DNA from: Selaginella moellendorffii
Taxonomy: Eukaryota > Plantae > Lycopodiophyta
DNA: 64,000 nt
Assembly (NCBI RefSeq): GCF_000143415.4
Contig: NW_003314387.1
Coordinates: 1-64,000 of the forward strand
Direction: 5' to 3'
In this document: positions 1 to 64,000 of the stretch, piece by piece
How the letters are laid out: the number at the start of each line of letters is the position of its first letter
Numbering within the stretch: position 1 is the stretch's first letter
Program-made: the position numbers and the translations under genes
Notes under the pieces: model-generated
Databases searched by the model: none
What the model was told of the DNA's origin: nothing
Seen by the model: only the letters and a program-made list of their open reading frames with translations

Positions 1-69
1 ACGGAAAGTGCTTCATTCCACGAGTTGCATTTGGATTTGTGTAAATTTAACACGAATAAATTTTTGCAG

Positions 70-438
70 GCCACTAGTTTCCGAACAAGGAAGGCTTTCG
101 AGGGCGAGAGGTGTTATCCAGAGCATTGCAGTCGACGCTTTGTCCATGGTGGGTAGAGCAAAGGTAATAATGAAGTTTCAATCGTCTTGGCACTCACTCG
201 GAAATATTTTTGTGTCGTTTTTCCATAGACCGCTTACAAGATGACCATGGGCTTTGGCCAAGATCAAATTCACGCGTCCTCAGTATTCAGTATGCCGATG
301 GTTTCTTCGTCGCGAAGTTCCTGGAGAAATCCATCTCTGTACAACGATTGGCTTTCGTCTTCTTCTTCGTTCCCCCCTCCCGCAATCGACGAAGAAGTTT
401 TGACGTCCGAGAGAGTTTCCATCCCTCAAGACGTATAG
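70..438 (+). CDS. 3' exons (70-163, 229-438) of an unidentified gene starting left of the window
   Basis: Acceptor ttgcag at 69 and GT-AG intron 164-228 join in frame (PLVSEQGRLSRARGVIQSIAVDALSMVGRAK|TAYKMTMGFGQDQIHAS...) to TAG at 436-438. Family not recognised. Confidence 0.5.
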
Positions 439-459
439 ACTTCGGGAGGTATGACTTGT

Positions 460-1231
460 TTACTTCTCTTGCCTGTTCCCTGTTCCTAATCTAAGCTCAA
501 CTTCTGCAGCTACGTGACTCGATTGCGGCCGAGTCGAGTCCCGTGAGCTGCTGGCGAGCGACGCATTTGAGTCGTGTACATTGTTGAAGAAGTTTTCCTG
601 CTGGTGGGCTTGGACCAAGGAAGAAATGACTGCCTTTGGGTCCGACAACCTACACAGCACAGGAGCAAAGTTTTGGTGGCGGATCAAAATTCGCCTTTAT
701 ACTTACATGAGAGCACCGGTAGGCCAATCTTGTTCCATAACGAGTCTTCGTGCGTGCAGCAGCTGTTCGCGCTCTCTCTCTGCAAGATCAAAGTATAGAA
801 GACGATGCGCTCTAAGTTTCTCTCACCTTGGCGGTGCCGATTCATGTGTCCTCCCAGAGCTTGAGACTTTGCAAACTTCATCGGACAGAAGCGGCACTCG
901 TAAGGCCTGGAAGACGATGGCTCGTTGCTGCACGAAGAAGCGGCCATGGAGGAAAGGCTGCGAGGCCGGAGTCGAGGCCGAGGACGAGGCTTTGGAGGTG
1001 GCGGCGGTGGTGGCATCTGACAGCAGCTGGTAAAAGAATAATTCGCAAACGCAGTGCAACGCTAAGGATTGGAATCGTGACGAGCAAGAGGAAGAACGAA
1101 AGAGTGATTTTTTGGAGGTGAGTTTATACTGACCAGCTCGATGATCTTGTTGTGCTATCGCAGTTGCATTGGGACGACGAGGATGGAGTAGTCGGGGACA
1201 AGTTAAGATCAAGAGACGATGCTTCATCCAT
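460..1231 (-). CDS. JAGGED-like single C2H2 zinc-finger transcription repressor (4 exons)
   Basis: ATG at 1231 gives MDEASSLDLNL (EAR-like). YECRFCPMKFAKSQALGGHMNRHRQ|ERE has the plant QALGGH motif with an intron right after the finger, as in JAG. C-terminal VELRLG is EAR-like. GT-AG introns join in frame. Confidence 0.8.
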
Positions 1232-1453
1232 CGCTGCGAGAAGACGAAGTAGTACTAGAGTTCTTGCGAAAATAGGATCTAGTCAAGTATAATTGGGGTG
1301 ATCAAAGAGTGACGAAAGATTCTTTGGTTCTTTGTTTAATCTTTGCATCGGACTTTGCCAACACCAATGAAGAGAAAGTTCTAACTTCCAAAACTAGCCT
1401 TTAAGCCCTAATTTTATCTCTTTAAAGCGACCTTTAGAAGATCCAAAAGTAAC

Positions 1454-1462
1454 AAACCCTAA
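1454..1462 (+). promoter_or_regulatory. Telo-box (AAACCCTAA) in the divergent zinc finger/SUN promoter
   Basis: Exact AAACCCTAA about 90 bp upstream of the SUN ATG. A reverse copy (TTAGGGTTT) lies at 19451-19459 before the channel ATG. Confidence 0.35.
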
Positions 1463-1554
1463 AATCTTTGTTCTTTACCGTTGGATCGGGATCGGTTATC
1501 TAGGGCTTGAGCTATTTTTTTCCCTCTCTTTCTCTCGTCGTGCGGGCGGATGAG

Positions 1555-3234
1555 ATGCTGGCTGCCGCCGTGAATTCCACCTCCACCGCCACCTCCGGCT
1601 CGATTCCTCCTCCTCCTCCTCCCGCCGCTCCCGCCGTTCCCTCTAGGGCGAGGAAGCGTCCTCCCACTTCTAGGTCTCACTCCATGGTCGCAGCAGCTCC
1701 GGAAGAACAGGGCATCGACAATGGCGGCGCTGCCGCCGTTGCTGGCGCTGCGAATCCCGCGAGCAACACGGCCAATGGCGGCTGCGAGACGTGCTGCAGC
1801 GTCGGGAATGGGGAGGGCGAGGCGGTGTCGTCGCCGCTGCGCAAGACATCGCTTCGGGCGCCCAAGACAGGTAACAAGGTAGCTAGATCTTCACACAAGC
1901 AGGATAGTTCTTCGCGGCCGGGGGCGGAGACTCACCACCATCTCGCGGGGCCGCTCTTCTCCAAGCCGGTCTTCATCGCTGTGATGCTGGCAGTGATGGC
2001 CACTACTGCCTGGAAGTGGAGCCGGGATCCAGGGGTAGCACCGGGGATCTCGATCGCCCAGATGAAAGAGCTGGAGGATTTCTCGAGGAAGACGACCAAG
2101 TGGATGCAAGTCCAGCTCGAGCTTGTGGATATGAAGATCGGGAAGGAGATCGAGGGGCTGAGGAGAGATGTGGAGGACAAGATCGAGGAGCAGGCGTTGG
2201 CTCTAGAGACGAGCATCATGAACTTGAAATCACAGGTGGAGGATATGGATTCTTCCGTGCAAAGGCTCACGCAGGACGGGCTTCTCACGAAGAAGGAAGG
2301 GATGGAACTCATCGCGTCGATTATCCAGCAGCGAGCAGCGGAAGAGTCTGGAAAATCTCTCACTCTGGACGACGTGAGAATCGCTGCGAGACAGATCGTG
2401 GAAGCGGAGCTGGAGAAGCACTCGGCGGATGGAATCGGTCGGGTGGACTATGCTCTTGGCAGTGGAGGAGGGAAGATCATCGAGCACTCGGAGGGATTTT
2501 TCACGGGTGGCCGGGCGGGGTGGCTGAGCATTCTTGGAGCTGGGCTCTCGGCCGGTGGCGCGGTGAGGCATCCCATGGCTCACAAAGTCTTGGAGCCGAG
2601 CTATGGCGAGCCGGGTCAGTGCCTTCCACTCAAAGGAAGCAATGTTTTCGTGGAGATTGCGCTGAGAACTCACATACATCCCGACGCCATTACGATCGAG
2701 CACGTCCCAAAGGTATGATCTCTCCTTTTTTTTTCGAGTGTTTGAGCGAGAGACCTTGATCCGGGAGTGAGAGAAACTTAGCTTAGCGCTAATCTGGCGA
2801 GACTAGAGTTTGGTTCTTCCTCTTTCTTTCTTCGACTGTTTGAGCGAGACAGAGATAGAAAACTTCGATCGAGAGAAACTTAGTCCAGCGTTTTCTTCAA
2901 GCTCTCGAGACTAAAGTTTGGTTCATCCTCTTTCTTCCAGAGCGTGGCTTACGACGTGACGAGCGCTCCCAAAGATTTCCGCGTCTTTGGCTGGCTGGAG
3001 CGAAGCATCCAAGCCGGGACGATCGCGCGGCCAGTGAAGAAGCTCTTGCTGGGAGAATTCAGCTATAGTTTGGATGGATCAAACATCCAGACTTTTAGCT
3101 TCCCGGAAGAAGTGTCGAGGGAGCTGATCAACACCGTGCGAATCCACATTACTTCCAACCACGGCAGCTCCTCTCACACTTGCCTCTACAGAGTTCGCGT
3201 CCACGGCTTTGAGCCATCGCCACAACATTTTTAG
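1555..3234 (+). CDS. SUN1: C-terminal SUN-domain nuclear envelope protein (SUN1/SUN2 type); exons 1555-2712 and 2941-3234
   Basis: TM segment, coiled coil, then ADGIGRVDYALGSGG...EPSYGEPGQCLPLKG...TIEHVPK|SVAYDVTSAPKDF...SNHGSSSHTCLYRVRVHG (Sad1/UNC84 domain). Confidence 0.92.
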
Positions 3235-3330
3235 AGCTCTTGTTCTTCGTGTAAATTCTTTCTCTTCTTTTAATATACATTGTGTTTGAACAGACGAGTG
3301 TGGAGGCGCCCTAAACCTAAGCTATGAGAT

Positions 3331-5771
3331 ATGGGAGATGAAGCGAGCTGGGATTCGCGGCGTGGCAGCCGCGGCCGAGCTTCTTCCAATCGATCGGCAA
3401 GCTCGTCACAGCGCGCGGCAGCGCCGGATGGTAGGGATTTCATCGGCAGTATCAGGCGGAGGCAGCAGCAAGCGAGGGGTTTGTCGCGGAAATGGGGGTC
3501 GATCAATCGCTACATTCTCCAGGCGCGGCAGTGGGCCGAGCAGGAGCCGACGCTGCTGGCGCTCCAGGCCGCGCTGCTGAGATTCGTCGACAAGCTGGTG
3601 CCAGTCATGGCGAGAATTCGATCGAGGGCCGGGAAGGTCGTCGAGCGATGGTGGCCGGGAGTGGAGAGATGGGGCATATTCGCTGGCAGGTTTTTCCTGA
3701 TTCTTCTCGTCGCTACGCTTGACTGTTCGCTGCGAGGGATCAAATCGGTCTTGCGATTGAGCTCCGCGGCCTTGTGCCTCATTTTTTGGTGCTCCATTCT
3801 CAACCTCGCGGTGCTCGCAGGATTTCTCTCCATCGCCATTGCCACTGTAAGTTCTCGAAGCTTTGGCCTTTGCTTCTTTCTCCATTTTGTTTGCTTCATA
3901 CATAGTTTTTTCTTCTCTTCCAGGTGGTCACGATAGTCACATCGTTTTTCCTTGGATTAACTCCAGGTTTCATCGTCCTGAGCTTGTATGGAGCTTCTGT
4001 TTCGTGGATGTATGGGAGCTTCTGGACGACGTTCGCAGTCGTCTTAATTGCAGGTCAGTGACTTTTGGTGAAGTGGATTTCTTCTCACCGTCGTGCTCCA
4101 GGCACTCTCTACCTTTTCCAGCAGCCTGCCGCCTGGATCATCCTCTTGCTCTACGCGGTTTACTCGTGCAAGGTCCATGGAGGGTGGCTTGGAGTGTTTC
4201 TCTGCTGTGGCCTGTCCTTCGTGTCCAGTGACGTGATCGTTTACTTGGTCGCTACTGTCGAGCAGAGAAGACAAAGTGAAAAGGTACACGATCGGTTTAG
4301 TAAAGGCAAGGCAGCTCCCAAGTCCAGTTCTCAAACTCAAAGATTTAGCAGTGCTGCTGAAGACGAGAATTCGCCTTCCGTAAGTGGTGCTCCTGATGTC
4401 GACCAAACGGTGGCAGAGGAAGAGGTTGCACGAATTCTGGGGTCCGGGGATCACTATGCAGTTCTTGGCTTCCAACGGTTTGAAGTTTGCGAAGAGTCCG
4501 CTCTGAAAAGAGAGTACAGGAAAAAGGTTTGATCTTCTTTTCTGTTTTTCCTTGTCCAGTTTGGTTGACGATTATGGTGCAGGCAATGTTGGTTCATCCT
4601 GATAAAAACAAGGGAAACGCCAAAGCGGAAGAGTCGTTTAAGCGATTACAAAATGCTTATGAGGTCGAATCTTGCTTTACTCTTGACAGTGATACTATAA
4701 TGCAGTCTTCCTTGCAGGTTCTTCTGGACACTGCGAAGAAGAAATCTTACGACGATGATTTGCGGAGGGAGGAGTTAATCATGAACTTTCGACGAAACGG
4801 CTTTGGCTTCCATAAGGTAAAGCTCGGAGCCAGCGGGATTTTTCTTCGCTAATGATTTGCTTGCTTGTCTGCGACAAACAGAACGGCAGGTGTGAGTCGC
4901 CAGATTGTGGGTGTCACAATCTCGATCACCAAGACGAGGGAGCTGAAGCCGAGCTAGTTGACGCACGGCCTATTGTCTGTAAGAATTGCAAGCAGCTCCA
5001 CATGTGGACGCCTACGGACAGGAATAAGCAACACGCGAGGTGGTGTCAAGTACGTATTTGTTAGTTCCTCACGATCAGTTTAGATTTCGGAGGTGATATT
5101 CTCGTCCGTGTCAATTATGCCAGGAGTGTCAGGAATTCCATCCGGCCAAGGATGGAGACGGCTGGGTAGAACAATTCGGTCATGCTGTCTTCTTTGGTTT
5201 GTTCCAAAAGGTTGGTAATTAGTTGAATGTAGGACGCAATTTGGTTGTGAAGATGAGCCGTGGTGCGTGTTTTTTTTTTTTTTTTTGTTCCTTTTTTGTT
5301 TTGTTCTATCAGGTGGATGTTCCTCAAGCATACGCTTGCGCTGGAGACATGGTGTTCAACGTAACGGACTGGGCGATTTGCCAGGTAACGGAGCTCATTA
5401 AAACTCGTCTCTCTTGAAAACTTAGACATTGGCTTCTTCCACAGGGCATGAAGTGTCCAGCAAACACGCACAAGCCTTCGTTCTTCGTGAGCACACAGGC
5501 AGCCATGGGAGGAGGAGGAGGATCTTCATCGAAAAAAGGCAGGAAAGGCAACGTTGCCGAAGGATTTCCATTCCCCGACATGGCGGAGACGATGAACGAG
5601 CAAGAGTTTTACGACTGGTTCGAGAAGGCGATGGCTTCCGGGATGTTTGGAGGCGCGAGTTCTTCTCACGGCGAGCAGCAAAGCCATCACCAGCAACAGC
5701 AAGCTTCCTCGTCGTCGTCCAAGCAAGGCCATCGAAAGAAGAAGAAAGGAGGCAACAAGAAGCAGTGGTGA
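3331..5771 (+). CDS. Membrane-anchored DnaJ protein with Jiv90-type Cys-rich domain (DNAJC14-like), multi-exon
   Basis: TM region; J-domain DHYAVLGF...KREYRKK|AMLVHPDKNKGNAKAEESFKRLQNAYE (HPD motif); CKNCKQLHMW...ARWCQ|ECQEFHPAKDGDGW; KCPANTHKPSF; basic tail ending KKQW at 5771. Confidence 0.88.
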
Positions 5772-5801
5772 AGAACGCATACGTAGATAAAAGCTATATA
5801 A

Positions 5802-5834
5802 TCTCAGGAGTGGGATTCGAACCCACGCACGCTC
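5802..5834 (-). pseudogene. 3' fragment of a tRNA-Leu-like sequence (T-arm plus acceptor strand)
   Basis: Minus strand reads GCGTGGGTTCGAATCCCACTCCTGAGA, closely resembling the eukaryotic tRNA-Leu 3' end. No matching 5' half or anticodon arm is seen. Confidence 0.5.
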
Positions 5835-6400
5835 TTTGTCCCCGATTTACCCCAGCAAATACTTTTTTGTCACATCGCTTGCGCGGTAAAAAATGATGGA
5901 ATGATGAATTTGCGTAACAGAAAGCTGGCGATGACTGACGGGGTCAACTACGGACGGAATATGCCGTGCGGCGGGGAAGAATATTCTGGGAACCAAGCGT
6001 GGGCACACGTCATCCTCCTTCATGGGGATGTCATGTGCGGCAAACGGCCGCCGTGCGGTGACGCAGTTCTTTCCTTCCATCCATCTCTCTTGGTGTGGTG
6101 GTGTTTGTTTTTAGAGTGAGCTAGGTCTAGAATGAGCTCGCAAGTACCGCGAGGACGTCGCCAAGGCCTAGGCGCCGCAGGGGTGAGCGCGCGCATTCTC
6201 GGCTCGATCGGGGAGCTTCTTGGAGAGATTATGACGCCGCGATCGCTCCTCGGCGAGGTTACCGTCACAGGTGGATGAATTTCCCGGGATCTTGGCAGCG
6301 CATTCTCTGATCGGGAGCTCGGGAGCTTCTCTGATCGGTTGCTGCCATAGATCGTCGTCACAGGCGGCTGAATTTCGGAGAATCTTGCGGCGCCGCTATC

Positions 6401-8617
6401 ATGGCCAAGGCGATCGTCCCCGGGCTCCAAGAAAGGCTGCGATCGCTGGTGAATGGCAAGGGCTGGGACTACGTCGTCTACTGGAAGCTCAACGACGATC
6501 AGAGGTATGGGATATGTTCTTCGCTAGCATGGAAAGACCTGTGTCGAGGATTTTGTGGCTCATCGCTCGCAGGTTTATCGATTGGGTGGGCTGCTGTTGT
6601 GGCGGAGTGACAGCAGGCCATGGAATTGGAGCGGATTTTTTCTCGCCACAGCCTCACTACCTGGATGGAGGAGCGCCTTGTCCCGATATCTCGTTCCCCC
6701 ATCCATCAACAAAGACGTGTACGCTTCTCTCCGCCATGACGCTCTCTCCTTCCATTCCTCTTGATTCGGCCGGGTAAGAACAAGTATGAGCTCGCTCGCA
6801 CAGAGAAACTGTAGTGAGTCCTTTAGCTTCGTGCGTGTGCTATCATATGTCACGAAACTCTTGTTTGTGTACTTACGCTTTGGTGGTTTCTTGGCAGTGT
6901 TCACGCTCAGGTGCTTTTGTCAGGGCAGCCTCGCTGGATTAACTTCTCGCTGGAGAGTAACCAGGTATATAAGGAGGGATTTTACTTAGAGATTGTGTCG
7001 TCGTGGTGTGGTAACGGAGGTTTTGCTTACAGCACGAAGGCGTGCAAACCAAAGTTTACATTCCAATCCAGAATGGAATCGTGGAGCTCGGATCGTCAAG
7101 CCAGGTGCTTTTGATATGCTAGAAGTGAGATGACAAAGCATTGATTCTTTTCTCTCTTGTTGCAGATTGCCGAGAATGCCATGGTCATTCAAAGTGTAAA
7201 AGCAAAGTGTGGGGATCCATGGCAGGATTTTCAGGTTGGCAATTACAATTCCATGCGAACTGGCTTGTTATGTACCTTTCTTTTCCACTGTCAGGGTTTC
7301 CAGGAGAACGTTGACCAGCAAGGCTTCAAATCTCTGTACAAGAACCAAGAAGATGGTTTAGACAAGCACTTCAACGGCCATGGCGACCAGGTGCACTGGA
7401 CTTCGGCGCTGGACACTCACCCTTGGGAACACGACGTAGGATTTTCCGACAATCAGTTCTCACTGAACATCGCGGCACCGACTCAGCTCAACTTCCTTGG
7501 GCAGCCCTCTAAAACGGGTGGTCAACCGTCGGACCACTTTGACAAGCAAGTTGACTGTTCCCGCCCCGAGAAACAAGTGCCGCCATTTGTGCAGGGGCTG
7601 CAAGACGTCCCTCCTCTTGCTCCTCCAAATCACAGCTTCTCGGAGTCTCCTCACGGCAGCGGCGTCTCCAAAGAGAACTCCGAAGTCAAGCAGGAGACGC
7701 GCGCTGATTCGTCAGATTGCAGCGATCAGGTGGACGAAGACGATGAGAAAGCCACCGGCCGCTCTGGCCGGCGGCACTTGTCCAAGAACTTGGTCGCCGA
7801 GAGGAAGCGGAGGAAGAAGCTTAACGAGCGCCTCTACTCTCTCCGAGCATTGGTCCCAAAGATAACCAAGGTAACGATTTGAGACTGACATTATAAATGG
7901 AGATGAATGACTGACAGGGTGGTTTCCTGTGTCTCAACAGATGGACAGAGCATCAATCTTGGGCGATGCCATTGAGTACGTCAAGGAGCTACAACAACAA
8001 GTTAAGGAGCTGCAGGACGAACTGGAGGACGATTCTCAGGCTGCCAACAATATCCCCGCAATGACAGACGTTTGTGGTGGAGGACACAAGCACCCTGGGA
8101 GCGAAGGAATCACGATTGCAGACGTTGACACCAACAAATGTGCCTTGAAAGCGGATGATATCAACGACAAGAAAGTGGAAGATCTCACGCAGCCAATGCA
8201 GGTAAGTACTTTGCAACAAAAAACACACGGCAAGTCTTACAATGTTTTTGCAGGTGGAAGTGAGCAAAATGGATGCTCACTTGCTAACTCTGAGGATCTT
8301 TTGTGAGAAGCGGCCGGGGGTGTTTGTGAAACTGATGCAGGCACTGGATGCGCTGGGTTTGGACGTCCTGCATGCAAATATCACCACGTTTCGAGGATTA
8401 GTCCTTAACGTTTTCAATGCCGAGGTAACGTTTTTGCTTTGGTTCTTTTCGTTTTTATCGAGTGAAGTTTTGGCTACTGTAGATGCGGGACAAGGAACTG
8501 ATGCAAGCTGAGCAGGTCAAAGAGACGCTCTTGGAAATGACATCGCAGCCAGAAGCGCGAAGTAGCTCGTCGCTTGTGTCTGAGTCTCATATGGGAGTGA
8601 TAACTATTGATGGATAA
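6401..8617 (+). CDS. AMS: ABORTED MICROSPORES-like bHLH transcription factor (bHLH-MYC_N + bHLH + ACT-like)
   Basis: [27 protein letters not shown]|[11 protein letters not shown] is AMS-type. bHLH: [30 protein letters not shown]|[21 protein letters not shown]-like: [30 protein letters not shown]. Stop at 8615-8617. Confidence 0.82.
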
Positions 8618-8728
8618 ACGAGAATGCTGCCAAGTTAAAAATGATGGAATTTCCAATCTTCCATGACAAATATCTATTTATCATCAATTTCGAACATAAA
8701 TGTAACTTCCACTTGGAGTGTATACAAC

Positions 8729-9134
8729 ATGGATTTGGGAGGTTTAGTTTTTTCAATCTCCTTACTGATTATGTTATTTGGAGGCTCAGGCTCAGACTGT
8801 TCTTGTGAGAGTGTTGAGTATAACAACGTTGCTAACTTCACGATTTTAGGGGATGGTTATAATTTCAAGCCCGGAGCAGCTCTTAGATTGCAAAGATCAC
8901 AATAAGAGGAATGCAATTGCTAGGTGGTTGAATATGGAATATGGAAGGCATGAGATAGGAGACAATAATCCCACTTACAGTTATTTTGTAGAGGATTTGC
9001 AGTGTTTTGAGATTACTTCTTTTAATGGATGGGGTCATTTTAGAACCACAAATGGATGGTATGGTTGGAGTTTCTGGGCCTTCACAGGGAGTTTCATTCA
9101 ATCTTCTGACCACTTGAGTGTTGATTTTCTTTAA
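8729..9134 (+). pseudogene. Small putatively secreted protein, frameshifted near 8880-8900 (or sequencing error)
   Basis: Signal-peptide-like MDLGGLVFSISLLIMLFGGSGS in one frame. A second frame carries FEITSFNGWGHF...SVDFL*, shared with the ORF at 9400. Confidence 0.4.
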
Positions 9135-9399
9135 TTCTTGGTTAACCATTGGGTGTTCCTAGTTTATGTTTTGTTTATATTTAATTGAAGTTTTTAGTTG
9201 TATATTTTGAGTTTACTAAACTTCTTCACAAAATTACTAATAAAATTCTTTTTATTTGTTATTTGCCATCTGTATGTTTAACAAAAAGCAAAAGTAAAGC
9301 TGTAAAGGTGCAAGCTGTAAAGTTTATCCATCGATGCAAACTTCCATTTCTCGCGATGAATGTTAGGACATGGAAAATAAAATCTAGAGGCAGCAAGCT

Positions 9400-9630
9400 A
9401 TGTACCAAGCTCTAGTTTTTCCGGCTTTTACGATCTTGCTACTGGCACGGTTTCAAATCTCAGATTCATGCAGAGCTGCTGGTGCTAGGTATAGTCTTAA
9501 GGCCGTTCAGCCCAACATATCAAACGCTTCAGCTATTTCACCGAAAGCTTACAGTGCTTCGAAGTTTATGTCGTTCAATGGTTGGGGCCATTACAAGTCG
9601 GGGCATGGGTTTACCATCGATTTTACCTGA
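9400..9630 (+). CDS. Small putatively secreted protein (76 aa), paralog of 8729-9134
   Basis: Hydrophobic N-terminus MYQALVFPAFTILLLARFQISDS; C-terminal FMSFNGWGHY...TIDFT*. Confidence 0.4.
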   Translation: MYQALVFPAFTILLLARFQISDSCRAAGARYSLKAVQPNISNASAISPKAYSASKFMSFNGWGHYKSGHGFTIDFT

Positions 9631-10084
9631 ACATCATTAACAAATGTAAAACCATGACAATAAGCTTGAAAAAGATTTGGTTTCCAGAACTAGTCTGAAA
9701 ATCAGAGACGAGTTTTCTTTCACGTGACTCAGCAGAAAATGGATGGATTATCACTCACATCTATCATCAGAAACTGTGAAATAACTGGTCATCACTGCCA
9801 CGAGTAAAGAAGGGGCTCATCTATGGCAATTGGCTCAGCAACTCGGTGAAATTTTCACTCATGTTGCCTTCAGACAAACTGTGAAATTTCTATAGACATC
9901 ATCGCCATTCTAGCCTCTAGAAGGGAAGAAAAACTTACAAGGAATTCGTGGCCTCCTAGTTGGAGCGAGAATGGAGCTTTACTTGACCCATCGCAAGCCA
10001 TTGTAAGCACTGCCAATTACGCGTTATAGAAGGTGAGAAGAGAAACACACAAACACAAAACAAACCTACTTTGAAGGCATGGAT

Positions 10085-11438
10085 TCAGTGACCACTCCCA
10101 ATCTTTAGCGCGCTCAGGAACATATGTTCTAGTGCCGCTTCTCGACAAAGTGCTGCGAGCTTCGACATGTCAGTCTCGCCGAGCTCTTCGATTTGAGTCG
10201 TCTTGAACCGGCGCAGCTCGTCAATGTTGCGGCCAGCAGGACACTGCTCCTCCTCGAGAGCCCGCAAATTCATAGCTTGCCATCTCAAGTGACGAACTCT
10301 CTTCACATATTCGGTAATATTTGTGTCTTCAGCCTGGACAAATAGACAATCATGATGTGAAACTACACACATAAACATACCTCAATGATTAGAATACCAG
10401 GAAAGCCAGGCTTGCAGTAGCCACCCACACGAAGTTCCTTTCCCCACTCCACGATACATTTCCTTTTCCGCGTGGACTTGATATGATGAAACCTTCACAA
10501 AAGTGATCGAGCTAGAAATTGTTGAAGATTCACAAAAGAAAACAAACCAAAAGAGTTTTCTCTTTAGGAGTTGTGACGCTCCAGACATCGATGAGGCGTT
10601 CGAGGATTGAGTGGTTTGATCGCTTTCTGATATCCGCCAAGCCAAGTCCTACACAAGACAGGTTAAGAACCTCCAAAATGGAAGCGAGAAGAAACTTACC
10701 TGTACTTTTTGTAGCACTAAAAGAGTCGATTCCTGTCCAAGAGCTCCCTCGGCAACGCTGGCTGCCGCTCGATTTAAGCTGTCAAGTTGATCTCTTGCAA
10801 CGCTTCCATGGCATCTCACGTTGACAGCCACCGCTTGGCTCTCTGGATAGTCGTCCGGGAAGGTGAACTGGATGCTTAAACTCTCAAGCAACTTAAGGTG
10901 GACAGTGAACGAGACAGAGCCACCATAGCCAGTCTCAAACTCTCCCTGGCCAGAGTATATAGACCGCAAAGCCTCCACCTGTGGATCGAGAAATTTTTTT
11001 TTATCAGAAAACCATAGAAAACTTTCAGAAATTCTTCGCAGTGGAAGAAAGTTTTCCAGCATCGACCAAAGAGAATTTTCAGCAATGCGCAAAACCAAAT
11101 TTGCATTTGATCGATGCACATTCAAAGAAAGAAAGACTTTTATGAAATTATCGCGAGAAGGGTCTATGAAAAGAGGAAAGAAATCGAAAACGATGAGATT
11201 CATACGCATCGACCAAAGAGAATTTTCAGCAATGCGCTAAACCACATTTGCATATGACCGACGCACATTGAAAGGACCTTTATGAAATTATCACGAGAAG
11301 CGTCTATGAAAAGTGGAAAGAAATCAAAAGCGACGAATTTCATCCGCAGAAAAAGCAGGAACAATCGATCGCAAGCAAACATTTTACCTCGTCTAGCTGC
11401 CGCTGGAGATTCGCGGAAGTGTGGCGGCGTCCATCCAT
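10085..11438 (-). CDS. RWD-domain protein (RWDD2-like), multi-exon
   Basis: NLQRQLDE|VEALRSIY...FTFPDDYPE (RWD YP motif); C-terminal EYVKRVRHLRWQAM typical of the RWDD2 C-terminal domain. Confidence 0.8.
11059..11348. repeat. Imperfect tandem duplication (2 x ~145 bp) in the first intron of the RWD gene
   Basis: gcatcgaccaaagagaattttcagcaatgcgc... starts at ~11059 and again at ~11207. Confidence 0.85.
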
Positions 11439-11718
11439 AGCTCTAGCTCCGCGCTGCCGCCGCCGCCGCCGCCGCCCCCCATTCTGGAAAAGAAGAACCC
11501 TAGTGGGAGAGAAGGAAAGCAGCATTAAAGAAGAATTTTTTAGGGCTAAAAGAAATTACTTGCTAGGGCGGACAGGATGGTGATGGCGATGGCGATGGCG
11601 CTGGCGCAGTGGCTCGCGGCATCCGAGGCGTAAGCGGTTCGATCGCGGCGGCGAGCTCGGCAGCTAGATCACGGTCCTAGGATGCTGGTGAGCTCGCCGC
11701 TGATGAAGGGCTTGTTCG

Positions 11719-12987
11719 ATGCCCCTCCCCAATTCTGCCGTGGACGCGCTTGGCTTCGCGACGCTGCTCCTGGTGCTGGTGCTCCTCATCCTCGGCGTCC
11801 TCTGCGCGGCCTACGTTCTCCACTTCCGCTCCAAGATCCACCACGACAATCTCTTGGCCCTCAGGCATTTTAATTCCCTCTGGATCGTTCGCCTCATCCT
11901 CATTCTCTTCGCGGTTCTCTGGGGATTGGGCGAGCTCCTCCGGCTGCCACTGCTGCGAAAGAAGGGCTGGTTCCTCCACAGGCTTGGATTCCGGTGGCAA
12001 GTCACCAGCTGCAAGATCTACATTCTCTCGTCGCTGGGGATTCTCGAGCCGTGCTTCTTCCTCACCGCGCTCTTCCTCGTCCAGGGATCCATCCGCAACG
12101 CTCCCTTCACGCCGAGAAAGAGATGGAACGGGAGAGTGATCGTCTCGGTGCTGGGATTTTGCGCTCCGGTGTTCCTCGCGCAAGTGTTCTTGGTGGTGGT
12201 GAGCCCGATTGTTTGGGGGCGGCGGGAGGAGGAGGGCAGTGCGAGCTACAGGGCTGGCGGAGGATTCGTCGATCGATTCAAGCTCCCGCACTACTTCACG
12301 CGGGTGTTCCAGGCGATGGAGGTGGAGGAGAGGGAAAAGGTGGTGGTGGCGGCGGCGGTGTGCACGTATCCTCTCCTGAGCACCGTTGTTCTTGGGATGT
12401 TTGGCTGCGTCTACGTGATCTACTTCCTCTACCTGGGCTGGAAGATGGCGGCGCTGGTGATCAACCGGAGGCTCCAGCTGCGGGTGTACGCGCTGGTGAT
12501 CGCAGTGGCGCTGCTGTTGCCGATCCACGTCGTGTTCTTGGGGCTCTCGGTGCTCTCCCGGCCCAGCGAGCCGCTGTTCGAGGCGGTGGGATTCCTGGGC
12601 TTCTTGACGGTGCTGCTGTGCACGACGGTGGGCGAAGGAATTCTCGTGGTTCGTCCCATTGCCGACGCGCTGGCGATTCGGTGGCGATATGAGGAGGCCG
12701 CCTCCGCCAAAGCTTCGTCGCTGTGGGAGCCGCCGCCAGTGAGATCATCATCCTCGGAAGAACTTCCGCCTCAACGCCAGTTTGTAGTTCCTCTCACGGC
12801 GGCGGTCTTGGGTGACGAGTCTGCTACTGCTGGGGATTCTCGAGTCGAGAATATAGAGATTTCGAGACTGCACAAAGCTTTCCAGGCAGCGATGGTGAAA
12901 TCGTCATCGTCGTCTTCATCGTCACCACCGAGTCCCACTCTTCCCGGAAGAACACTCGTCTCATACACGAATAGAATACTGGTATAG
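11719..12987 (+). CDS. Intronless plant multi-pass (~7 TM) membrane protein of unknown function
   Basis: 422-aa GC-rich ORF with about seven hydrophobic segments and a Ser/Pro-rich tail. Confidence 0.8.
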   Translation: MPLPNSAVDALGFATLLLVLVLLILGVLCAAYVLHFRSKIHHDNLLALRHFNSLWIVRLILILFAVLWGLGELLRLPLLRKKGWFLHRLGFRWQVTSCKIYILSSLGILEPCFFLTALFLVQGSIRNAPFTPRKRWNGRVIVSVLGFCAPVFLAQVFLVVVSPIVWGRREEEGSASYRAGGGFVDRFKLPHYFTRVFQAMEVEEREKVVVAAAVCTYPLLSTVVLGMFGCVYVIYFLYLGWKMAALVINRRLQLRVYALVIAVALLLPIHVVFLGLSVLSRPSEPLFEAVGFLGFLTVLLCTTVGEGILVVRPIADALAIRWRYEEAASAKASSLWEPPPVRSSSSEELPPQRQFVVPLTAAVLGDESATAGDSRVENIEISRLHKAFQAAMVKSSSSSSSSPPSPTLPGRTLVSYTNRILV

Positions 12988-13256
12988 TTTCTTTACCTCA
13001 TCTTTGATAAAAGAAATACGTATTTTTCCTCTTTACTGCGATGACGATCACCTCTAAGCTGTGGTTTTTGGTCCCAATCTTCCCGGAAGAACACCCGTCT
13101 AGAATATTGGTATAGTAAAAGAAAAGGTATTTTTCCTCTTACTGCGATGACGAATCTCTCAAAGTAAGATGTGATTTTTGGTCCCAATCTTCTCGGAAGA
13201 ACACTGGTCTCATACAAGAATAGAATACTGATAATAGTTTTTTACCTCATCTTTCG
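12932..13256. repeat. Three degenerate tandem copies of the gene's stop-codon region
   Basis: tccca(c/a)tctt(c/ct)cggaagaacac...tagaata(c/t)tg at ~12933, ~13072 and ~13182. Confidence 0.75.
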
Positions 13257-13724
13257 CCGATCTCGGTGCTATACCAAAGATGTGATTTTTACCAATCGCA
13301 CACGCAAAGCCATGGAATTTGTACACGAGCCTCCAATGGAGAAGCCGTCCATCCATGGACAAACATTATCCAGCCGCGATGGAGAAAAAAAAAACTATTA
13401 TGGGCGAAATGATTATGTCGCACTGTTGACCATTTTGGGATTATTTGGATCTAGGGTTGTGATGGATTAGGGCTTATGCGCGTGAGCGAGCGAGTGCTGG
13501 ATGAGGAAGAGGAGGCGCTGGAGCAGCGGCGGCAGCGCAGCATCAGACAGGATGGAGCTGCCAGAGTGTGAGCTGAGGAGGAATGTGTGAAAATGGTAGA
13601 CGGCGATGAATCGAGCGAGGAGAGCGAGGGAGGGGCAGCGGCGGCCGCGGCGTAGCGATTGCTCGCCGCAATCTCAGAGGAGCGGCCACATTCTCGGCGC
13701 TGGAGCATCGATTCCGGCAATAAT

Positions 13725-16700
13725 ATGAAGAACTTCCTGCGTAAGTTCCACTTAGTAGGGAGTAGTAGCGTAGAGAGTGGGAGATCTTCGCAGCAGCAGG
13801 AATCAGCGCCATCACCGTCGGGTTCCACCTTGTCGAGCATTTCCGACTGGATTTCGTCTCTCACCTCCAGACCATCCACCGCCTCGAGTGATACTTCGTC
13901 TCACCACCACGGTGGAGGAGGAAGTGGTGCTAGAGCGCGGGTGGAAGGCACCGCAGCTCCTGCCAGAGTGAGCACCACCAATGATTCCTCGTCAGTAACG
14001 CCATCGTCACAAGCTGGGAAAACGTTTCCGTCGTATGGATCTCTCGAGGAAGAGTATCAGGTCCAGCTCGCCATAGCTCTCAGCGTCAACCAGCCAGTTG
14101 ATCCAGAGGTCGCGGAGATCGAAGCTGTGAAAAGAATCAGCCTTGGTTTGTGTCCCGAGCGTTCTACGACTTCACAGGCGGACATGGCTACATACCGGTA
14201 TTGGGTAAAAAACATTTTTTTCCTTCTTTTGTTGCTTTTGTTTAGGAGAATAACGTTTTGTTTTTCTGATCGCAGGCATACAATGCTCTGTCCTACGATG
14301 ACAGTGTGGTGGACGGGTTCTATGACGTATACGGTGTGGCGTGTGATCCAGTTTATCCCACGAAGATGCCATCTCTTGTGGATTTGCAAATGAAGCCTCT
14401 GTCCGATGCTGCAAGCTGGGAAGTTGTTCTCGTCAACAGATTAACAGACAGCGAGCTCGCGAACCTGGAAAAGAGTGCTGCTCGCACTCGAGCTCAGTGC
14501 ACGGGGGGTCCGAGTGCTTTGGCGCAAAAGATTGCTGTTTTGGTGGCTGAGCAAATGGGAGGGGCTGTCGAGAACGACGTCGACATGATCTCTGTTTGGA
14601 GGACTACAAGCTGGGAGTTGAGGACTTCTCTCAAGAGCAACATATTACCTCTAGGCTATCTTCAGATTGGCTTGGCTAGACATCGAGCTCTACTATTCAA
14701 GGTAATTCAGAAAGCGGACTTTCTTTTCGTTTTCGCTCACCTTTTCCTTCATTTTAAGTTTCCAGGTTTTGGCTGACTCTGTTGGTATTCCCTGTCGACT
14801 CGTGAAAGGAAAGCACTATACTGGAGTGGACGAGGGAGCTGTGAATATTATTAAGGACGCTGATAGCAGGTGCGGTTTTATCTTTCGTGCTTCTTCTTGC
14901 ACTAATCTTGATGGTTGCAGGGAGTATATTATCGATCTCATGGGTGCTCCTGGGGCGCTTATACCTTCAGACGGTCCTGCGAGCGAGAAGAACGTTCCGC
15001 TGAACCACGACACACACCTTGGGGAAAGGCACCACAGTGAACCCGCTGATTTCGAGAATGCTCTTGCGGGCGCTGGCGCTGGCGCTGAGCGTCGTCCTGG
15101 GCCTTCTCACGGAAGATCACCCTCCTGGACAGAAGGCATTGGAGCACCCGGGGCTCGTCAAACGAAAGCCAAAGACATGTCACAGTACATGATTGAGGCG
15201 GCCAAGGAGAATCCCGGACTTGCACAAAAGCTACAAGACGTTTTACTGGAGAGCGGGATAGTTGCACCTCCAGAGTTCCTAGCGGAGTTATCCCCTACGG
15301 AACCACAGCAGAGGTCTACTGATGCGCGGCCGGATCTGAGGAGGCCCAGTCGAGTCGTGAGAGTTAAAGAGCGAGGAAAACCTCCTCTTTTAACTAAATC
15401 GCCTGCTGCAAGACCAGATGATGCGGCTGCAAAGGATAGATTACAACGCTTGAAGTCTGTGGAGGGTCTAGGAGACAGGCGACCGCTCGAGTGCCCGATG
15501 CCTTATTATCAGGCCCAAGCAGCAGCACCGACGGTGTTGACACCGGTTCACGAGAATAGCTTTCCGGCAAACTTGATAAAGAACTCACCAGTTGCTGCTT
15601 CAGCTATAACAGCAGCTGTTGTAGCCTCGTCGATGGTGGTGGCCGCAGCCAAGACAGACATCGGTGATGGTTCGTTGGAAGTTCCGATCACTGCTGCAGC
15701 TACAGCAACCGCTGCTGTAGTCGCTGCTACGTCGGCTGCAGTAGTGCTCAAGTCAGAAAGTGGATCAGGGAATTCTGATAAAGGTGGAAGTGGGGACAGC
15801 AAAACCAGGACAGAGGAATCAGGAAGTCACAGTGGTTCAAAGAAGAAAAACAATTCCAGAGAATCTGAAGGTGATGCGGGCGACTTGGAAAATGGTCGAA
15901 CAGGAATCAGCAAATCCGACTCGATCCTTGATGTTGCGGAGTGGGAGATTCCGTGGGAAGAGTTGCGTGTTGGCGATCGTATAGGTCTTGGTAAGGAGTT
16001 TAAACTTCTTTTACGCGAACTCATGTTGGTGTGCAGGGTCCTATGGAGAAGTGTACCGTGGAGAGTGGCATGGAACTGTAAGTAACTGTGACAATTGTAT
16101 CCTGAATTCACGACTCATATTAAATTCATGCAGGAAGTTGCCATCAAGAAGTTTTTGAACCAGGATATCTCCGGCGATGCCTTGGAAGAATTTATTACTG
16201 AGGTGGAATCTAACCATCATGGCAAATTTTTTTTTTACAAGGCTTTTTTTTTCTTGCGAAAGGTTCGATTGATGAGAAGAATGCGGCATCCAAATGTGGT
16301 TCTCTTCATGGGTGCCGTAACCAGGCCGCCAAATCTGTCGATTGTAACAGAGTTTCTTCCAAGGTACTTTGATGCGGTTTTGGATCATTGTCGATATTTG
16401 GAGCGTGCAGAGGGAGCTTGTTTAAGCTGATTCACCGGCCTTCAAACCAGGTTGACGAGAGAAGAAGGCTGAGAATGGCTCTCGACGTGGTAAGAAAATT
16501 TCTTGTTTTCTTGATATGGCATTTAGTAACGATCGTGATACCATTGAAAGGCCAAGGGTATGAACTATTTGCACTCTAGTACCCCGATGATAGTTCACAG
16601 GGACTTGAAATCTCCGAACTTGTTAGTCGATAAAAACTGGGTTGTGAAGGTACAGTAAAAGTTATCGGTTTTGTTTAGTAACACGAAATTTTGCAGGTTT

Positions 16701-17309
16701 GCGACTTTGGATTGTCTCGAATGAAACATCACACTTTCTTGTCTTCGAAGTCACAGGCAGGCACGGTGGGTACACAAGACTCCCTTACTTTTCTCTTGGG
16801 TAGTTTTTTGGATTTGAGAGGACTTGTTTTTAACAGCCTGAATGGATGGCACCAGAAGTATTAAGAAATGAACCGTCTAACGAAAAGTAAGAATCGGCTT
16901 TGCTTTGGTAAATTGACACGAGCTCCTTTCGTTTGCAGATCGGATGTCTACAGCTTTGGAGTTATCCTTTGGGAACTGGCTACTCTGCAACAGCCGTGGC
17001 ATGGAATGAACTCAATGCAAGTCGTCGGGGCTGTCGGTTTTCAAAACAGGAGGCTCGACATCCCAGCGGACATGGATCCCGCCATCGCAAAAATCATCCA
17101 GGAGTGCTGGCAAAAGTATGTGTTTCCTTCTTAGATTTTGTAGCGCCTGACAAAACAAATCCTCCGTTTCTTTTGGTGGCAGCGATCCTGCTCTTCGTCC
17201 AACTTTTCATGAAATAATGGATTCCCTGCGGCCTTTCCAAAGACCTGTTATCCCCTCGCAAGGGGAGGCAGGAGGAGGTAAGCAAAAGCAACCACGCAAG
17301 GCTTCGTAG
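13725..17309 (+). CDS. B3 Raf-like MAPKKK (EDR1/SIS8 type), multi-exon
   Basis: [10 protein letters not shown] start; [13 protein letters not shown]; EDR1 domain DGFYD...[11 protein letters not shown]|[15 protein letters not shown]; [10 protein letters not shown]; kinase motifs [11 protein letters not shown] and APE; stop at 17307-17309. Confidence 0.92.
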
Positions 17310-17417
17310 GAACAAAAAATGGCTGGGGCTCCGTTTACTAATGTATCTGTAAAGTACAGTAATTTATAGGTGGTCGGAGACGGATTCTAGGAAGGAAGAA
17401 AAACAGGATCAAGGATG

Positions 17418-19307
17418 TCAAAATTGACAGAAGTTCAGGGTGGAAAGACAGGAACTATCGTCTTCGGTTTTGGTTACATGGTCGGACAAACGAGACGAGG
17501 AATAAGACGAGGAAGACGAAGATGAAGAAGCAGCGTTTCTAGCAGGGCCGAGATGGAGACCGGAAAGTAGAGTATAAGGCGCAGCATTTGTGGGATCGAG
17601 CTCGTAGACGTACTCCGCAGCCTTCCCGGCCCTGTGAGAATCACCAGCAGCAGTGGAAGCACTGAGAAGCGACGTCCAGGCCACAGCATCCGGCTCATAA
17701 GGCATGGTGGCGATGAGATCTTCGGCCTCTCTGAGCCTTCCAGATCTCGCCAGAGCATCAACGACGCACATATAGTGATCCAAGCTCGCAGCTATGGCGT
17801 AGTCCGCCGAGAGGGACGCAAAGTGGGAGTAGACGTCGCTGAGAAGGCCGGCGTGAGCACAGGCCAGGAGAACGCTCACAAAGGTGACGGAGTTTGGAGT
17901 GAAGCCGTGGAGCTGCATGGCGTGAAAGATCTCGAGAGCTTCGTGGCTATGGCCGTTTAGAGCAAAGGCCGCGAGCATGGAGCTCCAGGCTTTGACGTCG
18001 CGGTGCTTGAGATCGTCAAATACGAGCTTGGCCTCGCGGAGGTGGCCAAAGTTTCCATACATCGCTACCAGTGCCGTCTGGATCGCGAAGTGGGCGATCC
18101 ATCCTCTCCCCTCGTCGGTGAGAATGGAGTGGACGATCCTTCCCTCGGCGACGCCGGAGCACGAATCGATGATGGCGGTGAAGGTGACGCTGTCGGGAGC
18201 GATGCCTTCGAGATCCATGGCGCGGAAGAGATCGAGAGCCTCGCGGCGGCGATGCCCGGACTGGGCATACGCGGTGATGATCGAGTTCCACGCGACGACA
18301 TTGTTGTTCTTTCGCGGGATCTGGTCGAAGAGCTGGCGCGCCGCGTGGAGATCGCCGGCGCGGGCGTAGGCTGTGACCATCGTGGTCCACGAGACGCTGG
18401 ATCGCCGCCTGGGAGGAGTGTTCTCGAAGAACTCGCGCGCCTGGGAGGGAGAGTGATTAATCGCATAGGCCGCGAGCATCGCTGCCCATAGCACGGCGTC
18501 GCCGCCAGCGCCATCGATCCCAGTGGCGCGATCGAAAGCCCGCCTCGCGTCCTCGATCTTGCCCAGTCTGCCATACATCTCCACCAGCGCGGTGGAGATC
18601 GTGATCTCTCCCTGGAATCCGGCCGCGAGGAGCTCGGCGTGGATCCACATCCCCAGCTCCATCGCTAGCGACTGGCCGCAAGCGTCGAGGATCGCGACGA
18701 AGGTCACGCGATCTGGGCGAGCGCCCTCGAGATCCATCGCGCGGAAGAGCCCCAGCGCTCGCGCAAAATCCCCTTCTCTGGCAAATGCGCAGATCATCGC
18801 GTTCCAAGAGACTGTGTTCCTCTCGGGCATTTGATCGAAGAGAAGCTTTGCTCGATCGATGCGATTGCTCTTGGCGTAGGCGACGAGCATCGCGGTCCAC
18901 GACGCTACGTCCCTCCTGGGCATCCCCGAGAAGAATTTCTCCGCGCGATCGAGATGCCCGCTCTGGGAGAGGATCGAGAGCATGATGTTCCACGAGAATT
19001 GGTTCCTGGGATCCATCCGGTGGAAGAATTCGCTGGCGTCCTCGATCGAGCACTTGCCATACATCTGGAGCACGAGATTGGAGAGGAACTCGTCGCCGCG
19101 CAGCCGGCCGTGCTTGATCATCTGGGCGTGGATCCGGCGGCCATGGGAGAGCGCCCGCGCGGATCCACACCGCCGGAGCAATGATCCATACGTGACGCTG
19201 TCCGAGGAAGACGATGAGGATTCTAGGGATCTCACTGCCCTCTCGAGCTGCTCTAGGACTAGCGCTGGATCGTCGCTCTTGCTCGCGTGGAGGAGGAACG
19301 GCGCCAT
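17418..19307 (-). CDS. PLS-class PPR protein with E domain (organellar RNA-editing factor type)
   Basis: Intronless ORF with repeated RNTVSWNAMI/PDRVTFVAIL motifs and E-domain HYMCVVDALARSGRLREAEDLIATMPYEPDAVAWTSLLSA. No DYW domain. Confidence 0.92.
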   Translation of the reverse strand: MAPFLLHASKSDDPALVLEQLERAVRSLESSSSSSDSVTYGSLLRRCGSARALSHGRRIHAQMIKHGRLRGDEFLSNLVLQMYGKCSIEDASEFFHRMDPRNQFSWNIMLSILSQSGHLDRAEKFFSGMPRRDVASWTAMLVAYAKSNRIDRAKLLFDQMPERNTVSWNAMICAFAREGDFARALGLFRAMDLEGARPDRVTFVAILDACGQSLAMELGMWIHAELLAAGFQGEITISTALVEMYGRLGKIEDARRAFDRATGIDGAGGDAVLWAAMLAAYAINHSPSQAREFFENTPPRRRSSVSWTTMVTAYARAGDLHAARQLFDQIPRKNNNVVAWNSIITAYAQSGHRRREALDLFRAMDLEGIAPDSVTFTAIIDSCSGVAEGRIVHSILTDEGRGWIAHFAIQTALVAMYGNFGHLREAKLVFDDLKHRDVKAWSSMLAAFALNGHSHEALEIFHAMQLHGFTPNSVTFVSVLLACAHAGLLSDVYSHFASLSADYAIAASLDHYMCVVDALARSGRLREAEDLIATMPYEPDAVAWTSLLSASTAAGDSHRAGKAAEYVYELDPTNAAPYTLLSGLHLGPARNAASSSSSSSSYSSSRLSDHVTKTEDDSSCLSTLNFCQF

Positions 19308-19472
19308 GCCGCGCGGCGTACCGCCAAGTAACGGTATCTTACCGCGCGGTATGGCGGGGTAACTGACACTCAAAGCAATCCAATGTGGATGACCCGCGCA
19401 TTTCTCTTTTTTGAAAAAAGTGCCCTATTGTTTGTTCTAGAAATAGGGGATTAGGGTTTCATATCTCCGGCG

Positions 19473-22400
19473 ATGGAGGCCGAGAGAGAGAGGCGCTTGA
19501 GCCGGCGGATCTCCGGCATTGTCGTCGCCGCGGCCAAGGCGGTGTCCAAGCTCACCGAGGGGTAAGATCACAGCTCCAGCGGCGCTGTATTCTCTGTGCT
19601 TGTGGTGTGCTTACAGGCAGAAAGATCCAGAGGAGGACCCGGATTTCGTCGCGAGGAATCCTCAGTGGGAGCCGGAATTGCCGCCGATCCATGGCGTGCG
19701 GCGGCCGACGGATGCGAAGGCGCAATCTACTGCTGCGCTGCTTGCGGCACTTGACGAGCTCCCTCCCATTGCGATCGATTCGGCCGCCAAGCAAAACTGG
19801 AAGAAGGCTTACAAGACAGTGAAGAGGATTTTGGTAAGTCACTCCACCCACCTGTGTAGTGTAAAGCTTTTCACTTTCGTTTCTTCACAGATTGTGAGAA
19901 GGAAGGCAATGCGTAGTGCTCTTGGAACTGGAGCTCAGATGGAAGGACATGCGCTGGGGGTGTGGAGTCCTTATAGCACGGCGCGTTTGAAGCTCTTTAT
20001 GATGCTCTACAACCAGTAAGCATTCTAGCGCTGAAGTTTTTGCTTCAAAGTTCTCACTACTGTTCCAGGAAAGCGGAGTATGTCGTTCTTTGCTTGATCA
20101 TATCACACCTCTTGGTGCTCATCTTCCAAGGATCATCCCAAGAACAATGGACTCACGTCCGGAAGTTCGACCTCGACTTTGCCGATGCGACGCTTACTCT
20201 GTTCTACACGTAAGTATAAAGATCTAAGAGGTATTTTAGCATTGACATTCTTTTTTGTCTCAGCATTGAGATGATTCTTCGGATCCTCTGTCTTGGATTT
20301 ATCAGAGGTCCCAACACCTACCTGCGGGATCCATACAATAGGCTCGATTTTGTCATCGTGATTGATTCCTGGTAAGTCGGTCTTTCGTGTTTTCTATACT
20401 GAAGGTCTTAAAGTTTAGGGTCCATATTGGTGTAAGAAGTGTGACTGGAAGCGAGTTCTTTGCACGCATTGCAATTCTTCGTGCATTTCGAGCCCTGTTA
20501 GTTTTGAAGCATTTCACGTTCTTCGCTGATGTCATAGTATGTTCTCTGAGGTTATGTTCCCATAACAACGTATGACGAAAGTGTGAATCACTTGCTAGGC
20601 TATCATGTCTGCAGTTGGAAGGAGCATTGTTCCTCTTGAGAACGTCATTTACTTGACACTGTTCATTATCGTCTTCTATGCGCTCCTTGGTATTGAGTTT
20701 CTCGAGGAAACTTTAGATCAACGGTATGTATATACGAGCCTTTTTCTGTAGACTAAAGCGTTTTGCTACTCATCCAGGTGCATTCGAACGACAGATAACC
20801 AGTTGGCCTATCCAGAGCGGTTTTGTGACGCGAAGAAAGTGACGGATGGGTACAAGTGCCCGAGCTCACAAAGTCAGAAATGTCTGGTAAGGAGTTGATC
20901 TTTATCATCGAAACAGTAGGTAGTTTTCCTTAAATGTTTACTCTTGCAGTGCAGGTGTCCGGTAATCCCAACTGGGGATCTACAAACTTTGATCAGTTCC
21001 ACTATGCCCTGCTCACTATGTTTCAGGTTCTCATTTGACAATTTTGTGTCTTTTAAAATTGTTCTGACGGTCGCTGCTTGTTTCAAGGTCATATCCTTGG
21101 AAGGTTGGAGTCTCTTGATGTACAGCATCAAGGATGCCGAAGCTGCGCAAGCAGGTGCTGCTTCTAATGTTTCTTCTTCTTGTTGACTCCTCAAGTCTCT
21201 TGGATGCAGATGCATATTTTATGACTTTAGTCGTTTTTGGCACATACTTGCTTATTAATGTTTTCATTGCTGGTATAAGTGGAGTGTTCCTTCGAGTGAG
21301 GGCTGAACATCAGGCAAGAACTTTATCTCTCTGAATTCTATATGTTTTGTGTTTTCTTTTTCCAGATGCTGCTAAAGAAAAGCCGCCAACCGAACCAAGT
21401 TACTTTCTACAACGCAACGGTAATGGCAAATGTTCTCAAAGACGACATTATTAAGGACGATGAGAGGAACAAGAGATGGCACATCCGTTTCATAAACAGA
21501 TCAAAGAAAATGCACCGGGACGTCATTCGTGCTGTAAGTCGTACTCGGTCGTCCGTGAAGGCGGCCTTTCAGGCCACCTCGTTCAGGTTCAGTAGACAGT
21601 TCTCCATGGCTGGGGGTAGCCGGCGGTTTTCACGAACTTACTCACGGGCGCTGAGTCGTAGTGTGACCATGGGTATGAGAGCAGCAATGGACTTGTCGCA
21701 TAAGTCCCGTGCAATTGTTGAAAATCCAAACTTCAACCGGGGGGTGCTATTGGCGGTCACTATAAACATCATCATCTTGTGCCTGTACAAATATGGGATG
21801 TCGAACGATTTACTCTATACTCTTTGTACGTCTGATGGTTTTTGTTTCTGGAATTTCTTTCTGACGTCCTTAACATGGTGACAGATGCTATTCAAGCGGT
21901 GCTGCTTGTTATATTTGCCACAGAGATGGTTTTGCGATTTCTTGCGTATGGACCTGGGCCATTTATTGCAGACAGTGAGTACATACTGTTTATCTTGTCC
22001 TTCACTGAACATGCCTGTCTTTATCAGAAATGAACGTGTTCGATGTTTTCGTGATCTCCGTGTCTGCTGGGGCTTTGGTTTCAAGAGCTTATCCCAATAT
22101 CTCTTCAGTTCGGGTTTTGCGATGGTTTTACTTGTCGAAAAAGTATGTGGATAAACATCCAAGTACAGTGGTAAGGCTCGTGTACACAGTTTTTTTTTTT
22201 TTTTTTCCTGCTCTTACTTTTCTTTTAACTGACTTTAACTTCTCCCAGGCCACATGTATAAAAAGTGTGGGCTCTCTTGTTAGTGTTTTTTTCTTCTACC
22301 TCCTTGTTATTACAATTTGCTCCATTATCAGCATGGAACTGTACAGTGGTCAATACTATAACTTTCCGGACGGTTATCCCAGGGGAAATCATGACTCCAT

Positions 22401-25400
22401 GCTGCAGACTATGCTTTTATGGTTTACCGTCACAACAGGTGAATCCTGGGTCAACCAAATGTGGAACTCTATGAGACCCGGAGTGAAATATAAGTAAGTA
22501 AATACTACTATGGTTTTTTCTCTCTGACACGAAGTAATGGTTTTTCTTTCACAGTTGGCTGGCGCCCTTTCTCTATGTATTATACTACTGCATGACAACT
22601 TATGTTATCTTAAATCTTATTATTGCCGTCATCCTGGAGAGGAGCGAACTTACTGACAACCAAAAAAAACAGATACAACGAGTAAGTACCTGGTTTAATA
22701 AAAACTTCTGTCGATGATATTTTTCTCTTTCAGGTAGAACATATGAAACTACTGAGGCGGATGCATAGCAGGGCTTATATACGAAGCGGAAGCTGGGTTG
22801 TAGACGCTGTGGAAGGAGCCCAGGCCGGTTTCAAAAAGGTGGCATCTCGGGTTTTAAGCATGAATGTGAGGGCATTGAAAGATGGTAGCAGACGGGATGA
22901 ACGAGAAAGAAGACGAACAAGGGATGGAGGATCTGAACGGGCCAGTAGTGGACAGTCGGAGCTTCCAGGGGCAGTTTCTGAGCAGCCACCAGGCAATACA
23001 AGCGTCACATTACAGCCCTCAACATCTGCTGCTGCAGAACAATCCCGCACCAGTTCTGAAGCAACATCAGAGAAGTTGCATCGCCGCTCTTCTCAAGTTA
23101 TTCAAACGTCCGGCTTTCCAACCGATATTGGCGAAAGGCGGGAGTCGAGAACTGCACTAGAGAGCGCAGTTCTCACGCTTGCAACAATGACCAAGCCACC
23201 TGTCGTAAGGGCTCCAAGCAGAATGGACAGGAGGCTGAGCCGGAAAATGAGTAGAACCGCCAGCAAAAGGCAGTCGTTTCAGCTAGCTGAGTACGAGGAG
23301 CTTGAGAAGAGCATTGCAACTTTAGAGAGGCCGTGGTACTTGCAAGAAGGGTCACTTCTTCTGTTTGGACAAGGAAACGCCGTCAGGAACTTGTGCCAGC
23401 TAGTTGTGGGAAGTGTTTGGTGGTGGTGGTTCTCAATGTTTTGGGCTGTTATCAGCGTGTGGACTGTGGTCGAGATGAAGCCGAATGGCGATCCCCTCGT
23501 TCTCAAGTCCTTCCTGCCTGTACTGCACAACCTCGTGTTTGTGGTAAGCATCTCAGTTCCATGCTCTGATTTCTTATGCTATGTGATTGGAACAGGTATT
23601 CTTCGCGGAGCTTCTCATGAGAGTTATCTCTCAAGGCCTGATCTTCACTCCCGACGCCTACATGGGGGAGTTTTACAACCTGATCGACGTTTTTATACTT
23701 ATCATCGACGCACTTAACATGAAAACGACGTGGAGCGAGAATTCAGCAAGGCCTATTCACGCTCTGCTTGCGCTCCGGCCGTTTCGATTCGTGTGTCGGC
23801 TCACCGGGTTGAAGAGTTTATTCGGTAATCTGGTTAGTACCTGTCCGGCGATTGCGTCAGTTTTGCTATTCACTTTCACCATCTTTGCAATCTTCGGCTC
23901 TATCGCTATTCAACTCTTTCGTGGCCACCTTTACTCTTGTAACGACACTAATGTGAGTCACCGAGCCTACTGCACGGGCTATTACATCAACAAAGTCTCG
24001 CTTATGGCTCCGCGTGCATGGACCAATCCTGCGTTCCACTTCGATGACATTGGCAACGCTCTTCTCACCCTGTTTATCACGTCTAGCTTCGACAATTGGG
24101 TTGGAAACTGGTTATATCCGGTCATGGACATTGCTCCCGAGAATCATCAGCCCCGCCGAAACCACAGCCCGGTTTACGCTCTTTTCATGGTGGCCTTTGT
24201 CTGCGCTGGAGGTTTTTTTATAATGCGAGTTTTCGTGGGAGTGTTCATCAACGAGTTTGGAGTTAGATCCGGTTCCAAGCTTCTGACAGAACGGCAGAAG
24301 CTCTGGAGGGACATGAACCGTATAATTCAGAAGATGAGACAGAGACCAGTGCCGCGGCCGCAGAAAGATCCCATCAGGAAGTTTTGCTATCATTTGGTCC
24401 ATCATAAGTACTATCCCCACGGTATGGTAATCGTCATTCTTAGTTACTGCGCATTTCTGGCCTCTCATGTTGCCAACCAGACCAAGGCAACCTCCAGAAG
24501 CCGGCAGAAACTTCATTGTTTCTACACAACTCTCTTCTTGGTAGAGATGTTGCTGAAGATAATTGGTAATGAGGTGAGTACAATCGGCAACAAACTCTCG
24601 GGCTACTCTTCTAACTTCTTTCTTTTTCTTTTTCGGCGAGTGCAGTTTAGCGTTTACAAACATGACCACGCTAGTCATTTGGAAGCTGCGCTGTCCTTGA
24701 CAGCTGCTGCGTGTTTGTTGCCTAAGAAAGGCTCGCCTCGTCAAACTATAGGCCGCGTTGCATACAGCTTGCGGCTTTTTTGCCTTATTCCTCACATTCC
24801 AAGGGCCCGGGTGCTGATAAACACTATAATCGTCTGCTTCCCAAGCATGGCAGAGATCATGGCTCTTCTCATGATCTGCCTCTTCGCGTTCTCGGGCATT
24901 GGCTTTCAAATGTTTAGTCAAGTGAAGGATGGAGTTTGCATTGGGCCTGCCATCAACTTCAGGAGCTTTGTAAACTCGTTCATCACCGTATTTCAGGTGC
25001 ACAATGTTTTCACAAGTTGGCACAGATTAACTCTGTAGTCTTACAGGTGACAACTGCTGATAACTGGTCTTGCATTATGGGCGATGTTATGGTGGCGCCG
25101 CCATACTGCACGAAAGGTTCGTCGCTAATGGCAAACGACTGCGGTTTTCCTGTAGCGGGCGTTGTCTACTTTGTGGCGCTCATCGTCGTGGCAAACAACA
25201 TATTCATGAACTTGTTCGTGGCTATTATCTTGGACGTGATCACTTTCGGGCTGGTGAACGAGAACTCGATGATCACTCCGAATCATCTCGAGGACTACAG
25301 GGTCCTATGGTCCAAAGACGCATTTGATCCGAGGTAACTTCCACATTTTCTCTGCTCTTTTCCTCGGAGCCTTTATGCATGCGTACGGATTTGGCAGGGG

Positions 25401-25961
25401 AACTGGATTTATTGGCATTCACAAGCTCAGGAATTTTGTGAATTCTCTCGGGATTCCTTTGGGACGTCGACACAATGCCTCGTCAGAATGGTGAGCTATA
25501 GAAGCCTTAACATTCATCGAGATATGATTTGATTCTTGTTTCTTGCCGAGACAGGTACGCAAGGATAGAGTACGAAGTCATGAGCTTCCGAGTTCCAAAC
25601 AAAGGAATTCCTTTCAAGCAACTCCTTGAGACGCTAACACTCTACAAGATTGGACCCACGGTAACACAAAAATGTTTCTAGCTCGTTCTAAACGCTAGCT
25701 ATAATTCGTCACCAGGGCCTTCCACTCTCGCTACGAATCGAGAGGGAGAAACACATCCAGGGCATTTACAGAGGTGGCGCGGTCATCAAAATCCAAGCCG
25801 CGTGGAGGGGACATCTGGTGAGAAGAGTTAAGCTGAGAAAGAAAGAAGAAGAGACTGAAAAGGAGACTGAGAGGACGAGAGAAAAGGGGAGGCAGGAGGA
25901 GATAGAAAAGGAGGAGAAACTCAAAAGTGAATCAATTTTGTTAGAAGATCTAGAAACCTGA
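19473..25961 (+). CDS. Four-domain (24-TM) voltage-gated cation channel superfamily member, Cav/NALCN/Cch1-like; EEDD filter; C-terminal EF-hand-like region and IQ motif; roughly 20 short introns
   Basis: Pore loops: DI VISLEGW (E at 21100), DII VTTGESW (E at 22441), DIII TSSFDNW (D at 24091), DIV VTTADNW (D at 25059). S6 motifs INVFIAGI, LNLIIAVI, MRVFVGVFI and MNLFVAIILD. III-IV linker LLTERQKLW...PVPRP. IQAAWRGHLVRR at ~25791. TGA at 25959-25961. Confidence 0.9.
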
Positions 25962-26115
25962 CTAGTAAAATGTAAAATGCTATTCTTTCTTTTGAAAAGA
26001 TGGTGGATGTGGATGCTCCAACAATGTAGTAGCTCGTTTCATTATTCCAGGGGATTATAGAAACCATGTCTCGGTCGCTATAGTAGTTTCTCGACGCTAA
26101 CATCGGGGGCGATTG

Positions 26116-28160
26116 TTATGATACTGCGATAGCAGAGGAAGAACTCCCGCCTATCTGTTTTGCTCCCTGTTTGGAAGGAGCTCCGGCGGGTGTGTCTTTC
26201 GATTTGTTGAGATGGTGGCTTGGATGATCGTTGTGAGGTTGAGACTTGGAAGCTCTCGGATTAGCCTGGTGGTAGACCCAAGTTGTAGGTAGAGTCAAGT
26301 CAGACAGAAGAAAAAAAGAAAAGAAAAAGAGAGAATTCGGTCACCTTTCTCACGTCAGGTTTGGTGGATGGCTCTTGGTAAAACCCAGGCATCGGAGTCG
26401 CTTTAAAATTCAGGCCCCGTCGAAGCTCTTTGATTTCTGCTTGCGTCTCTTCCTGCGGAGCAATGCTCAGGATTAGAACGCCACGCTAATACGACCAGCA
26501 AGTTTAAACACCTGTGTCTTTGCTTGGATCTTGCTCTTTTCAGCCGCCTTGGCACTTTGTTTCTCTTCCATTCTCCGGTTAAACTGTTCCAAAGCACTCT
26601 GATCAACACCACTCCATAAAAAAAAAAAAAACAATAGCTAGCAACTAGCAAGAAACAAGCTTCACCTCTTTTCTCTTCTGGGCACGCTCGTTGCTCTTGA
26701 AGGCAAATCCGTTCGCGGTAGCAGTACCACTGCCATTCAATCTGGTGCTTTTCTCCTTGTCCTTCGATGACGGCGGCCTGTGGATAGCGTTAAGTTCCAC
26801 AGCTTGTTGCATGCACACAAACATGTCTAGGCAGGAAACGAGGCAAGCTCAAAAGGATACACCGCACTTTCATTCTTTGTCCTGGCGACTCGGCTGGGCC
26901 TGTCACAAGACATGTGCTTTTAAAGTGAGCAACCGATGTTCACAAGCAAAGCCACCTTACTTACGCGACAGACTTTTTCCCTGTCAATTGTTCCGTCGTT
27001 GTTTTGCTTGTCACCTGCATTGAAGAGACGACCACAGCAGCTAAGTGGTTTCAACGTCAGCAATTTAATCTCACCTGCGTTGCGCGGACTCCCGGAATAA
27101 GTCCCTGTTTTGAATTCCACTTGTTGATAACCTGCTGCTCCGTGGCACTAGCGCGTGCTGATTTTGTTTTTCTGCTCTGTGATGCTGCTGCTAAAACGCT
27201 AGCAGGAGCAGTGGCATCGTTCTTCACTCCAGTTTCTCCTTTAAGAATCGTCTTTTTGTTTGCCAGGCTTAAGTCTGCTGCCTGCAAGGTCTACAGAAAA
27301 ATAACGAAATCGTGCGAAGCATCTTTAAAACTCGGAAGTGGAAGAGATATGGACTCACCTTGGCAGAAAAAACTGTGGAGTTTGTCGACTCTTCGTCCAC
27401 TTCTTCCTTGGAATTCATTGTTGTTTGCTGCTCGGAATAAATAGCTGACTCCATCGGACACTGTACGTCCACCTGTGTTGCCAATGCTGACGCTAACGGC
27501 TCTTGTTCTTCATGGCCTTCCACTTGATCCATTCTCTCCTCTGGATCATTTGTGTACTCCACAGCTCCTTCCTTCTCTTCTTCTTCTTCCTTTTTTTCTT
27601 CTTTTTCTTCTTCCTGCTCTTCTCCTTCCTCTTGTTCTGCGTGCTCTTCGTGTTCTTCTAGTTGCGCCATTGGTTCTTGGTCACCAGAGACGGCCTTTTT
27701 CTCCAGTGACACTGTTCGTATATAGTGATCGAAGAATGCAGCCTTCCTGGCGACCGATCCGGGGCTTGCAGCCCTGCTCACATCTTCCTGGAACTCTTTG
27801 GGTATAGAATTCCACCGCGTTACCGCTAAGTTCTTGACAGTCTCGATGGAGCTCCTCCCAAAGAAGATCGACACCCCTTCCTTCTCGGGAGCAATCTAAG
27901 AAACAAATTCAGACAAGCGCGCGGAGCGAAGTGAGAAAGAAATTATTTTTTTACCTGATCGCTGTGGCCGGCGCCGCTGATCTTCTTGCCGGGGCTGGAA
28001 TCGCAGGAGAAAGCCCCCATTTCGTCCCTAGGCCGCTACCATATGGCAGAGGCTCATTGAGAAGGCGGAGATCACTCACCGCATTGCGCTGCTCGCCGCG
28101 ATCCTTGCTTTCGAGGCATGATTCGCGAGCGCCAGCGCCGGATTCTTCCTCGTCCTAGCT
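26116..28160 (-). CDS. WVD2-like (WDL7-type) TPX2-domain microtubule-associated protein; start codon uncertain
   Basis: Spliced exons give FAFKSNERAQKRKE|FNRRMEEKQSAK...|EETQAEIKELRRGLNFKATPMPGFYQEP (TPX2_C). N-terminal SIFFGR...SPGSVARKAAFFD resembles the WDL7-like motif. Confidence 0.8.
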
Positions 28161-28748
28161 TGCTGCTTCTGGTGGAGATCGAGGGGCGCAGGCGCTGGAA
28201 TGGCGGCCAGGGCTGTGCAGAGAAAGATCCATCACAGAGGAATGGAACTAGCGGCCAAAGCCAAGGAAAGAAGAACCTCGTTTTAGCTAAGATGATCAAT
28301 TAGTGTTGATACGTGACCTGCAACCTAATCACTGTGGGCCCTATAGCTTTGCATCGAAGGTTCGATCCTAGCAAACCCAAATTATTGTGTCTATTATTGT
28401 AACAATTTAATATAAAATCTTGATATTTGATCTAAATTAAATTCATATTTAAAACAAAAATGATATGCTTTTCTTAAAACAACATTTGGTTTACTTATTT
28501 ATTTTTACTAATTTTTTTGACTTATTGAAATATTAAAAATTTGACTTGGTGTACAAAAACTTTATACATTTTATATTTTATAAACATAAGATTAATCTGA
28601 ATAAATATCAACTATTAGGTGGTCAAACTATTCAAATATATTCTAGGTATATTCACTACTGGCTTAGGTTTGCTTAAGCAAACAAAAAATTCAAGGCTAC
28701 TCATCAAATTTATAATATTTAATATTTTATTTATATTAAATGGTTTAA

Positions 28749-29624
28749 TTAACAAGGATAGGTATTTGATGCCCATCTATCCTTAATATAAGGATAATGA
28801 GAAAACACTCTTTGGAAAGATTCATATAATACCAAGTTACAATCATTTTGTAAAGACAAAAAGCAATTTACTTTATCACAAAAAATATTTGGAGACCAAA
28901 TAACATTATAATTATTAGAATATAAAACTATATTTCCATCTATTTGCATTTTAAATTCACAGTTTTTATATTTATTTGAACCTACAAACCATTTTATTTT
29001 CTGTTTTACATATATAGCCAAAATACAATTTAGATGTAAATATAAAAGAGCTTTTTTATTTGGAGATAATAAAAATTGTGAACCTCTTAAGTAATAAGAA
29101 GGTAAAGTACTCATTAATGTTGTAATATAAATCCTACAATCCTTTAAAGTATTAGTTTTAATATTTAAATTCTCTAATCGTTTTGGTTGATGAAAGTTCT
29201 TAATAATATACTCAATTGCATAGTAATCAGTTATTATTGTAACAAATGTTGCTCGTAAATTTTGTATTGCATCACGATATATTTGTAATAAGTTATTTAG
29301 TTGATTTCTCACATTAGTCCCATGATCATATTCAATAGTATTATCATTTGCACTACATTGATCATAGTGTTTTCCAGATGTACTATATACCCACATCTGA
29401 TTAACAATATTTAATGGACCAACACTATCATCTTGTATTGTGAATGGAAATTCCATACTTTGTCCTTTAGGCAATTCTTCTGAGGATATATTATTAATCA
29501 TTAATTCCATTGCATATAAAATTAAATTAACACTCTCTCGACTTATTTTACCATTTCCCCCATATTCAATTATAGAATTAACTTTAAAGCATAAACATAA
29601 TATGAAGAAACTTATTACTTTCAT
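28749..29624 (-). CDS. Secreted chimeric protein: unknown N-terminal domain plus C-terminal bulb-type (GNA) mannose-binding lectin
   Basis: Signal-like MKVISFFILCLCFKVNS; QxDxNxVxY motifs QIDGNIVLY and QNDCNLVLY; ends WASNT. Intact 291-codon ORF in very AT-rich DNA. Confidence 0.75.
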   Translation of the reverse strand: MKVISFFILCLCFKVNSIIEYGGNGKISRESVNLILYAMELMINNISSEELPKGQSMEFPFTIQDDSVGPLNIVNQMWVYSTSGKHYDQCSANDNTIEYDHGTNVRNQLNNLLQIYRDAIQNLRATFVTIITDYYAIEYIIKNFHQPKRLENLNIKTNTLKDCRIYITTLMSTLPSYYLRGSQFLLSPNKKALLYLHLNCILAIYVKQKIKWFVGSNKYKNCEFKMQIDGNIVLYSNNYNVIWSPNIFCDKVNCFLSLQNDCNLVLYESFQRVFSHYPYIKDRWASNTYPC

Positions 29625-29766
29625 ATTTTATTAAGAGGATTACTAGTTAAATATTAACTTCTGTATATATCATGGTTTTAAAATATACATAGTCCAAATA
29701 AACAGATAATATATTATTATACTTTAAGTAATGTTCAGACAAAAATAATGTCTGTTAGTCATGGTT

Positions 29767-29866
29767 NNNNNNNNNNNNNNNNNNNNNNNNNNNNNNNNNN
29801 NNNNNNNNNNNNNNNNNNNNNNNNNNNNNNNNNNNNNNNNNNNNNNNNNNNNNNNNNNNNNNNNNN
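29767..29866. other. Assembly gap (100 N)
   Basis: Run of N. Confidence 0.99.
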
Positions 29867-30359
29867 ACTACTCTCTCCAATGATTTTAAAGATACTCAAA
29901 TTCCAACATGGCCTTGAGAGTTATTATGTTCTTGAGGCTGGAACCAGAAATCTTTCTTTAGGGATGCCACCAATGCCATTACCATTGACAAGAATTTTTT
30001 AAGAATATTTTGGCACACTAAAGAATCTTCTGTTAAAATTTTAGAAGTAATACTTTTATTAGATAGGTATTTTAAACCAAATTAATAATTTTAATAATAC
30101 TTAGATCTGTGTAAGCTAACAGTATCTAATCTTAGTTGCAATAGTTGCTATTTAATAGGGGTTTTGCCTTATCAACTAGTTTACAGAAAAAATTATTATT
30201 TTAATATTTAATAATTAGTAGCATCCTCTAATTTAATGCATATTTATATTTATTTTTTAATATTACTCTAAAATCCCTATTATAAGTAATGCTCTATGTA
30301 TTTTTTTTAAATTAATTTATATTATATTAAATTCAAATACAATACCAATATCCTATTCT

Positions 30360-30580
30360 TTTTCAATGTTATGAACACCTCATATTCAAACATTGTAGGG
30401 TGATGAATCCAAAGTTTAACATTTGGATCCATCCCAAAAAGTATACAATATATAAAATACATATGTTTGCAAAGTGTAAAAGACTTACCAAAAGTTTGAC
30501 ATTGAAAAAAGTAAGTTGTAACTTGGGAATTGGGTCATTGTAATGTTGTAAACTTTTTTGTTACAATATCAATTTGTAAT
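30360..30580 (-). pseudogene. Degenerate SWIM zinc-finger coding relic (possibly DNA-transposon derived)
   Basis: KVYNITMTQFPSYN [frameshift] FQCQTFGKSFTLCKHMYFIYCILFGMDP...IHHPTM resembles a decayed SWIM CxC...CKH motif. Stops and frameshift present. Confidence 0.45.
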
Positions 30581-31285
30581 GCTTTTGAGTATGTTATCTT
30601 TGCTTTCTTTGACTAAGTATTTGTAATTTTCACATATGTATTGCTTCTTTTTTTCAAAAAAGTGCTAAAGTTGAACTTATGGTTATGGCTATAAAGTGCT
30701 CTTCAAATTTAAAGCTTGTTTCAACCAAAGCCTGAAACTTCAAATTCATCAAATTCACCTTTTCTTCAACTGGCAAAGTATGTGATACATGTTATGGTTT
30801 CTGGATAATCTGTGTTATAATAGACTATATGTGTAAAATTTCTATTAGATAGAACCATATAAACTAATCACAATGTTGTAGAGGATCACTATATTGTCAT
30901 CATCCCCAAAAACAAGGTGCTAAAGTGCATAAAGTTCCTGTGGTAATCTACTTACCACATAATTTTTCTCTAATCCAAGTAAATGCTCCAAGTCAGCATA
31001 TAACCCACTCAATCTTGTGAATCTTTTTTTTTTTAATTTGGAAGCACCTAAACTCTTAGTTGCTTGGAAGCACTAGTCCTTCTCGTTCTTTAGTAACACA
31101 CTTGTACTCGGGATGGTGTGAATCTATTAGCGACTTTGGCTCACTTGCTCATTGCCTTCTTCTAATAGTTTCAAGGTTCCTAATTGGTTTTTTTGTAAAT
31201 TGAATTCCAAGATCATCTAAAGCTAATTCTATTGCTTCTATGAGCTTATGACTAGAAAAGTTGTGTTGATGTTATAGTAGATAAG

Positions 31286-31661
31286 NNNNNNNNNNNNNNN
31301 NNNNNNNNNNNNNNNNNNNNNNNNNNNNNNNNNNNNNNNNNNNNNNNNNNNNNNNNNNNNNNNNNNNNNNNNNNNNNNNNNNNNNNNNNNNNNNNNNNNN
31401 NNNNNNNNNNNNNNNNNNNNNNNNNNNNNNNNNNNNNNNNNNNNNNNNNNNNNNNNNNNNNNNNNNNNNNNNNNNNNNNNNNNNNNNNNNNNNNNNNNNN
31501 NNNNNNNNNNNNNNNNNNNNNNNNNNNNNNNNNNNNNNNNNNNNNNNNNNNNNNNNNNNNNNNNNNNNNNNNNNNNNNNNNNNNNNNNNNNNNNNNNNNN
31601 NNNNNNNNNNNNNNNNNNNNNNNNNNNNNNNNNNNNNNNNNNNNNNNNNNNNNNNNNNNNN
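31286..31661. other. Assembly gap (376 N)
   Basis: Run of N. Confidence 0.99.
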
Positions 31662-34600
31662 GGCATCATCCAAGAGTGACATCCAGATCACTCCTTACAT
31701 CTTAAGATACCTGCAAACATGGGGAACCACCTTCGACCATTTGATCTCCTAGGGGAACTAAAGCCCGCTTTTGAACACTTCACCAAGCTACCACCCTTGA
31801 TGGTGTATATTTACTCTAGCCTTGGACCTCCCAGTGGTTATCCTATTAGCCAACACCTGGGTACAGCCTTCCTGGGCCAAACTAGCTCCACTGGAGTCCT
31901 CCCCCTACTATACTTTTGGAGCTCACTAAACCCCCTTTCACCCTCGGACTCAGACTCGAACTCGGACTCGGACCCGGACCCGGACTCGAACTCGGACTTG
32001 GACTCGACCTCGGCCTCGGGCTCGGCCTCGGCCTCGGGCTCGGCCTCGGCCTCGGGCTCGGGCTCGGTCTTGGTCTTGGTCTCGGTCCTGGTCCCGATCC
32101 CGGTCCCGGTCCTGGTCCCGGTCTCGGTCTCGGTTTTGGTCTCGACCTCAGACTCCATGTTGGGTCCTTCTCAGACTCCATCTCGGACTCCATCTTGGAC
32201 TCCATCTCGAGTCCATCTCGGACTCCATCTCGAACTCCACCTCAGACTCCACCTTGGACTCCATCTCGGACTCCATCTCAGGTCCATATCAGACTCCATC
32301 TCGGGTCCATATCAAACTCCATCTCGGTCCATCTCACACACCATCTCGGACTCCATCTCAGACTCCATCTCGGGTCCATCTCGAACTCCATCTTGGGTCC
32401 ATTGGACTCCATCTCGGACTCCACCTCGGACTCCATCTCGGACTCCACCTCGGACTCCATCTCAGACTCCATCTCAAACTCCATCTCTGGTCCATCTCAA
32501 ACTCCATCTCGGTCCATCTCAGACTCCATCTCGGAGTCCATCTCAGACTCCATCTCGGGTCCATCTCAGACTCCACCTCGGATCCATCTCAAACTCCACC
32601 TCGGACTCCATCTTGGACTCCATCTCAGACTCCACCTCGGACTCCATCTTGGTCCATCTCGGACTCCATCTCGGTCCATCTTGGACTCCATCTCAGACTC
32701 CATCTCGAACTCCATCTTGGGTCCATCTCGGACTCCACCATATGTTATGTGTTGATCCTCTTGTGTCCCTTTTCTGGAGACTCTCTTATTGCTCACTTTA
32801 TACTCATTCCTTGAGCACTTCGTTGGGAGTCCCACTCCCACTCTTGACCTTTCAAGTCGAAGCTTTTAGTCCAAACGTGTTACGCTCGTTTGGCTTTCGC
32901 TTCGGCCACTACCACGTGGCACCCTTTCGGCTCCACTTTGGGGCTTAGGGATTTGTGTCTCACAACTCTACCACCCATAGACGAAGTTCGATGTCCTCAT
33001 CGAACAATAAACCATTTTATAAAGTAACACTAACATGTATTACCTTTTCCATCCTTAGCACCTAGCCAATATTTGTCAATGGTTTGACACTGAAGGCTCG
33101 GCTCGCCATGCTTTGTCCAACCTCTAAAGAGTATAATGTCTCCAACATAAAAACTCATTTGACCATCTCAGGTGGTTTTCTCCCTTTTATTGGTTTAGCT
33201 CTCATTAAATCCATTAGAGACACCTTCTCTAACTCAATCCCATTACTCATTCTCGAGTAGTCTCAACTTCTATTGATTTAACCAATTTACCTTGGAACTT
33301 TTAATTTTGACTTTTCAAAGTCAATTTCCTTGGTGTCTCCGACACCTTTCATTGCACATATTGTGCAACTTCACTTTTCCATCTTAGGAAGTTCTCCACT
33401 TGAAGGCACCATCATCCTCCTTTATATTTTGTGCCACTTTTGGCACCAAGTTCCAGCTATTGTAAGTTGTGCTAGAGCTGTCCACGGCCCTATTATTTGG
33501 CTACTTTGCCGCTCCCTCCCTTGGAGCTTTCACCTTTGCCAACTTAGAGTAATTGGGAATCCATCTTTAGAAGCACACTTCCTTTTTCATAATCCATTAG
33601 CATCTAACACATTAGTGTTCCATGCCTAACTTTGCCATTTAGATTCCTTCCAATGAACTCCATGGCCCACACTTGGCCACTAGTTTTTTGCTTTTATCCA
33701 TTGATTGTTTCACTGAGCAACATAGGATCACTACCTCCATTCTCAAGGTATCCTTTTGGTTTCATGGCAAAGGCTCTACTTTGCTAAGTCCAGAGGGTGT
33801 TCACCCCTAGTAAGTCTCTTTAGCATTTTCTGCTACGGGCTCCATCCATGGCCTAACTTTGTGACCCTCCCATACATCTCTCATAGAGACTACTTTTTTG
33901 GACTTACTATACCATCGTATTAGCACAACTGATTTTCCTTTAGGTGTCCTTCCCACTTGGTCACATTGACCAAGCCATACCATTATCAATAATTCAAATC
34001 AACACTTTGAACTAAGAATCTTATTCCTTAACCTAAATAAAGACCTTGTCCTTGTTTAACCACAAAATCACCTAGTGATCTCATCTTAACCCCTTTACAA
34101 GTCTACCAATAGGAACTAAATCTTCCAGACCCTTTTAAATTGTTGACTATAACCTCGAGGGCATCCTTCACACTTGGCAGTGCGCCCAAGCCATCCCTTC
34201 TAGCCAAGGATCCATAACAGCTGAGACTAAGTGTCCCCATCTCATTCACCACATCCTTAGTGCCCTTTGCATCAAAGTGTTCAAGTTAGATATGTCGAGC
34301 TTTCACTTTAAGGAATCTAACCGTGCATCACGACTCCGAAGCATCCCCCACTGGCGGTGTGCCCAAGCCAGTCTCTTCACTGAGAGTCTATGATCACTGA
34401 AATATGAGTGTTCTCATATTCCAAACCATCATCATGCTCTAGTGAGTTGGGACTCGAACCCAAGCACTAAAGGGTCGAAACTCGAACCCAACCTTCGTAT
34501 ATACATCTACAGATAGCATCACATAGGATGTCTGGTGTGGCTCCCCATGCCAGTACACCAATTTATACTTAAAGCACATTACAAATCACAGCTTAGGAAC

Positions 34601-37600
34601 CTAGTTCCTTTGCACTACTAAGTTCTCTCACTTGAAATATTTGTGATCATACATAGACTCTTCCATGCTTGGCCCCATGGGCCACCCCTTTTGAAGTTAG
34701 CACCTTCAACTAGGGGATTTGTTCCCCTGACTTGCCACTCTCGCTTTGCAAGTCATCCAACTAATGTAACATGGTTTCATGCATAAGCGTGAAAGTCCTT
34801 GACTATCGACTTTCGTTCAAAGTCATCCCTTTGAACACTCGGGAACTACTTCCTCAACCTTGATAGCATTGCCTTATGGCAAGCTTCAAGATCACACTTT
34901 TGCTGTGCCACTCTGATTTCGCATGTTCTATGAACCATTTACACTGGCCTTTCTAGATACTATGCTACCTAGAATTGTCTTTGGAAACCTTGAAGGACCT
35001 CTGTCCCTTAGCTTGCTAAGGCCTCTCCTTTCGCAAGCTTTCTAATTACCATATGGTCTAACATGGACAATTTCATGCTTTAGACTTTCTATGGCACCAC
35101 AGTTGTTAGTAACAATATACTCGAGTGCCTACTTAATTCTCCACTCCCAACTGACATAACCACTCTTAGTTATGCTCTTCAATTTCTATAGTTTGGTTCT
35201 ATCCCTTTACTACTTGCTTTTGGCTTTACATATTTCCTTTAGTTATTCGCCTCCAGACTAAAAGGATAATTTTGCACTTTCTATCATGCCTTAACAAGTA
35301 TTCTTAGGGATGAACCTACCCGATAGCCTAGGGAGTGGTTTTTCAATCTGGGTATACTCACCTTATAATCCCACACACTAGGATTAACGTTGCTACATAT
35401 GGGCCTTTATATGCCCATCACTAGCTTTGCCAAAATTCCATTTTTGTCTTTGTCCAATTCGGGTAGATGGACTTCTCCTGTCTCCGCAACCTTGGACGTT
35501 TGGATAGCACTTTCTATCTATCATTTGCTAGGGACTTAGTCCTTTGGGCCTTATCTATTGCCCTCATAACATCAAACACCACCTCCTTGTGTTCTAGAAT
35601 GTTTGGGTGTCCCAATGATAGCCTCTTTGACAATGAACATTCCCTTTTACAACATTGACTTACTATATCGCAACATAAGCAATTTATCCCCCATAATGGT
35701 ATATCTAACTTCCTTATACCATTAAAAAGTCTTGGGTAGCTACCTTCTACCAGTTTAACCAATTATTTTGCACCTTTTGCTTAGTTGCTTCATAGTTGTC
35801 AAGTCCTACAACTCATTGCTAATGCTTCCACATCTCCATCATTATCTGGGTCACCACACTCCAATTGCATGCCTTCCAGCTTAGGCTATGCCATTCCCAT
35901 TTCCATTAGGATTCTTTTGGGAAGGGGTTCTCGTGAACCCACCAACTTGACCTCAAAGCATCACGTATTAGCACATTCGGTGTTGCCAAACCATCAGCTC
36001 TATGAGCCTACCTTATGACACTTCTTATTTGTGTCTAGGTCTTTACCAAGACCAATACAATCATTTCTAATGCCAACTATCCATTAGCACTGCACCATAT
36101 AGTTTAGACGCAACTTTGTGTCAAAGTTGTTTTCTTCTGGGAACCTCTTTCCCATAACTTTAATATGGCACATTCTGCCATCAATGAGATACCCACTATT
36201 CTCACACTTGGATCTTATGATCCTCCCCATCCTTCGTGGGGTACAACACACTTCAATCCAAATTTTTCTACTATTCCTCTAAGATTATTCCTTGACTTCA
36301 CTCGAGTCATCTAGCTTTTTGGACTTCACTAATCCAACGACTTATAAGGTCCCATTTTGAGGTGCCAGCTCGTTAAAATATAACTCCTTGTATTCATGTT
36401 CTACCTATAAAGACTATTCTTGCAAGTGTTACTTTGACACTTGATTATTCTTTATTCTATGTGGGCTACTTTTGCCCCTTAGGACTATTTGTCCATGTGA
36501 TAAGAATACCAACTCATCCTCTAAGTACACCCCTAATATCTTAGGTTGTTCTAACATTTATTAAGGGTAGCCTCAGCTACCATTTCAAGGACTTGTGTCC
36601 TTTTTCATATTTGACCTTCCACGGTCATTAATTTTGGTCTCAAATTCAAAAGCACCAACCTCAACTATATAAGGATAATCTTGTGACTCCTTTATTTTTT
36701 TGGAGTTTTTATTTTTCCCGTGATCCCAACTATAATTTTTTACCACAACTATATTAGCTAGTTTGCTGAGTCAAACATTCATCTAGATCACATCCTCAAC
36801 TCTTTGAGGAAACCTTATACTGTTCCCAAAATCCTAGAGTCGTTCCCTTATTAGCCATTTTCTATCCACCACCTTGCATACAAGTTCACACATGAACTGT
36901 AATGGGGAGTCCTGTCTTCTCAACCTACTACTCCTCAAGGATAGGCCCACTTCTAGGACCTTCCGATATCGACACAAGTGGTGATATATTTAAGCGCCAA
37001 TAAAAGTCGGACTAAGGAACAACTTAGATACCAAATTGTAAGCGACTAATTTTTCCATTCTACTTTAGTCATTTAACCACACCTCTGACCACTTGGAGGA
37101 GTCTCATTCACAACCTCCTTAAGTCCAATTTAGGACTTGGGACTTGCTAGCCCCGAGAATGGTATCCATGCCACTCATCCTTTGCACTTGGTCCAAGTGC
37201 TCCACGTGTCTGGTCCCAAAACCAACATCCCAAGATACCACCGACATACCAGCTCGTTATGCTAAGCCCATGCCCATTCACCTTGGTCACACCGGTGGTC
37301 GAACACCACCTACATCGCAGTCCCGTCTCTCAACAACTGGGCCATCTGTCCAGAAGTGACCATCCAAGATCCACTCCTTAGCATCCTTAAGATGTCTGCA
37401 AACATGGGGAACTGCCTTCCCCAATATCCCTTTTACAATCCCCACCAAGTCCCTTTTCTGTCCATGGCTGAGTTTGCTTACACTGCCACTGGGACAAGGC
37501 CCACGGGCCCGACCACTAAGTCCCACTGTCCTCTAGGACTTTCTCACCACATGACCATATCCTTGGTCACCACACTAGAAGACTGCTCCTCTTCCATTCT

Positions 37601-38574
37601 ACAGTCTGGGACTTTGGGACAACATTTCTGAACACCATGGCTTTATGCGAGCCTTGTGGGTACTCTCCTCACTTTCTGCCTTTAGGTGCTCTAGCCATGG
37701 GCTTAGAGCGAGGTTCCAATGAGCCACACTAGATATCCAAGTAGGTAGTGCCACCCACACTTGGATTGGGAGCATCAACCATTCGATCTCCCGGGAGAAC
37801 AAGAGCCAGCTCTTGAACACTTCACCAAGCTACCCTACTTGATGGTCCATAATTACTCTAGCCTTAGACCTCCCAGTGGTTATTCTGTCACCCAACACTT
37901 GGGTACAGCCTTTCTGGGCTAAACTGGCCTTTCCTAGCCAAATTGACTCCACTAGAGTCCTCCCTCTACTATACTTTTGGAGCTCACCAAACCCTCTAGA
38001 GTCTGGGAGATGAATGCTTTGGGCTTTCACCCTCGGACTCAGGCTCGAGCTCGGGCTTGGTCTCGGCCTCAGCCTCGGTCTCGGTCTCGGTCCCGGTCCA
38101 AGTCCTGTGTCCCGGTCCCGATCTCGGTCTTGGTCTTGACCTCGGACTCCATGTCAGGTCCTTCTTGGACTCCATCTCGGACTCCATCTCAGTCCATCTT
38201 GGTCCATCTCGGACTCCATCTTGGGTCCATCTCGAACACCATCTTAGACTCCATCTTGGGTCCATCTCGAACTCCATCTCGAACTCCATCTCGAACTCCA
38301 CCTCGAACTCCATCTTGGACTCCATCTCAGGTCCATCTCGGACTCCACCATATGTCATGTGTTAGTCCTCTTATGTCCCTTTTCTAGAGACTCTCTTATT
38401 GCTCACTTCATACTCATTCCTTGAGCACTTCATTGGGAGTCCCACTCCCACTCTCGACCTTTTAAGTCGAAGTTTTTAGTCCAAATGTGTTACGCTTGTT
38501 TTGCTTTCGCTTTGGCCACTACCACGTGGCACCCTTTTGGCTCCACTTTGGGGCTTAAGGATTTGTGTCTCACA
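31662..38574 (-). mobile_element. Family A non-coding LTR element, copy A2 (3' LTR <31662-32964, 5' LTR 37037-38574)
   Basis: Both LTRs end ...tgtgtctcaca. PPT complement follows 32964; degenerate PBS (gatacca) precedes 37037. The right end is followed by ctctc and the interior of another A LTR, so it is inserted in A3. Confidence 0.85.
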
Positions 38575-41500
38575 CTCTCAAATATTAAGTGATCTTTTCA
38601 TAAGTGGTCATCCTAGACCACACCTTAACATCCTTAAAATGCCCAAAGATAGGGGGAACACCCTTCCCCAATATCCTTTCTTCAATCCCCACCAAGTCCC
38701 TCTCCATCTATAGCTGTGCTTGCTGATACTGCCACTGGGTAAGGGCCTGAAGGCCCAACCATTAAGTTCTATTGACCTCTGGGACTTCCTCACCATGTGA
38801 TTTTATCCTTGGTCACACTACACATAAGAATTGATCTTGTTTCTTTCCATAATCTAGGTCTTTAAGATGACAATTCGAAACACTATGGCCCTATACAAGC
38901 CTTATGAGTACTCTCCCCACCTTTTACTTTTGGGTGTCCTAGCCATGTGGCTAGAGTGAGGTTTCAATAAGCCACACCAGGTATCCAAGTAGATAGTGCC
39001 ACCTCCACTTGGATTGGGAGCATTAGCCATTCAATCTCCTGGGGGAGCGAAAGCCAACTTTTGAACACTTCACTAAATTACCCCACTTATTTATTTGTAT
39101 TCACCCTACCTTTGGACTCTTTAGTGGTTATATTATCACCCACCATATGGGTATAGCTTTCTTTGGTCATATTGGCCTTTCTTGGCAAAACTAGCTCCAC
39201 TAGAGTCCTCCCTCTACTATACTTTTGGAGCTCACAAAACCCCATAAAGTCTGGGAGACGATTACTTTGGGCTTTCACCCTTGGTCTCGGATTCAGACTT
39301 GGACTTGGACTTAGACTCAGACTCAAACTCTATTTCAGTCTCAGTCTCGATCTCGGTCTCGATCTCAGTCTCGATCTCAGTCTTAGTCTCAGTCTTGTCC
39401 TTGGACTCGACCTCAGACCTCATCTTAGTCTCCATCTCGAACTCAACCTCGGACTCCATCTCGGGTCCATCTTGGACTTTATCATAGGTCCATCTCAGGT
39501 CCATATTGGATTCCATCTCAGACTCCTTCTCAGACTCATTCCTTACACTTCTATGTATCACAACATTTACCATGTGTTAGTCTTTCTTGTATCCCTTTTT
39601 AGAGACTCATTCATTGTTTCATACTCATTCCTCTAGCACTTTGTTCGAGGTTCTACTCCCACTCTTGACTTTCCAAATCAAAGCTTTTGGTCCAAACATG
39701 TTATGTTTGTTGGCTTTCCACTTCAACCACTATGATGTGGCACCCTTTTAGCTCCACTTTGGGGCTTAGGGATTTGTGCATAACTCTATTACCCATAGAC
39801 GAAGTTTAATATTCTCATCGAATAATAAACTATTTTATAAAATAACTTTATTATGGGTTACCATTTTCATCCTTGGCACTAAGCCAATATTTATCAATAG
39901 TTCTACACCAAAGGCTCACCATGCCTTGTCTATCCTCACAAGGGTATAGTGTCTCCAATTTAGAAATCTCCCTTTATTTGTTTAGTTCTCGCTTTTGGTC
40001 TCAATTTTACTACTCATTCTGGAGTAAGCTCAGGCTCTACCAACATAGCCATCACACTTTAGGATTTTAATATTGACATTTCAAGTCAATTTCTTAGGTG
40101 TTACATTACACCAGTTATACAAACACTACTTTCCCATAGTTTATGCTAGGGTTGTCTATAGTTCTATCATTTGGCTATCTTGCTGTTCCCTCTCTTGGAG
40201 CTTTCACTTTCTGCATATTAGAACATTCGGGAATCCATCCTTAGAAACATATTTCCTTTCTCATAATTTGTTAGTATCCAACACCTAAATGTTCCACGCC
40301 TAACTTTGCCACTTGGATTCTTTTCAATAATTTCCATAGCCCAATCTTGGCTACTAGTCTTTTACTCTAATTTTTTAATTTTTTTACCAAGCAATATAGG
40401 AACACTATTTCCATCATCGAGGTATGTTTTTGGTTCTATAGTAAAGGCTCTATTTTGCCAAATCCAAAAGATGTTTATTCCTAGTAAGTTTTTTTAATAT
40501 TTTTTGCTATGGGCTCTATCCATAGCCCAACTTTGTAACCTTTCTATAGGTGTTTCTTAAAGATTACTTTCTTGGACTCACTATATTAATATAGCATATT
40601 CCCTTAAGTGTCTTTTCCATTTGGTCACCTCGACCAAGTCATACCATCACTAATAGTTCAAATCAACACTTTGAACTAGGAATCTTATTCCTTAACTTAA
40701 TAAGGGCTTTGTCCTTATTTAGTTATAAGATCATCTAATGATCTCACTTTAACACTTTGATTATGACCTCTGCACCTAAGCTAGCCCTTTGAGCCAAGAG
40801 TCCATAATAACTGAGATTGGGTGTCTTTATTTCATTCACCACATCCTTAATGCCACTTACACTAAAGTGTTCAAATTAAATATGTTGAGCTTTCACATTA
40901 AGCAATTTAACTGTGCATTATGACTCTAGGGCATCCCCCATTTGGTAGTGTGCATAAGCCAACTTCTTTACTAAGAGTCTATAATCACCAAAAAATGAGT
41001 GTCTTTATATTCCAAACCATCATTACACCCTAGTGAGTTAAAACTCAAACCCAAACAATAAAGAGTTAGGACTTGAACCCAACCTTCATATATGCATCTA
41101 CGGGCAACATCACCAAAGATGTCTGGCATAACTCTCCACGCTGGTGCACCAACTTATATTTAACACATGCTACAGATTACAGCTTAGGAACTTAATTCCT
41201 CTGAGCTTCCAAATCTTCTCATTTAACATACTATTTAACCAGTCTGTGATCATACATGAACTCCTCCATGCTTGGCCCCATGGGCCACCCTTTTGAAGTT
41301 AACACCTTCAATTAGGGTTTTAGTTCCTCTAACTTGCCAATCTCACTTAGCAAGTCACCTAACTAATATAACATGGTTTTTTGCATAAGCATGAAAGTTC
41401 TCAAACATTGACTTTTGTTTAAAGCTATTTTTTTGAACACTCGGGAACTATTTCCCAAACCTTGATAACCTCACTTTATGGCAAGTTTCAAGACGATGCT

Positions 41501-43544
41501 TTTGTTGCATCATTTTGATTTTACATATTCCTATGAACTATTTACACTTGGCTTTCTAGGTACCAACTTACCCAGAATTGTCTTTGAGAACATTAAAGGG
41601 ACTCTGTCCCTTAGCATGCTAAGGTTTATCCTTTCATAAACTTCCTTTTTACCATATCATCTAATATGGGTAATTCCATACTTTTAGACTCATTAGCAAC
41701 ACCTTCAAGCACCCATTTGATTTTCCACTCCCAATTTGCATAGTCACCCTTAGCTATGCCATTCGATTCTTATAATTCAATTCTATCCCTTTACTACTTA
41801 TTTTTTGGCATCACACGTTTCTTTTGGTTATTCTTCTCCAAGTTAGGAGGATAGCTTTGCACTTTTTACTATGCCTTAGCAAGTATTTATAGGGATTAAT
41901 ATACTCAATAGCCTAGGGAATAGTTTTTCAATTTGGATATGTTCACCTTGTAATCCCACATACTGGGATTAACATTGCTACTTATGGGCTTTTATATGCC
42001 TATCTCTAGCCTTGCTAAATCTTTTTGGCTTTGTCTAATTTGGATAAATAGACTTCTCTTGTCTCCGCAACCTTAGACGTTGGATAACACCTCCTAACCA
42101 TTATTCATTAAAAACCTAGTGTTTTGGGCCTTATCCAATACCTTCATGATACCAAACACTACTTCTTGGTGTCTTAAAGTGTCTAGGTGTCTCAATGATG
42201 GCCTTATTTGATAATGAGTATTTCCTTTTACGACATTGACTCACTATATCGCAATATAAGTAATTAATCCTTCAAGGGATAGATCTAACCTTTTTATTAT
42301 CATAATAAAAAGTTTTGGGAAGTTAACTTCTACCAATTTAATCAATTATACCACATTTTTTCTTTAGTTGCTTCATAGTTGTCAAGTTTTACAACTCATT
42401 ACTAGTGCTTCCACATTTCCATCCTTGTTTAGCTTAATGCACTCAAATCATATGCCTTCTAACTTAGGTTATGCCAATATTATTTCCATTGGGATTCCTT
42501 TAATAAAAGGTTCCTTAAACCAATTAAACCTTAAGGCATTATCCTTTGAGACATTTAGGGTCTCCACCCCATTAACTCTACAAACCTACCCTCAAGACAC
42601 TTTCCACATGTGTTTAGGTTTTGCTAAGACCAAAGTAGTCATTTCTTACCAATTATTGATTAACACTACTTTATAGTGTTTATATACAACTTTTTGTCAA
42701 AGTTGTTGTCTTCTGTAAACACTTTTTCATGGCTTTAGTATGACACTTTCCGCCATCAATAAAATACCCATTGTTGTCATACTTAGATCTCATGATCCTC
42801 CCAGACCTTCGTAAGGTACAACACATCTTTATTCAAACAAGATTCCTCTAAGCCTTTGGGACCATCTCTTAACCCTACTGAGTCATATAACTTTTAAACT
42901 TTGTGAATCTGATGTCCCATAAAGCTTTAGCCTCTTGGCTACTTTTGAAGTGTCATCACACTTGAATACAACTTCTTGTATTTGTATCTTATTCACAAGG
43001 AATGTCTTCTCAAGTGTTATTTTGACACTTGTTTACCCTTTATTCTATATAGGCTATTTTCACTCCTTAGAATTATTTTCCCATATAATGAGAATACCAA
43101 TTGATGCTTTGAATGCACCCCACAATTCCTTGGGTTGCACTGGCCTTTACTAAATGTCGCCCCAGCTATTATTTCAAGAACACATGCCCTCATCTGTATT
43201 TGACCTCCCATAGCTATTAACTCTAGTCTTAAATTTATAAACACTATCCTCAGCTATATAAGAATAATCTTATGACTCCTTTATTGTCTCAAGGTCTCTA
43301 TCTTTTCCATGATCCCAACTATAGTTGTTTATCACAACCACATCAGTTGGCCAAAGTCATTCTCTTATTGGCCCCTTTCTATCTACCACATTGCTAACAT
43401 ATTTACATATAAACTAAGGTGGAGAGTCAAGCCTTCTCGACATGCTATTCCTCAAGGATAGACCCACTTTTGGGACCTTCTAATGCTAATACAAGTGGTG
43501 ATATACTTAACCATCAATAAGTGTTGAACTAAGAAACAACTCCA
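38575..43544 (-). mobile_element. Family A oldest copy A3 (3' LTR remnant 38575-~39782, internal region to 43544; resumes at 59068-59124)
   Basis: Colinear with A1/A2 but AT-shifted. Its PBS is split: gaaacaactcca (43544) | ataccaaat tgtaaacaattaaattttcc (59073 onward). Confidence 0.8.
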
Positions 43545-44547
43545 TGTAAGAGACTAAATTTTCCATTCTACTTTAGTCACTTAACCACACCTCCGACCAT
43601 TTGGAGGAGTCTCATTCACAACCTCCATTAGTCCAATTCAGGACTTGGGACTTGTTAGCCCCAAGAATGGCATCCATGCCACTCAACACTTGCACCTAGT
43701 CCAAGTGCTCCACGTGTCCGCTCCGAAGACCGACACCCAAAGGTACCACTGACATCTCGGCCTGTTACGCTAAGGCCATGCCCATTCACCTTTGCTGCAC
43801 TAGTGGTCCAATACCACTTGCATCACCATCCCGTCTCTCCAAGACTGGGCCATCTGTTCACGAGTGGTCATCCTAGATCCACTCCTTAGCATCCTTAGGA
43901 TGCCCACCGACCTGGGGAATCGCCTTCCCCAAAGTCCCTTTGTCAGTTCCTACCAAGTCCCTTTCTGCCCCTGGCCGTGTTTACCAACACTGCCACTGGA
44001 TCGAGGCCCACAGGCCCGACCACTAAGTCCCATAGTCCTCTGGGACTTCCTCACCACACGACTGTGTCCTTGGTCACTACCCCAGAGGATTGCTCCTCTT
44101 CCTTTCCACAGTCTAGGCTTTTGGGACAACATTTCGGAACACCGTGGCCTTACGCGAGCCACCTGGGTACTCTCCCCGCCTTTCGCCTTTAGGTGCTCTA
44201 GCCATGGGCTTAGAGCGAGGTTCCGTTGAGCCACGCCTGGTATCCAAGTAGGTAGTGCCACCCACACTTGGACTGGGAGCATCGGCCAGTCGATCTCCCG
44301 GGGGAACTAGAGCCGGCTCTTGAACACTTCACCAAGCTACCCCGCTTGTCGGTCCGTATTCACTCTAGTCTTGGACTTCCCAGTGGTCAGTTCATCACCC
44401 AACACTGGGTCTGGCCTTCCTGGGCCAAACTGGCCTTTCCTGGCCAAACTGGCTCCACTGCAGTCCTCCCCCTTACTATACTTTTGGAGCTCACCAAACC
44501 CCCCAGAGTCTGGGAGACGAACGCTTTGGGCTTTCACCCTCTCAGGC

Positions 44548-45456
44548 TCCGGACTCGGACTCGGACTTGGACTCGGACTCAGACTCGGATTCGGACTCGG
44601 ACTCGGGCTTGGGCTCGGTCTCGGCCTCGGCCTCGGTCTCGGCCTCGGCCTCGGTCTCGGCCTCGGCCTCGGTCTCGGCCTCGGCCTCGGTCTCGGCCTC
44701 GGCCTCGGTCTCGGTCTCGGTCCCGATCTCGGTCTCGGTCCCGGTCTCGGTCTCGGTCCCGGTCTCGGTCTTGACTTCGGACTCCATCTCGGACTCCATC
44801 TCGGACTCCATCTCAGACTTCATCTCGGGTCCATCTCGGGTCCATCTCGAACTCCATCTCGGACTCCATCTCGGGTCCATCTCGGACTCCATCTCGGACT
44901 CCATTTCGGGTCCATCTCGGGTCCACCTCGGACTCCATCTCGGACTCCATCTCGGACTCCATCTCGGGTCCATCTCGGGTCCATCTCGGACTCCATCTCG
45001 GACTCCATTTCGGGTCCATCTCGGGTCCACCTCGGACTCCATCTCGGACTCCATCTCGGACTCCATCTCGGGTCCATCTCGGACTCCACTTCGGACTCCA
45101 ACTCGGGTCCATCTCGGGTCCACCTCGGACTCCACTTCGGACTCCATCTCAGGTCCATCTCGGGTCCACCTCAGACTCCACTTCGGACTCCATCTCGGAC
45201 TCCACTTCGGACTCCATCTCGGACTCCATCTCGGGTCCATCTTGGACTCCACTTCGGACTTCAACTCGGGTCCATCTCGGACTCCACTTCGGACTCCAAC
45301 TCGGGTCCATCTCGGACTCCACTTCGGACTCCAACTCGAGTCCATCTCGGACTCCACTTCGGACTCCAACTCGGGTCCATCTCGGACTCCACTTCGGACT
45401 CCAACTCGGGTCCATCTCGGACTCCACTTCGGACTCCAACTCGAGTCCATCTCGGA
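44548..45456. repeat. Hexamer plus 11/12-mer tandem array inside the A LTR (GACTCG, GTCTCG/GCCTCG, CTCGGACTCCAT, CTCGGGTCCAT)
   Basis: Directly visible. Related arrays at ~31943-32738, ~38031-38348, ~39283-39540 and ~58300-58836. Confidence 0.95.
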
Positions 45457-47479
45457 CACTCCCACGTGTCATGTGTTGGTCCTTTTGGGTCCCTTTTTGG
45501 AGCCTCGCTTTTTGCTCGCTTCGTGCTCGTTCCTCGAGCACTTCTTTGGGAGTTCCACTCCCGCTCTTGACTTTTCAAGTTGGAGCTTTTGGTCCAAACG
45601 TGTTACGCTCGTTTGGCTCTCGCTTCAGCCACTACCACGTGGCACCCTTTCTGGCTCCACTTTGGGGCCTAGGGATTTTGTGTCTCACAACTCCACCACC
45701 CATAGACGATGTTCGATGTCCTCATCGAACGGTAAACCCTTTCATAAAGTAACACCCACACGTGTTACCATTTCCATCCTTGGCACCTAGCCAATCTTTG
45801 TCTATGGTTGACACCAAAGGCTCACCATGCCTTGTCCATCCTTTAAGGAGCGTAGTCTCTCCAACTTAGAGACTGATTGGACCACATGTAATGGTTCTCT
45901 CCTTTTATTGGTTTAGTTCTCGCTAAACCTCTTAGAGACCCTTCTCTAAGTCAATCCCACTACTCCTTCTCGAGTAGTCTCAATTTCCATCGATATAACC
46001 TCTGCACTTAGGAACTTTGAATTTTGACTCCTTGGAGTCAATTTCCTAGGTGTCTCCGACACCTTGCCTTGCACCTTTTGTGCAACTCCACTTCCCATCC
46101 TAGGAAGTTCTCTACTCGAGGGCACCATCATCCTCTCTTCTATTTCGTGCCAAAGTTCCAGTTATCATACTTTGTGCTAGGGCTGTTCATGGCCCTATCA
46201 TTTGGCTACCTTACCGCTCCCTCCCTTGGAGTTTCCACTTTCGCCAAATCGGAGCAATTCGGAATCCATCCTTGGAAACACACTTCCTTTCCCGCAATTT
46301 GTTAGCGTCCAACACATTAGTGTTCCTCGCCTAACTTTGTCACTTGGATTCCTTCCCAGGGATTCCACGGCCCTATCTTGGCCACTCACCTTTTGCTCCT
46401 ATCCGTTGATTGTTGCACCGAGCAACGTCGAATCTCTACCTCCCTCCTTGAGGTATTCTTTTGATTCCATAGCAAAGGCTCTGCTTTGCCAAGACTAGGG
46501 TGTTCACCCCTAGTAAGTCTCTTTTAGCATCTTCTGCTATGGGCTCTATCCTCGGCCCAACTTTGTGACCCTCTCATGGGTCTCTTTAGAGACTACTTTC
46601 CTTGGACACACTATGCCATCGCAATGGCATAGCTCATTTCCCTAAGGTGCTTTTCCCACTTGGTCACCTTGACCAAGCCACACCATCATCAATAGTTCAA
46701 ATCAACACTTTGAACTAGGAACCTTATTCCTTAACCCAAACAAGGACCTTGTCCTTATTTAGCCACAAGATCACCTAGTGATCTCACCTCGGCACCTTAA
46801 CAGGTTTGCCAATAGGTACTAGGTCTTCCAGACCTTTAACTTGTTAACTACGACCCCGGGGGCATCCCCCACACTTGGCGGTGCGCCCAAGCCAGCCCTT
46901 CCGGCCAAGGGTCCATAGCAACTGAGATTAGGTGTCCCCATCTCACTCACCACGTCCTTGGTGCCACTTGCACCAAAGCGTTCAAGTTAGATATGCCGAG
47001 CTTTCACACTAAGCAATCTAACCGTGCATCACGACTCCGAGGCATCCCTCGTTTGGCGGTGTGCCCAAACCAGTCTCCCCACTGAGAGTCCATGACCACC
47101 GAAATATGAGTGTCCTCATATTCCAAACCATCACCATGCCCTAGTGATTTGGGACTCGAACCCAAGCACTAGAGGGTCGGGACTCGAACCCAACCTCCGT
47201 ATATGCATCTACGGACGGCATCACACAAGATGCCTGGCGTGACTCCCCACGCCGGTGCACCAACTTATTTTTAAAGCGCGCTACAGATCACAGCTTAGGA
47301 ACCTAGTTCCTCCACACTGCCAAGTCCTCTCACTTGACACGTTTGTGATCATGCATGGACTCCTCCATGCTCGGCCCCATGGCCCACCCTTTTTGAAGTT
47401 ATCACCTTCAACTAGGGTATTTGTTCCCCCGACGTGCCAATCTCGCTTGGCAAGTCCTCCGACCACTGTAACATGGTTC

Positions 47480-50400
47480 TGTAAGGAACCGACTCCCCGA
47501 GATGTCGTAGGCTAAAGGATCCCCAAAAGCTTGACCAAAATGACAAAGAGTTCATCGGATGGGACCAAGTCAAGGATCGAGTCCAAGACCGACTCTAGGA
47601 CCGAGTTCGAGATAGGGTCCGGAATCGAGTCCAAGACCGACTCGGGGACCGAGTTCGAGTCCGAGTTTGAGACCGAGTTCGAGACGGAGTCCGAGATCCG
47701 AAATCGGGTCCGAGACCGAGTCCGAGGTCGAGTCCGAGGTCGGATCCGAGATCGGGTCCGAGATCGAGTCCGAGATCGAGTCCGAAACCAAATCCGAAGT
47801 CGGATCCGAAATCGGGTCCGAGATCGAGCCAGAGACTAAGTCCAAATACTAATACGGGTCAAGGGGTGAAAGCCCAAAGCGTGCGTCTCCCAGGGGGGGG
47901 GGGCTGCAGGGGGTTCCAAAAGTATAGTAGGGATAGTGATGTCCAGGAACCAGTTTTGAGGGGACTCTCCAGTTGGGCTTCCAAACCGACTTGAGGTTGG
48001 GACTGGGACCGAGGGGCCTTGGGTGGGAGTGAGCATGGACTTGGCTGGTGCCGGAGGGGCCATCTAAGGAAGTGCTCAAGAGCAGCTCCCACTCCCGAAA
48101 GGGAAACCGACTGCGGTGCTCCCGGCTCAGATGGAGTGGTGCCCCACTTGAGTACCTCGTGGCTCATTGGTCCTCGCCCTTCCGGGGGCTTGGGCCTTCC
48201 CTTCGGGATGGAAGAGGGGGGGTAGAGGTACCCATACCGGGCCGTTAGGCCACGGTGTTTCGCCCCGACATCCCGAAGCAAGTGCTGCACCCAAGACTTG
48301 GGATTTAGAGGGTCCCATGATCAAGTCTTGTGGTACCAAGGGGTGTTAGGAATCTGGAGGCTTGGTGTGCTTGGCTGCTTGTGCCTGCGGGGAGTGTAGC
48401 CGAACCTTAAGTCCAGTCTAACCCGGGGAGGGGGATTGGGAGAGATTTGGGAATCCGTAGATGGATGGCTAACACTCCGTTGCTCGTGCAGTGAGTAGTT
48501 GAAACCAAGTAGGACCAAGTAGGAGCTGGTACCATAGGCGAGAACCTTGGTGAGGGAACTTAGCACAAGCCAAGGCAGAGTTGGTCGGATAGACGAGGTA
48601 AGCTGGCAAATTGGAAAGGAAAAATTTGTGGCTTACAATTTGGTATCGGAGCCTCTTTCTCAGTTCTAGCGAAGGATAGAGGCGGATTGCTGGGAGATGG
48701 CAAGGGCAGGACGTAAGCGAACCCAGGCAGAGACGGAACCTCCTCCAGAGCTGGAGCCTCCGGTCGAACAGGAGGCAATGGATGAGGAATCCTTGCATGA
48801 GGAGGACTCCAGTGAGGCAACTTCCAAACAGGAGTCTGGTGGTGAGGTTCGGTCATCCAAGGCTCGATTGGATGTTCTAGAAGGACAATTGGCACAGACC
48901 AATGCCTTGCTAGAGACTCTCGTACGCAAGCTAAAGCGTGACGAGAAGCGGAAGAAAAAGCGAAAGACTGCGGATGCTGGTAGCGTAGAAGGTGCGGACC
49001 CTTCGGCAGGGACTGAGGCAAAACCAGATAAGGTCGAACAGACCGAAGTGGAATCAGTCCCTCAGGCAGTTCCCAAGTACAAACCAAAGCCCCCACCGGT
49101 CTTCAAGGGAGTGAACGACTATAAGGTGGTGGAGGATTGGTTTTACGATATGGAGGACTACTTTCGAGCGTTGCAATTACCAAGCTCGGAGAAGGTCCCA
49201 TGTGCAAAACCATACTTGGCAGATAATGCCAAGTCTTGGTGGAGAACGACAGAGGCCAACGAAGGACCGGTGGCCACTTGGGAAATGATGAAGGCGAGGA
49301 TCCGCGCAACTTACGTTCCTCCGAATGCTACTCTGCATCTAAGGGACGAGCTGAGTAGGCTAAAGCAGACTGGAACCATTCAGGAGTATGTGAATGGGTT
49401 TATGGCAAAGAGGATACTTGTCACGGACATGGGGGATATGGATGCGTTCCATGCCTTTATATCAGGTTTGCAAACCTGGGCTCGCGGCGAAGTAATGCGG
49501 TGGAACCCGACCAACTACAAAGAAGAGTTGGATGCGGCCATCAAGGTGCATTTCAACGATAACCTACGAAAGGGGAACACGACGGGGTCGGGATCCACGT
49601 TTAGCAAAGGGGCCAAACCAAGGGGAACTTTTAGCAGAGGGAAATTCAAGAAGAGTTTCTCTAAGAATGAGTCCTCGGGGTTCCGGAAAGGCAGATCCAG
49701 TGGCCAGCGAGCGAGTACGTGGGGGAGTCAGGCGAAAAGAGATAAACCCACGGATAAGAAGGTCAAGTCATATAGCAGCGTGGGAAACAACGTATGCTAC
49801 AACTGCGGTGAAGCGGGACACTTCTCGAGGGAATGTCCCTACCCGAAGAAGGCCAGAGCCAATATGGCCATCAAGTCGGGCGAAGTCCAAAATGAGGTAT
49901 GTGATCCAGTCCCTAACTCAAAGTTACTCATTACACGAGCAACTTTGGTAGAGAGTCGTTCGCGACATCTACTAGCCCTCCGAGGGAAGCTCGGAGGTAG
50001 CTTTGTTAAGATCCTTATTGACACGGGTGTTTTGGATAATTTTGTGGCTGCAGACATAGTCCGGCAAGCCGGACTAACGGTGCAGCGGCTAGGCGAACCA
50101 AGGACTATAGAGTTTGTTCAAGGTAGCCAAAGCACCGATGAGGTACTTCGACAAGCGAGAGTCGAAGTGGGGACTTGGAAGGTGGACATGGATTTCACCG
50201 TGTTGGACATGGCGGGATTTGACGTGATCTTCGGAATGGACTGGTTCAATCGATTCGTGGTAGCCCTGCATGGACAAGGTAGAAACCTTGTGGTACTGGC
50301 GAATGCCCAAGGAAGAAGATCTAGGGTGGAGGCCCAAGATCTAAAGGTAGGGCAAAGCAAGGCCAAAGATTCCTGCTTAAACCTGGTGTCCACGAGAGGA

Positions 50401-53400
50401 CAACTCACTAAAGGAACTAAGGCGGCCTTTTTGTGCTTACTCTCGGTGAAGAGTGACAGAAAGACAGGAATGGAAGAAGTACCTTTAGTGATCCAGCGGG
50501 TGTTGGACCAATTCCAGGATACCATGCCGGAGGAGCTACCGGCGGGGCTACCCCCAGCACGACCGATAGAACATAAGATTGAGCTAGTTGAGGGTGCTGA
50601 GGCAGTGGTTCGTCCCCCTTATCGTTTGAACGAAAAAGAACTCAAGGAGCTCAAGTGCCAACTAGAGGAGTTGGTGGACAAAGGGTATGTTAGGTTGAGC
50701 AAGTCGCCGTATGGGGCGCCGGTGTTATTTGTGAAAAAGAAAGATGGATCTATGCGCATGTGCATAGACTACCGGTTGCTCAACAAGTATACAAAGAAGA
50801 ACAAGTACCCTTTGCCAAGGATTGAGGACATATTCGATAGGTTGGGAAAGGCAAAATACTTCTCGAGGATTGACCTAAGGTCAGGATACTACCAGATCAG
50901 GGTAGCCGAGGAAGATGTCGAGAAGACAACCTGTCGAACGAGGTATGGAAGCTTTGAGTTTCTGGTGATGCCCTTTGGGCTGTGCAATGCACCGGCAACG
51001 TTTTCGGCGTTGATGAACCATATCTTTGTACCCTATCTGGATCACTTCGTGGTCGTCTATATCGACGACATCCTGATCTATAGCGAGACGCTAGAGGAGC
51101 ATGCCGAACACTTGGCGAAGGTGTTTGAGAAACTAAGGGAACACAAGCTGTATGCTAAAGAGAGCAAATGTGACTTTGCTCAACAAGAGGTAAAGTTTCT
51201 CGGGCATGTGGTGGGCCAGGACGGGCTCAAGGTGGACCCGGAGAAGGTCCAAGCAATCCAGGAATGGGAGCGACCAGCCAATGTACATGAGTTGAGGGCA
51301 TTCCTGGGGCTATGCAACTACTATCGAAAGTTTATCAGACACTATTCGAGAGTAGCCCTGCCCTTAACGGACCAAACAGGAAAAGGGAAGATGGTGTGGA
51401 CAGCGGAATGCGAGGCGGCATTCGTCCACCTCAAAGGGAAGTTGAGGAAGGCTCCCGTATTGGCATTACCAGACTTTGGTAAGGACTTTGAGGTAGAAAC
51501 GGATGCTTTGGACTTTGCGTTGGGCGCAGTTTTGAAGCAAGACAACCATCCGGTAGCGTTCTTCTCGAAGAAGCTGGACAAGGCTCAACGGAAGTGGCCT
51601 GCCCACGAGAAGGAATTGTTTGCGGTGGTCAAGGCGCTCAAGGAGTGGCGACACTACCTTGGGAGACACTTCAAGGTTTACACGGACAATGTGGCAACGA
51701 AACACTTCTTGTCACAGCCCGACCTAAGAGGGAAACAAGGTCGGTGGGCTAATGCCTTGGCCGAGTTTGATTGCGAAATTCTGTACAAGCCTGGGAAGAG
51801 CAACATCATGGCGGATGCGCTAAGTCGAAAAGCGAGCTTGAGGTTGGCAATATCCAGCGCAACAGCAACCTTCTGGGACGATGTGCGGACAGCATATGAG
51901 AACGATGGTCTAGCACAAGAAGTGTTGCTGAGGAATCTAGAGGCGCGGGAAGCTCACCAGAGAGGTGAGCTGCCAACGGAAGAGAAAACGGGCTATGCGG
52001 AACGCAACGGACTCATTTATTACAAGCAAACGAGGGTGTATGTTCCAGAAGGGGAACTAAGGAAGGTGGCCTTAGAAGAGTGTCATGACGGACCTCTTGC
52101 GAGACACAGTGGAGTGCCCAAGACGATGGACTTACTCAAAAGGAAGTACCATTGGCCAAATATGGCTAAGGACGTCCAAGACTATGTAAAGACATGTCCA
52201 ACATGTCAGCAGGTAAAAGCCGTGACTAAGGCTAGTGGGGGCTTGTTGCAAAGCATCCCAATTCCAGATCACCCGTGGAAATGTCTTACGATGGACTTCA
52301 TCACGGGACTCCCTCCAAGCGAGGGGTTTGATGCGATATTCGTGGTGGTGGACCGATTTTCGAAAATGGCACACTTCATACCCACCACAACGGAGGTGGA
52401 TGCGGAAGGTGTGGCAAAGCTGTTCTTCGAACAAGTGGTTCGAGTGCGGGGAAGACCGGAAGAGATCATCTCCGATCGAGATAAGATCTTCACCAGTAGG
52501 TTCTGGAGGACTCTCCTGGAACAGTATCGCACCAAATTGAAATTCAGCACAGCCTATCACCCACAGACAGGTATGGGGTATTGAGTCAAGTTGTGGGAAC
52601 TAACACTTCTTGACAGACGGACAAACGGAAAGGGTGAATAGGCAGCTGGAGGATTATTTGCGATGCTATGTCTCGGGAGACCAGACCGATTGGGTAAGTC
52701 ATTTGGGACTTGCGGAGATGTGTTATAACAACTCACCACATTCGAGTATCGGGGTGAGTCCATGGGAAGTCATCAATGGGCGAGCTATTGAAGGTCCTGT
52801 GGAACTCGGCGTGGCCGAGTATCATGGAGAGTTGCCCGCAGTGGAGGCATTCACGGCGGAAAGACTCAGCATTTGGAACCTAGTGAGGGATTCCTTGGAA
52901 CAGGCTCAACAAAGGCAAACCAAATACGCGAACCAGAAGCGTCGGGATGTAGAGTTCCAAGCTGGGGAGAAGGTGTGGCTGAACACCAAGAACCTCAGAC
53001 TACCAAGTGGGATCAGCCGAAAGTTGACCCAAAGGTAAAGATGCATGTATTCCTGTAAATGAATTGATCTTGAGTTCCTTAAGCAGGTTCGCGGGGCCTT
53101 ACGAGATTGAGGCACGAATCGGTAAAGTGGCTTACCGACTCCGACTTCCTCGAGAGATGGGGAAGATGCACCTAGTGTTCCACGTGAACTTACTCAAGCC
53201 GTACTTTGAGGATCCGCTTCGCAAGGACCAAGTGAGACCTTTACCTGAGGTTATCCAAGGGGAAGAGGAATACGAAGTCGAGGCCATCCTCAATGCGCGC
53301 AAGAGCAAGCGACAAGGACGCGAGGTGAGAGAGTTCCATGTGAAGTGGAGAGGATTTCCACACTGCGAAGCAACATGGGAACCGGAGGAGAACCTAGCGA

Positions 53401-55028
53401 ACGCTCGAGATCTAGTGGAGGAATTTCTGCAAGGCAGAACTCTATGTACTTATGCAAAATTCAATTAAAAATATCAATTTGCAAAGTTGAGCAAGTGGCA
53501 TATGTTGGGACCCGAAGGCGCGCCAAAGGTAAGCTAATTAGCATGGGTTGGATAGGTCGACCAGGCGTAGGGCACTACGCCCGACTCCCTGCGGGGATGT
53601 CGAATCCGTAGACGTATTCTACGGAGGTTGGGTTCGAGTCCCAACCCCCTAGTAGAGCAAGGCTGGGTTCAAGTCCCGACCCCATACTAGGGCGTGGTGA
53701 GGTGAGGAGTATAGGGACACCTATATTCCGTTGTCATGGGCTCTTGGCCGGGGAGGCTAACTTAGGCACACCGCTAAGTGGGGGGATGCCCCTGGAGACA
53801 TGGTCAACAAGTCGTAGGATAAAACAAGACGTTCGATGTGGGCATCGAACTTCTTCTATGGGTGGTGGAGTTGTAAGGAACCGACTCCCCGAGATGTCGT
53901 AGGCTAAAGGATCCCCAAAAGCTTGACCAAAATGACAAAGAGTTCATCGGATGGGACCAAGTCAAGGATCGAGTCCAAGACCGACTCTAGGACCGAGTTC
54001 GAGATAGGGTCCGGAATCGAGTCCAAGACCGACTCGGGGACCGAGTTCGAGTCCGAGTTCGAGACCAAGTTCGAGACGGAGTCCGAGATCCGAAATCGGG
54101 TCCGAGACCGAGTCCGAGGTCGAGTCCGAGGTCGGATCCGAGATCGGGTCCGAGATCGAGTCCGAGATCGAGTCCGAAACCAAATCCGAAGTCGGATCCG
54201 AAATCGGGTCCGAGATCGAGCCAGAGACTAAGTCCAAATACTAATACGGGTCAAGGGGTGAAAGCCCAAAGCGTGCGTCTCCCAGGGGGGGGGGGCTGCC
54301 GGGGGTTCCCAAAGTATAGTAGGGATAGTGATGTCCAGGAACCAGTTTTGAGGGGACTCTCCCGTTGGGCTTCCAAACCGACTTGAGGTTGGGACTGGGA
54401 CGAGGGGCCTTGGGTGGGAGTGAGCATGGACTTGGCTGGTGCCGGAGGGGCCATCCAAGGAAGTGCTCAAGAGCAGCTCCCACTCCCGAAAGGGAAACCG
54501 ACTGCGGTGCTCCCGGCTCAGGTGGAGTGGTGCCCCACTTGAGTACCTCGTGGCTCATTGGTCCTCGCCCTTCTGGGGGCTTGGGCCTTCCCTTCGGGAT
54601 GGAAGAGGGGGGGTAGAGGTACCCATACCGGGCCGTTAGGCCACGGTGTTTCGCCCCGACGTCCCGAAGCAAGTGCTGCACCCAAGACTTGGGATTTAGA
54701 GGGTCCCATGATCAAGTCTTGTGGTACCAAGGGGTGTTAAGAATCTGGAGGCTTGGTGTGCTTGGCTGCTTGTGCCTGCGGGGAGTGTAGCCGAACCTTA
54801 AGTCCAGTCTAACCCGGGGAGGGGGATTGGGAGAGATTTGGGAATCCGTAGATGGATGGCTAACACTCCGTTGCTCGTGTAGTGAGTAGCTGAAACCAAG
54901 TAGGACCAAGTAGGAGCTGGTACCATAGGCGAGAACCTTGGCGAGGGAACTTAGCACAAGCCAAGGCAAAGTTGGTCAGATAGACGAGGTAAGCTGGCAA
55001 ATTGGAAAGGAAAAATTTGTGGCTTACA
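47480..55028 (+). mobile_element. Family B full-length Ty3/Gypsy chromovirus; LTRs 47480-48637 and 53872-55028; TSD GGTTC
   Basis: TG...CA LTRs of 1158 and 1157 bp with roughly 15 differences by eye. TSD ggttc at 47475-47479 and 55029-55033. PBS TGGTATCGGAGC at 48641. PPT ATGGGTGGTGGAG before 53872. Confidence 0.97.
48697..53468 (+). CDS. Gag-Pol polyprotein (Gag, CCHC, PR, RT, RNase H, IN, chromodomain); join 48697-52570, 52617-53034, 53087-53468
   Basis: [14 protein letters not shown]; LIDTG; YIDD; RNase H; HHCC; MDF...SDRD...HPQTD|GQTER; KLTQR|FAGPY; chromodomain YEVEAIL...VKWRGF...ATWEPEENL. Two GT-AG intervening segments of 46 and 52 nt. Confidence 0.9.
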
Positions 55029-58000
55029 GGTTCCTGCATAAGCGTGAAAGTCCTTGACCATCGACTTTCGTTCAAAGCCCCCTCTTTGAACACTCGGGAA
55101 CTACTTCCGTAACCTTGATAGCCTTGCCTCATGGCAAGCTTCAAGACCACGCTTCTGCTGCGCCACTCTGATTTCGCGCATTCCATGAACCATTTACACT
55201 TGGCCTTTCTAGGTACTAAGCTACCTAGAATCGTCTTTGGTAACCTTGAAGGAACTCTGTCCCTCAGCTTGCTAAGGCCTCCTTTTTTGCAAGCCTTCCA
55301 AATGCCACATAGTCTAACATGGACAATTCCATATTTTAGACTCTCCATGGCATCACGGTTGCTAGCGGCAACACCCTCGAGCCCCCACTTGATTCTCCAC
55401 TCCCAGCTGGCATAACCAACCTTGGTTATGCCCTTTGATTCCTACGGTTCGGTTCTATCCCCTTACTTCTTGCTTTTTGGCTTCACACCTTTCCTTTGGT
55501 CATTCTCCTCCAGACCAGGAGGATAGCTTTGCACTTTCTATCATGCTTTAGCAAGTATTTTTAGGGATGAACCTACCCAATAGCCTAGGGAGTGGTTCCT
55601 CAATCCGGGTATGCTCACCTTATAATCCCACACACTGGGATTACATTATTGCTTATGGGCCTTTACATGCCCATCACTAGCCTTGCCAAAATTCCATTTT
55701 TGGCTTTGTCCAACTCGGGTAGACAGTCCTCTCCTGTCTCCGCAACCTTGGACATTTGGATAGCACCTTCTATCCATCATTCGCTAGGGACTTAGTCCCT
55801 TGGGCTTGATCCATTGCCCTCGCGACATCAAACACCACCTTCTGGTGTTCTAGAGTGTTCGGGTGTCCCAATGATGGCTTTTTTGACAATGAGTATTTCC
55901 TTTTATGACATTGACCTACTATATCGCAACACAAGCAACTTATCCCCCGTAAGGGTATATCCAACTTCCTTATGCTATTAAGAAGTCTTGGGTAGCTACC
56001 TTCTACCCGTTTAACCAGTTATTTTGCACCTCTTGCTTGGTTGCCTCATAGTTGTCAAGTCCTACAACTCATTGCTTGGTGCTTTCACACCTCCATCATT
56101 ATCTGGGTCACCACACTCCAACTGCATGCTCTGCAGCTTAGGCTATGCTATTCCCATTTCCATTGGGATTCCTTTGGCAAGGGGTTCTCATGAACCCACC
56201 AACATAGCCTCAAGGTATCACACCTTGGCACATTTGGTGTCTCCACACCATCGGCTCCATGAGCCTACCTCTATGACATTTCCCCTTCGTGTCTAAGTCT
56301 TTGCCAAGACCAACACCGCTCTTTCTCATGCCAACCATCCGTTAGCACTGCACCATAGAGGTCACACACAACTTTATGTCAAAGTTGTTTTCTTCTGGGA
56401 ACACCTTTCCCATAATTTTAGCATGGCATATTTTGCCATCGATGAGATACCCTCTGTTCTCATCCTTGGATCCTATGATCCCCCCCCATCCTTTGTGGGG
56501 TACAACACACCTCAGTCCAAATGCTTCCATCAGTCCTTTTAGGACCATCCGTTGACTCTACTTGAGTCATCCAACAGTTTTGGACTTGGTTAATCCACAG
56601 ACCCGTAAGGTCCTACTTGTGAGGCACTAGCTCACTGGAATACACTTCTTGCATTCCTGTCTTACTCAAAAGGACTATTTTCACAAGTGTTACTCCGACA
56701 CTTGATTTTGTTCTCTGGGGGCAACCTTTGCCCCTTAGGATTACTTGTCCATGTGATGAGAACACCAACTCATCCACTTAATACACCCCCAACACCTAGG
56801 GTTGTTCCAGCATTTATTAGAGGTAGCCCCGGCTTCCTTTTCAAGGACTTGAGTCCTCTTCCGTATTTAACCTCCCACGGTCATTACTTCTGGTCTCACA
56901 TTCATGAGCACCAACCTCAACTATATGAGGAAAATCTTGTGACTCCTTTATTGCTTTGGAGTCTTTATCTTTCCCGTGATCCCAACTGTAGTTGTTTACC
57001 ACAACTACACTAGCCAGTTTGCTAAGTCAAACGCTCATCTGGATCACATCCCCAACTCTTTGAGGAAAACCATATACTGTTCCCAAGATCCCAAAGTCGT
57101 TCCCTTACTGGCCCCTTTTTTTTATCCACCACATCACGCCCAAGTTCATGCATGAACTCGAGTGGAGAGCCATGTCCTCTCGACGTGCTACTCCTCAAGG
57201 ATAGGACCACTCCTAGGACCTTCCGATGTCAATATCAATGGTGATATACTTGAGCGCCAATAAAAGTAGGACTAAGGAACAGCTCTGATACCAAGTTGTA
57301 AGAGACTAAATTTTCCATTCTACTTTAGTCACTTAACCACACCTCCGACCATTTGGAGGAGTCTCATTCACAACCTCCATTAGTCCAATTCAGGACTTGG
57401 GACTTGCTAGCCCCAAGAATGGCATCCATGCCACTCAACACTTGCACCTGGTCCAAGTGCTCCACGTGTCTGGTCCGAAGACCGACACCCAAAGGTACCA
57501 CTGACATCTCGGCCCGTTACGCTAAAGCCATGCCCATTCACCTTTGCTGCACTAGTGGTCCAATACCACTTGCATCACCATCCCGTCTCTCCAAGACTGG
57601 GCCATCTGTTCACGAGTGGTCATCCTAGATCCACTCCTTAGCATCCTTAGGATGCCCACCGACCTGGGGAATCGCCTTCCCCAAAGTCCCTTTGTCAGTT
57701 CCTACCAAGTCCCTTTCTGCCCCTGGCCGTGTTTACCAACACTGCCACTGGATCGAGGCCCACAGGCCCGACCACTAAGTCCCATGGTCCTCTGGGACTT
57801 CCTCACCACACGACTGTGTCCTTGGTCACTACCCCAGAGGACTGCTCCTCTTCCTTTCCACAGTCTAGGCTTTTGGGACAACATTTCGGAACACCGTGGC
57901 CTTACGCGAGCCACCTGGGTACTCTCCCCGCCTTTCGCCTTTAGGTGCTCTAGCCATGGGCTTAGAGCGAGGTTCCGTTGAGCCACACCTGGTATCCAAG

Positions 58001-58418
58001 TAGGTAGTGCCACCCACACTTGGACTGGGAGCATCGGCCAGTCGATCTCCCGGGGGAACTAGAGCCGGCTCTTGAACACTTCACGAAGCTACCCCGCTTG
58101 TCGGTCCGTATTCACTCTAGTCTTGGACTTCCCAGTGGTCAGTTCATCACCCAACACTGGGTTTGGCCTTCTTGGGCCAAACTGGCCTTTCCTGGCCAAA
58201 CTGGCTCCACTGCAGTCCTCCCCCTTACTATACTTTTGGAGCTCACCAAACCCCCTAGGGTCTGGGAGACGAACGCTTTGGGCTTTCACCCTCTCAAGCT
58301 CCGGACTCGGACTCGGACTCGGACTCGGACTCGGACTCGGACTCAGACTCGGATTCGAACTCGGACTCGGGCTCGGGCTCGGTCTCGGCCTCGGCCTCGG
58401 TCTCGGTCTCGGTCCCGA

Positions 58419-58462
<44 letters not shown>

Positions 58463-59124
58463 CCGGTCTCGGTCTTGACTTCGGACTCCATCTCGGACTC
58501 CATCTCGGACTCCATCTCGGACTCCATCTCGGACTCCATCTCGGGTCCATCTCGGGTCCATCTCGGACTCCATCTCGGACTCCATTTCGGGTCCATCTCG
58601 GGTCCACCTCGGACTCCATCTCGGACTCCATCTCGGGTCCATCTCGGACTCCACTTCGGACTCCAACTCGGGTCCATCTCGGGTCCACCTCGGACTCCAC
58701 TTCGGACTCCATCTCGGGTCCATCTCGGGTCCACCTCGGACTCCACTTCGGACTCCATCTCGGACTCCACTTCGGACTCCAACTCGGGTCCATCTCGGAC
58801 TCCACTTCGGACTCCAACTCGAGTCCATCTCGGACACTCCCACGTGTCATGTGTTGGTCCTTTTGGGTCCCTTTTTGGAGCCTCGCTTTTTGCTCGCTTC
58901 GTGCTCGTTCCTCGAGCACTTCTTTGGGAGTTCCACTCCCGCTCTTGACTTTTCAAGTCGGAGCTTTTGGTCCAAACGTGTTATGCTCGTTTGGCTCTCG
59001 CTTCAGCCACTACCATGTGGCACCCTTTCTAGCTCCACTTTGGGGCCTAGGGATTTTGTGTCTCACACTCCAATACCAAATTGTAAACAATTAAATTTTC
59101 CATTCTATTTAGTCACTTAACCAT

Positions 59125-60034
59125 TGTAAATCATAAAATTTTCCTTTCTAATTTGTCAGTTTACTTTGTCTATTTAACCACTATTGCCTTAGCCTTAGTT
59201 AAGTTCTTTTACCAAAGTTCCCACTTATGTTACTAGCTCCTATTTAGTCCTATTTGACTTCAATTACTTACACAAACAACAAGGCATTAACCATTTATTT
59301 ACGAATTCCCAAATTCTCTCTCAATCCCCCCCCCCCCCCCTCGGGTTAGACTAGATTTAAAGTCTGGTTACACTCTCCACAAGCACAAGCAGCCAAACAC
59401 ACCAAACTTCAAATTCTTAACATCCCTTAGTACCACAAGACTTAATCAAGGGACTTTCTAAATCCTAAGCTTTAGATGCATTTCTTACTTCGGGACCCCA
59501 AAGGGAAACACTATAGCCTAACAACCTAGTATAATACTTTTACTCCCCCACTTTCATTCTGAAGGAAAGGCCCAAGCCCCTAAAGAGCAAAGACTAATGA
59601 GCCATATGGTACTCAAGTGGGGCACCACTCCACATAAGCCAAGAGCACTATAATTAATTTCTCTTCTGAGAGTGGGAGCTAATCTTGAACACTTCCTTGG
59701 GTAGCCTCTCTGGCACCATCTAACTCCATGCTCACTCCTAGCCGAGGCCTTTAACCCCCAATCTCAACCTTAAGTCAGTTTGGAAGCACAATTGGAGAAT
59801 TCTTTCAAGACTGATTTCCTAACCTCACTATCCTTATTATACTTTTGGAACCCCTACAGCCCCCCTCCCCCTAGGAGACAATCACTTTAGGCTTTCACCC
59901 CATGACTATATTAGTATTTAGACTCGGTTTTGGACTTGATTTTGGACTTGATCTCAAACTCGGACTTTAGCCTCAATCTTGAACGTAATCTCAGACTTGG
60001 TCTTGGACCCAATCTCGAATCTCGGACTCCGTCT
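59125..60034 (-). mobile_element. Older truncated family B LTR inserted into the 5' LTR of A3
   Basis: tgtaaatcataaaattttcctttc... is a diverged reverse complement of the B LTR end. Colinear through ggctttcacccc and the repeat array, then ends. Confidence 0.85.
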
Positions 60035-61007
60035 TTAAAAGTTATATGAGGGTTTCATCACTACCAGCAATAATCAAGGATCTTCAAAAGCTGAATGTCA
60101 ACAAAATCACTCTCTCCACCATAGTTGTAACGAGTCAATAGACAAAGCCTATGGCTCAATGCTATTGGTATGGTAGAGTTGTGGTAGCAACCATGAGATG
60201 CAATAGCATAAGACTAACTTTAAAATCAAAGGTAGTGGGAGAATATAAAGATTGTATTTAAAGACTAAATATGGACATCTACTCAATTATAATACTGTAA
60301 GAAATCTAAATATTTGAAATTTTGTAAAGAAAATACTATTCTGCATGTGTTTATTTTTTCCCCATGTTCAATTAAAGAATATTTAATTTAATAGAAAGGT
60401 ATCACATAAAAGTTTTTTAAAAAGTAAAGTATTAAAAATACATTAACTTAAAATAGTGTTTAAATTTTTTGAAGTTAATTAATATTATATACTAATAAAC
60501 TTTTTATTAAAAATAAAAATAATAAAGAAACATGGTAATTTTAATGTAGTTACCAAGCAATGAGTACGGCATTGTTATATTCAAAAGTTGTGGTTTTTTC
60601 TTGTTTACTTTGATCTTTGCACCATTCAAAACATTGGTCACACAGGTTTTGTGAATAAGGTAGATTTTAACTTATTTCTGATATGGATGCTCAAATTAAA
60701 CAAAATCTTAAAGGTTTAAATACTTCCATGTTGAGAAACTTAGATTAAATAGCTTAAATTAATTGTTAACTAGGATAATAATTATATTCAAGTTAAGCAA
60801 ATAATTGACGTTCTTCCTGAGTAAACCACGAATTCTTGTCGCGTTTATGGTGAACGACACTAACAATGCATTGCTCCTTCGTCCAAGCACCATCTTGAGG
60901 TACATCCGGGACTCAGCTGCCTTGAATCTACACTGGACAAGTACTGAGCGTGCCTCAGAGACGTGAACAAGGCTGAGAACATTCTTGTAGAGCATCATAC
61001 CAGTGAT

Positions 61008-61102
61008 CTCATCGGCTTCAACTACAACTTGAAGCCGGAAGCACAAGAGTTACTTTGACACTCTTGTCCTTCCGGCTTCAAGTTGTAGTTGAAGCCGATA
61101 AG
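61008..61102. repeat. Near-perfect inverted repeat (40-bp stem, 9-nt loop); candidate small-RNA hairpin
   Basis: 61011-61050 pairs with 61060-61099 with one mismatch. Confidence 0.85.
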
Positions 61103-61373
61103 TATAGCAAGCTAAATAATGGATCCATACCCTCTCGTTAAGCCTCTCATTCCTCGAGGCTCTCCCATGGAAGAATGATCTGAGAATGTCATGGGTTTCA
61201 TTATCACAAGAAAGACACCTGGTTACTTGCTTGATAATCACAGCGGTTTGCCTTGAGTCGTAATCTCAAGTCCAAAAGAAACGAACCACTCGCCAGTATC
61301 TCGCCTGGAAAGTAAAGAAGAAAAAATCACCGTTACATGGCGGAGCTAAAAGACTGATTGCTTGAAACTTGCC

Positions 61374-62842
61374 TCAGGGACGACGAAGGCTAGGACTGTA
61401 GACAAGCTTGAGAACATCCGCAGCTCCAGTCACGAAGGCGCCGATTGGAAGATGAGGCTCCGGCAAGCACTGGAAGTAGACGGTGGAGTTGTGCAGACTG
61501 ACAAACCAGCACTGTATCGTCGGCTCCTCCTTGATGTTATTGCCTTTGTACATGAGAGACCGGCCGTCCCACTTCTTGAGATCCCATGCATTGCTCTTCT
61601 GAACGGGGATGTAAAGCAGAAGCGCATGTCCAAAGCCCCACACGTCCATCATGCCGAACATAAGCCCGTTCGTCGGCAGGATCTCTCTCGGCACCTGGAG
61701 CTCCTCTGTGATCACTAGCTTGTCCTGCTCGATCACGGCCTTGGAGAACTTGCTCATATTCTTGTCGACCACGATTACCATCGGCTCCCCATCACTGTCC
61801 ACCATGAAGCTCATAACCATCAAGTCCTCTGGGATGTCCACCAGAGTCGGGATCCACTCCAGTTTGGCGATGTCGAAGCGAGCAATCTTCCCGGGAAGGT
61901 TGTTAACGTTGGTGGTGCAGTAGAGCACCGAGTTTGCGATGAAACTCTGGTGTGCCTTGAACAGCAAGTGGAAAGGGAGCACAAATCCTGCAGGAAACCT
62001 GGTGATGGACGTCCAGGAACCGGTCTCGGAGCAGTAGACGCGCATGAAGGGCTGCTTGTACTCACGAATGTCCGGCACCAGGATGGGGAGGTCTACCGGC
62101 TGGACGACGCTCACCTCGTACAGCAACCCGCTGATTTCGTCCGCGTCCATCACACCCATGGTGAACACCTTATATGACGAGGCCGAATGCGAGCACTGCA
62201 TGCCTGGATGGAAACCACGGACATTGTGAGTAGAGAAGGAAAAGGTGTAAGCTTCGTTCTTTTCGTTTCAATCAGCTGGAGCTACTTACCGGAGTAGACG
62301 ATCTCTTCGCCAGAGCTCATATCCAAAGACGGGAGCTTCTTGGTCTCCTTGGTGAAAGGGTTCACCTAGGAAAAGCAATGAAGAGAATCGTGAGTCTTGT
62401 CTAGAGCGATTGATCGAGAAACACGAAAGCTTTCTCCCTGGAAGTGATAGATCGAGAGAAGAAAGGGGAATTTTCTTTCTACACATACCACAGTGAAATG
62501 GCCGTGCTTGTCCTGGAGCAGCAGGAGGCCGAGCGAGCACGAGACGATGCTAGTGTCCGGTGTCGTGGGGATCCACGGATTCCTCGGCTCGCGAAAGAAG
62601 CCCCTTGGCTTGCCGCTGAGGACATCCATTCCAAAGACAAAGCCATTGCGCGCGAGCATGAAGAGCAACCAGGGCTTGGCGCCGATGACCATGTCATACC
62701 TCCGCAAGAAGCTCTTCGTCGTGGAAATGCGGCGCCAGAACTTGCAAACCGCGCGCGACCGCAGGAGATCGTCGAGCGGGAGCTTGGCGAGGATCATCTC
62801 CTGGAGCAATCGCGGCAGAGGCAGCGGCAGTGGAGATTCCAT
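61374..62842 (-). CDS. F-box protein with divergent C-terminal interaction domain, multi-exon
   Basis: LPRLLQEMILAKLPLDDLLRSRAVCKFWRRI F-box; SCSLGLLLL; MRVYCSETGSW; long last exon ends at 61374. Confidence 0.85.
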
Positions 62843-62963
62843 GCAACGCAAAAACCTTAAACCCTAGCTGGCGTTGCTTGAGCTCAAAGTTTAGAATCTT
62901 CGAATATGCCTTTATTTAAATTTTCCAAGCTATGGTATATACATTGCCGAGTGATTGATAGAA

Positions 62964-64000
62964 TCACGTAGATTGTAGATTGTAGCCTCCACCCAGGAAG
63001 CCTTTGTTGAGCGGATTGTTCCCCGACGAGAAATTCGACCCTTGCGAGTCCAAATCTTTTCTCCGCTCCCTCTCCAATTGCTCCTTCTTCTTGTGCTCGA
63101 AAAACTTCTTCTTCACCGAGTCAATCTCGCCTTTGAGCTGCTCAATCTCGGCCTTGTATCCATAAACTTGCCCCTGTGATGATTCAGAGATGAAGAGTTG
63201 CTCAATCACAACGAGAGAGAACAGAACGCGAAGAGAAAAAACCAACCTGATACATTTGCAGCTCGGATGCCATTGCTTTCATTTGCCTCGTCTTCTCCTT
63301 GAGACTTTTCGAGTAGACCGCCAATTGTTCTACCATCTCTGGTCCCGGTTGTCTTGCCAAGATGTTTCGAAGCTCCACATACAGCTTCTCCTTCTCTTGA
63401 ATAAGCAGATCCTTCTCAACGACCTGGAAGAGAACTCGGACATGTCAGACGACCGAAACAAGAACGAATGGAAACAAGAAAACAAATAGACGAAGTCCTT
63501 CACTTGCCTGCTCGGTCTTTAAGATCAACCGCTTCTGCAAAGTTTGGATCTTCAATATCATTTCATAAGCGCTGGGATCAGTTCCTTCGAGTTGCCTCCA
63601 CCGATGCACATTGAGAGGATTCTCTAGCTCCTCCGACAGTGCTTTTACCTGGCACACACACACACACACACACAAAGGAAAAAAAAGTGCGGTTAGAAAT
63701 TGATCCAGTGGTTTTATTAGCGAACCTTTGTGCGCTCCTGCAGAAGCTCTCGGCTGAGATTGTGAACTTCTCGCTTCAGAACTTGAATGTTGTTGACGGA
63801 GCCTTTCAATATACTCTGCTCACGCTTCAAATCTGTTATCTTGATCTTCAAAAGTCGGAGTTCGTTCAGCCGACAACGATACTGGACTTGTCCTTTCGTT
63901 AACGTGGACTGCTGAATTTTGATTTTTTCATAGAGCAATGCAAGCTCCTCGTTTCTTCTCATGAGCTGTTTCAGCGGAAAAAGAAACGCGCAAAGTCAGA
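62964..64000 (-). CDS. CFAP58: Cilia- and flagella-associated protein 58, 3' exons (partial)
   Basis: RRNEELALLYEKIKIQQSTL...LLQERTK|VKALSEELENPLNVHRWRQLEGTDPSAYEMILKIQTLQKRLI...FLGGGYNL matches conserved CFAP58/CCDC147 C-terminal motifs. Confidence 0.88.
63653..63674. repeat. (CA)n microsatellite in a CFAP58 intron
   Basis: About 11 CA units. Confidence 0.9.

What the first reader, a model, noticed from the sequence alone, without database searches (positions are those of the whole stretch)
19473..25961. Intact four-domain Ca2+-type channel (EEDD filter) in a vascular-plant-like genome
Seen: all four pore loops, the S6 segments and the C-terminus can be joined with plausible splice sites. 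Filter residues are E/E/D/D. Known: EEDD is the animal Cav3 (T-type) ring; angiosperms lack four-domain Cav/Nav channels, while chlorophytes such as Chlamydomonas use them in flagella; some have been reported in seed-free plants, so the class is not wholly new. Inference: a retained sperm-flagellum Ca2+ channel, fitting the presence of CFAP58 in the same window.
Basis: partly seen in the sequence, partly recalled or inferred. Interest (0 to 1): 0.8.

Follow-up and report, generated by a model that had tools for sequence, protein, structure and literature searches.

The report
Four-domain cation channel gene in Selaginella
This spikemoss gene encodes an intact, selectively maintained relative of animal calcium and sodium channels, a type that reviews say land plants lost; I found its plant relatives only in lineages with swimming sperm, though most public mRNA from it is spliced into a form that cannot make the full protein.

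Summary
Window 19473-25961 (+) is a 23-exon gene. Its 1736-aa product is 100% identical to RefSeq XP_024521493.1 of Selaginella moellendorffii. It has four Ion_trans repeats, an E/E/D/D filter and a C-terminal IQ motif.

Spliced transcript contigs from four studies confirm 18 of its 22 introns. They also skip the domain-I S4 exon and use a tandem acceptor 5 nt upstream. The dominant public mRNA therefore matches the truncated RefSeq isoform X3, not the full protein.

The full-length frame is still under purifying selection: 20 synonymous against 5 non-synonymous variants, including 4 of 4 synonymous in the domain-I exons.

Named relatives come from lycophytes, ferns, liverworts, Sphagnum and Ginkgo. 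I saw none from angiosperms or conifers.

In maximum-likelihood trees the plant clade is sister to unnamed, probably green-algal, metagenome channels. It lies outside the Cav1/2-Cav3-Nav crown, and kinship with Cav3 is rejected (AU p=1e-5). The EEDD ring is therefore a resemblance, not Cav3 membership.

The sperm role fits the distribution but is untested.

This scan already noted the same family on other pieces of this genome (s1-380501, s1-351396, s1-355612).

The parts
19473..25961 (+). Whole coding region, ATG to stop codon. 23 exons, 1736 aa, four-domain cation channel alpha subunit (RefSeq isoform X1).
   Evidence: the model translates without a stop and is 100% identical to P0001/XP_024521493.1. 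Four Ion_trans stretches plus IQ.
19473..20015 (+). Exons 1-3 (19473-19561, 19617-19833, 19891-20015): cytoplasmic N-terminus. Inferred introns 19562-19616 and 19834-19890.
   Evidence: Splice sites read. Not covered by laid reads. Supported by identity to the RefSeq protein and by the length of contig X1 upstream of 20015 (445 nt).
20069..20371 (+). Exons 4-5 (20069-20209, 20264-20371): domain I S1-S3.
   Evidence: Joints 20015>20069 and 20209>20264 are present in 4 runs. Two X10 variants here are synonymous in the full-length frame.
20419..20536 (+). Exon 6, 118 nt: domain I S3-S4 loop and S4 (FARIAILRAFRALLVLKHF). Flanked by a 47-nt and a 62-nt intron. Skipped in the assembled mRNA of all four laid runs.
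   Evidence: AG|exon|GTATGT read. Joint 20370>20598 in 4 runs. The exon is present in RefSeq X1. S4 is conserved in lycophyte and fern relatives. Runs X5 and X29 hold about the exon-only share of words from 20372-20598.
20599..20886 (+). Exons 7-8 (20599-20723, 20778-20886): domain I S4-S5 linker, S5 and a cysteine-rich turret. ATG 20605 starts RefSeq isoform X2. ATG 20880 starts isoform X3.
   Evidence: Two X10 variants in exon 8 are synonymous in the full-length frame.
20950..21026 (+). Exon 9, start of pore loop I, with tandem acceptors TGCAG|TGCAG|. The exon starts at 20955 in the full-length frame and at 20950 in the assembled mRNA (5 nt longer, frame broken, isoform X3).
   Evidence: The X10 loose end TGCAGGTGTC follows 20886. 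Depth arithmetic gives 122 nt in bin 20762-20961. Sequence. X3 begins MSVQVSGNPNW.
21088..21313 (+). Exons 10-11 (21088-21154, 21210-21313): filter glutamate E373 (21100-21102) in SLEGWS, and domain I S6.
   Evidence: The three intron lengths 63+61+55 = 179 nt match the record arithmetic of contig X1.
21314..21365 (+). 52-nt GC..AG intron.
   Evidence: Joint 21310>21363 with 3 ambiguous bases in 4 runs. The ends GCAAGA..TTCCAG were read.
21366..22681 (+). Exons 12-16: I-II linker and domain II. S4 at 22099-22146 (ISSVRVLRWFYLSKKY) keeps only two in-register arginines. Filter E721 at 22441-22443.
   Evidence: Joints. The 78-nt intron 22171-22248 was deduced from record arithmetic and from sequence. 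S4 table. Filter.
22734..24573 (+). Exons 17-18: long II-III linker and domain III. S4 at 23746-23814. Filter D1216 at 24091-24093. The conserved III-IV linker lies at 24256-24384. Domain IV S1-S2 follows.
   Evidence: Joints. Ion_trans 2.5e-48 for this ORF. The invariant columns of the plant alignment cluster in this linker.
24646..25333 (+). Exons 19-20: domain IV S3-S6. S4 at 24748-24810 keeps two in-register arginines. Filter D1498 at 25059-25061.
25398..25961 (+). Exons 21-23: C-terminal domain with the IQ calmodulin-binding motif (25779-25826) and an acidic/basic tail. Stop codon at 25959-25961.
   Evidence: Joints. Pfam IQ 2e-06 and 1.6e-05.

Best explanation
This is the Selaginella moellendorffii gene for XP_024521493.1. 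It encodes the pore-forming subunit of a four-domain (24-transmembrane-segment) cation channel.

Shown:
- It is one gene with four Ion_trans repeats. It has an all-acidic E/E/D/D filter ring and a C-terminal IQ motif.
- It is intact on both haplotypes and under strong purifying selection.
- It is one of at least five loci of the family in this genome.
- The family forms a land-plant clade. I found it in liverworts, Sphagnum, lycophytes, ferns and Ginkgo. That clade is sister to unnamed aquatic-metagenome channels and lies outside the clade holding animal Cav1/2, Cav3, Nav and the sampled chlorophyte channels.

Inferred:
- The acidic ring makes it Ca2+-permeable.
- Domains I and III keep most S4 charges and could sense voltage. 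Domains II and IV keep only about two, so gating is probably weaker or differently tuned than in animal Cav channels.
- The highly conserved III-IV linker and the IQ motif suggest inactivation and calmodulin feedback.
- Because the family survives only in plants that make flagellated sperm, its most likely job is Ca2+ entry controlling sperm flagellar beating or sperm development.
- Most mRNA in public runs, whose tissues are not known to me (presumably vegetative), skips the S4 exon and uses the frame-breaking acceptor. Full-length channel is probably made only from a minor or cell-type-restricted splice form.
For: Gene model and identity to RefSeq.

Splicing and a single transcript across all four domains.

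Four Ion_trans repeats plus IQ.

Best solved-structure matches are Cav2.3, Cav2.2, Cav3.2 and Cav1.2 at 345-320 bits. Nav scores about 300 and NALCN about 270, so the protein is roughly equidistant from all animal families.

The filter is conserved as E/E/D/D across the plant clade, with D in domain II of the fern.

Selection:
- 20 synonymous against 5 non-synonymous variants in run X10, against 1184:4024 sites, giving pN/pS of about 0.07.
- 4 of 4 variants in exons 5 and 8 are synonymous in the full-length frame.
- The allele differs at 11 of 1736 residues, 9 of them in linkers, the N-terminus or the tail.

Distribution.

Trees:
- Plant clade plus sister group supported 100/100, and the Cav/Nav crown 100/100 excludes it.
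- The AU test rejects Cav3 kinship.

S4 charges. Conserved III-IV linker.

Reviews state that land plants lack such channels: PMC5824947, PMC6509283, PMC11085791, PMC5111745.
Against: - The only transcripts seen assembled (four runs) do not encode the full protein. Inclusion of the S4 exon is supported only indirectly, by word shares of 0.40-0.45 in runs X5 and X29 and by the RefSeq X1 model.
- No expression data tie the gene to the male gametophyte. It is transcribed in runs of 11 studies.
- The phyletic pattern is a correlation. Many genes were lost in seed plants for other reasons.
- The Ginkgo model is a 737-aa fragment whose intactness was not checked.
- No Physcomitrium or hornwort sequence was seen.
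- Ion selectivity and voltage dependence are inferred from sequence alone. The reduced S4 charges in domains II and IV resemble the weakly voltage-dependent NALCN/Cch1 channels.
Confidence: 0.8

Rival explanations
1. It is a plant orthologue of animal T-type (Cav3) channels, as the EEDD ring suggests, and works as a low-voltage-activated Ca2+ channel.
For: The E/E/D/D ring is the same as in the Cav3 rows of the alignment. Cav3.2 was the best solved-structure match for the domain III-IV piece.
Against: In FastTree, LG+G4 and LG+C20 trees the plant clade lies outside the 100%-supported crown that contains Cav3. Forcing plants, their sister group and Cav3 together costs 128 lnL units (AU p=1.2e-5). 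For the full protein, Cav2.3 and Cav2.2 score higher than Cav3.2, and all families lie within 345-270 bits. S4 charges in domains II and IV are far fewer than in Cav3. Other lineages also carry D at these filter positions, for example Diphylleia with D/E/D/D.
Confidence: 0.03
2. It works like NALCN or fungal Cch1. On this reading it is a weakly voltage-dependent or leak-type cation channel that sets resting excitability or mediates store- or stress-dependent Ca2+ entry in many cell types. It would not be a flagellar voltage-gated channel.
For: Domains II and IV keep only about two in-register S4 arginines. This is conserved as RxLRWFY across land plants and is comparable to the Cch1 rows. The locus is transcribed in runs of 11 studies. 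After plants, the plant profile's next hits among word-search candidates include several fungal Cch1 proteins. In the first FastTree the plant clade sat on the Cch1 side of the deepest split.
Against: In the careful mixture-model tree, Cch1 plus Rigifila is separated from everything else, plants included, by a 99/93 branch. The filter is EEDD, whereas the Cch1 rows show N/E/E/E. NALCN scores lowest of the animal families apart from Nav2.1 (SCN7A). The Nav-like conserved III-IV linker and the IQ motif are features of gated channels. No NALCN sequence was available for the tree, so kinship with NALCN is untested.
Confidence: 0.12
3. The locus is a transcribed gene in decay. The full-length protein is no longer made, and only truncated or nonsense-bearing mRNAs exist.
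For: All four laid runs skip the 118-nt S4 exon and use the frame-breaking acceptor at 20950. RefSeq lists truncated isoforms X2 and X3. RefSeq models at two other Selaginella loci of the family start in the I-II linker and lack domain I.
Against: The full frame is open on both haplotypes, with 11 amino-acid differences, 9 of them in linkers, the N-terminus or the tail. pN/pS is about 0.07. All four variants in the domain-I exons, which would be non-coding in X3, are synonymous in the full-length frame. The skipped exon keeps canonical splice sites and a conserved S4. Contigs drop minor isoforms. Runs X5 and X29 hold about the exon-only share of words from the skipped region.
Confidence: 0.05

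Closest known systems
Animal T-type calcium channels (Cav3.1-3.3)
   Same: Four-domain architecture and an E/E/D/D selectivity ring. Cav3.2 is the best solved-structure match for the domain III-IV piece.
   Different: Not kin: the plant clade lies outside the Cav/Nav crown clade and the AU test rejects a joint clade. It has far fewer S4 charges in domains II and IV. It has an IQ motif in the C-terminus. At 1736 aa it is shorter than the roughly 2100-2500 aa of Cav3.
Animal high-voltage-activated Cav1/Cav2 and Nav channels
   Same: Same fold. Scores are similar across the full length, 345-300 bits. It has a C-terminal IQ motif. Its III-IV linker aligns through to Nav chains, whereas Cav chains align only from the start of domain IV.
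   Different: The filter is EEDD, not EEEE or DEKA. Pfam finds no GPHH, Ca_chan_IQ, Na_trans_assoc or Na_trans_cytopl domain. It lies outside their clade.
NALCN and fungal Cch1
   Same: Four-domain channels with reduced S4 charge content.
   Different: The Cch1 rows show N/E/E/E at the filter. From my own knowledge, NALCN carries EEKE or EKEE. Cch1 is separated from the plant clade by a 99/93 branch. NALCN was not in my trees.
Chlamydomonas flagellar channel CAV2 and other chlorophyte four-domain channels
   Same: They are green-lineage four-domain channels, and CAV2 acts in flagellar waveform conversion (cited in PMC5111745 and PMC11621555). That is the functional model for the sperm hypothesis.
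   Different: The chlorophyte sequences I sampled (Tetradesmus, Edaphochlamys) group inside the Cav/Nav crown, not with the land-plant clade. CAV2 itself was not in the set.
RefSeq and GenBank models of the same plant clade
   Same: XP_024521493.1 is this gene. Other members are its allele XP_024515160.1 and paralogues such as XP_024536113.1. The clade also holds Marchantia Mp2g23520, Ceratopteris KP509_11G019800, Diphasiastrum O6H91_02G023500 and Ginkgo Gb_09885.
   Different: All are automatic predictions carrying borrowed animal names or 'hypothetical protein'. I found no paper that describes them.

Membership tests
Four-domain voltage-gated cation channel superfamily (Cav/Nav/NALCN/Cch1 type) | Four homologous six-segment Ion_trans repeats in one polypeptide | tested here: met
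   Pfam Ion_trans scores 445 bits over four stretches. One 6922-nt transcript contig spans all four.
Four-domain voltage-gated cation channel superfamily (Cav/Nav/NALCN/Cch1 type) | A pore loop in each repeat contributing one residue to a selectivity ring | tested here: met
   E373, E721, D1216 and D1498 align with the filter residues of Cav, Nav and Cch1 rows.
Four-domain voltage-gated cation channel superfamily (Cav/Nav/NALCN/Cch1 type) | S4 segments with arginine or lysine at every third position in all four repeats | tested here: inconclusive
   Domain I keeps R, R, R, L, K. Domain III keeps 4-5 charges. Domains II and IV keep about two in register.
Cav3 (T-type) calcium channels | E/E/D/D selectivity ring | tested here: met
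Cav3 (T-type) calcium channels | Phylogenetic placement with Cav3 | tested here: not met
   The plant clade lies outside the 100/100 crown clade that holds Cav3. AU p=1.2e-5 against a joint clade.
Cav3 (T-type) calcium channels | Helix-loop-helix gating brake in the I-II linker | not tested
   No model or alignment of the I-II linker was made. Pfam finds nothing there.
Cav1/Cav2 (high-voltage-activated) calcium channels | E/E/E/E ring | tested here: not met
   Aspartate stands in domains III and IV.
Cav1/Cav2 (high-voltage-activated) calcium channels | GPHH and Ca_chan_IQ C-terminal domains | tested here: not met
   Only the generic IQ motif PF00612 is found. PF16905 and PF08763 give no hit.
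NALCN / Cch1 clade | Phylogenetic placement with Cch1 and NALCN | tested here: inconclusive
   The plant clade is separated from Cch1 plus Rigifila by a 99/93 branch. No NALCN sequence could be obtained for the tree.
NALCN / Cch1 clade | Filter with lysine (NALCN) or N/E/E/E (Cch1) | tested here: not met
   EEDD here. The Cch1 rows show N/E/E/E. The NALCN motif is from my own knowledge.
Two-pore channels (TPC) | Two repeats per polypeptide, with EF hands between them | tested here: not met
   There are four repeats in one ORF and one transcript.
Chlorophyte CAV2-type flagellar channels | Orthology with chlorophyte four-domain channels | tested here: inconclusive
   Tetradesmus and Edaphochlamys channels fall in the crown, apart from plants. 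CAV2 itself was not sampled.
Chlorophyte CAV2-type flagellar channels | Localisation or expression in flagellated cells | not testable with these tools

The most novel reading that the evidence does not exclude
Full-length channel production is gated by splicing. In most tissues the gene is transcribed but exon 6 (domain-I S4) is skipped and the upstream tandem acceptor of exon 9 is used, so only truncated or nonsense mRNAs arise. In the male germ line both choices would switch, producing an ancient green-lineage Ca2+ channel for the sperm flagella. This channel class is one that textbooks say land plants lost.
Probability: 0.2. Interest if true: 0.75.

Novelty: new member of a known kind. Interest (0 to 1): 0.55.

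Why it matters
Reviews of Ca2+ signalling and of channel evolution state that land plants lost four-domain Cav/Nav-type channels (PMC5824947, PMC6509283, PMC11085791). They use that loss to explain why plants lack fast Na+/Ca2+ action potentials.

This gene shows that the loss is a feature of seed plants without swimming sperm, not of land plants as a whole. An intact, selected family persists in bryophytes, lycophytes and ferns, and at least a partial gene model in Ginkgo.

It also gives a concrete candidate for the unknown Ca2+ entry pathway of plant spermatozoids. That candidate can be tested in Marchantia, where knock-outs and sperm assays are routine.

The clade is a separate deep branch of the superfamily with an unusual mix of features: an EEDD ring, two weakened voltage sensors, a Nav-like III-IV linker and an IQ motif. 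Its biophysics would inform how selectivity and gating evolved.

The value is tempered in two ways. The proteins already sit in RefSeq under borrowed animal names. This scan had also already flagged the family on other pieces of the same genome.

Tried and rejected
1. A first model built only from the observed joints gave a stop 18 codons after exon 5 and a second frame break at exon 9. I resolved this by finding the skipped exon and the tandem acceptor, not by assuming sequence errors.

2. I checked whether the two frame shifts cancel each other. They do not: -118 and +5 sum to a shift of 1 mod 3.

3. A start at the first in-frame ATG of the long open frame (19909) was rejected in favour of 19473 with two 5' introns.

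I used FFT-NS-2 instead.

5. I tried to obtain a NALCN reference. The krill protein P0275 proved to be a Nav, and none of the proteins I could name or place by BLAST was a NALCN.

6. I tried to name the sister clade. Cluster look-ups gave no names and the Atlas search on P0006 gave only generic channel clusters. Neighbouring genes gave only an indirect green-algal hint: MinE, an organellar RNA polymerase whose nearest clusters are Streptophyta-dominated, and CEP104.

7. CFAP58 was not in the purine-skewed region at 33-43 kb, nor in 20 large ORFs. It was found at 63720-63995.

8. Literature searches for Mp2g23520, for Mapoly0069s0001, and for papers combining four-domain channels with seed-free plants found nothing. 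Edel et al. 2017 is not held.

10. Structure prediction was not run. The protein exceeds the size limit, and sequence homology already settles the fold.
Full report
**What is at the coordinates**

The + strand between 19.4 and 26.0 kb carries a string of short open frames that match Pfam Ion_trans. A last one matches the IQ calmodulin-binding motif. A PPR gene lies head-to-head 100 bp upstream on the minus strand. The 483-aa open frame at 23587-25035 matches solved Cav3, Cav1, Nav and NALCN structures at E-values of 1e-53 to 1e-31.

**Transcript evidence**

Nineteen public runs hold the locus. Eleven of them, from several studies, hold half or more of its sampled words. I laid contigs of four runs from four studies on 19962-25961.
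- All four are spliced, with GT..AG joints of 50-78 nt and one of 227 nt. They are therefore transcript assemblies.
- One 6922-nt contig runs through the whole coding region.
- Fifteen joints are listed. Three more (20887-20949, 21027-21087, 21155-21209) and one at a T-run (22171-22248) follow from the contig's record arithmetic, from bin depths and from the sequence.
- One intron (21314-21365) is GC..AG.

**Two frame-breaking splice choices**

Joining the exons exactly as in the contigs does not give an open frame.
- The 227-nt 'intron' 20372-20598 contains a well-formed 118-nt exon (20419-20536, AG|...|GTATGT). It encodes the S3-S4 loop and S4 of domain I. Skipping it shifts the frame and gives a stop 18 codons later.
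- Exon 9 has tandem acceptors TGCAG|TGCAG|. The contigs use 20949|20950. The pore-loop frame needs 20954|20955. The evidence is the X10 loose end and the depth arithmetic.

With exon 6 included, the downstream acceptor used and two 5' introns read from the sequence, the model has 23 exons from 19473 to 25961 and encodes 1736 aa without a stop.

**Identity of the gene**

An exhaustive HMMER search with the largest exon (collected) returned P0001. The model is 100% identical to P0001 over all 1736 residues. P0001 is XP_024521493.1, 'voltage-dependent L-type calcium channel subunit alpha-1C isoform X1' of Selaginella moellendorffii.

RefSeq also lists two shorter isoforms.
- X2 has 1468 aa and starts at M269 (ATG 20605).
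- X3 has 1396 aa and starts MSVQVSGNPNW, that is ATG 20880 read across the 20950 acceptor.

The assembled mRNA in the four runs is therefore the X3 type. X3 lacks S1-S5 of domain I.

Words from the skipped region are held at about the share expected for the exon alone (0.45) by runs X5 (0.40) and X29 (0.45). Runs X11 and X12 hold them fully or nearly so. This is weak support for inclusion in some samples. The reads tool was exhausted, so I could not count junctions.

**Is the full-length frame functional?**

- The other haplotype encodes the same 1736-aa protein with 11 substitutions, 9 of them in linkers, the N-terminus or the tail.
- Run X10 differs from the window at 25 exonic sites. Twenty are synonymous and five are not, against 1184 synonymous and 4024 non-synonymous sites. 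That gives pN/pS of about 0.07.
- The four variants in exons 5 and 8 lie upstream of the X3 start. All four are synonymous in the full-length frame.
- This argues that the full-length protein, domain I included, is what selection sees.

**Anatomy of the protein**

- Pfam finds four Ion_trans stretches and an IQ motif at 1677-1692.
- The filter residues are E373, E721, D1216 and D1498.
- S4 of domain I keeps R, R, R, L, K. Domain III keeps four to five charges. Domains II (RVLRWFY) and IV keep about two in register. The domain-II pattern is conserved across land plants.
- The invariant columns of an 11-sequence plant alignment cluster at the end of domain III and in the III-IV linker, around SGSKLLTERQKLWRD.
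- Only Nav and NALCN chains align through that linker. Cav chains align from the start of domain IV.
- Any likeness to the Nav inactivation gate is my reading, not a test.

**Relatives**

The word searches and the exhaustive search gave the following named plant relatives.
- Selaginella: at least five loci.
- Lycophyte: Diphasiastrum.
- Ferns: Ceratopteris and Adiantum.
- Liverworts: Marchantia (two loci) and two Riccia species.
- Moss: Sphagnum.
- Seed plant: Ginkgo, as a 737-aa fragment.

Among the best 150 representatives, ten belong to the plant clade. The unnamed ones are most like fern, liverwort or moss sequences. None of the named ones is from an angiosperm, conifer or gnetophyte. All named lineages make flagellated sperm, which is established botany. 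Physcomitrium and hornworts were not seen; the word searches score only the 8000 best candidates, so this is not proof of absence.

**Phylogeny**

- The first tree was a FastTree of 138 full-length proteins.
- The second was an LG+G4 tree of 64 proteins.
- The third was an LG+C20 PMSF tree of 38 proteins with ultrafast bootstraps.
- All three give a land-plant clade (100/100) whose internal order roughly follows plant phylogeny.
- That clade is sister (100/100) to a set of unnamed metagenome proteins.
- The Cav/Nav crown clade has 100/100 support in the careful tree. It holds Cav1, Cav2, Cav3 (named), Nav, the Tetradesmus and Edaphochlamys channels and several protist channels. It excludes the plant clade.
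- Cch1 plus Rigifila is split from everything else by a 99/93 branch.
- Forcing plants, their sister group and Cav3 together is rejected (AU p=1.2e-5).
- The full protein scores 345 to 270 bits against all animal families in the PDB. That fits an independent deep branch.
- No NALCN sequence was available.

**The sister clade**

- These genes are intronless and lie on gene-dense contigs from aquatic metagenomes. At least one contig (L004) is from a marine metagenome.
- In three contigs the channel gene sits beside CEP104.
- One contig also carries MinE and an organellar RNA polymerase whose nearest clusters are Streptophyta-dominated.
- I infer flagellate green algae, and therefore vertical descent of the plant clade, but this is not shown.

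**Literature**

In the searchable library, papers state that embryophytes lack four-domain channels.
- PMC5824947 says so explicitly after a database search.
- PMC11085791 and PMC5111745 say the same of land or vascular plants.

I found no paper naming the Marchantia or Selaginella genes. Edel et al. 2017 could not be read.

**The sperm hypothesis**

The phyletic pattern fits it. The functional precedent is Chlamydomonas CAV2, though that channel was not shown to be an orthologue.

Against over-reading it:
- The CFAP58 fragment is real (Pfam 2.4e-17) but lies at 63720-63995, 38 kb away.
- Transcripts occur in many runs.
- No tissue information was available.

I put the sperm role at roughly 0.4-0.5. 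I put the core statement (intact, selected four-domain cation channel of a plant-specific clade) at about 0.95. The combined statement is at 0.8 with the inferred steps marked.

**Verdict**

- The gene is already in RefSeq, and the same family was already flagged by this scan on other pieces of the genome.
- New here are three results: the placement outside Cav3 and the Cav/Nav crown, the selection evidence for domain I, and the finding that the dominant public mRNA is a non-productive splice form.

Noticed in passing
window 63720-63995 (-): A fragment of a CFAP58 gene (Pfam CFAP58_CC, 2.4e-17), cut by the end of the window. It is a flagellar gene, as expected for a plant with swimming sperm. 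It lies 38 kb from the channel gene.
   Followed up: partly
window 17418-19373 (-): An intronless 651-aa PPR protein gene whose start lies 100 bp from the channel gene's ATG. The two form a head-to-head pair with a very short shared upstream region.
   Followed up: no
window 21314-21365 (+): A 52-nt GC..AG intron, seen spliced in all four runs.
   Followed up: yes
window 25962-27900: Transcript contig X1 continues about 2 kb past the channel stop codon. It runs towards a convergent minus-strand ORF (27269-27874, glutamate-rich, no Pfam family). This is either a long 3' UTR or two overlapping convergent transcripts merged by the assembler.
   Followed up: no
L004 15729-18299, L005 10545-13115, L006 13839-16454: In the unnamed metagenome sister clade the channel gene is followed on the same strand by a CEP104 (ciliary tip protein) gene in three contigs. 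L006 also carries MinE and a phage-type organellar RNA polymerase. In L006 the channel is split into three adjacent ORFs.
   Followed up: partly
proteins P0197, P0199 and P0002 (other Selaginella loci): RefSeq models at two further loci of the family begin in the I-II linker (MA[ND]IL[RK]DDII...) and so lack domain I. Either domain I is lost there, or the same 5' splicing behaviour misled the annotation.
   Followed up: partly
window 37800-39600 (-): Open frames made of short acidic repeats (ETE, MES, EFEM units). This looks like low-complexity repeat DNA rather than a gene.
   Followed up: no
window 48697-52584 (+): A 1295-aa open frame inside the region that other first-stage notes call a chromovirus and its non-autonomous partner (43.5-59 kb). 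I did not examine it.
   Followed up: no

Follow-up and report, generated by a model that had tools for sequence, protein, structure and literature searches.

Short introns within the integrase of a Selaginella SM1-Galahad chromovirus, with a proposed reason for their retention

The evidence supports reading two short segments in the integrase region of a Selaginella moellendorffii retrotransposon, designated introns C and D, as introns of spliceosomal type, cut out in probable RNA and a trait of the family, not damage to a single copy. That they are real introns, and family-wide, we regard as almost certain. Two further introns lie over the primer site (A) and the protease (B), and the copy is a young SM1-Galahad element carrying four host-type introns. 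Introns A and B overlap functional sequence, unlike C and D, which are insertions.

The copy occupies positions 47480-55028 (plus strand, 7549 bp) of the window, by which we mean the whole 64-kb stretch of S. moellendorffii DNA that was analysed; a gene adjacent to the element is 100% identical to a protein of that species across 76% of its length. The hallmarks of Ty3/gypsy elements are present. Two LTRs of the TG...CA form, at 47480-48637 (5', plus strand, with 12-bp tandem repeats and a poly-G tract) and 53872-55028 (3', plus strand), differ by 15 substitutions and one gap over 1158 columns. They are enclosed by a duplication of the target site (TSD), 5 bp long, GGTTC at 47475-47479 and again at 55029-55033, in keeping with the near-identical LTRs and perfect duplication of the original prediction; at a paralogous empty site near 34776 the GGTTC motif is present once. 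A putative primer-binding site (PBS) of tRNA-Met type lies at 48641-48653 (plus strand) and is recognized from sequence only, a 13-bp tRNA-Met PBS having been published for SM1-Galahad. A G-rich but imperfect polypurine tract (53860-53870, plus strand) directly precedes the 3' LTR. Pfam models find the domain order Gag, protease, reverse transcriptase (RT), RNase H, integrase. The unspliced ORF1 (48697-52584, plus strand; 1295 aa, 3885 bp) encodes Gag with its zinc knuckle, protease, RT, RNase H, and integrase as far as the DDE triad's second Asp, and so stops inside integrase, as had been predicted, ahead of the third residue, Glu. The chromodomain that marks a chromovirus (Pfam Chromo, E=1.5e-16) is encoded in the third of the coding pieces described below and joins integrase solely via splicing. 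A second pol was not found elsewhere in the window.

The element is nested among minus-strand repeats at 31733-38348, 41382-47478, and 55031-59090, which have similar 12-bp tandem arrays, a PBS-like stretch near 37056 and 59086, and no pol match; possibly they are non-autonomous relatives. A diverged LTR-like stretch at 59123-60029, also on the minus strand, is 74% like part of the element's LTR, and in it the donor of intron A is weakened. An assembly gap at about 31290-31680 adjoins the repeat cluster, and the window contains 476 N in total. On the minus strand at 28749-29627, a 292-codon frame occupies a very AT-rich island with a composition unlike that of the surrounding genes; its B-lectin match is weak, below Pfam's cut-off.

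The element matches SM1-Galahad (Novikov et al. 2012, PMC3350952) by anatomy, that is by lengths, ORF layout, and poly-G, not by consensus alignment. The available text of that paper puts the copies in the hundreds, resembling one another at about 95%, with the ORF truncated, and found none intact. The published family measures 7.5 kb, with poly-G in LTRs over 1 kb, a tRNA-Met PBS, a 3885-bp ORF of 1295 aa without a chromodomain, and a 309-bp last ORF with one. The middle ORF is 316 bp there and 318 here, while for the last ORF the published 113 aa is inconsistent with its own 309 bp and we find 103 aa. Placement of Galahad elements in the Galadriel clade is taken from the same text, which in its available portion reports no TSD for the family, whereas here a TSD was found and the breaks are read as introns. 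Neither 'intron' nor 'splic' occurs in the paper. The family was known, then, as SM1-Galahad, and its introns are absent from that description; the original prediction missed the earlier account, together with introns A and B and a probable internal poly(A) signal. Because the consensus of many SM1-Galahad copies ends its ORF at the same length, the integrase break is a family trait. The prediction that the break is not random decay holds up, both through the 3885-bp ORF of the published consensus and through the presence of C and D in diverged copies.

Intron C (52571-52616, plus strand; 46 nt, CAG/GTATGG...TTGACAG) interrupts the integrase core in phase 1, just upstream of the catalytic Glu, and intron D (53035-53086, plus strand; 52 nt, AAG/GTAAAG...AAGCAG) interrupts the SH3-like C-terminal domain of integrase in phase 2. 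Their coordinates, lengths, GT-AG ends, and in-frame stops (at 52582 in C and 53036 in D) are as first described. Features of U2-type introns are found in both: GT-AG ends, AG at the exon end, a branch-like motif (CTAAC 13 nt upstream of the end of C; in D of this copy a weak motif only), lower GC, and a size like that of host introns. Nine hand-picked host introns in the window, with boundaries inferred from protein motifs and not from RNA, measure 46-72 nt, which agrees with the host-like size originally claimed. Two of the introns used in this comparison belong to a multi-exon host gene at 21300-25337, which we take to resemble a cation channel. GT-AG ends alone are within chance expectation, because the internal region contains 815 GT..AG spans of 40-70 nt, 19 of them of the form G/GTA..YAG, and because 10 frame-keeping GT-AG pairs are available around the first break and 19 around the second. 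The species median intron length is 59 according to Table 3 in the available part of PMC3729371.

The abundance of such spans would suit an explanation of C and D as copy-specific damage with chance GT-AG ends, but each segment is skipped exactly in contigs from two studies, both are present in diverged copies, and the family consensus has identical ORF lengths, so that we consider this explanation exceedingly improbable. Alignment to relatives, from 205 proteins examined with X placed at the split codons, bears out the claim that removing C and D restores the frame of integrase and chromodomain: within 4 residues, 202 of 203 spanning relatives are gap-free at the first break and 176 of 184 at the second. 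These gap-free relatives, together with exact skips of 46 and 52 nt in RNA-type contigs, fix the chosen boundaries. The two introns match neither each other nor the remaining window sequence. Short repeats at their borders, 5 nt for C and 4 nt for D, would be compatible with gain by insertion.

A search listed 24 sequencing runs, none recorded as RNA, of which six were guessed to be RNA. Five of these (X15-X19, from four studies) were compared with two DNA-type runs, X1 and X6, all as contigs; X2-X5, X7-X14, X20 (the sixth guessed RNA run), and X21-X24 stayed outside the comparison. RNA-type and DNA-type runs come from different plants. Contigs on the element number 1 to 20 in the guessed RNA runs, 18,912 in X1, and 660 in X6, and a low number on a high-copy element fits an RNA origin of the guessed runs. 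RNA-type contigs from two studies start at 47950 and 47953, and from these contig ends only we infer a transcription start near 47950, about 25 nt past a TATA-like stretch at 47923. A short LTR stretch, 47863-47896, is shared with an abundant different sequence in X6, X16, X18, and X19.

The junctions 52570^52617 and 53034^53087, named in advance by the original prediction, were looked for and found as exact skips in RNA-type contigs, each in two studies. Intron C is skipped in three of the five runs (X16, X17, and X19); X15, X18, and another contig from X19 retain it. Intron D is skipped in X15, X16, and X17, again three of five, and is not bridged by X18 and X19 in the pieces shown. The observed cuts equal the predicted ones moved left by 5 letters (C) and 2 letters (D) of the border repeat. 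The joints corresponding to A, B, C, and D, with lengths of exactly 66, 157, 46, and 52 nt and each GT..AG, were seen only in RNA-type runs. The spliced subset varies by run: X15 keeps C and drops D, X18 drops B and keeps A and C, and X19 has both forms of C. Run X18 carries a variant of intron C that is one base longer. In X16 the sole assembled path drops all four introns and would thereby be a message for Gag whose tail is very long, and among the RNA-type contigs none has the Pol-making form in which B is kept and C and D are removed. The X15 contig at 52537 runs upstream into unrelated sequence and probably stems from transcription, at another locus, of a copy that is truncated or interrupted.

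In DNA-type runs the introns are present. The joint table covering X6, read as shallow DNA, is complete at seven rows and gives X6 no joint at any of A-D, and X6 contigs cross B (depth 74), D (depth 60), and C (depth 3.2, with 115 at 52590). Among the best 15 of 24 joint rows in X1 there is no joint at C or D. C and D are also spanned, with a single gap apiece, by X1 pieces whose divergence is about 14% (25 differences over 177 nt, 33 over 240 nt), and loose ends in X1 show varied intron interiors; splice signals of C and D are conserved while the interiors differ between copies. Depth in X1 over C is 5.5e5 against about 1e6 around it, a dip ascribed to divergence of this copy's intron. Exact removal in RNA combined with presence in DNA, another feature of U2-type introns, is thus observed for both C and D, with run types guessed and with contigs in place of reads. 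Of the two outcomes that would have counted against the original prediction, that most copies lack the insertions or that spliced forms are missing despite expression, we found neither. The original interpretation is supported in part; its packaging of unspliced RNA and its regulated integration switch are hypothetical.

Rare intron-free DNA copies are possible, because contigs lose rare forms, because 15 of the 24 X1 joint rows are listed, and because X1 dips over C; the skipped forms might then be transcripts of rare intron-free genomic source copies, those with C and D being dead ends. The differing plants behind the RNA and DNA runs are consistent with this. However, a copy without A would have no primer site and one without B no protease site, yet X16 drops both, and the dropped segments differ between runs. 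Neither X6 nor the best 15 X1 rows contain such a joint, the 2012 survey, in its available text, found no copy with a continuous ORF (PMC3350952), and the copy described here combines young LTRs and a TSD with all four introns. We consider intron-free sources very unlikely, and splicing remains the preferred reading of the skipped forms.

Beyond the break the coding sequence stays open, and the three coding pieces, of 1291, 138, and 126 aa, are stop-free. Piece 2 (52617-53034, plus strand) encodes the end of the integrase core with the catalytic Glu, plus a linker, and shows typically 34-47% identity to intact relatives across its full length. Piece 3 (53087-53468, plus strand) encodes the remaining SH3-like domain and the chromodomain, to the stop, and matches Pfam models SH3_Tf2-1 and Chromo. 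Differences between copies were taken from the best 40 of 271 rows, a biased subset, with 38 exonic differences counted and two within C excluded. Third positions account for 18 of the 23 listed differences before C (p=1e-5), for 10 of the 12 lying between C and D when read in the spliced frame (p=5e-4), and for 0 of the 3 after D. A third-position excess in piece 2, which lies past the unspliced stop, suggests that piece 2 is translated.

These observations bear on the possibility that SM1-Galahad is integrase-defective and mobilised by its intron-free sister SM2-Galahad, with C and D as old disabling insertions spliced by chance. According to the available text of PMC3350952, SM2-Galahad has a single 1577-aa ORF and hundreds of copies with LTRs 99.7% identical, which favours this reading, and the SM1 integrase protein is known here from sequence alone. 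Pieces 2 and 3 are nevertheless open and in register with intact relatives, copies show the third-position excess in piece 2, and splice signals are conserved amid variable intron interiors; we judge such mobilisation improbable and continue to read C and D as introns of a probably functional integrase gene.

Protein searches found no close family member, the best full-length match being 47% for piece 2 and, for the stretch from RNase H to integrase, 48% and 51%. Exact protein look-ups were negative in five of five cases, a metagenome scan returned 11 distant, mostly fragmentary loci, none informative on the breaks, and two viral scans found no relatives. One of 326 retroelement proteins, P0173, departs from the conserved integrase motif three bases later than the element here and ends soon after; its residues at the departure could be encoded by a splice donor.

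Intron A (48598-48663, plus strand; 66 nt, GAG/GTAAGC...TCTCAG) spans the final 40 nt of the LTR and the entire PBS. Its donor is strong and its pyrimidine tract clean, the two flanking precisely the LTR end and primer site. Three RNA-type runs were examined at A and B. The joint of A occurs in X16 only, in one contig with 120 letters on the short side, and A is kept in X18. Intron B (49897-50053, plus strand; 157 nt, phase 0) is part of the coding sequence, where it spans the DTG motif of the protease; its joint was found in X16 and X18, from two studies. Removal of B brings in a stop at 50057, one codon past the joint, which terminates Gag 20 residues past the zinc knuckle with a predicted product of 401 aa. 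In foamy virus, the major splice donor lies upstream of the PBS.

At the other end of the element, a predicted internal poly(A) signal (53441-53480, plus strand) coincides with the lowest-GC 40-mer of the element (17.5%), with TGTA at 53445 and ATTAAA at 53464. This ATTAAA is the sole sense-strand instance in the element, overlaps the Pol stop, and sits 400 nt ahead of the 3' LTR, upstream of the polypurine tract; AATAAA is absent. We take TGTA and ATTAAA in an AT-rich stretch at the Pol stop to be the layout of a poly(A) site. The RNA-type contigs stop at 53336, 53415, and 53425, and these differing ends are a weak hint of early termination. Cover in X18, a run that keeps A and C, is low over 53447-53888 and runs on beyond the poly(A)-like signal. 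In X16 and X19, RNA contigs leave the polypurine tract and U3 uncovered, which is not proof of early termination.

Classically, retrotransposition is proved by the disappearance of an intron from the new copy. We propose that in this family spliced mRNA makes the proteins yet cannot be reverse-transcribed, new copies arising only from unspliced RNA, and we think this probably correct; the corresponding account of intron retention, through primer-site loss with or without early termination, is likewise the one we hold to be rather likely. Transcription would begin near 47950. Messages from which B is removed would give Gag alone, and those that keep B and lose C and D, a predicted class, would give the full 1557-aa Gag-Pol with complete integrase and chromodomain. 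Removal of A would take the LTR end and PBS from the message, and messages may well terminate at the poly(A)-like signal that overlaps the Pol stop and would then have no polypurine tract and no 3' R or LTR. Such messages would not be copied into cDNA, because they would be without a primer site and, if ended early, without polypurine tract and 3' R. RNA that escapes splicing would keep all cis signals and serve as sole template, so that new copies would inherit C and D, and it would encode at most an integrase without the catalytic Glu. Because this copy is young and complete with four introns, it must derive from unspliced RNA.

Several points stand against this proposal: intron A is known from one contig of one run among the three examined, contigs cannot place removal of A, C, and D on the same molecules, the Pol-making form is absent from the contigs, the assembled X16 path would yield Gag, RNA contig ends vary while X18 has low cover past the poly(A)-like signal, and none of the three differences after D is at a third position. 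Partly spliced forms exist, and an RNA that keeps A with C or D removed could therefore be copied. Such RNAs, together with the single finding of the A splice, leave room for an account in which the introns are real and needed but persist otherwise, either by a separate promoter or processing route for genomic RNA, as in BARE1, or by Gag picking unspliced RNA via an intronic signal, primer-site loss being a side effect. The BARE1 precedent is a split between RNA pools that differ in start site, cap, and poly(A) (available text of PMC3735527). The strong donor and clean pyrimidine tract of A, set exactly around LTR end and primer site, speak against this account, as do two RNA starts at one place (47950 and 47953); we regard it as unlikely, and prefer retention through primer-site loss. 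A fuller version of the proposal, in which the message-or-genome decision is wholly given to the host spliceosome, with A erasing the primer site, B setting the Gag:Pol ratio, and C and D tying active integrase to uncopyable RNAs, is offered tentatively, as something that may hold but that we would not yet expect to.

Parts of this arrangement have precedents. SM2-Galahad and Galadriel-like chromoviruses share the domain order, with the closest of the proteins compared at 1534-1543 aa and 52-55% identical from RT to integrase, but have a single continuous ORF, unbroken at C or D; the predicted spliced length here is 1557 aa against 1577 aa for SM2-Galahad (available text of PMC3350952). In Ogre elements of pea and Medicago, as described in the available part of PMC6317226, some transcripts have a Ty3/gypsy intron removed so that the whole polyprotein can be made, while the DNA keeps the intron. 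Ogre already is a case of a persisting intron required for Pol, so the element here is not a new category. Ogre differs, however, in having a single intron, about 270 bp long and lying between Gag-protease and RT, and none within a catalytic domain, and that part of the source reports no primer-site intron. Intron B resembles the optionally spliced intron, at the protease or where gag ends, by which EVD and other Arabidopsis Ty1/copia elements make a Gag-only mRNA; EVD couples splicing to early termination, and no such conserved splicing was found in Arabidopsis Ty3/gypsy elements (all from the available text of PMC5580714). In BARE1, translated, spliced RNA is excluded from replication, and splicing in CRR is mentioned in the same available text (PMC3735527). 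EVD and BARE1 are copia elements whose Pol comes from unspliced RNA, whereas here Pol requires splicing, and BARE1 excludes messages through a missing R (PMC3735527), here proposed to occur through loss of the PBS. Foamy-virus polymerase and integrase are likewise translated from spliced RNA, not from the genome, but by one large splice to a separate Pol ORF and with no short introns in integrase, according to the available part of PMC7828637. Penelope-like elements also keep spliceosomal introns through an RNA intermediate, but are not LTR elements and have neither PBS nor DDE integrase (available part of PMC4209133). A 2025 review, in its available text, describes plant LTR elements as generally without introns and lists only Ogre and EVD with functional ones (PMC12786077). 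In the open-access literature we found no report of splicing in Galahad elements and none of introns inside the integrase of an LTR element; 'Selaginella' was not found in the REXdb supplements, among which the element table is probably not included.

The finding means that a catalytic domain of a high-copy family retains short introns, for which a simple and testable reason is proposed. It offers a natural case of the separation of mRNA from genome in retroelements and an instance in which introns were gained, to be compared with a sister family that has none. If the fuller version of the proposal is true, introns in the coding sequence of the element would evade the purge by reverse transcription and could accumulate as they do in a host gene, and altered host splicing would turn integration on or off. 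In genomes whose introns are small, other families recorded as lacking intact copies may be intact.
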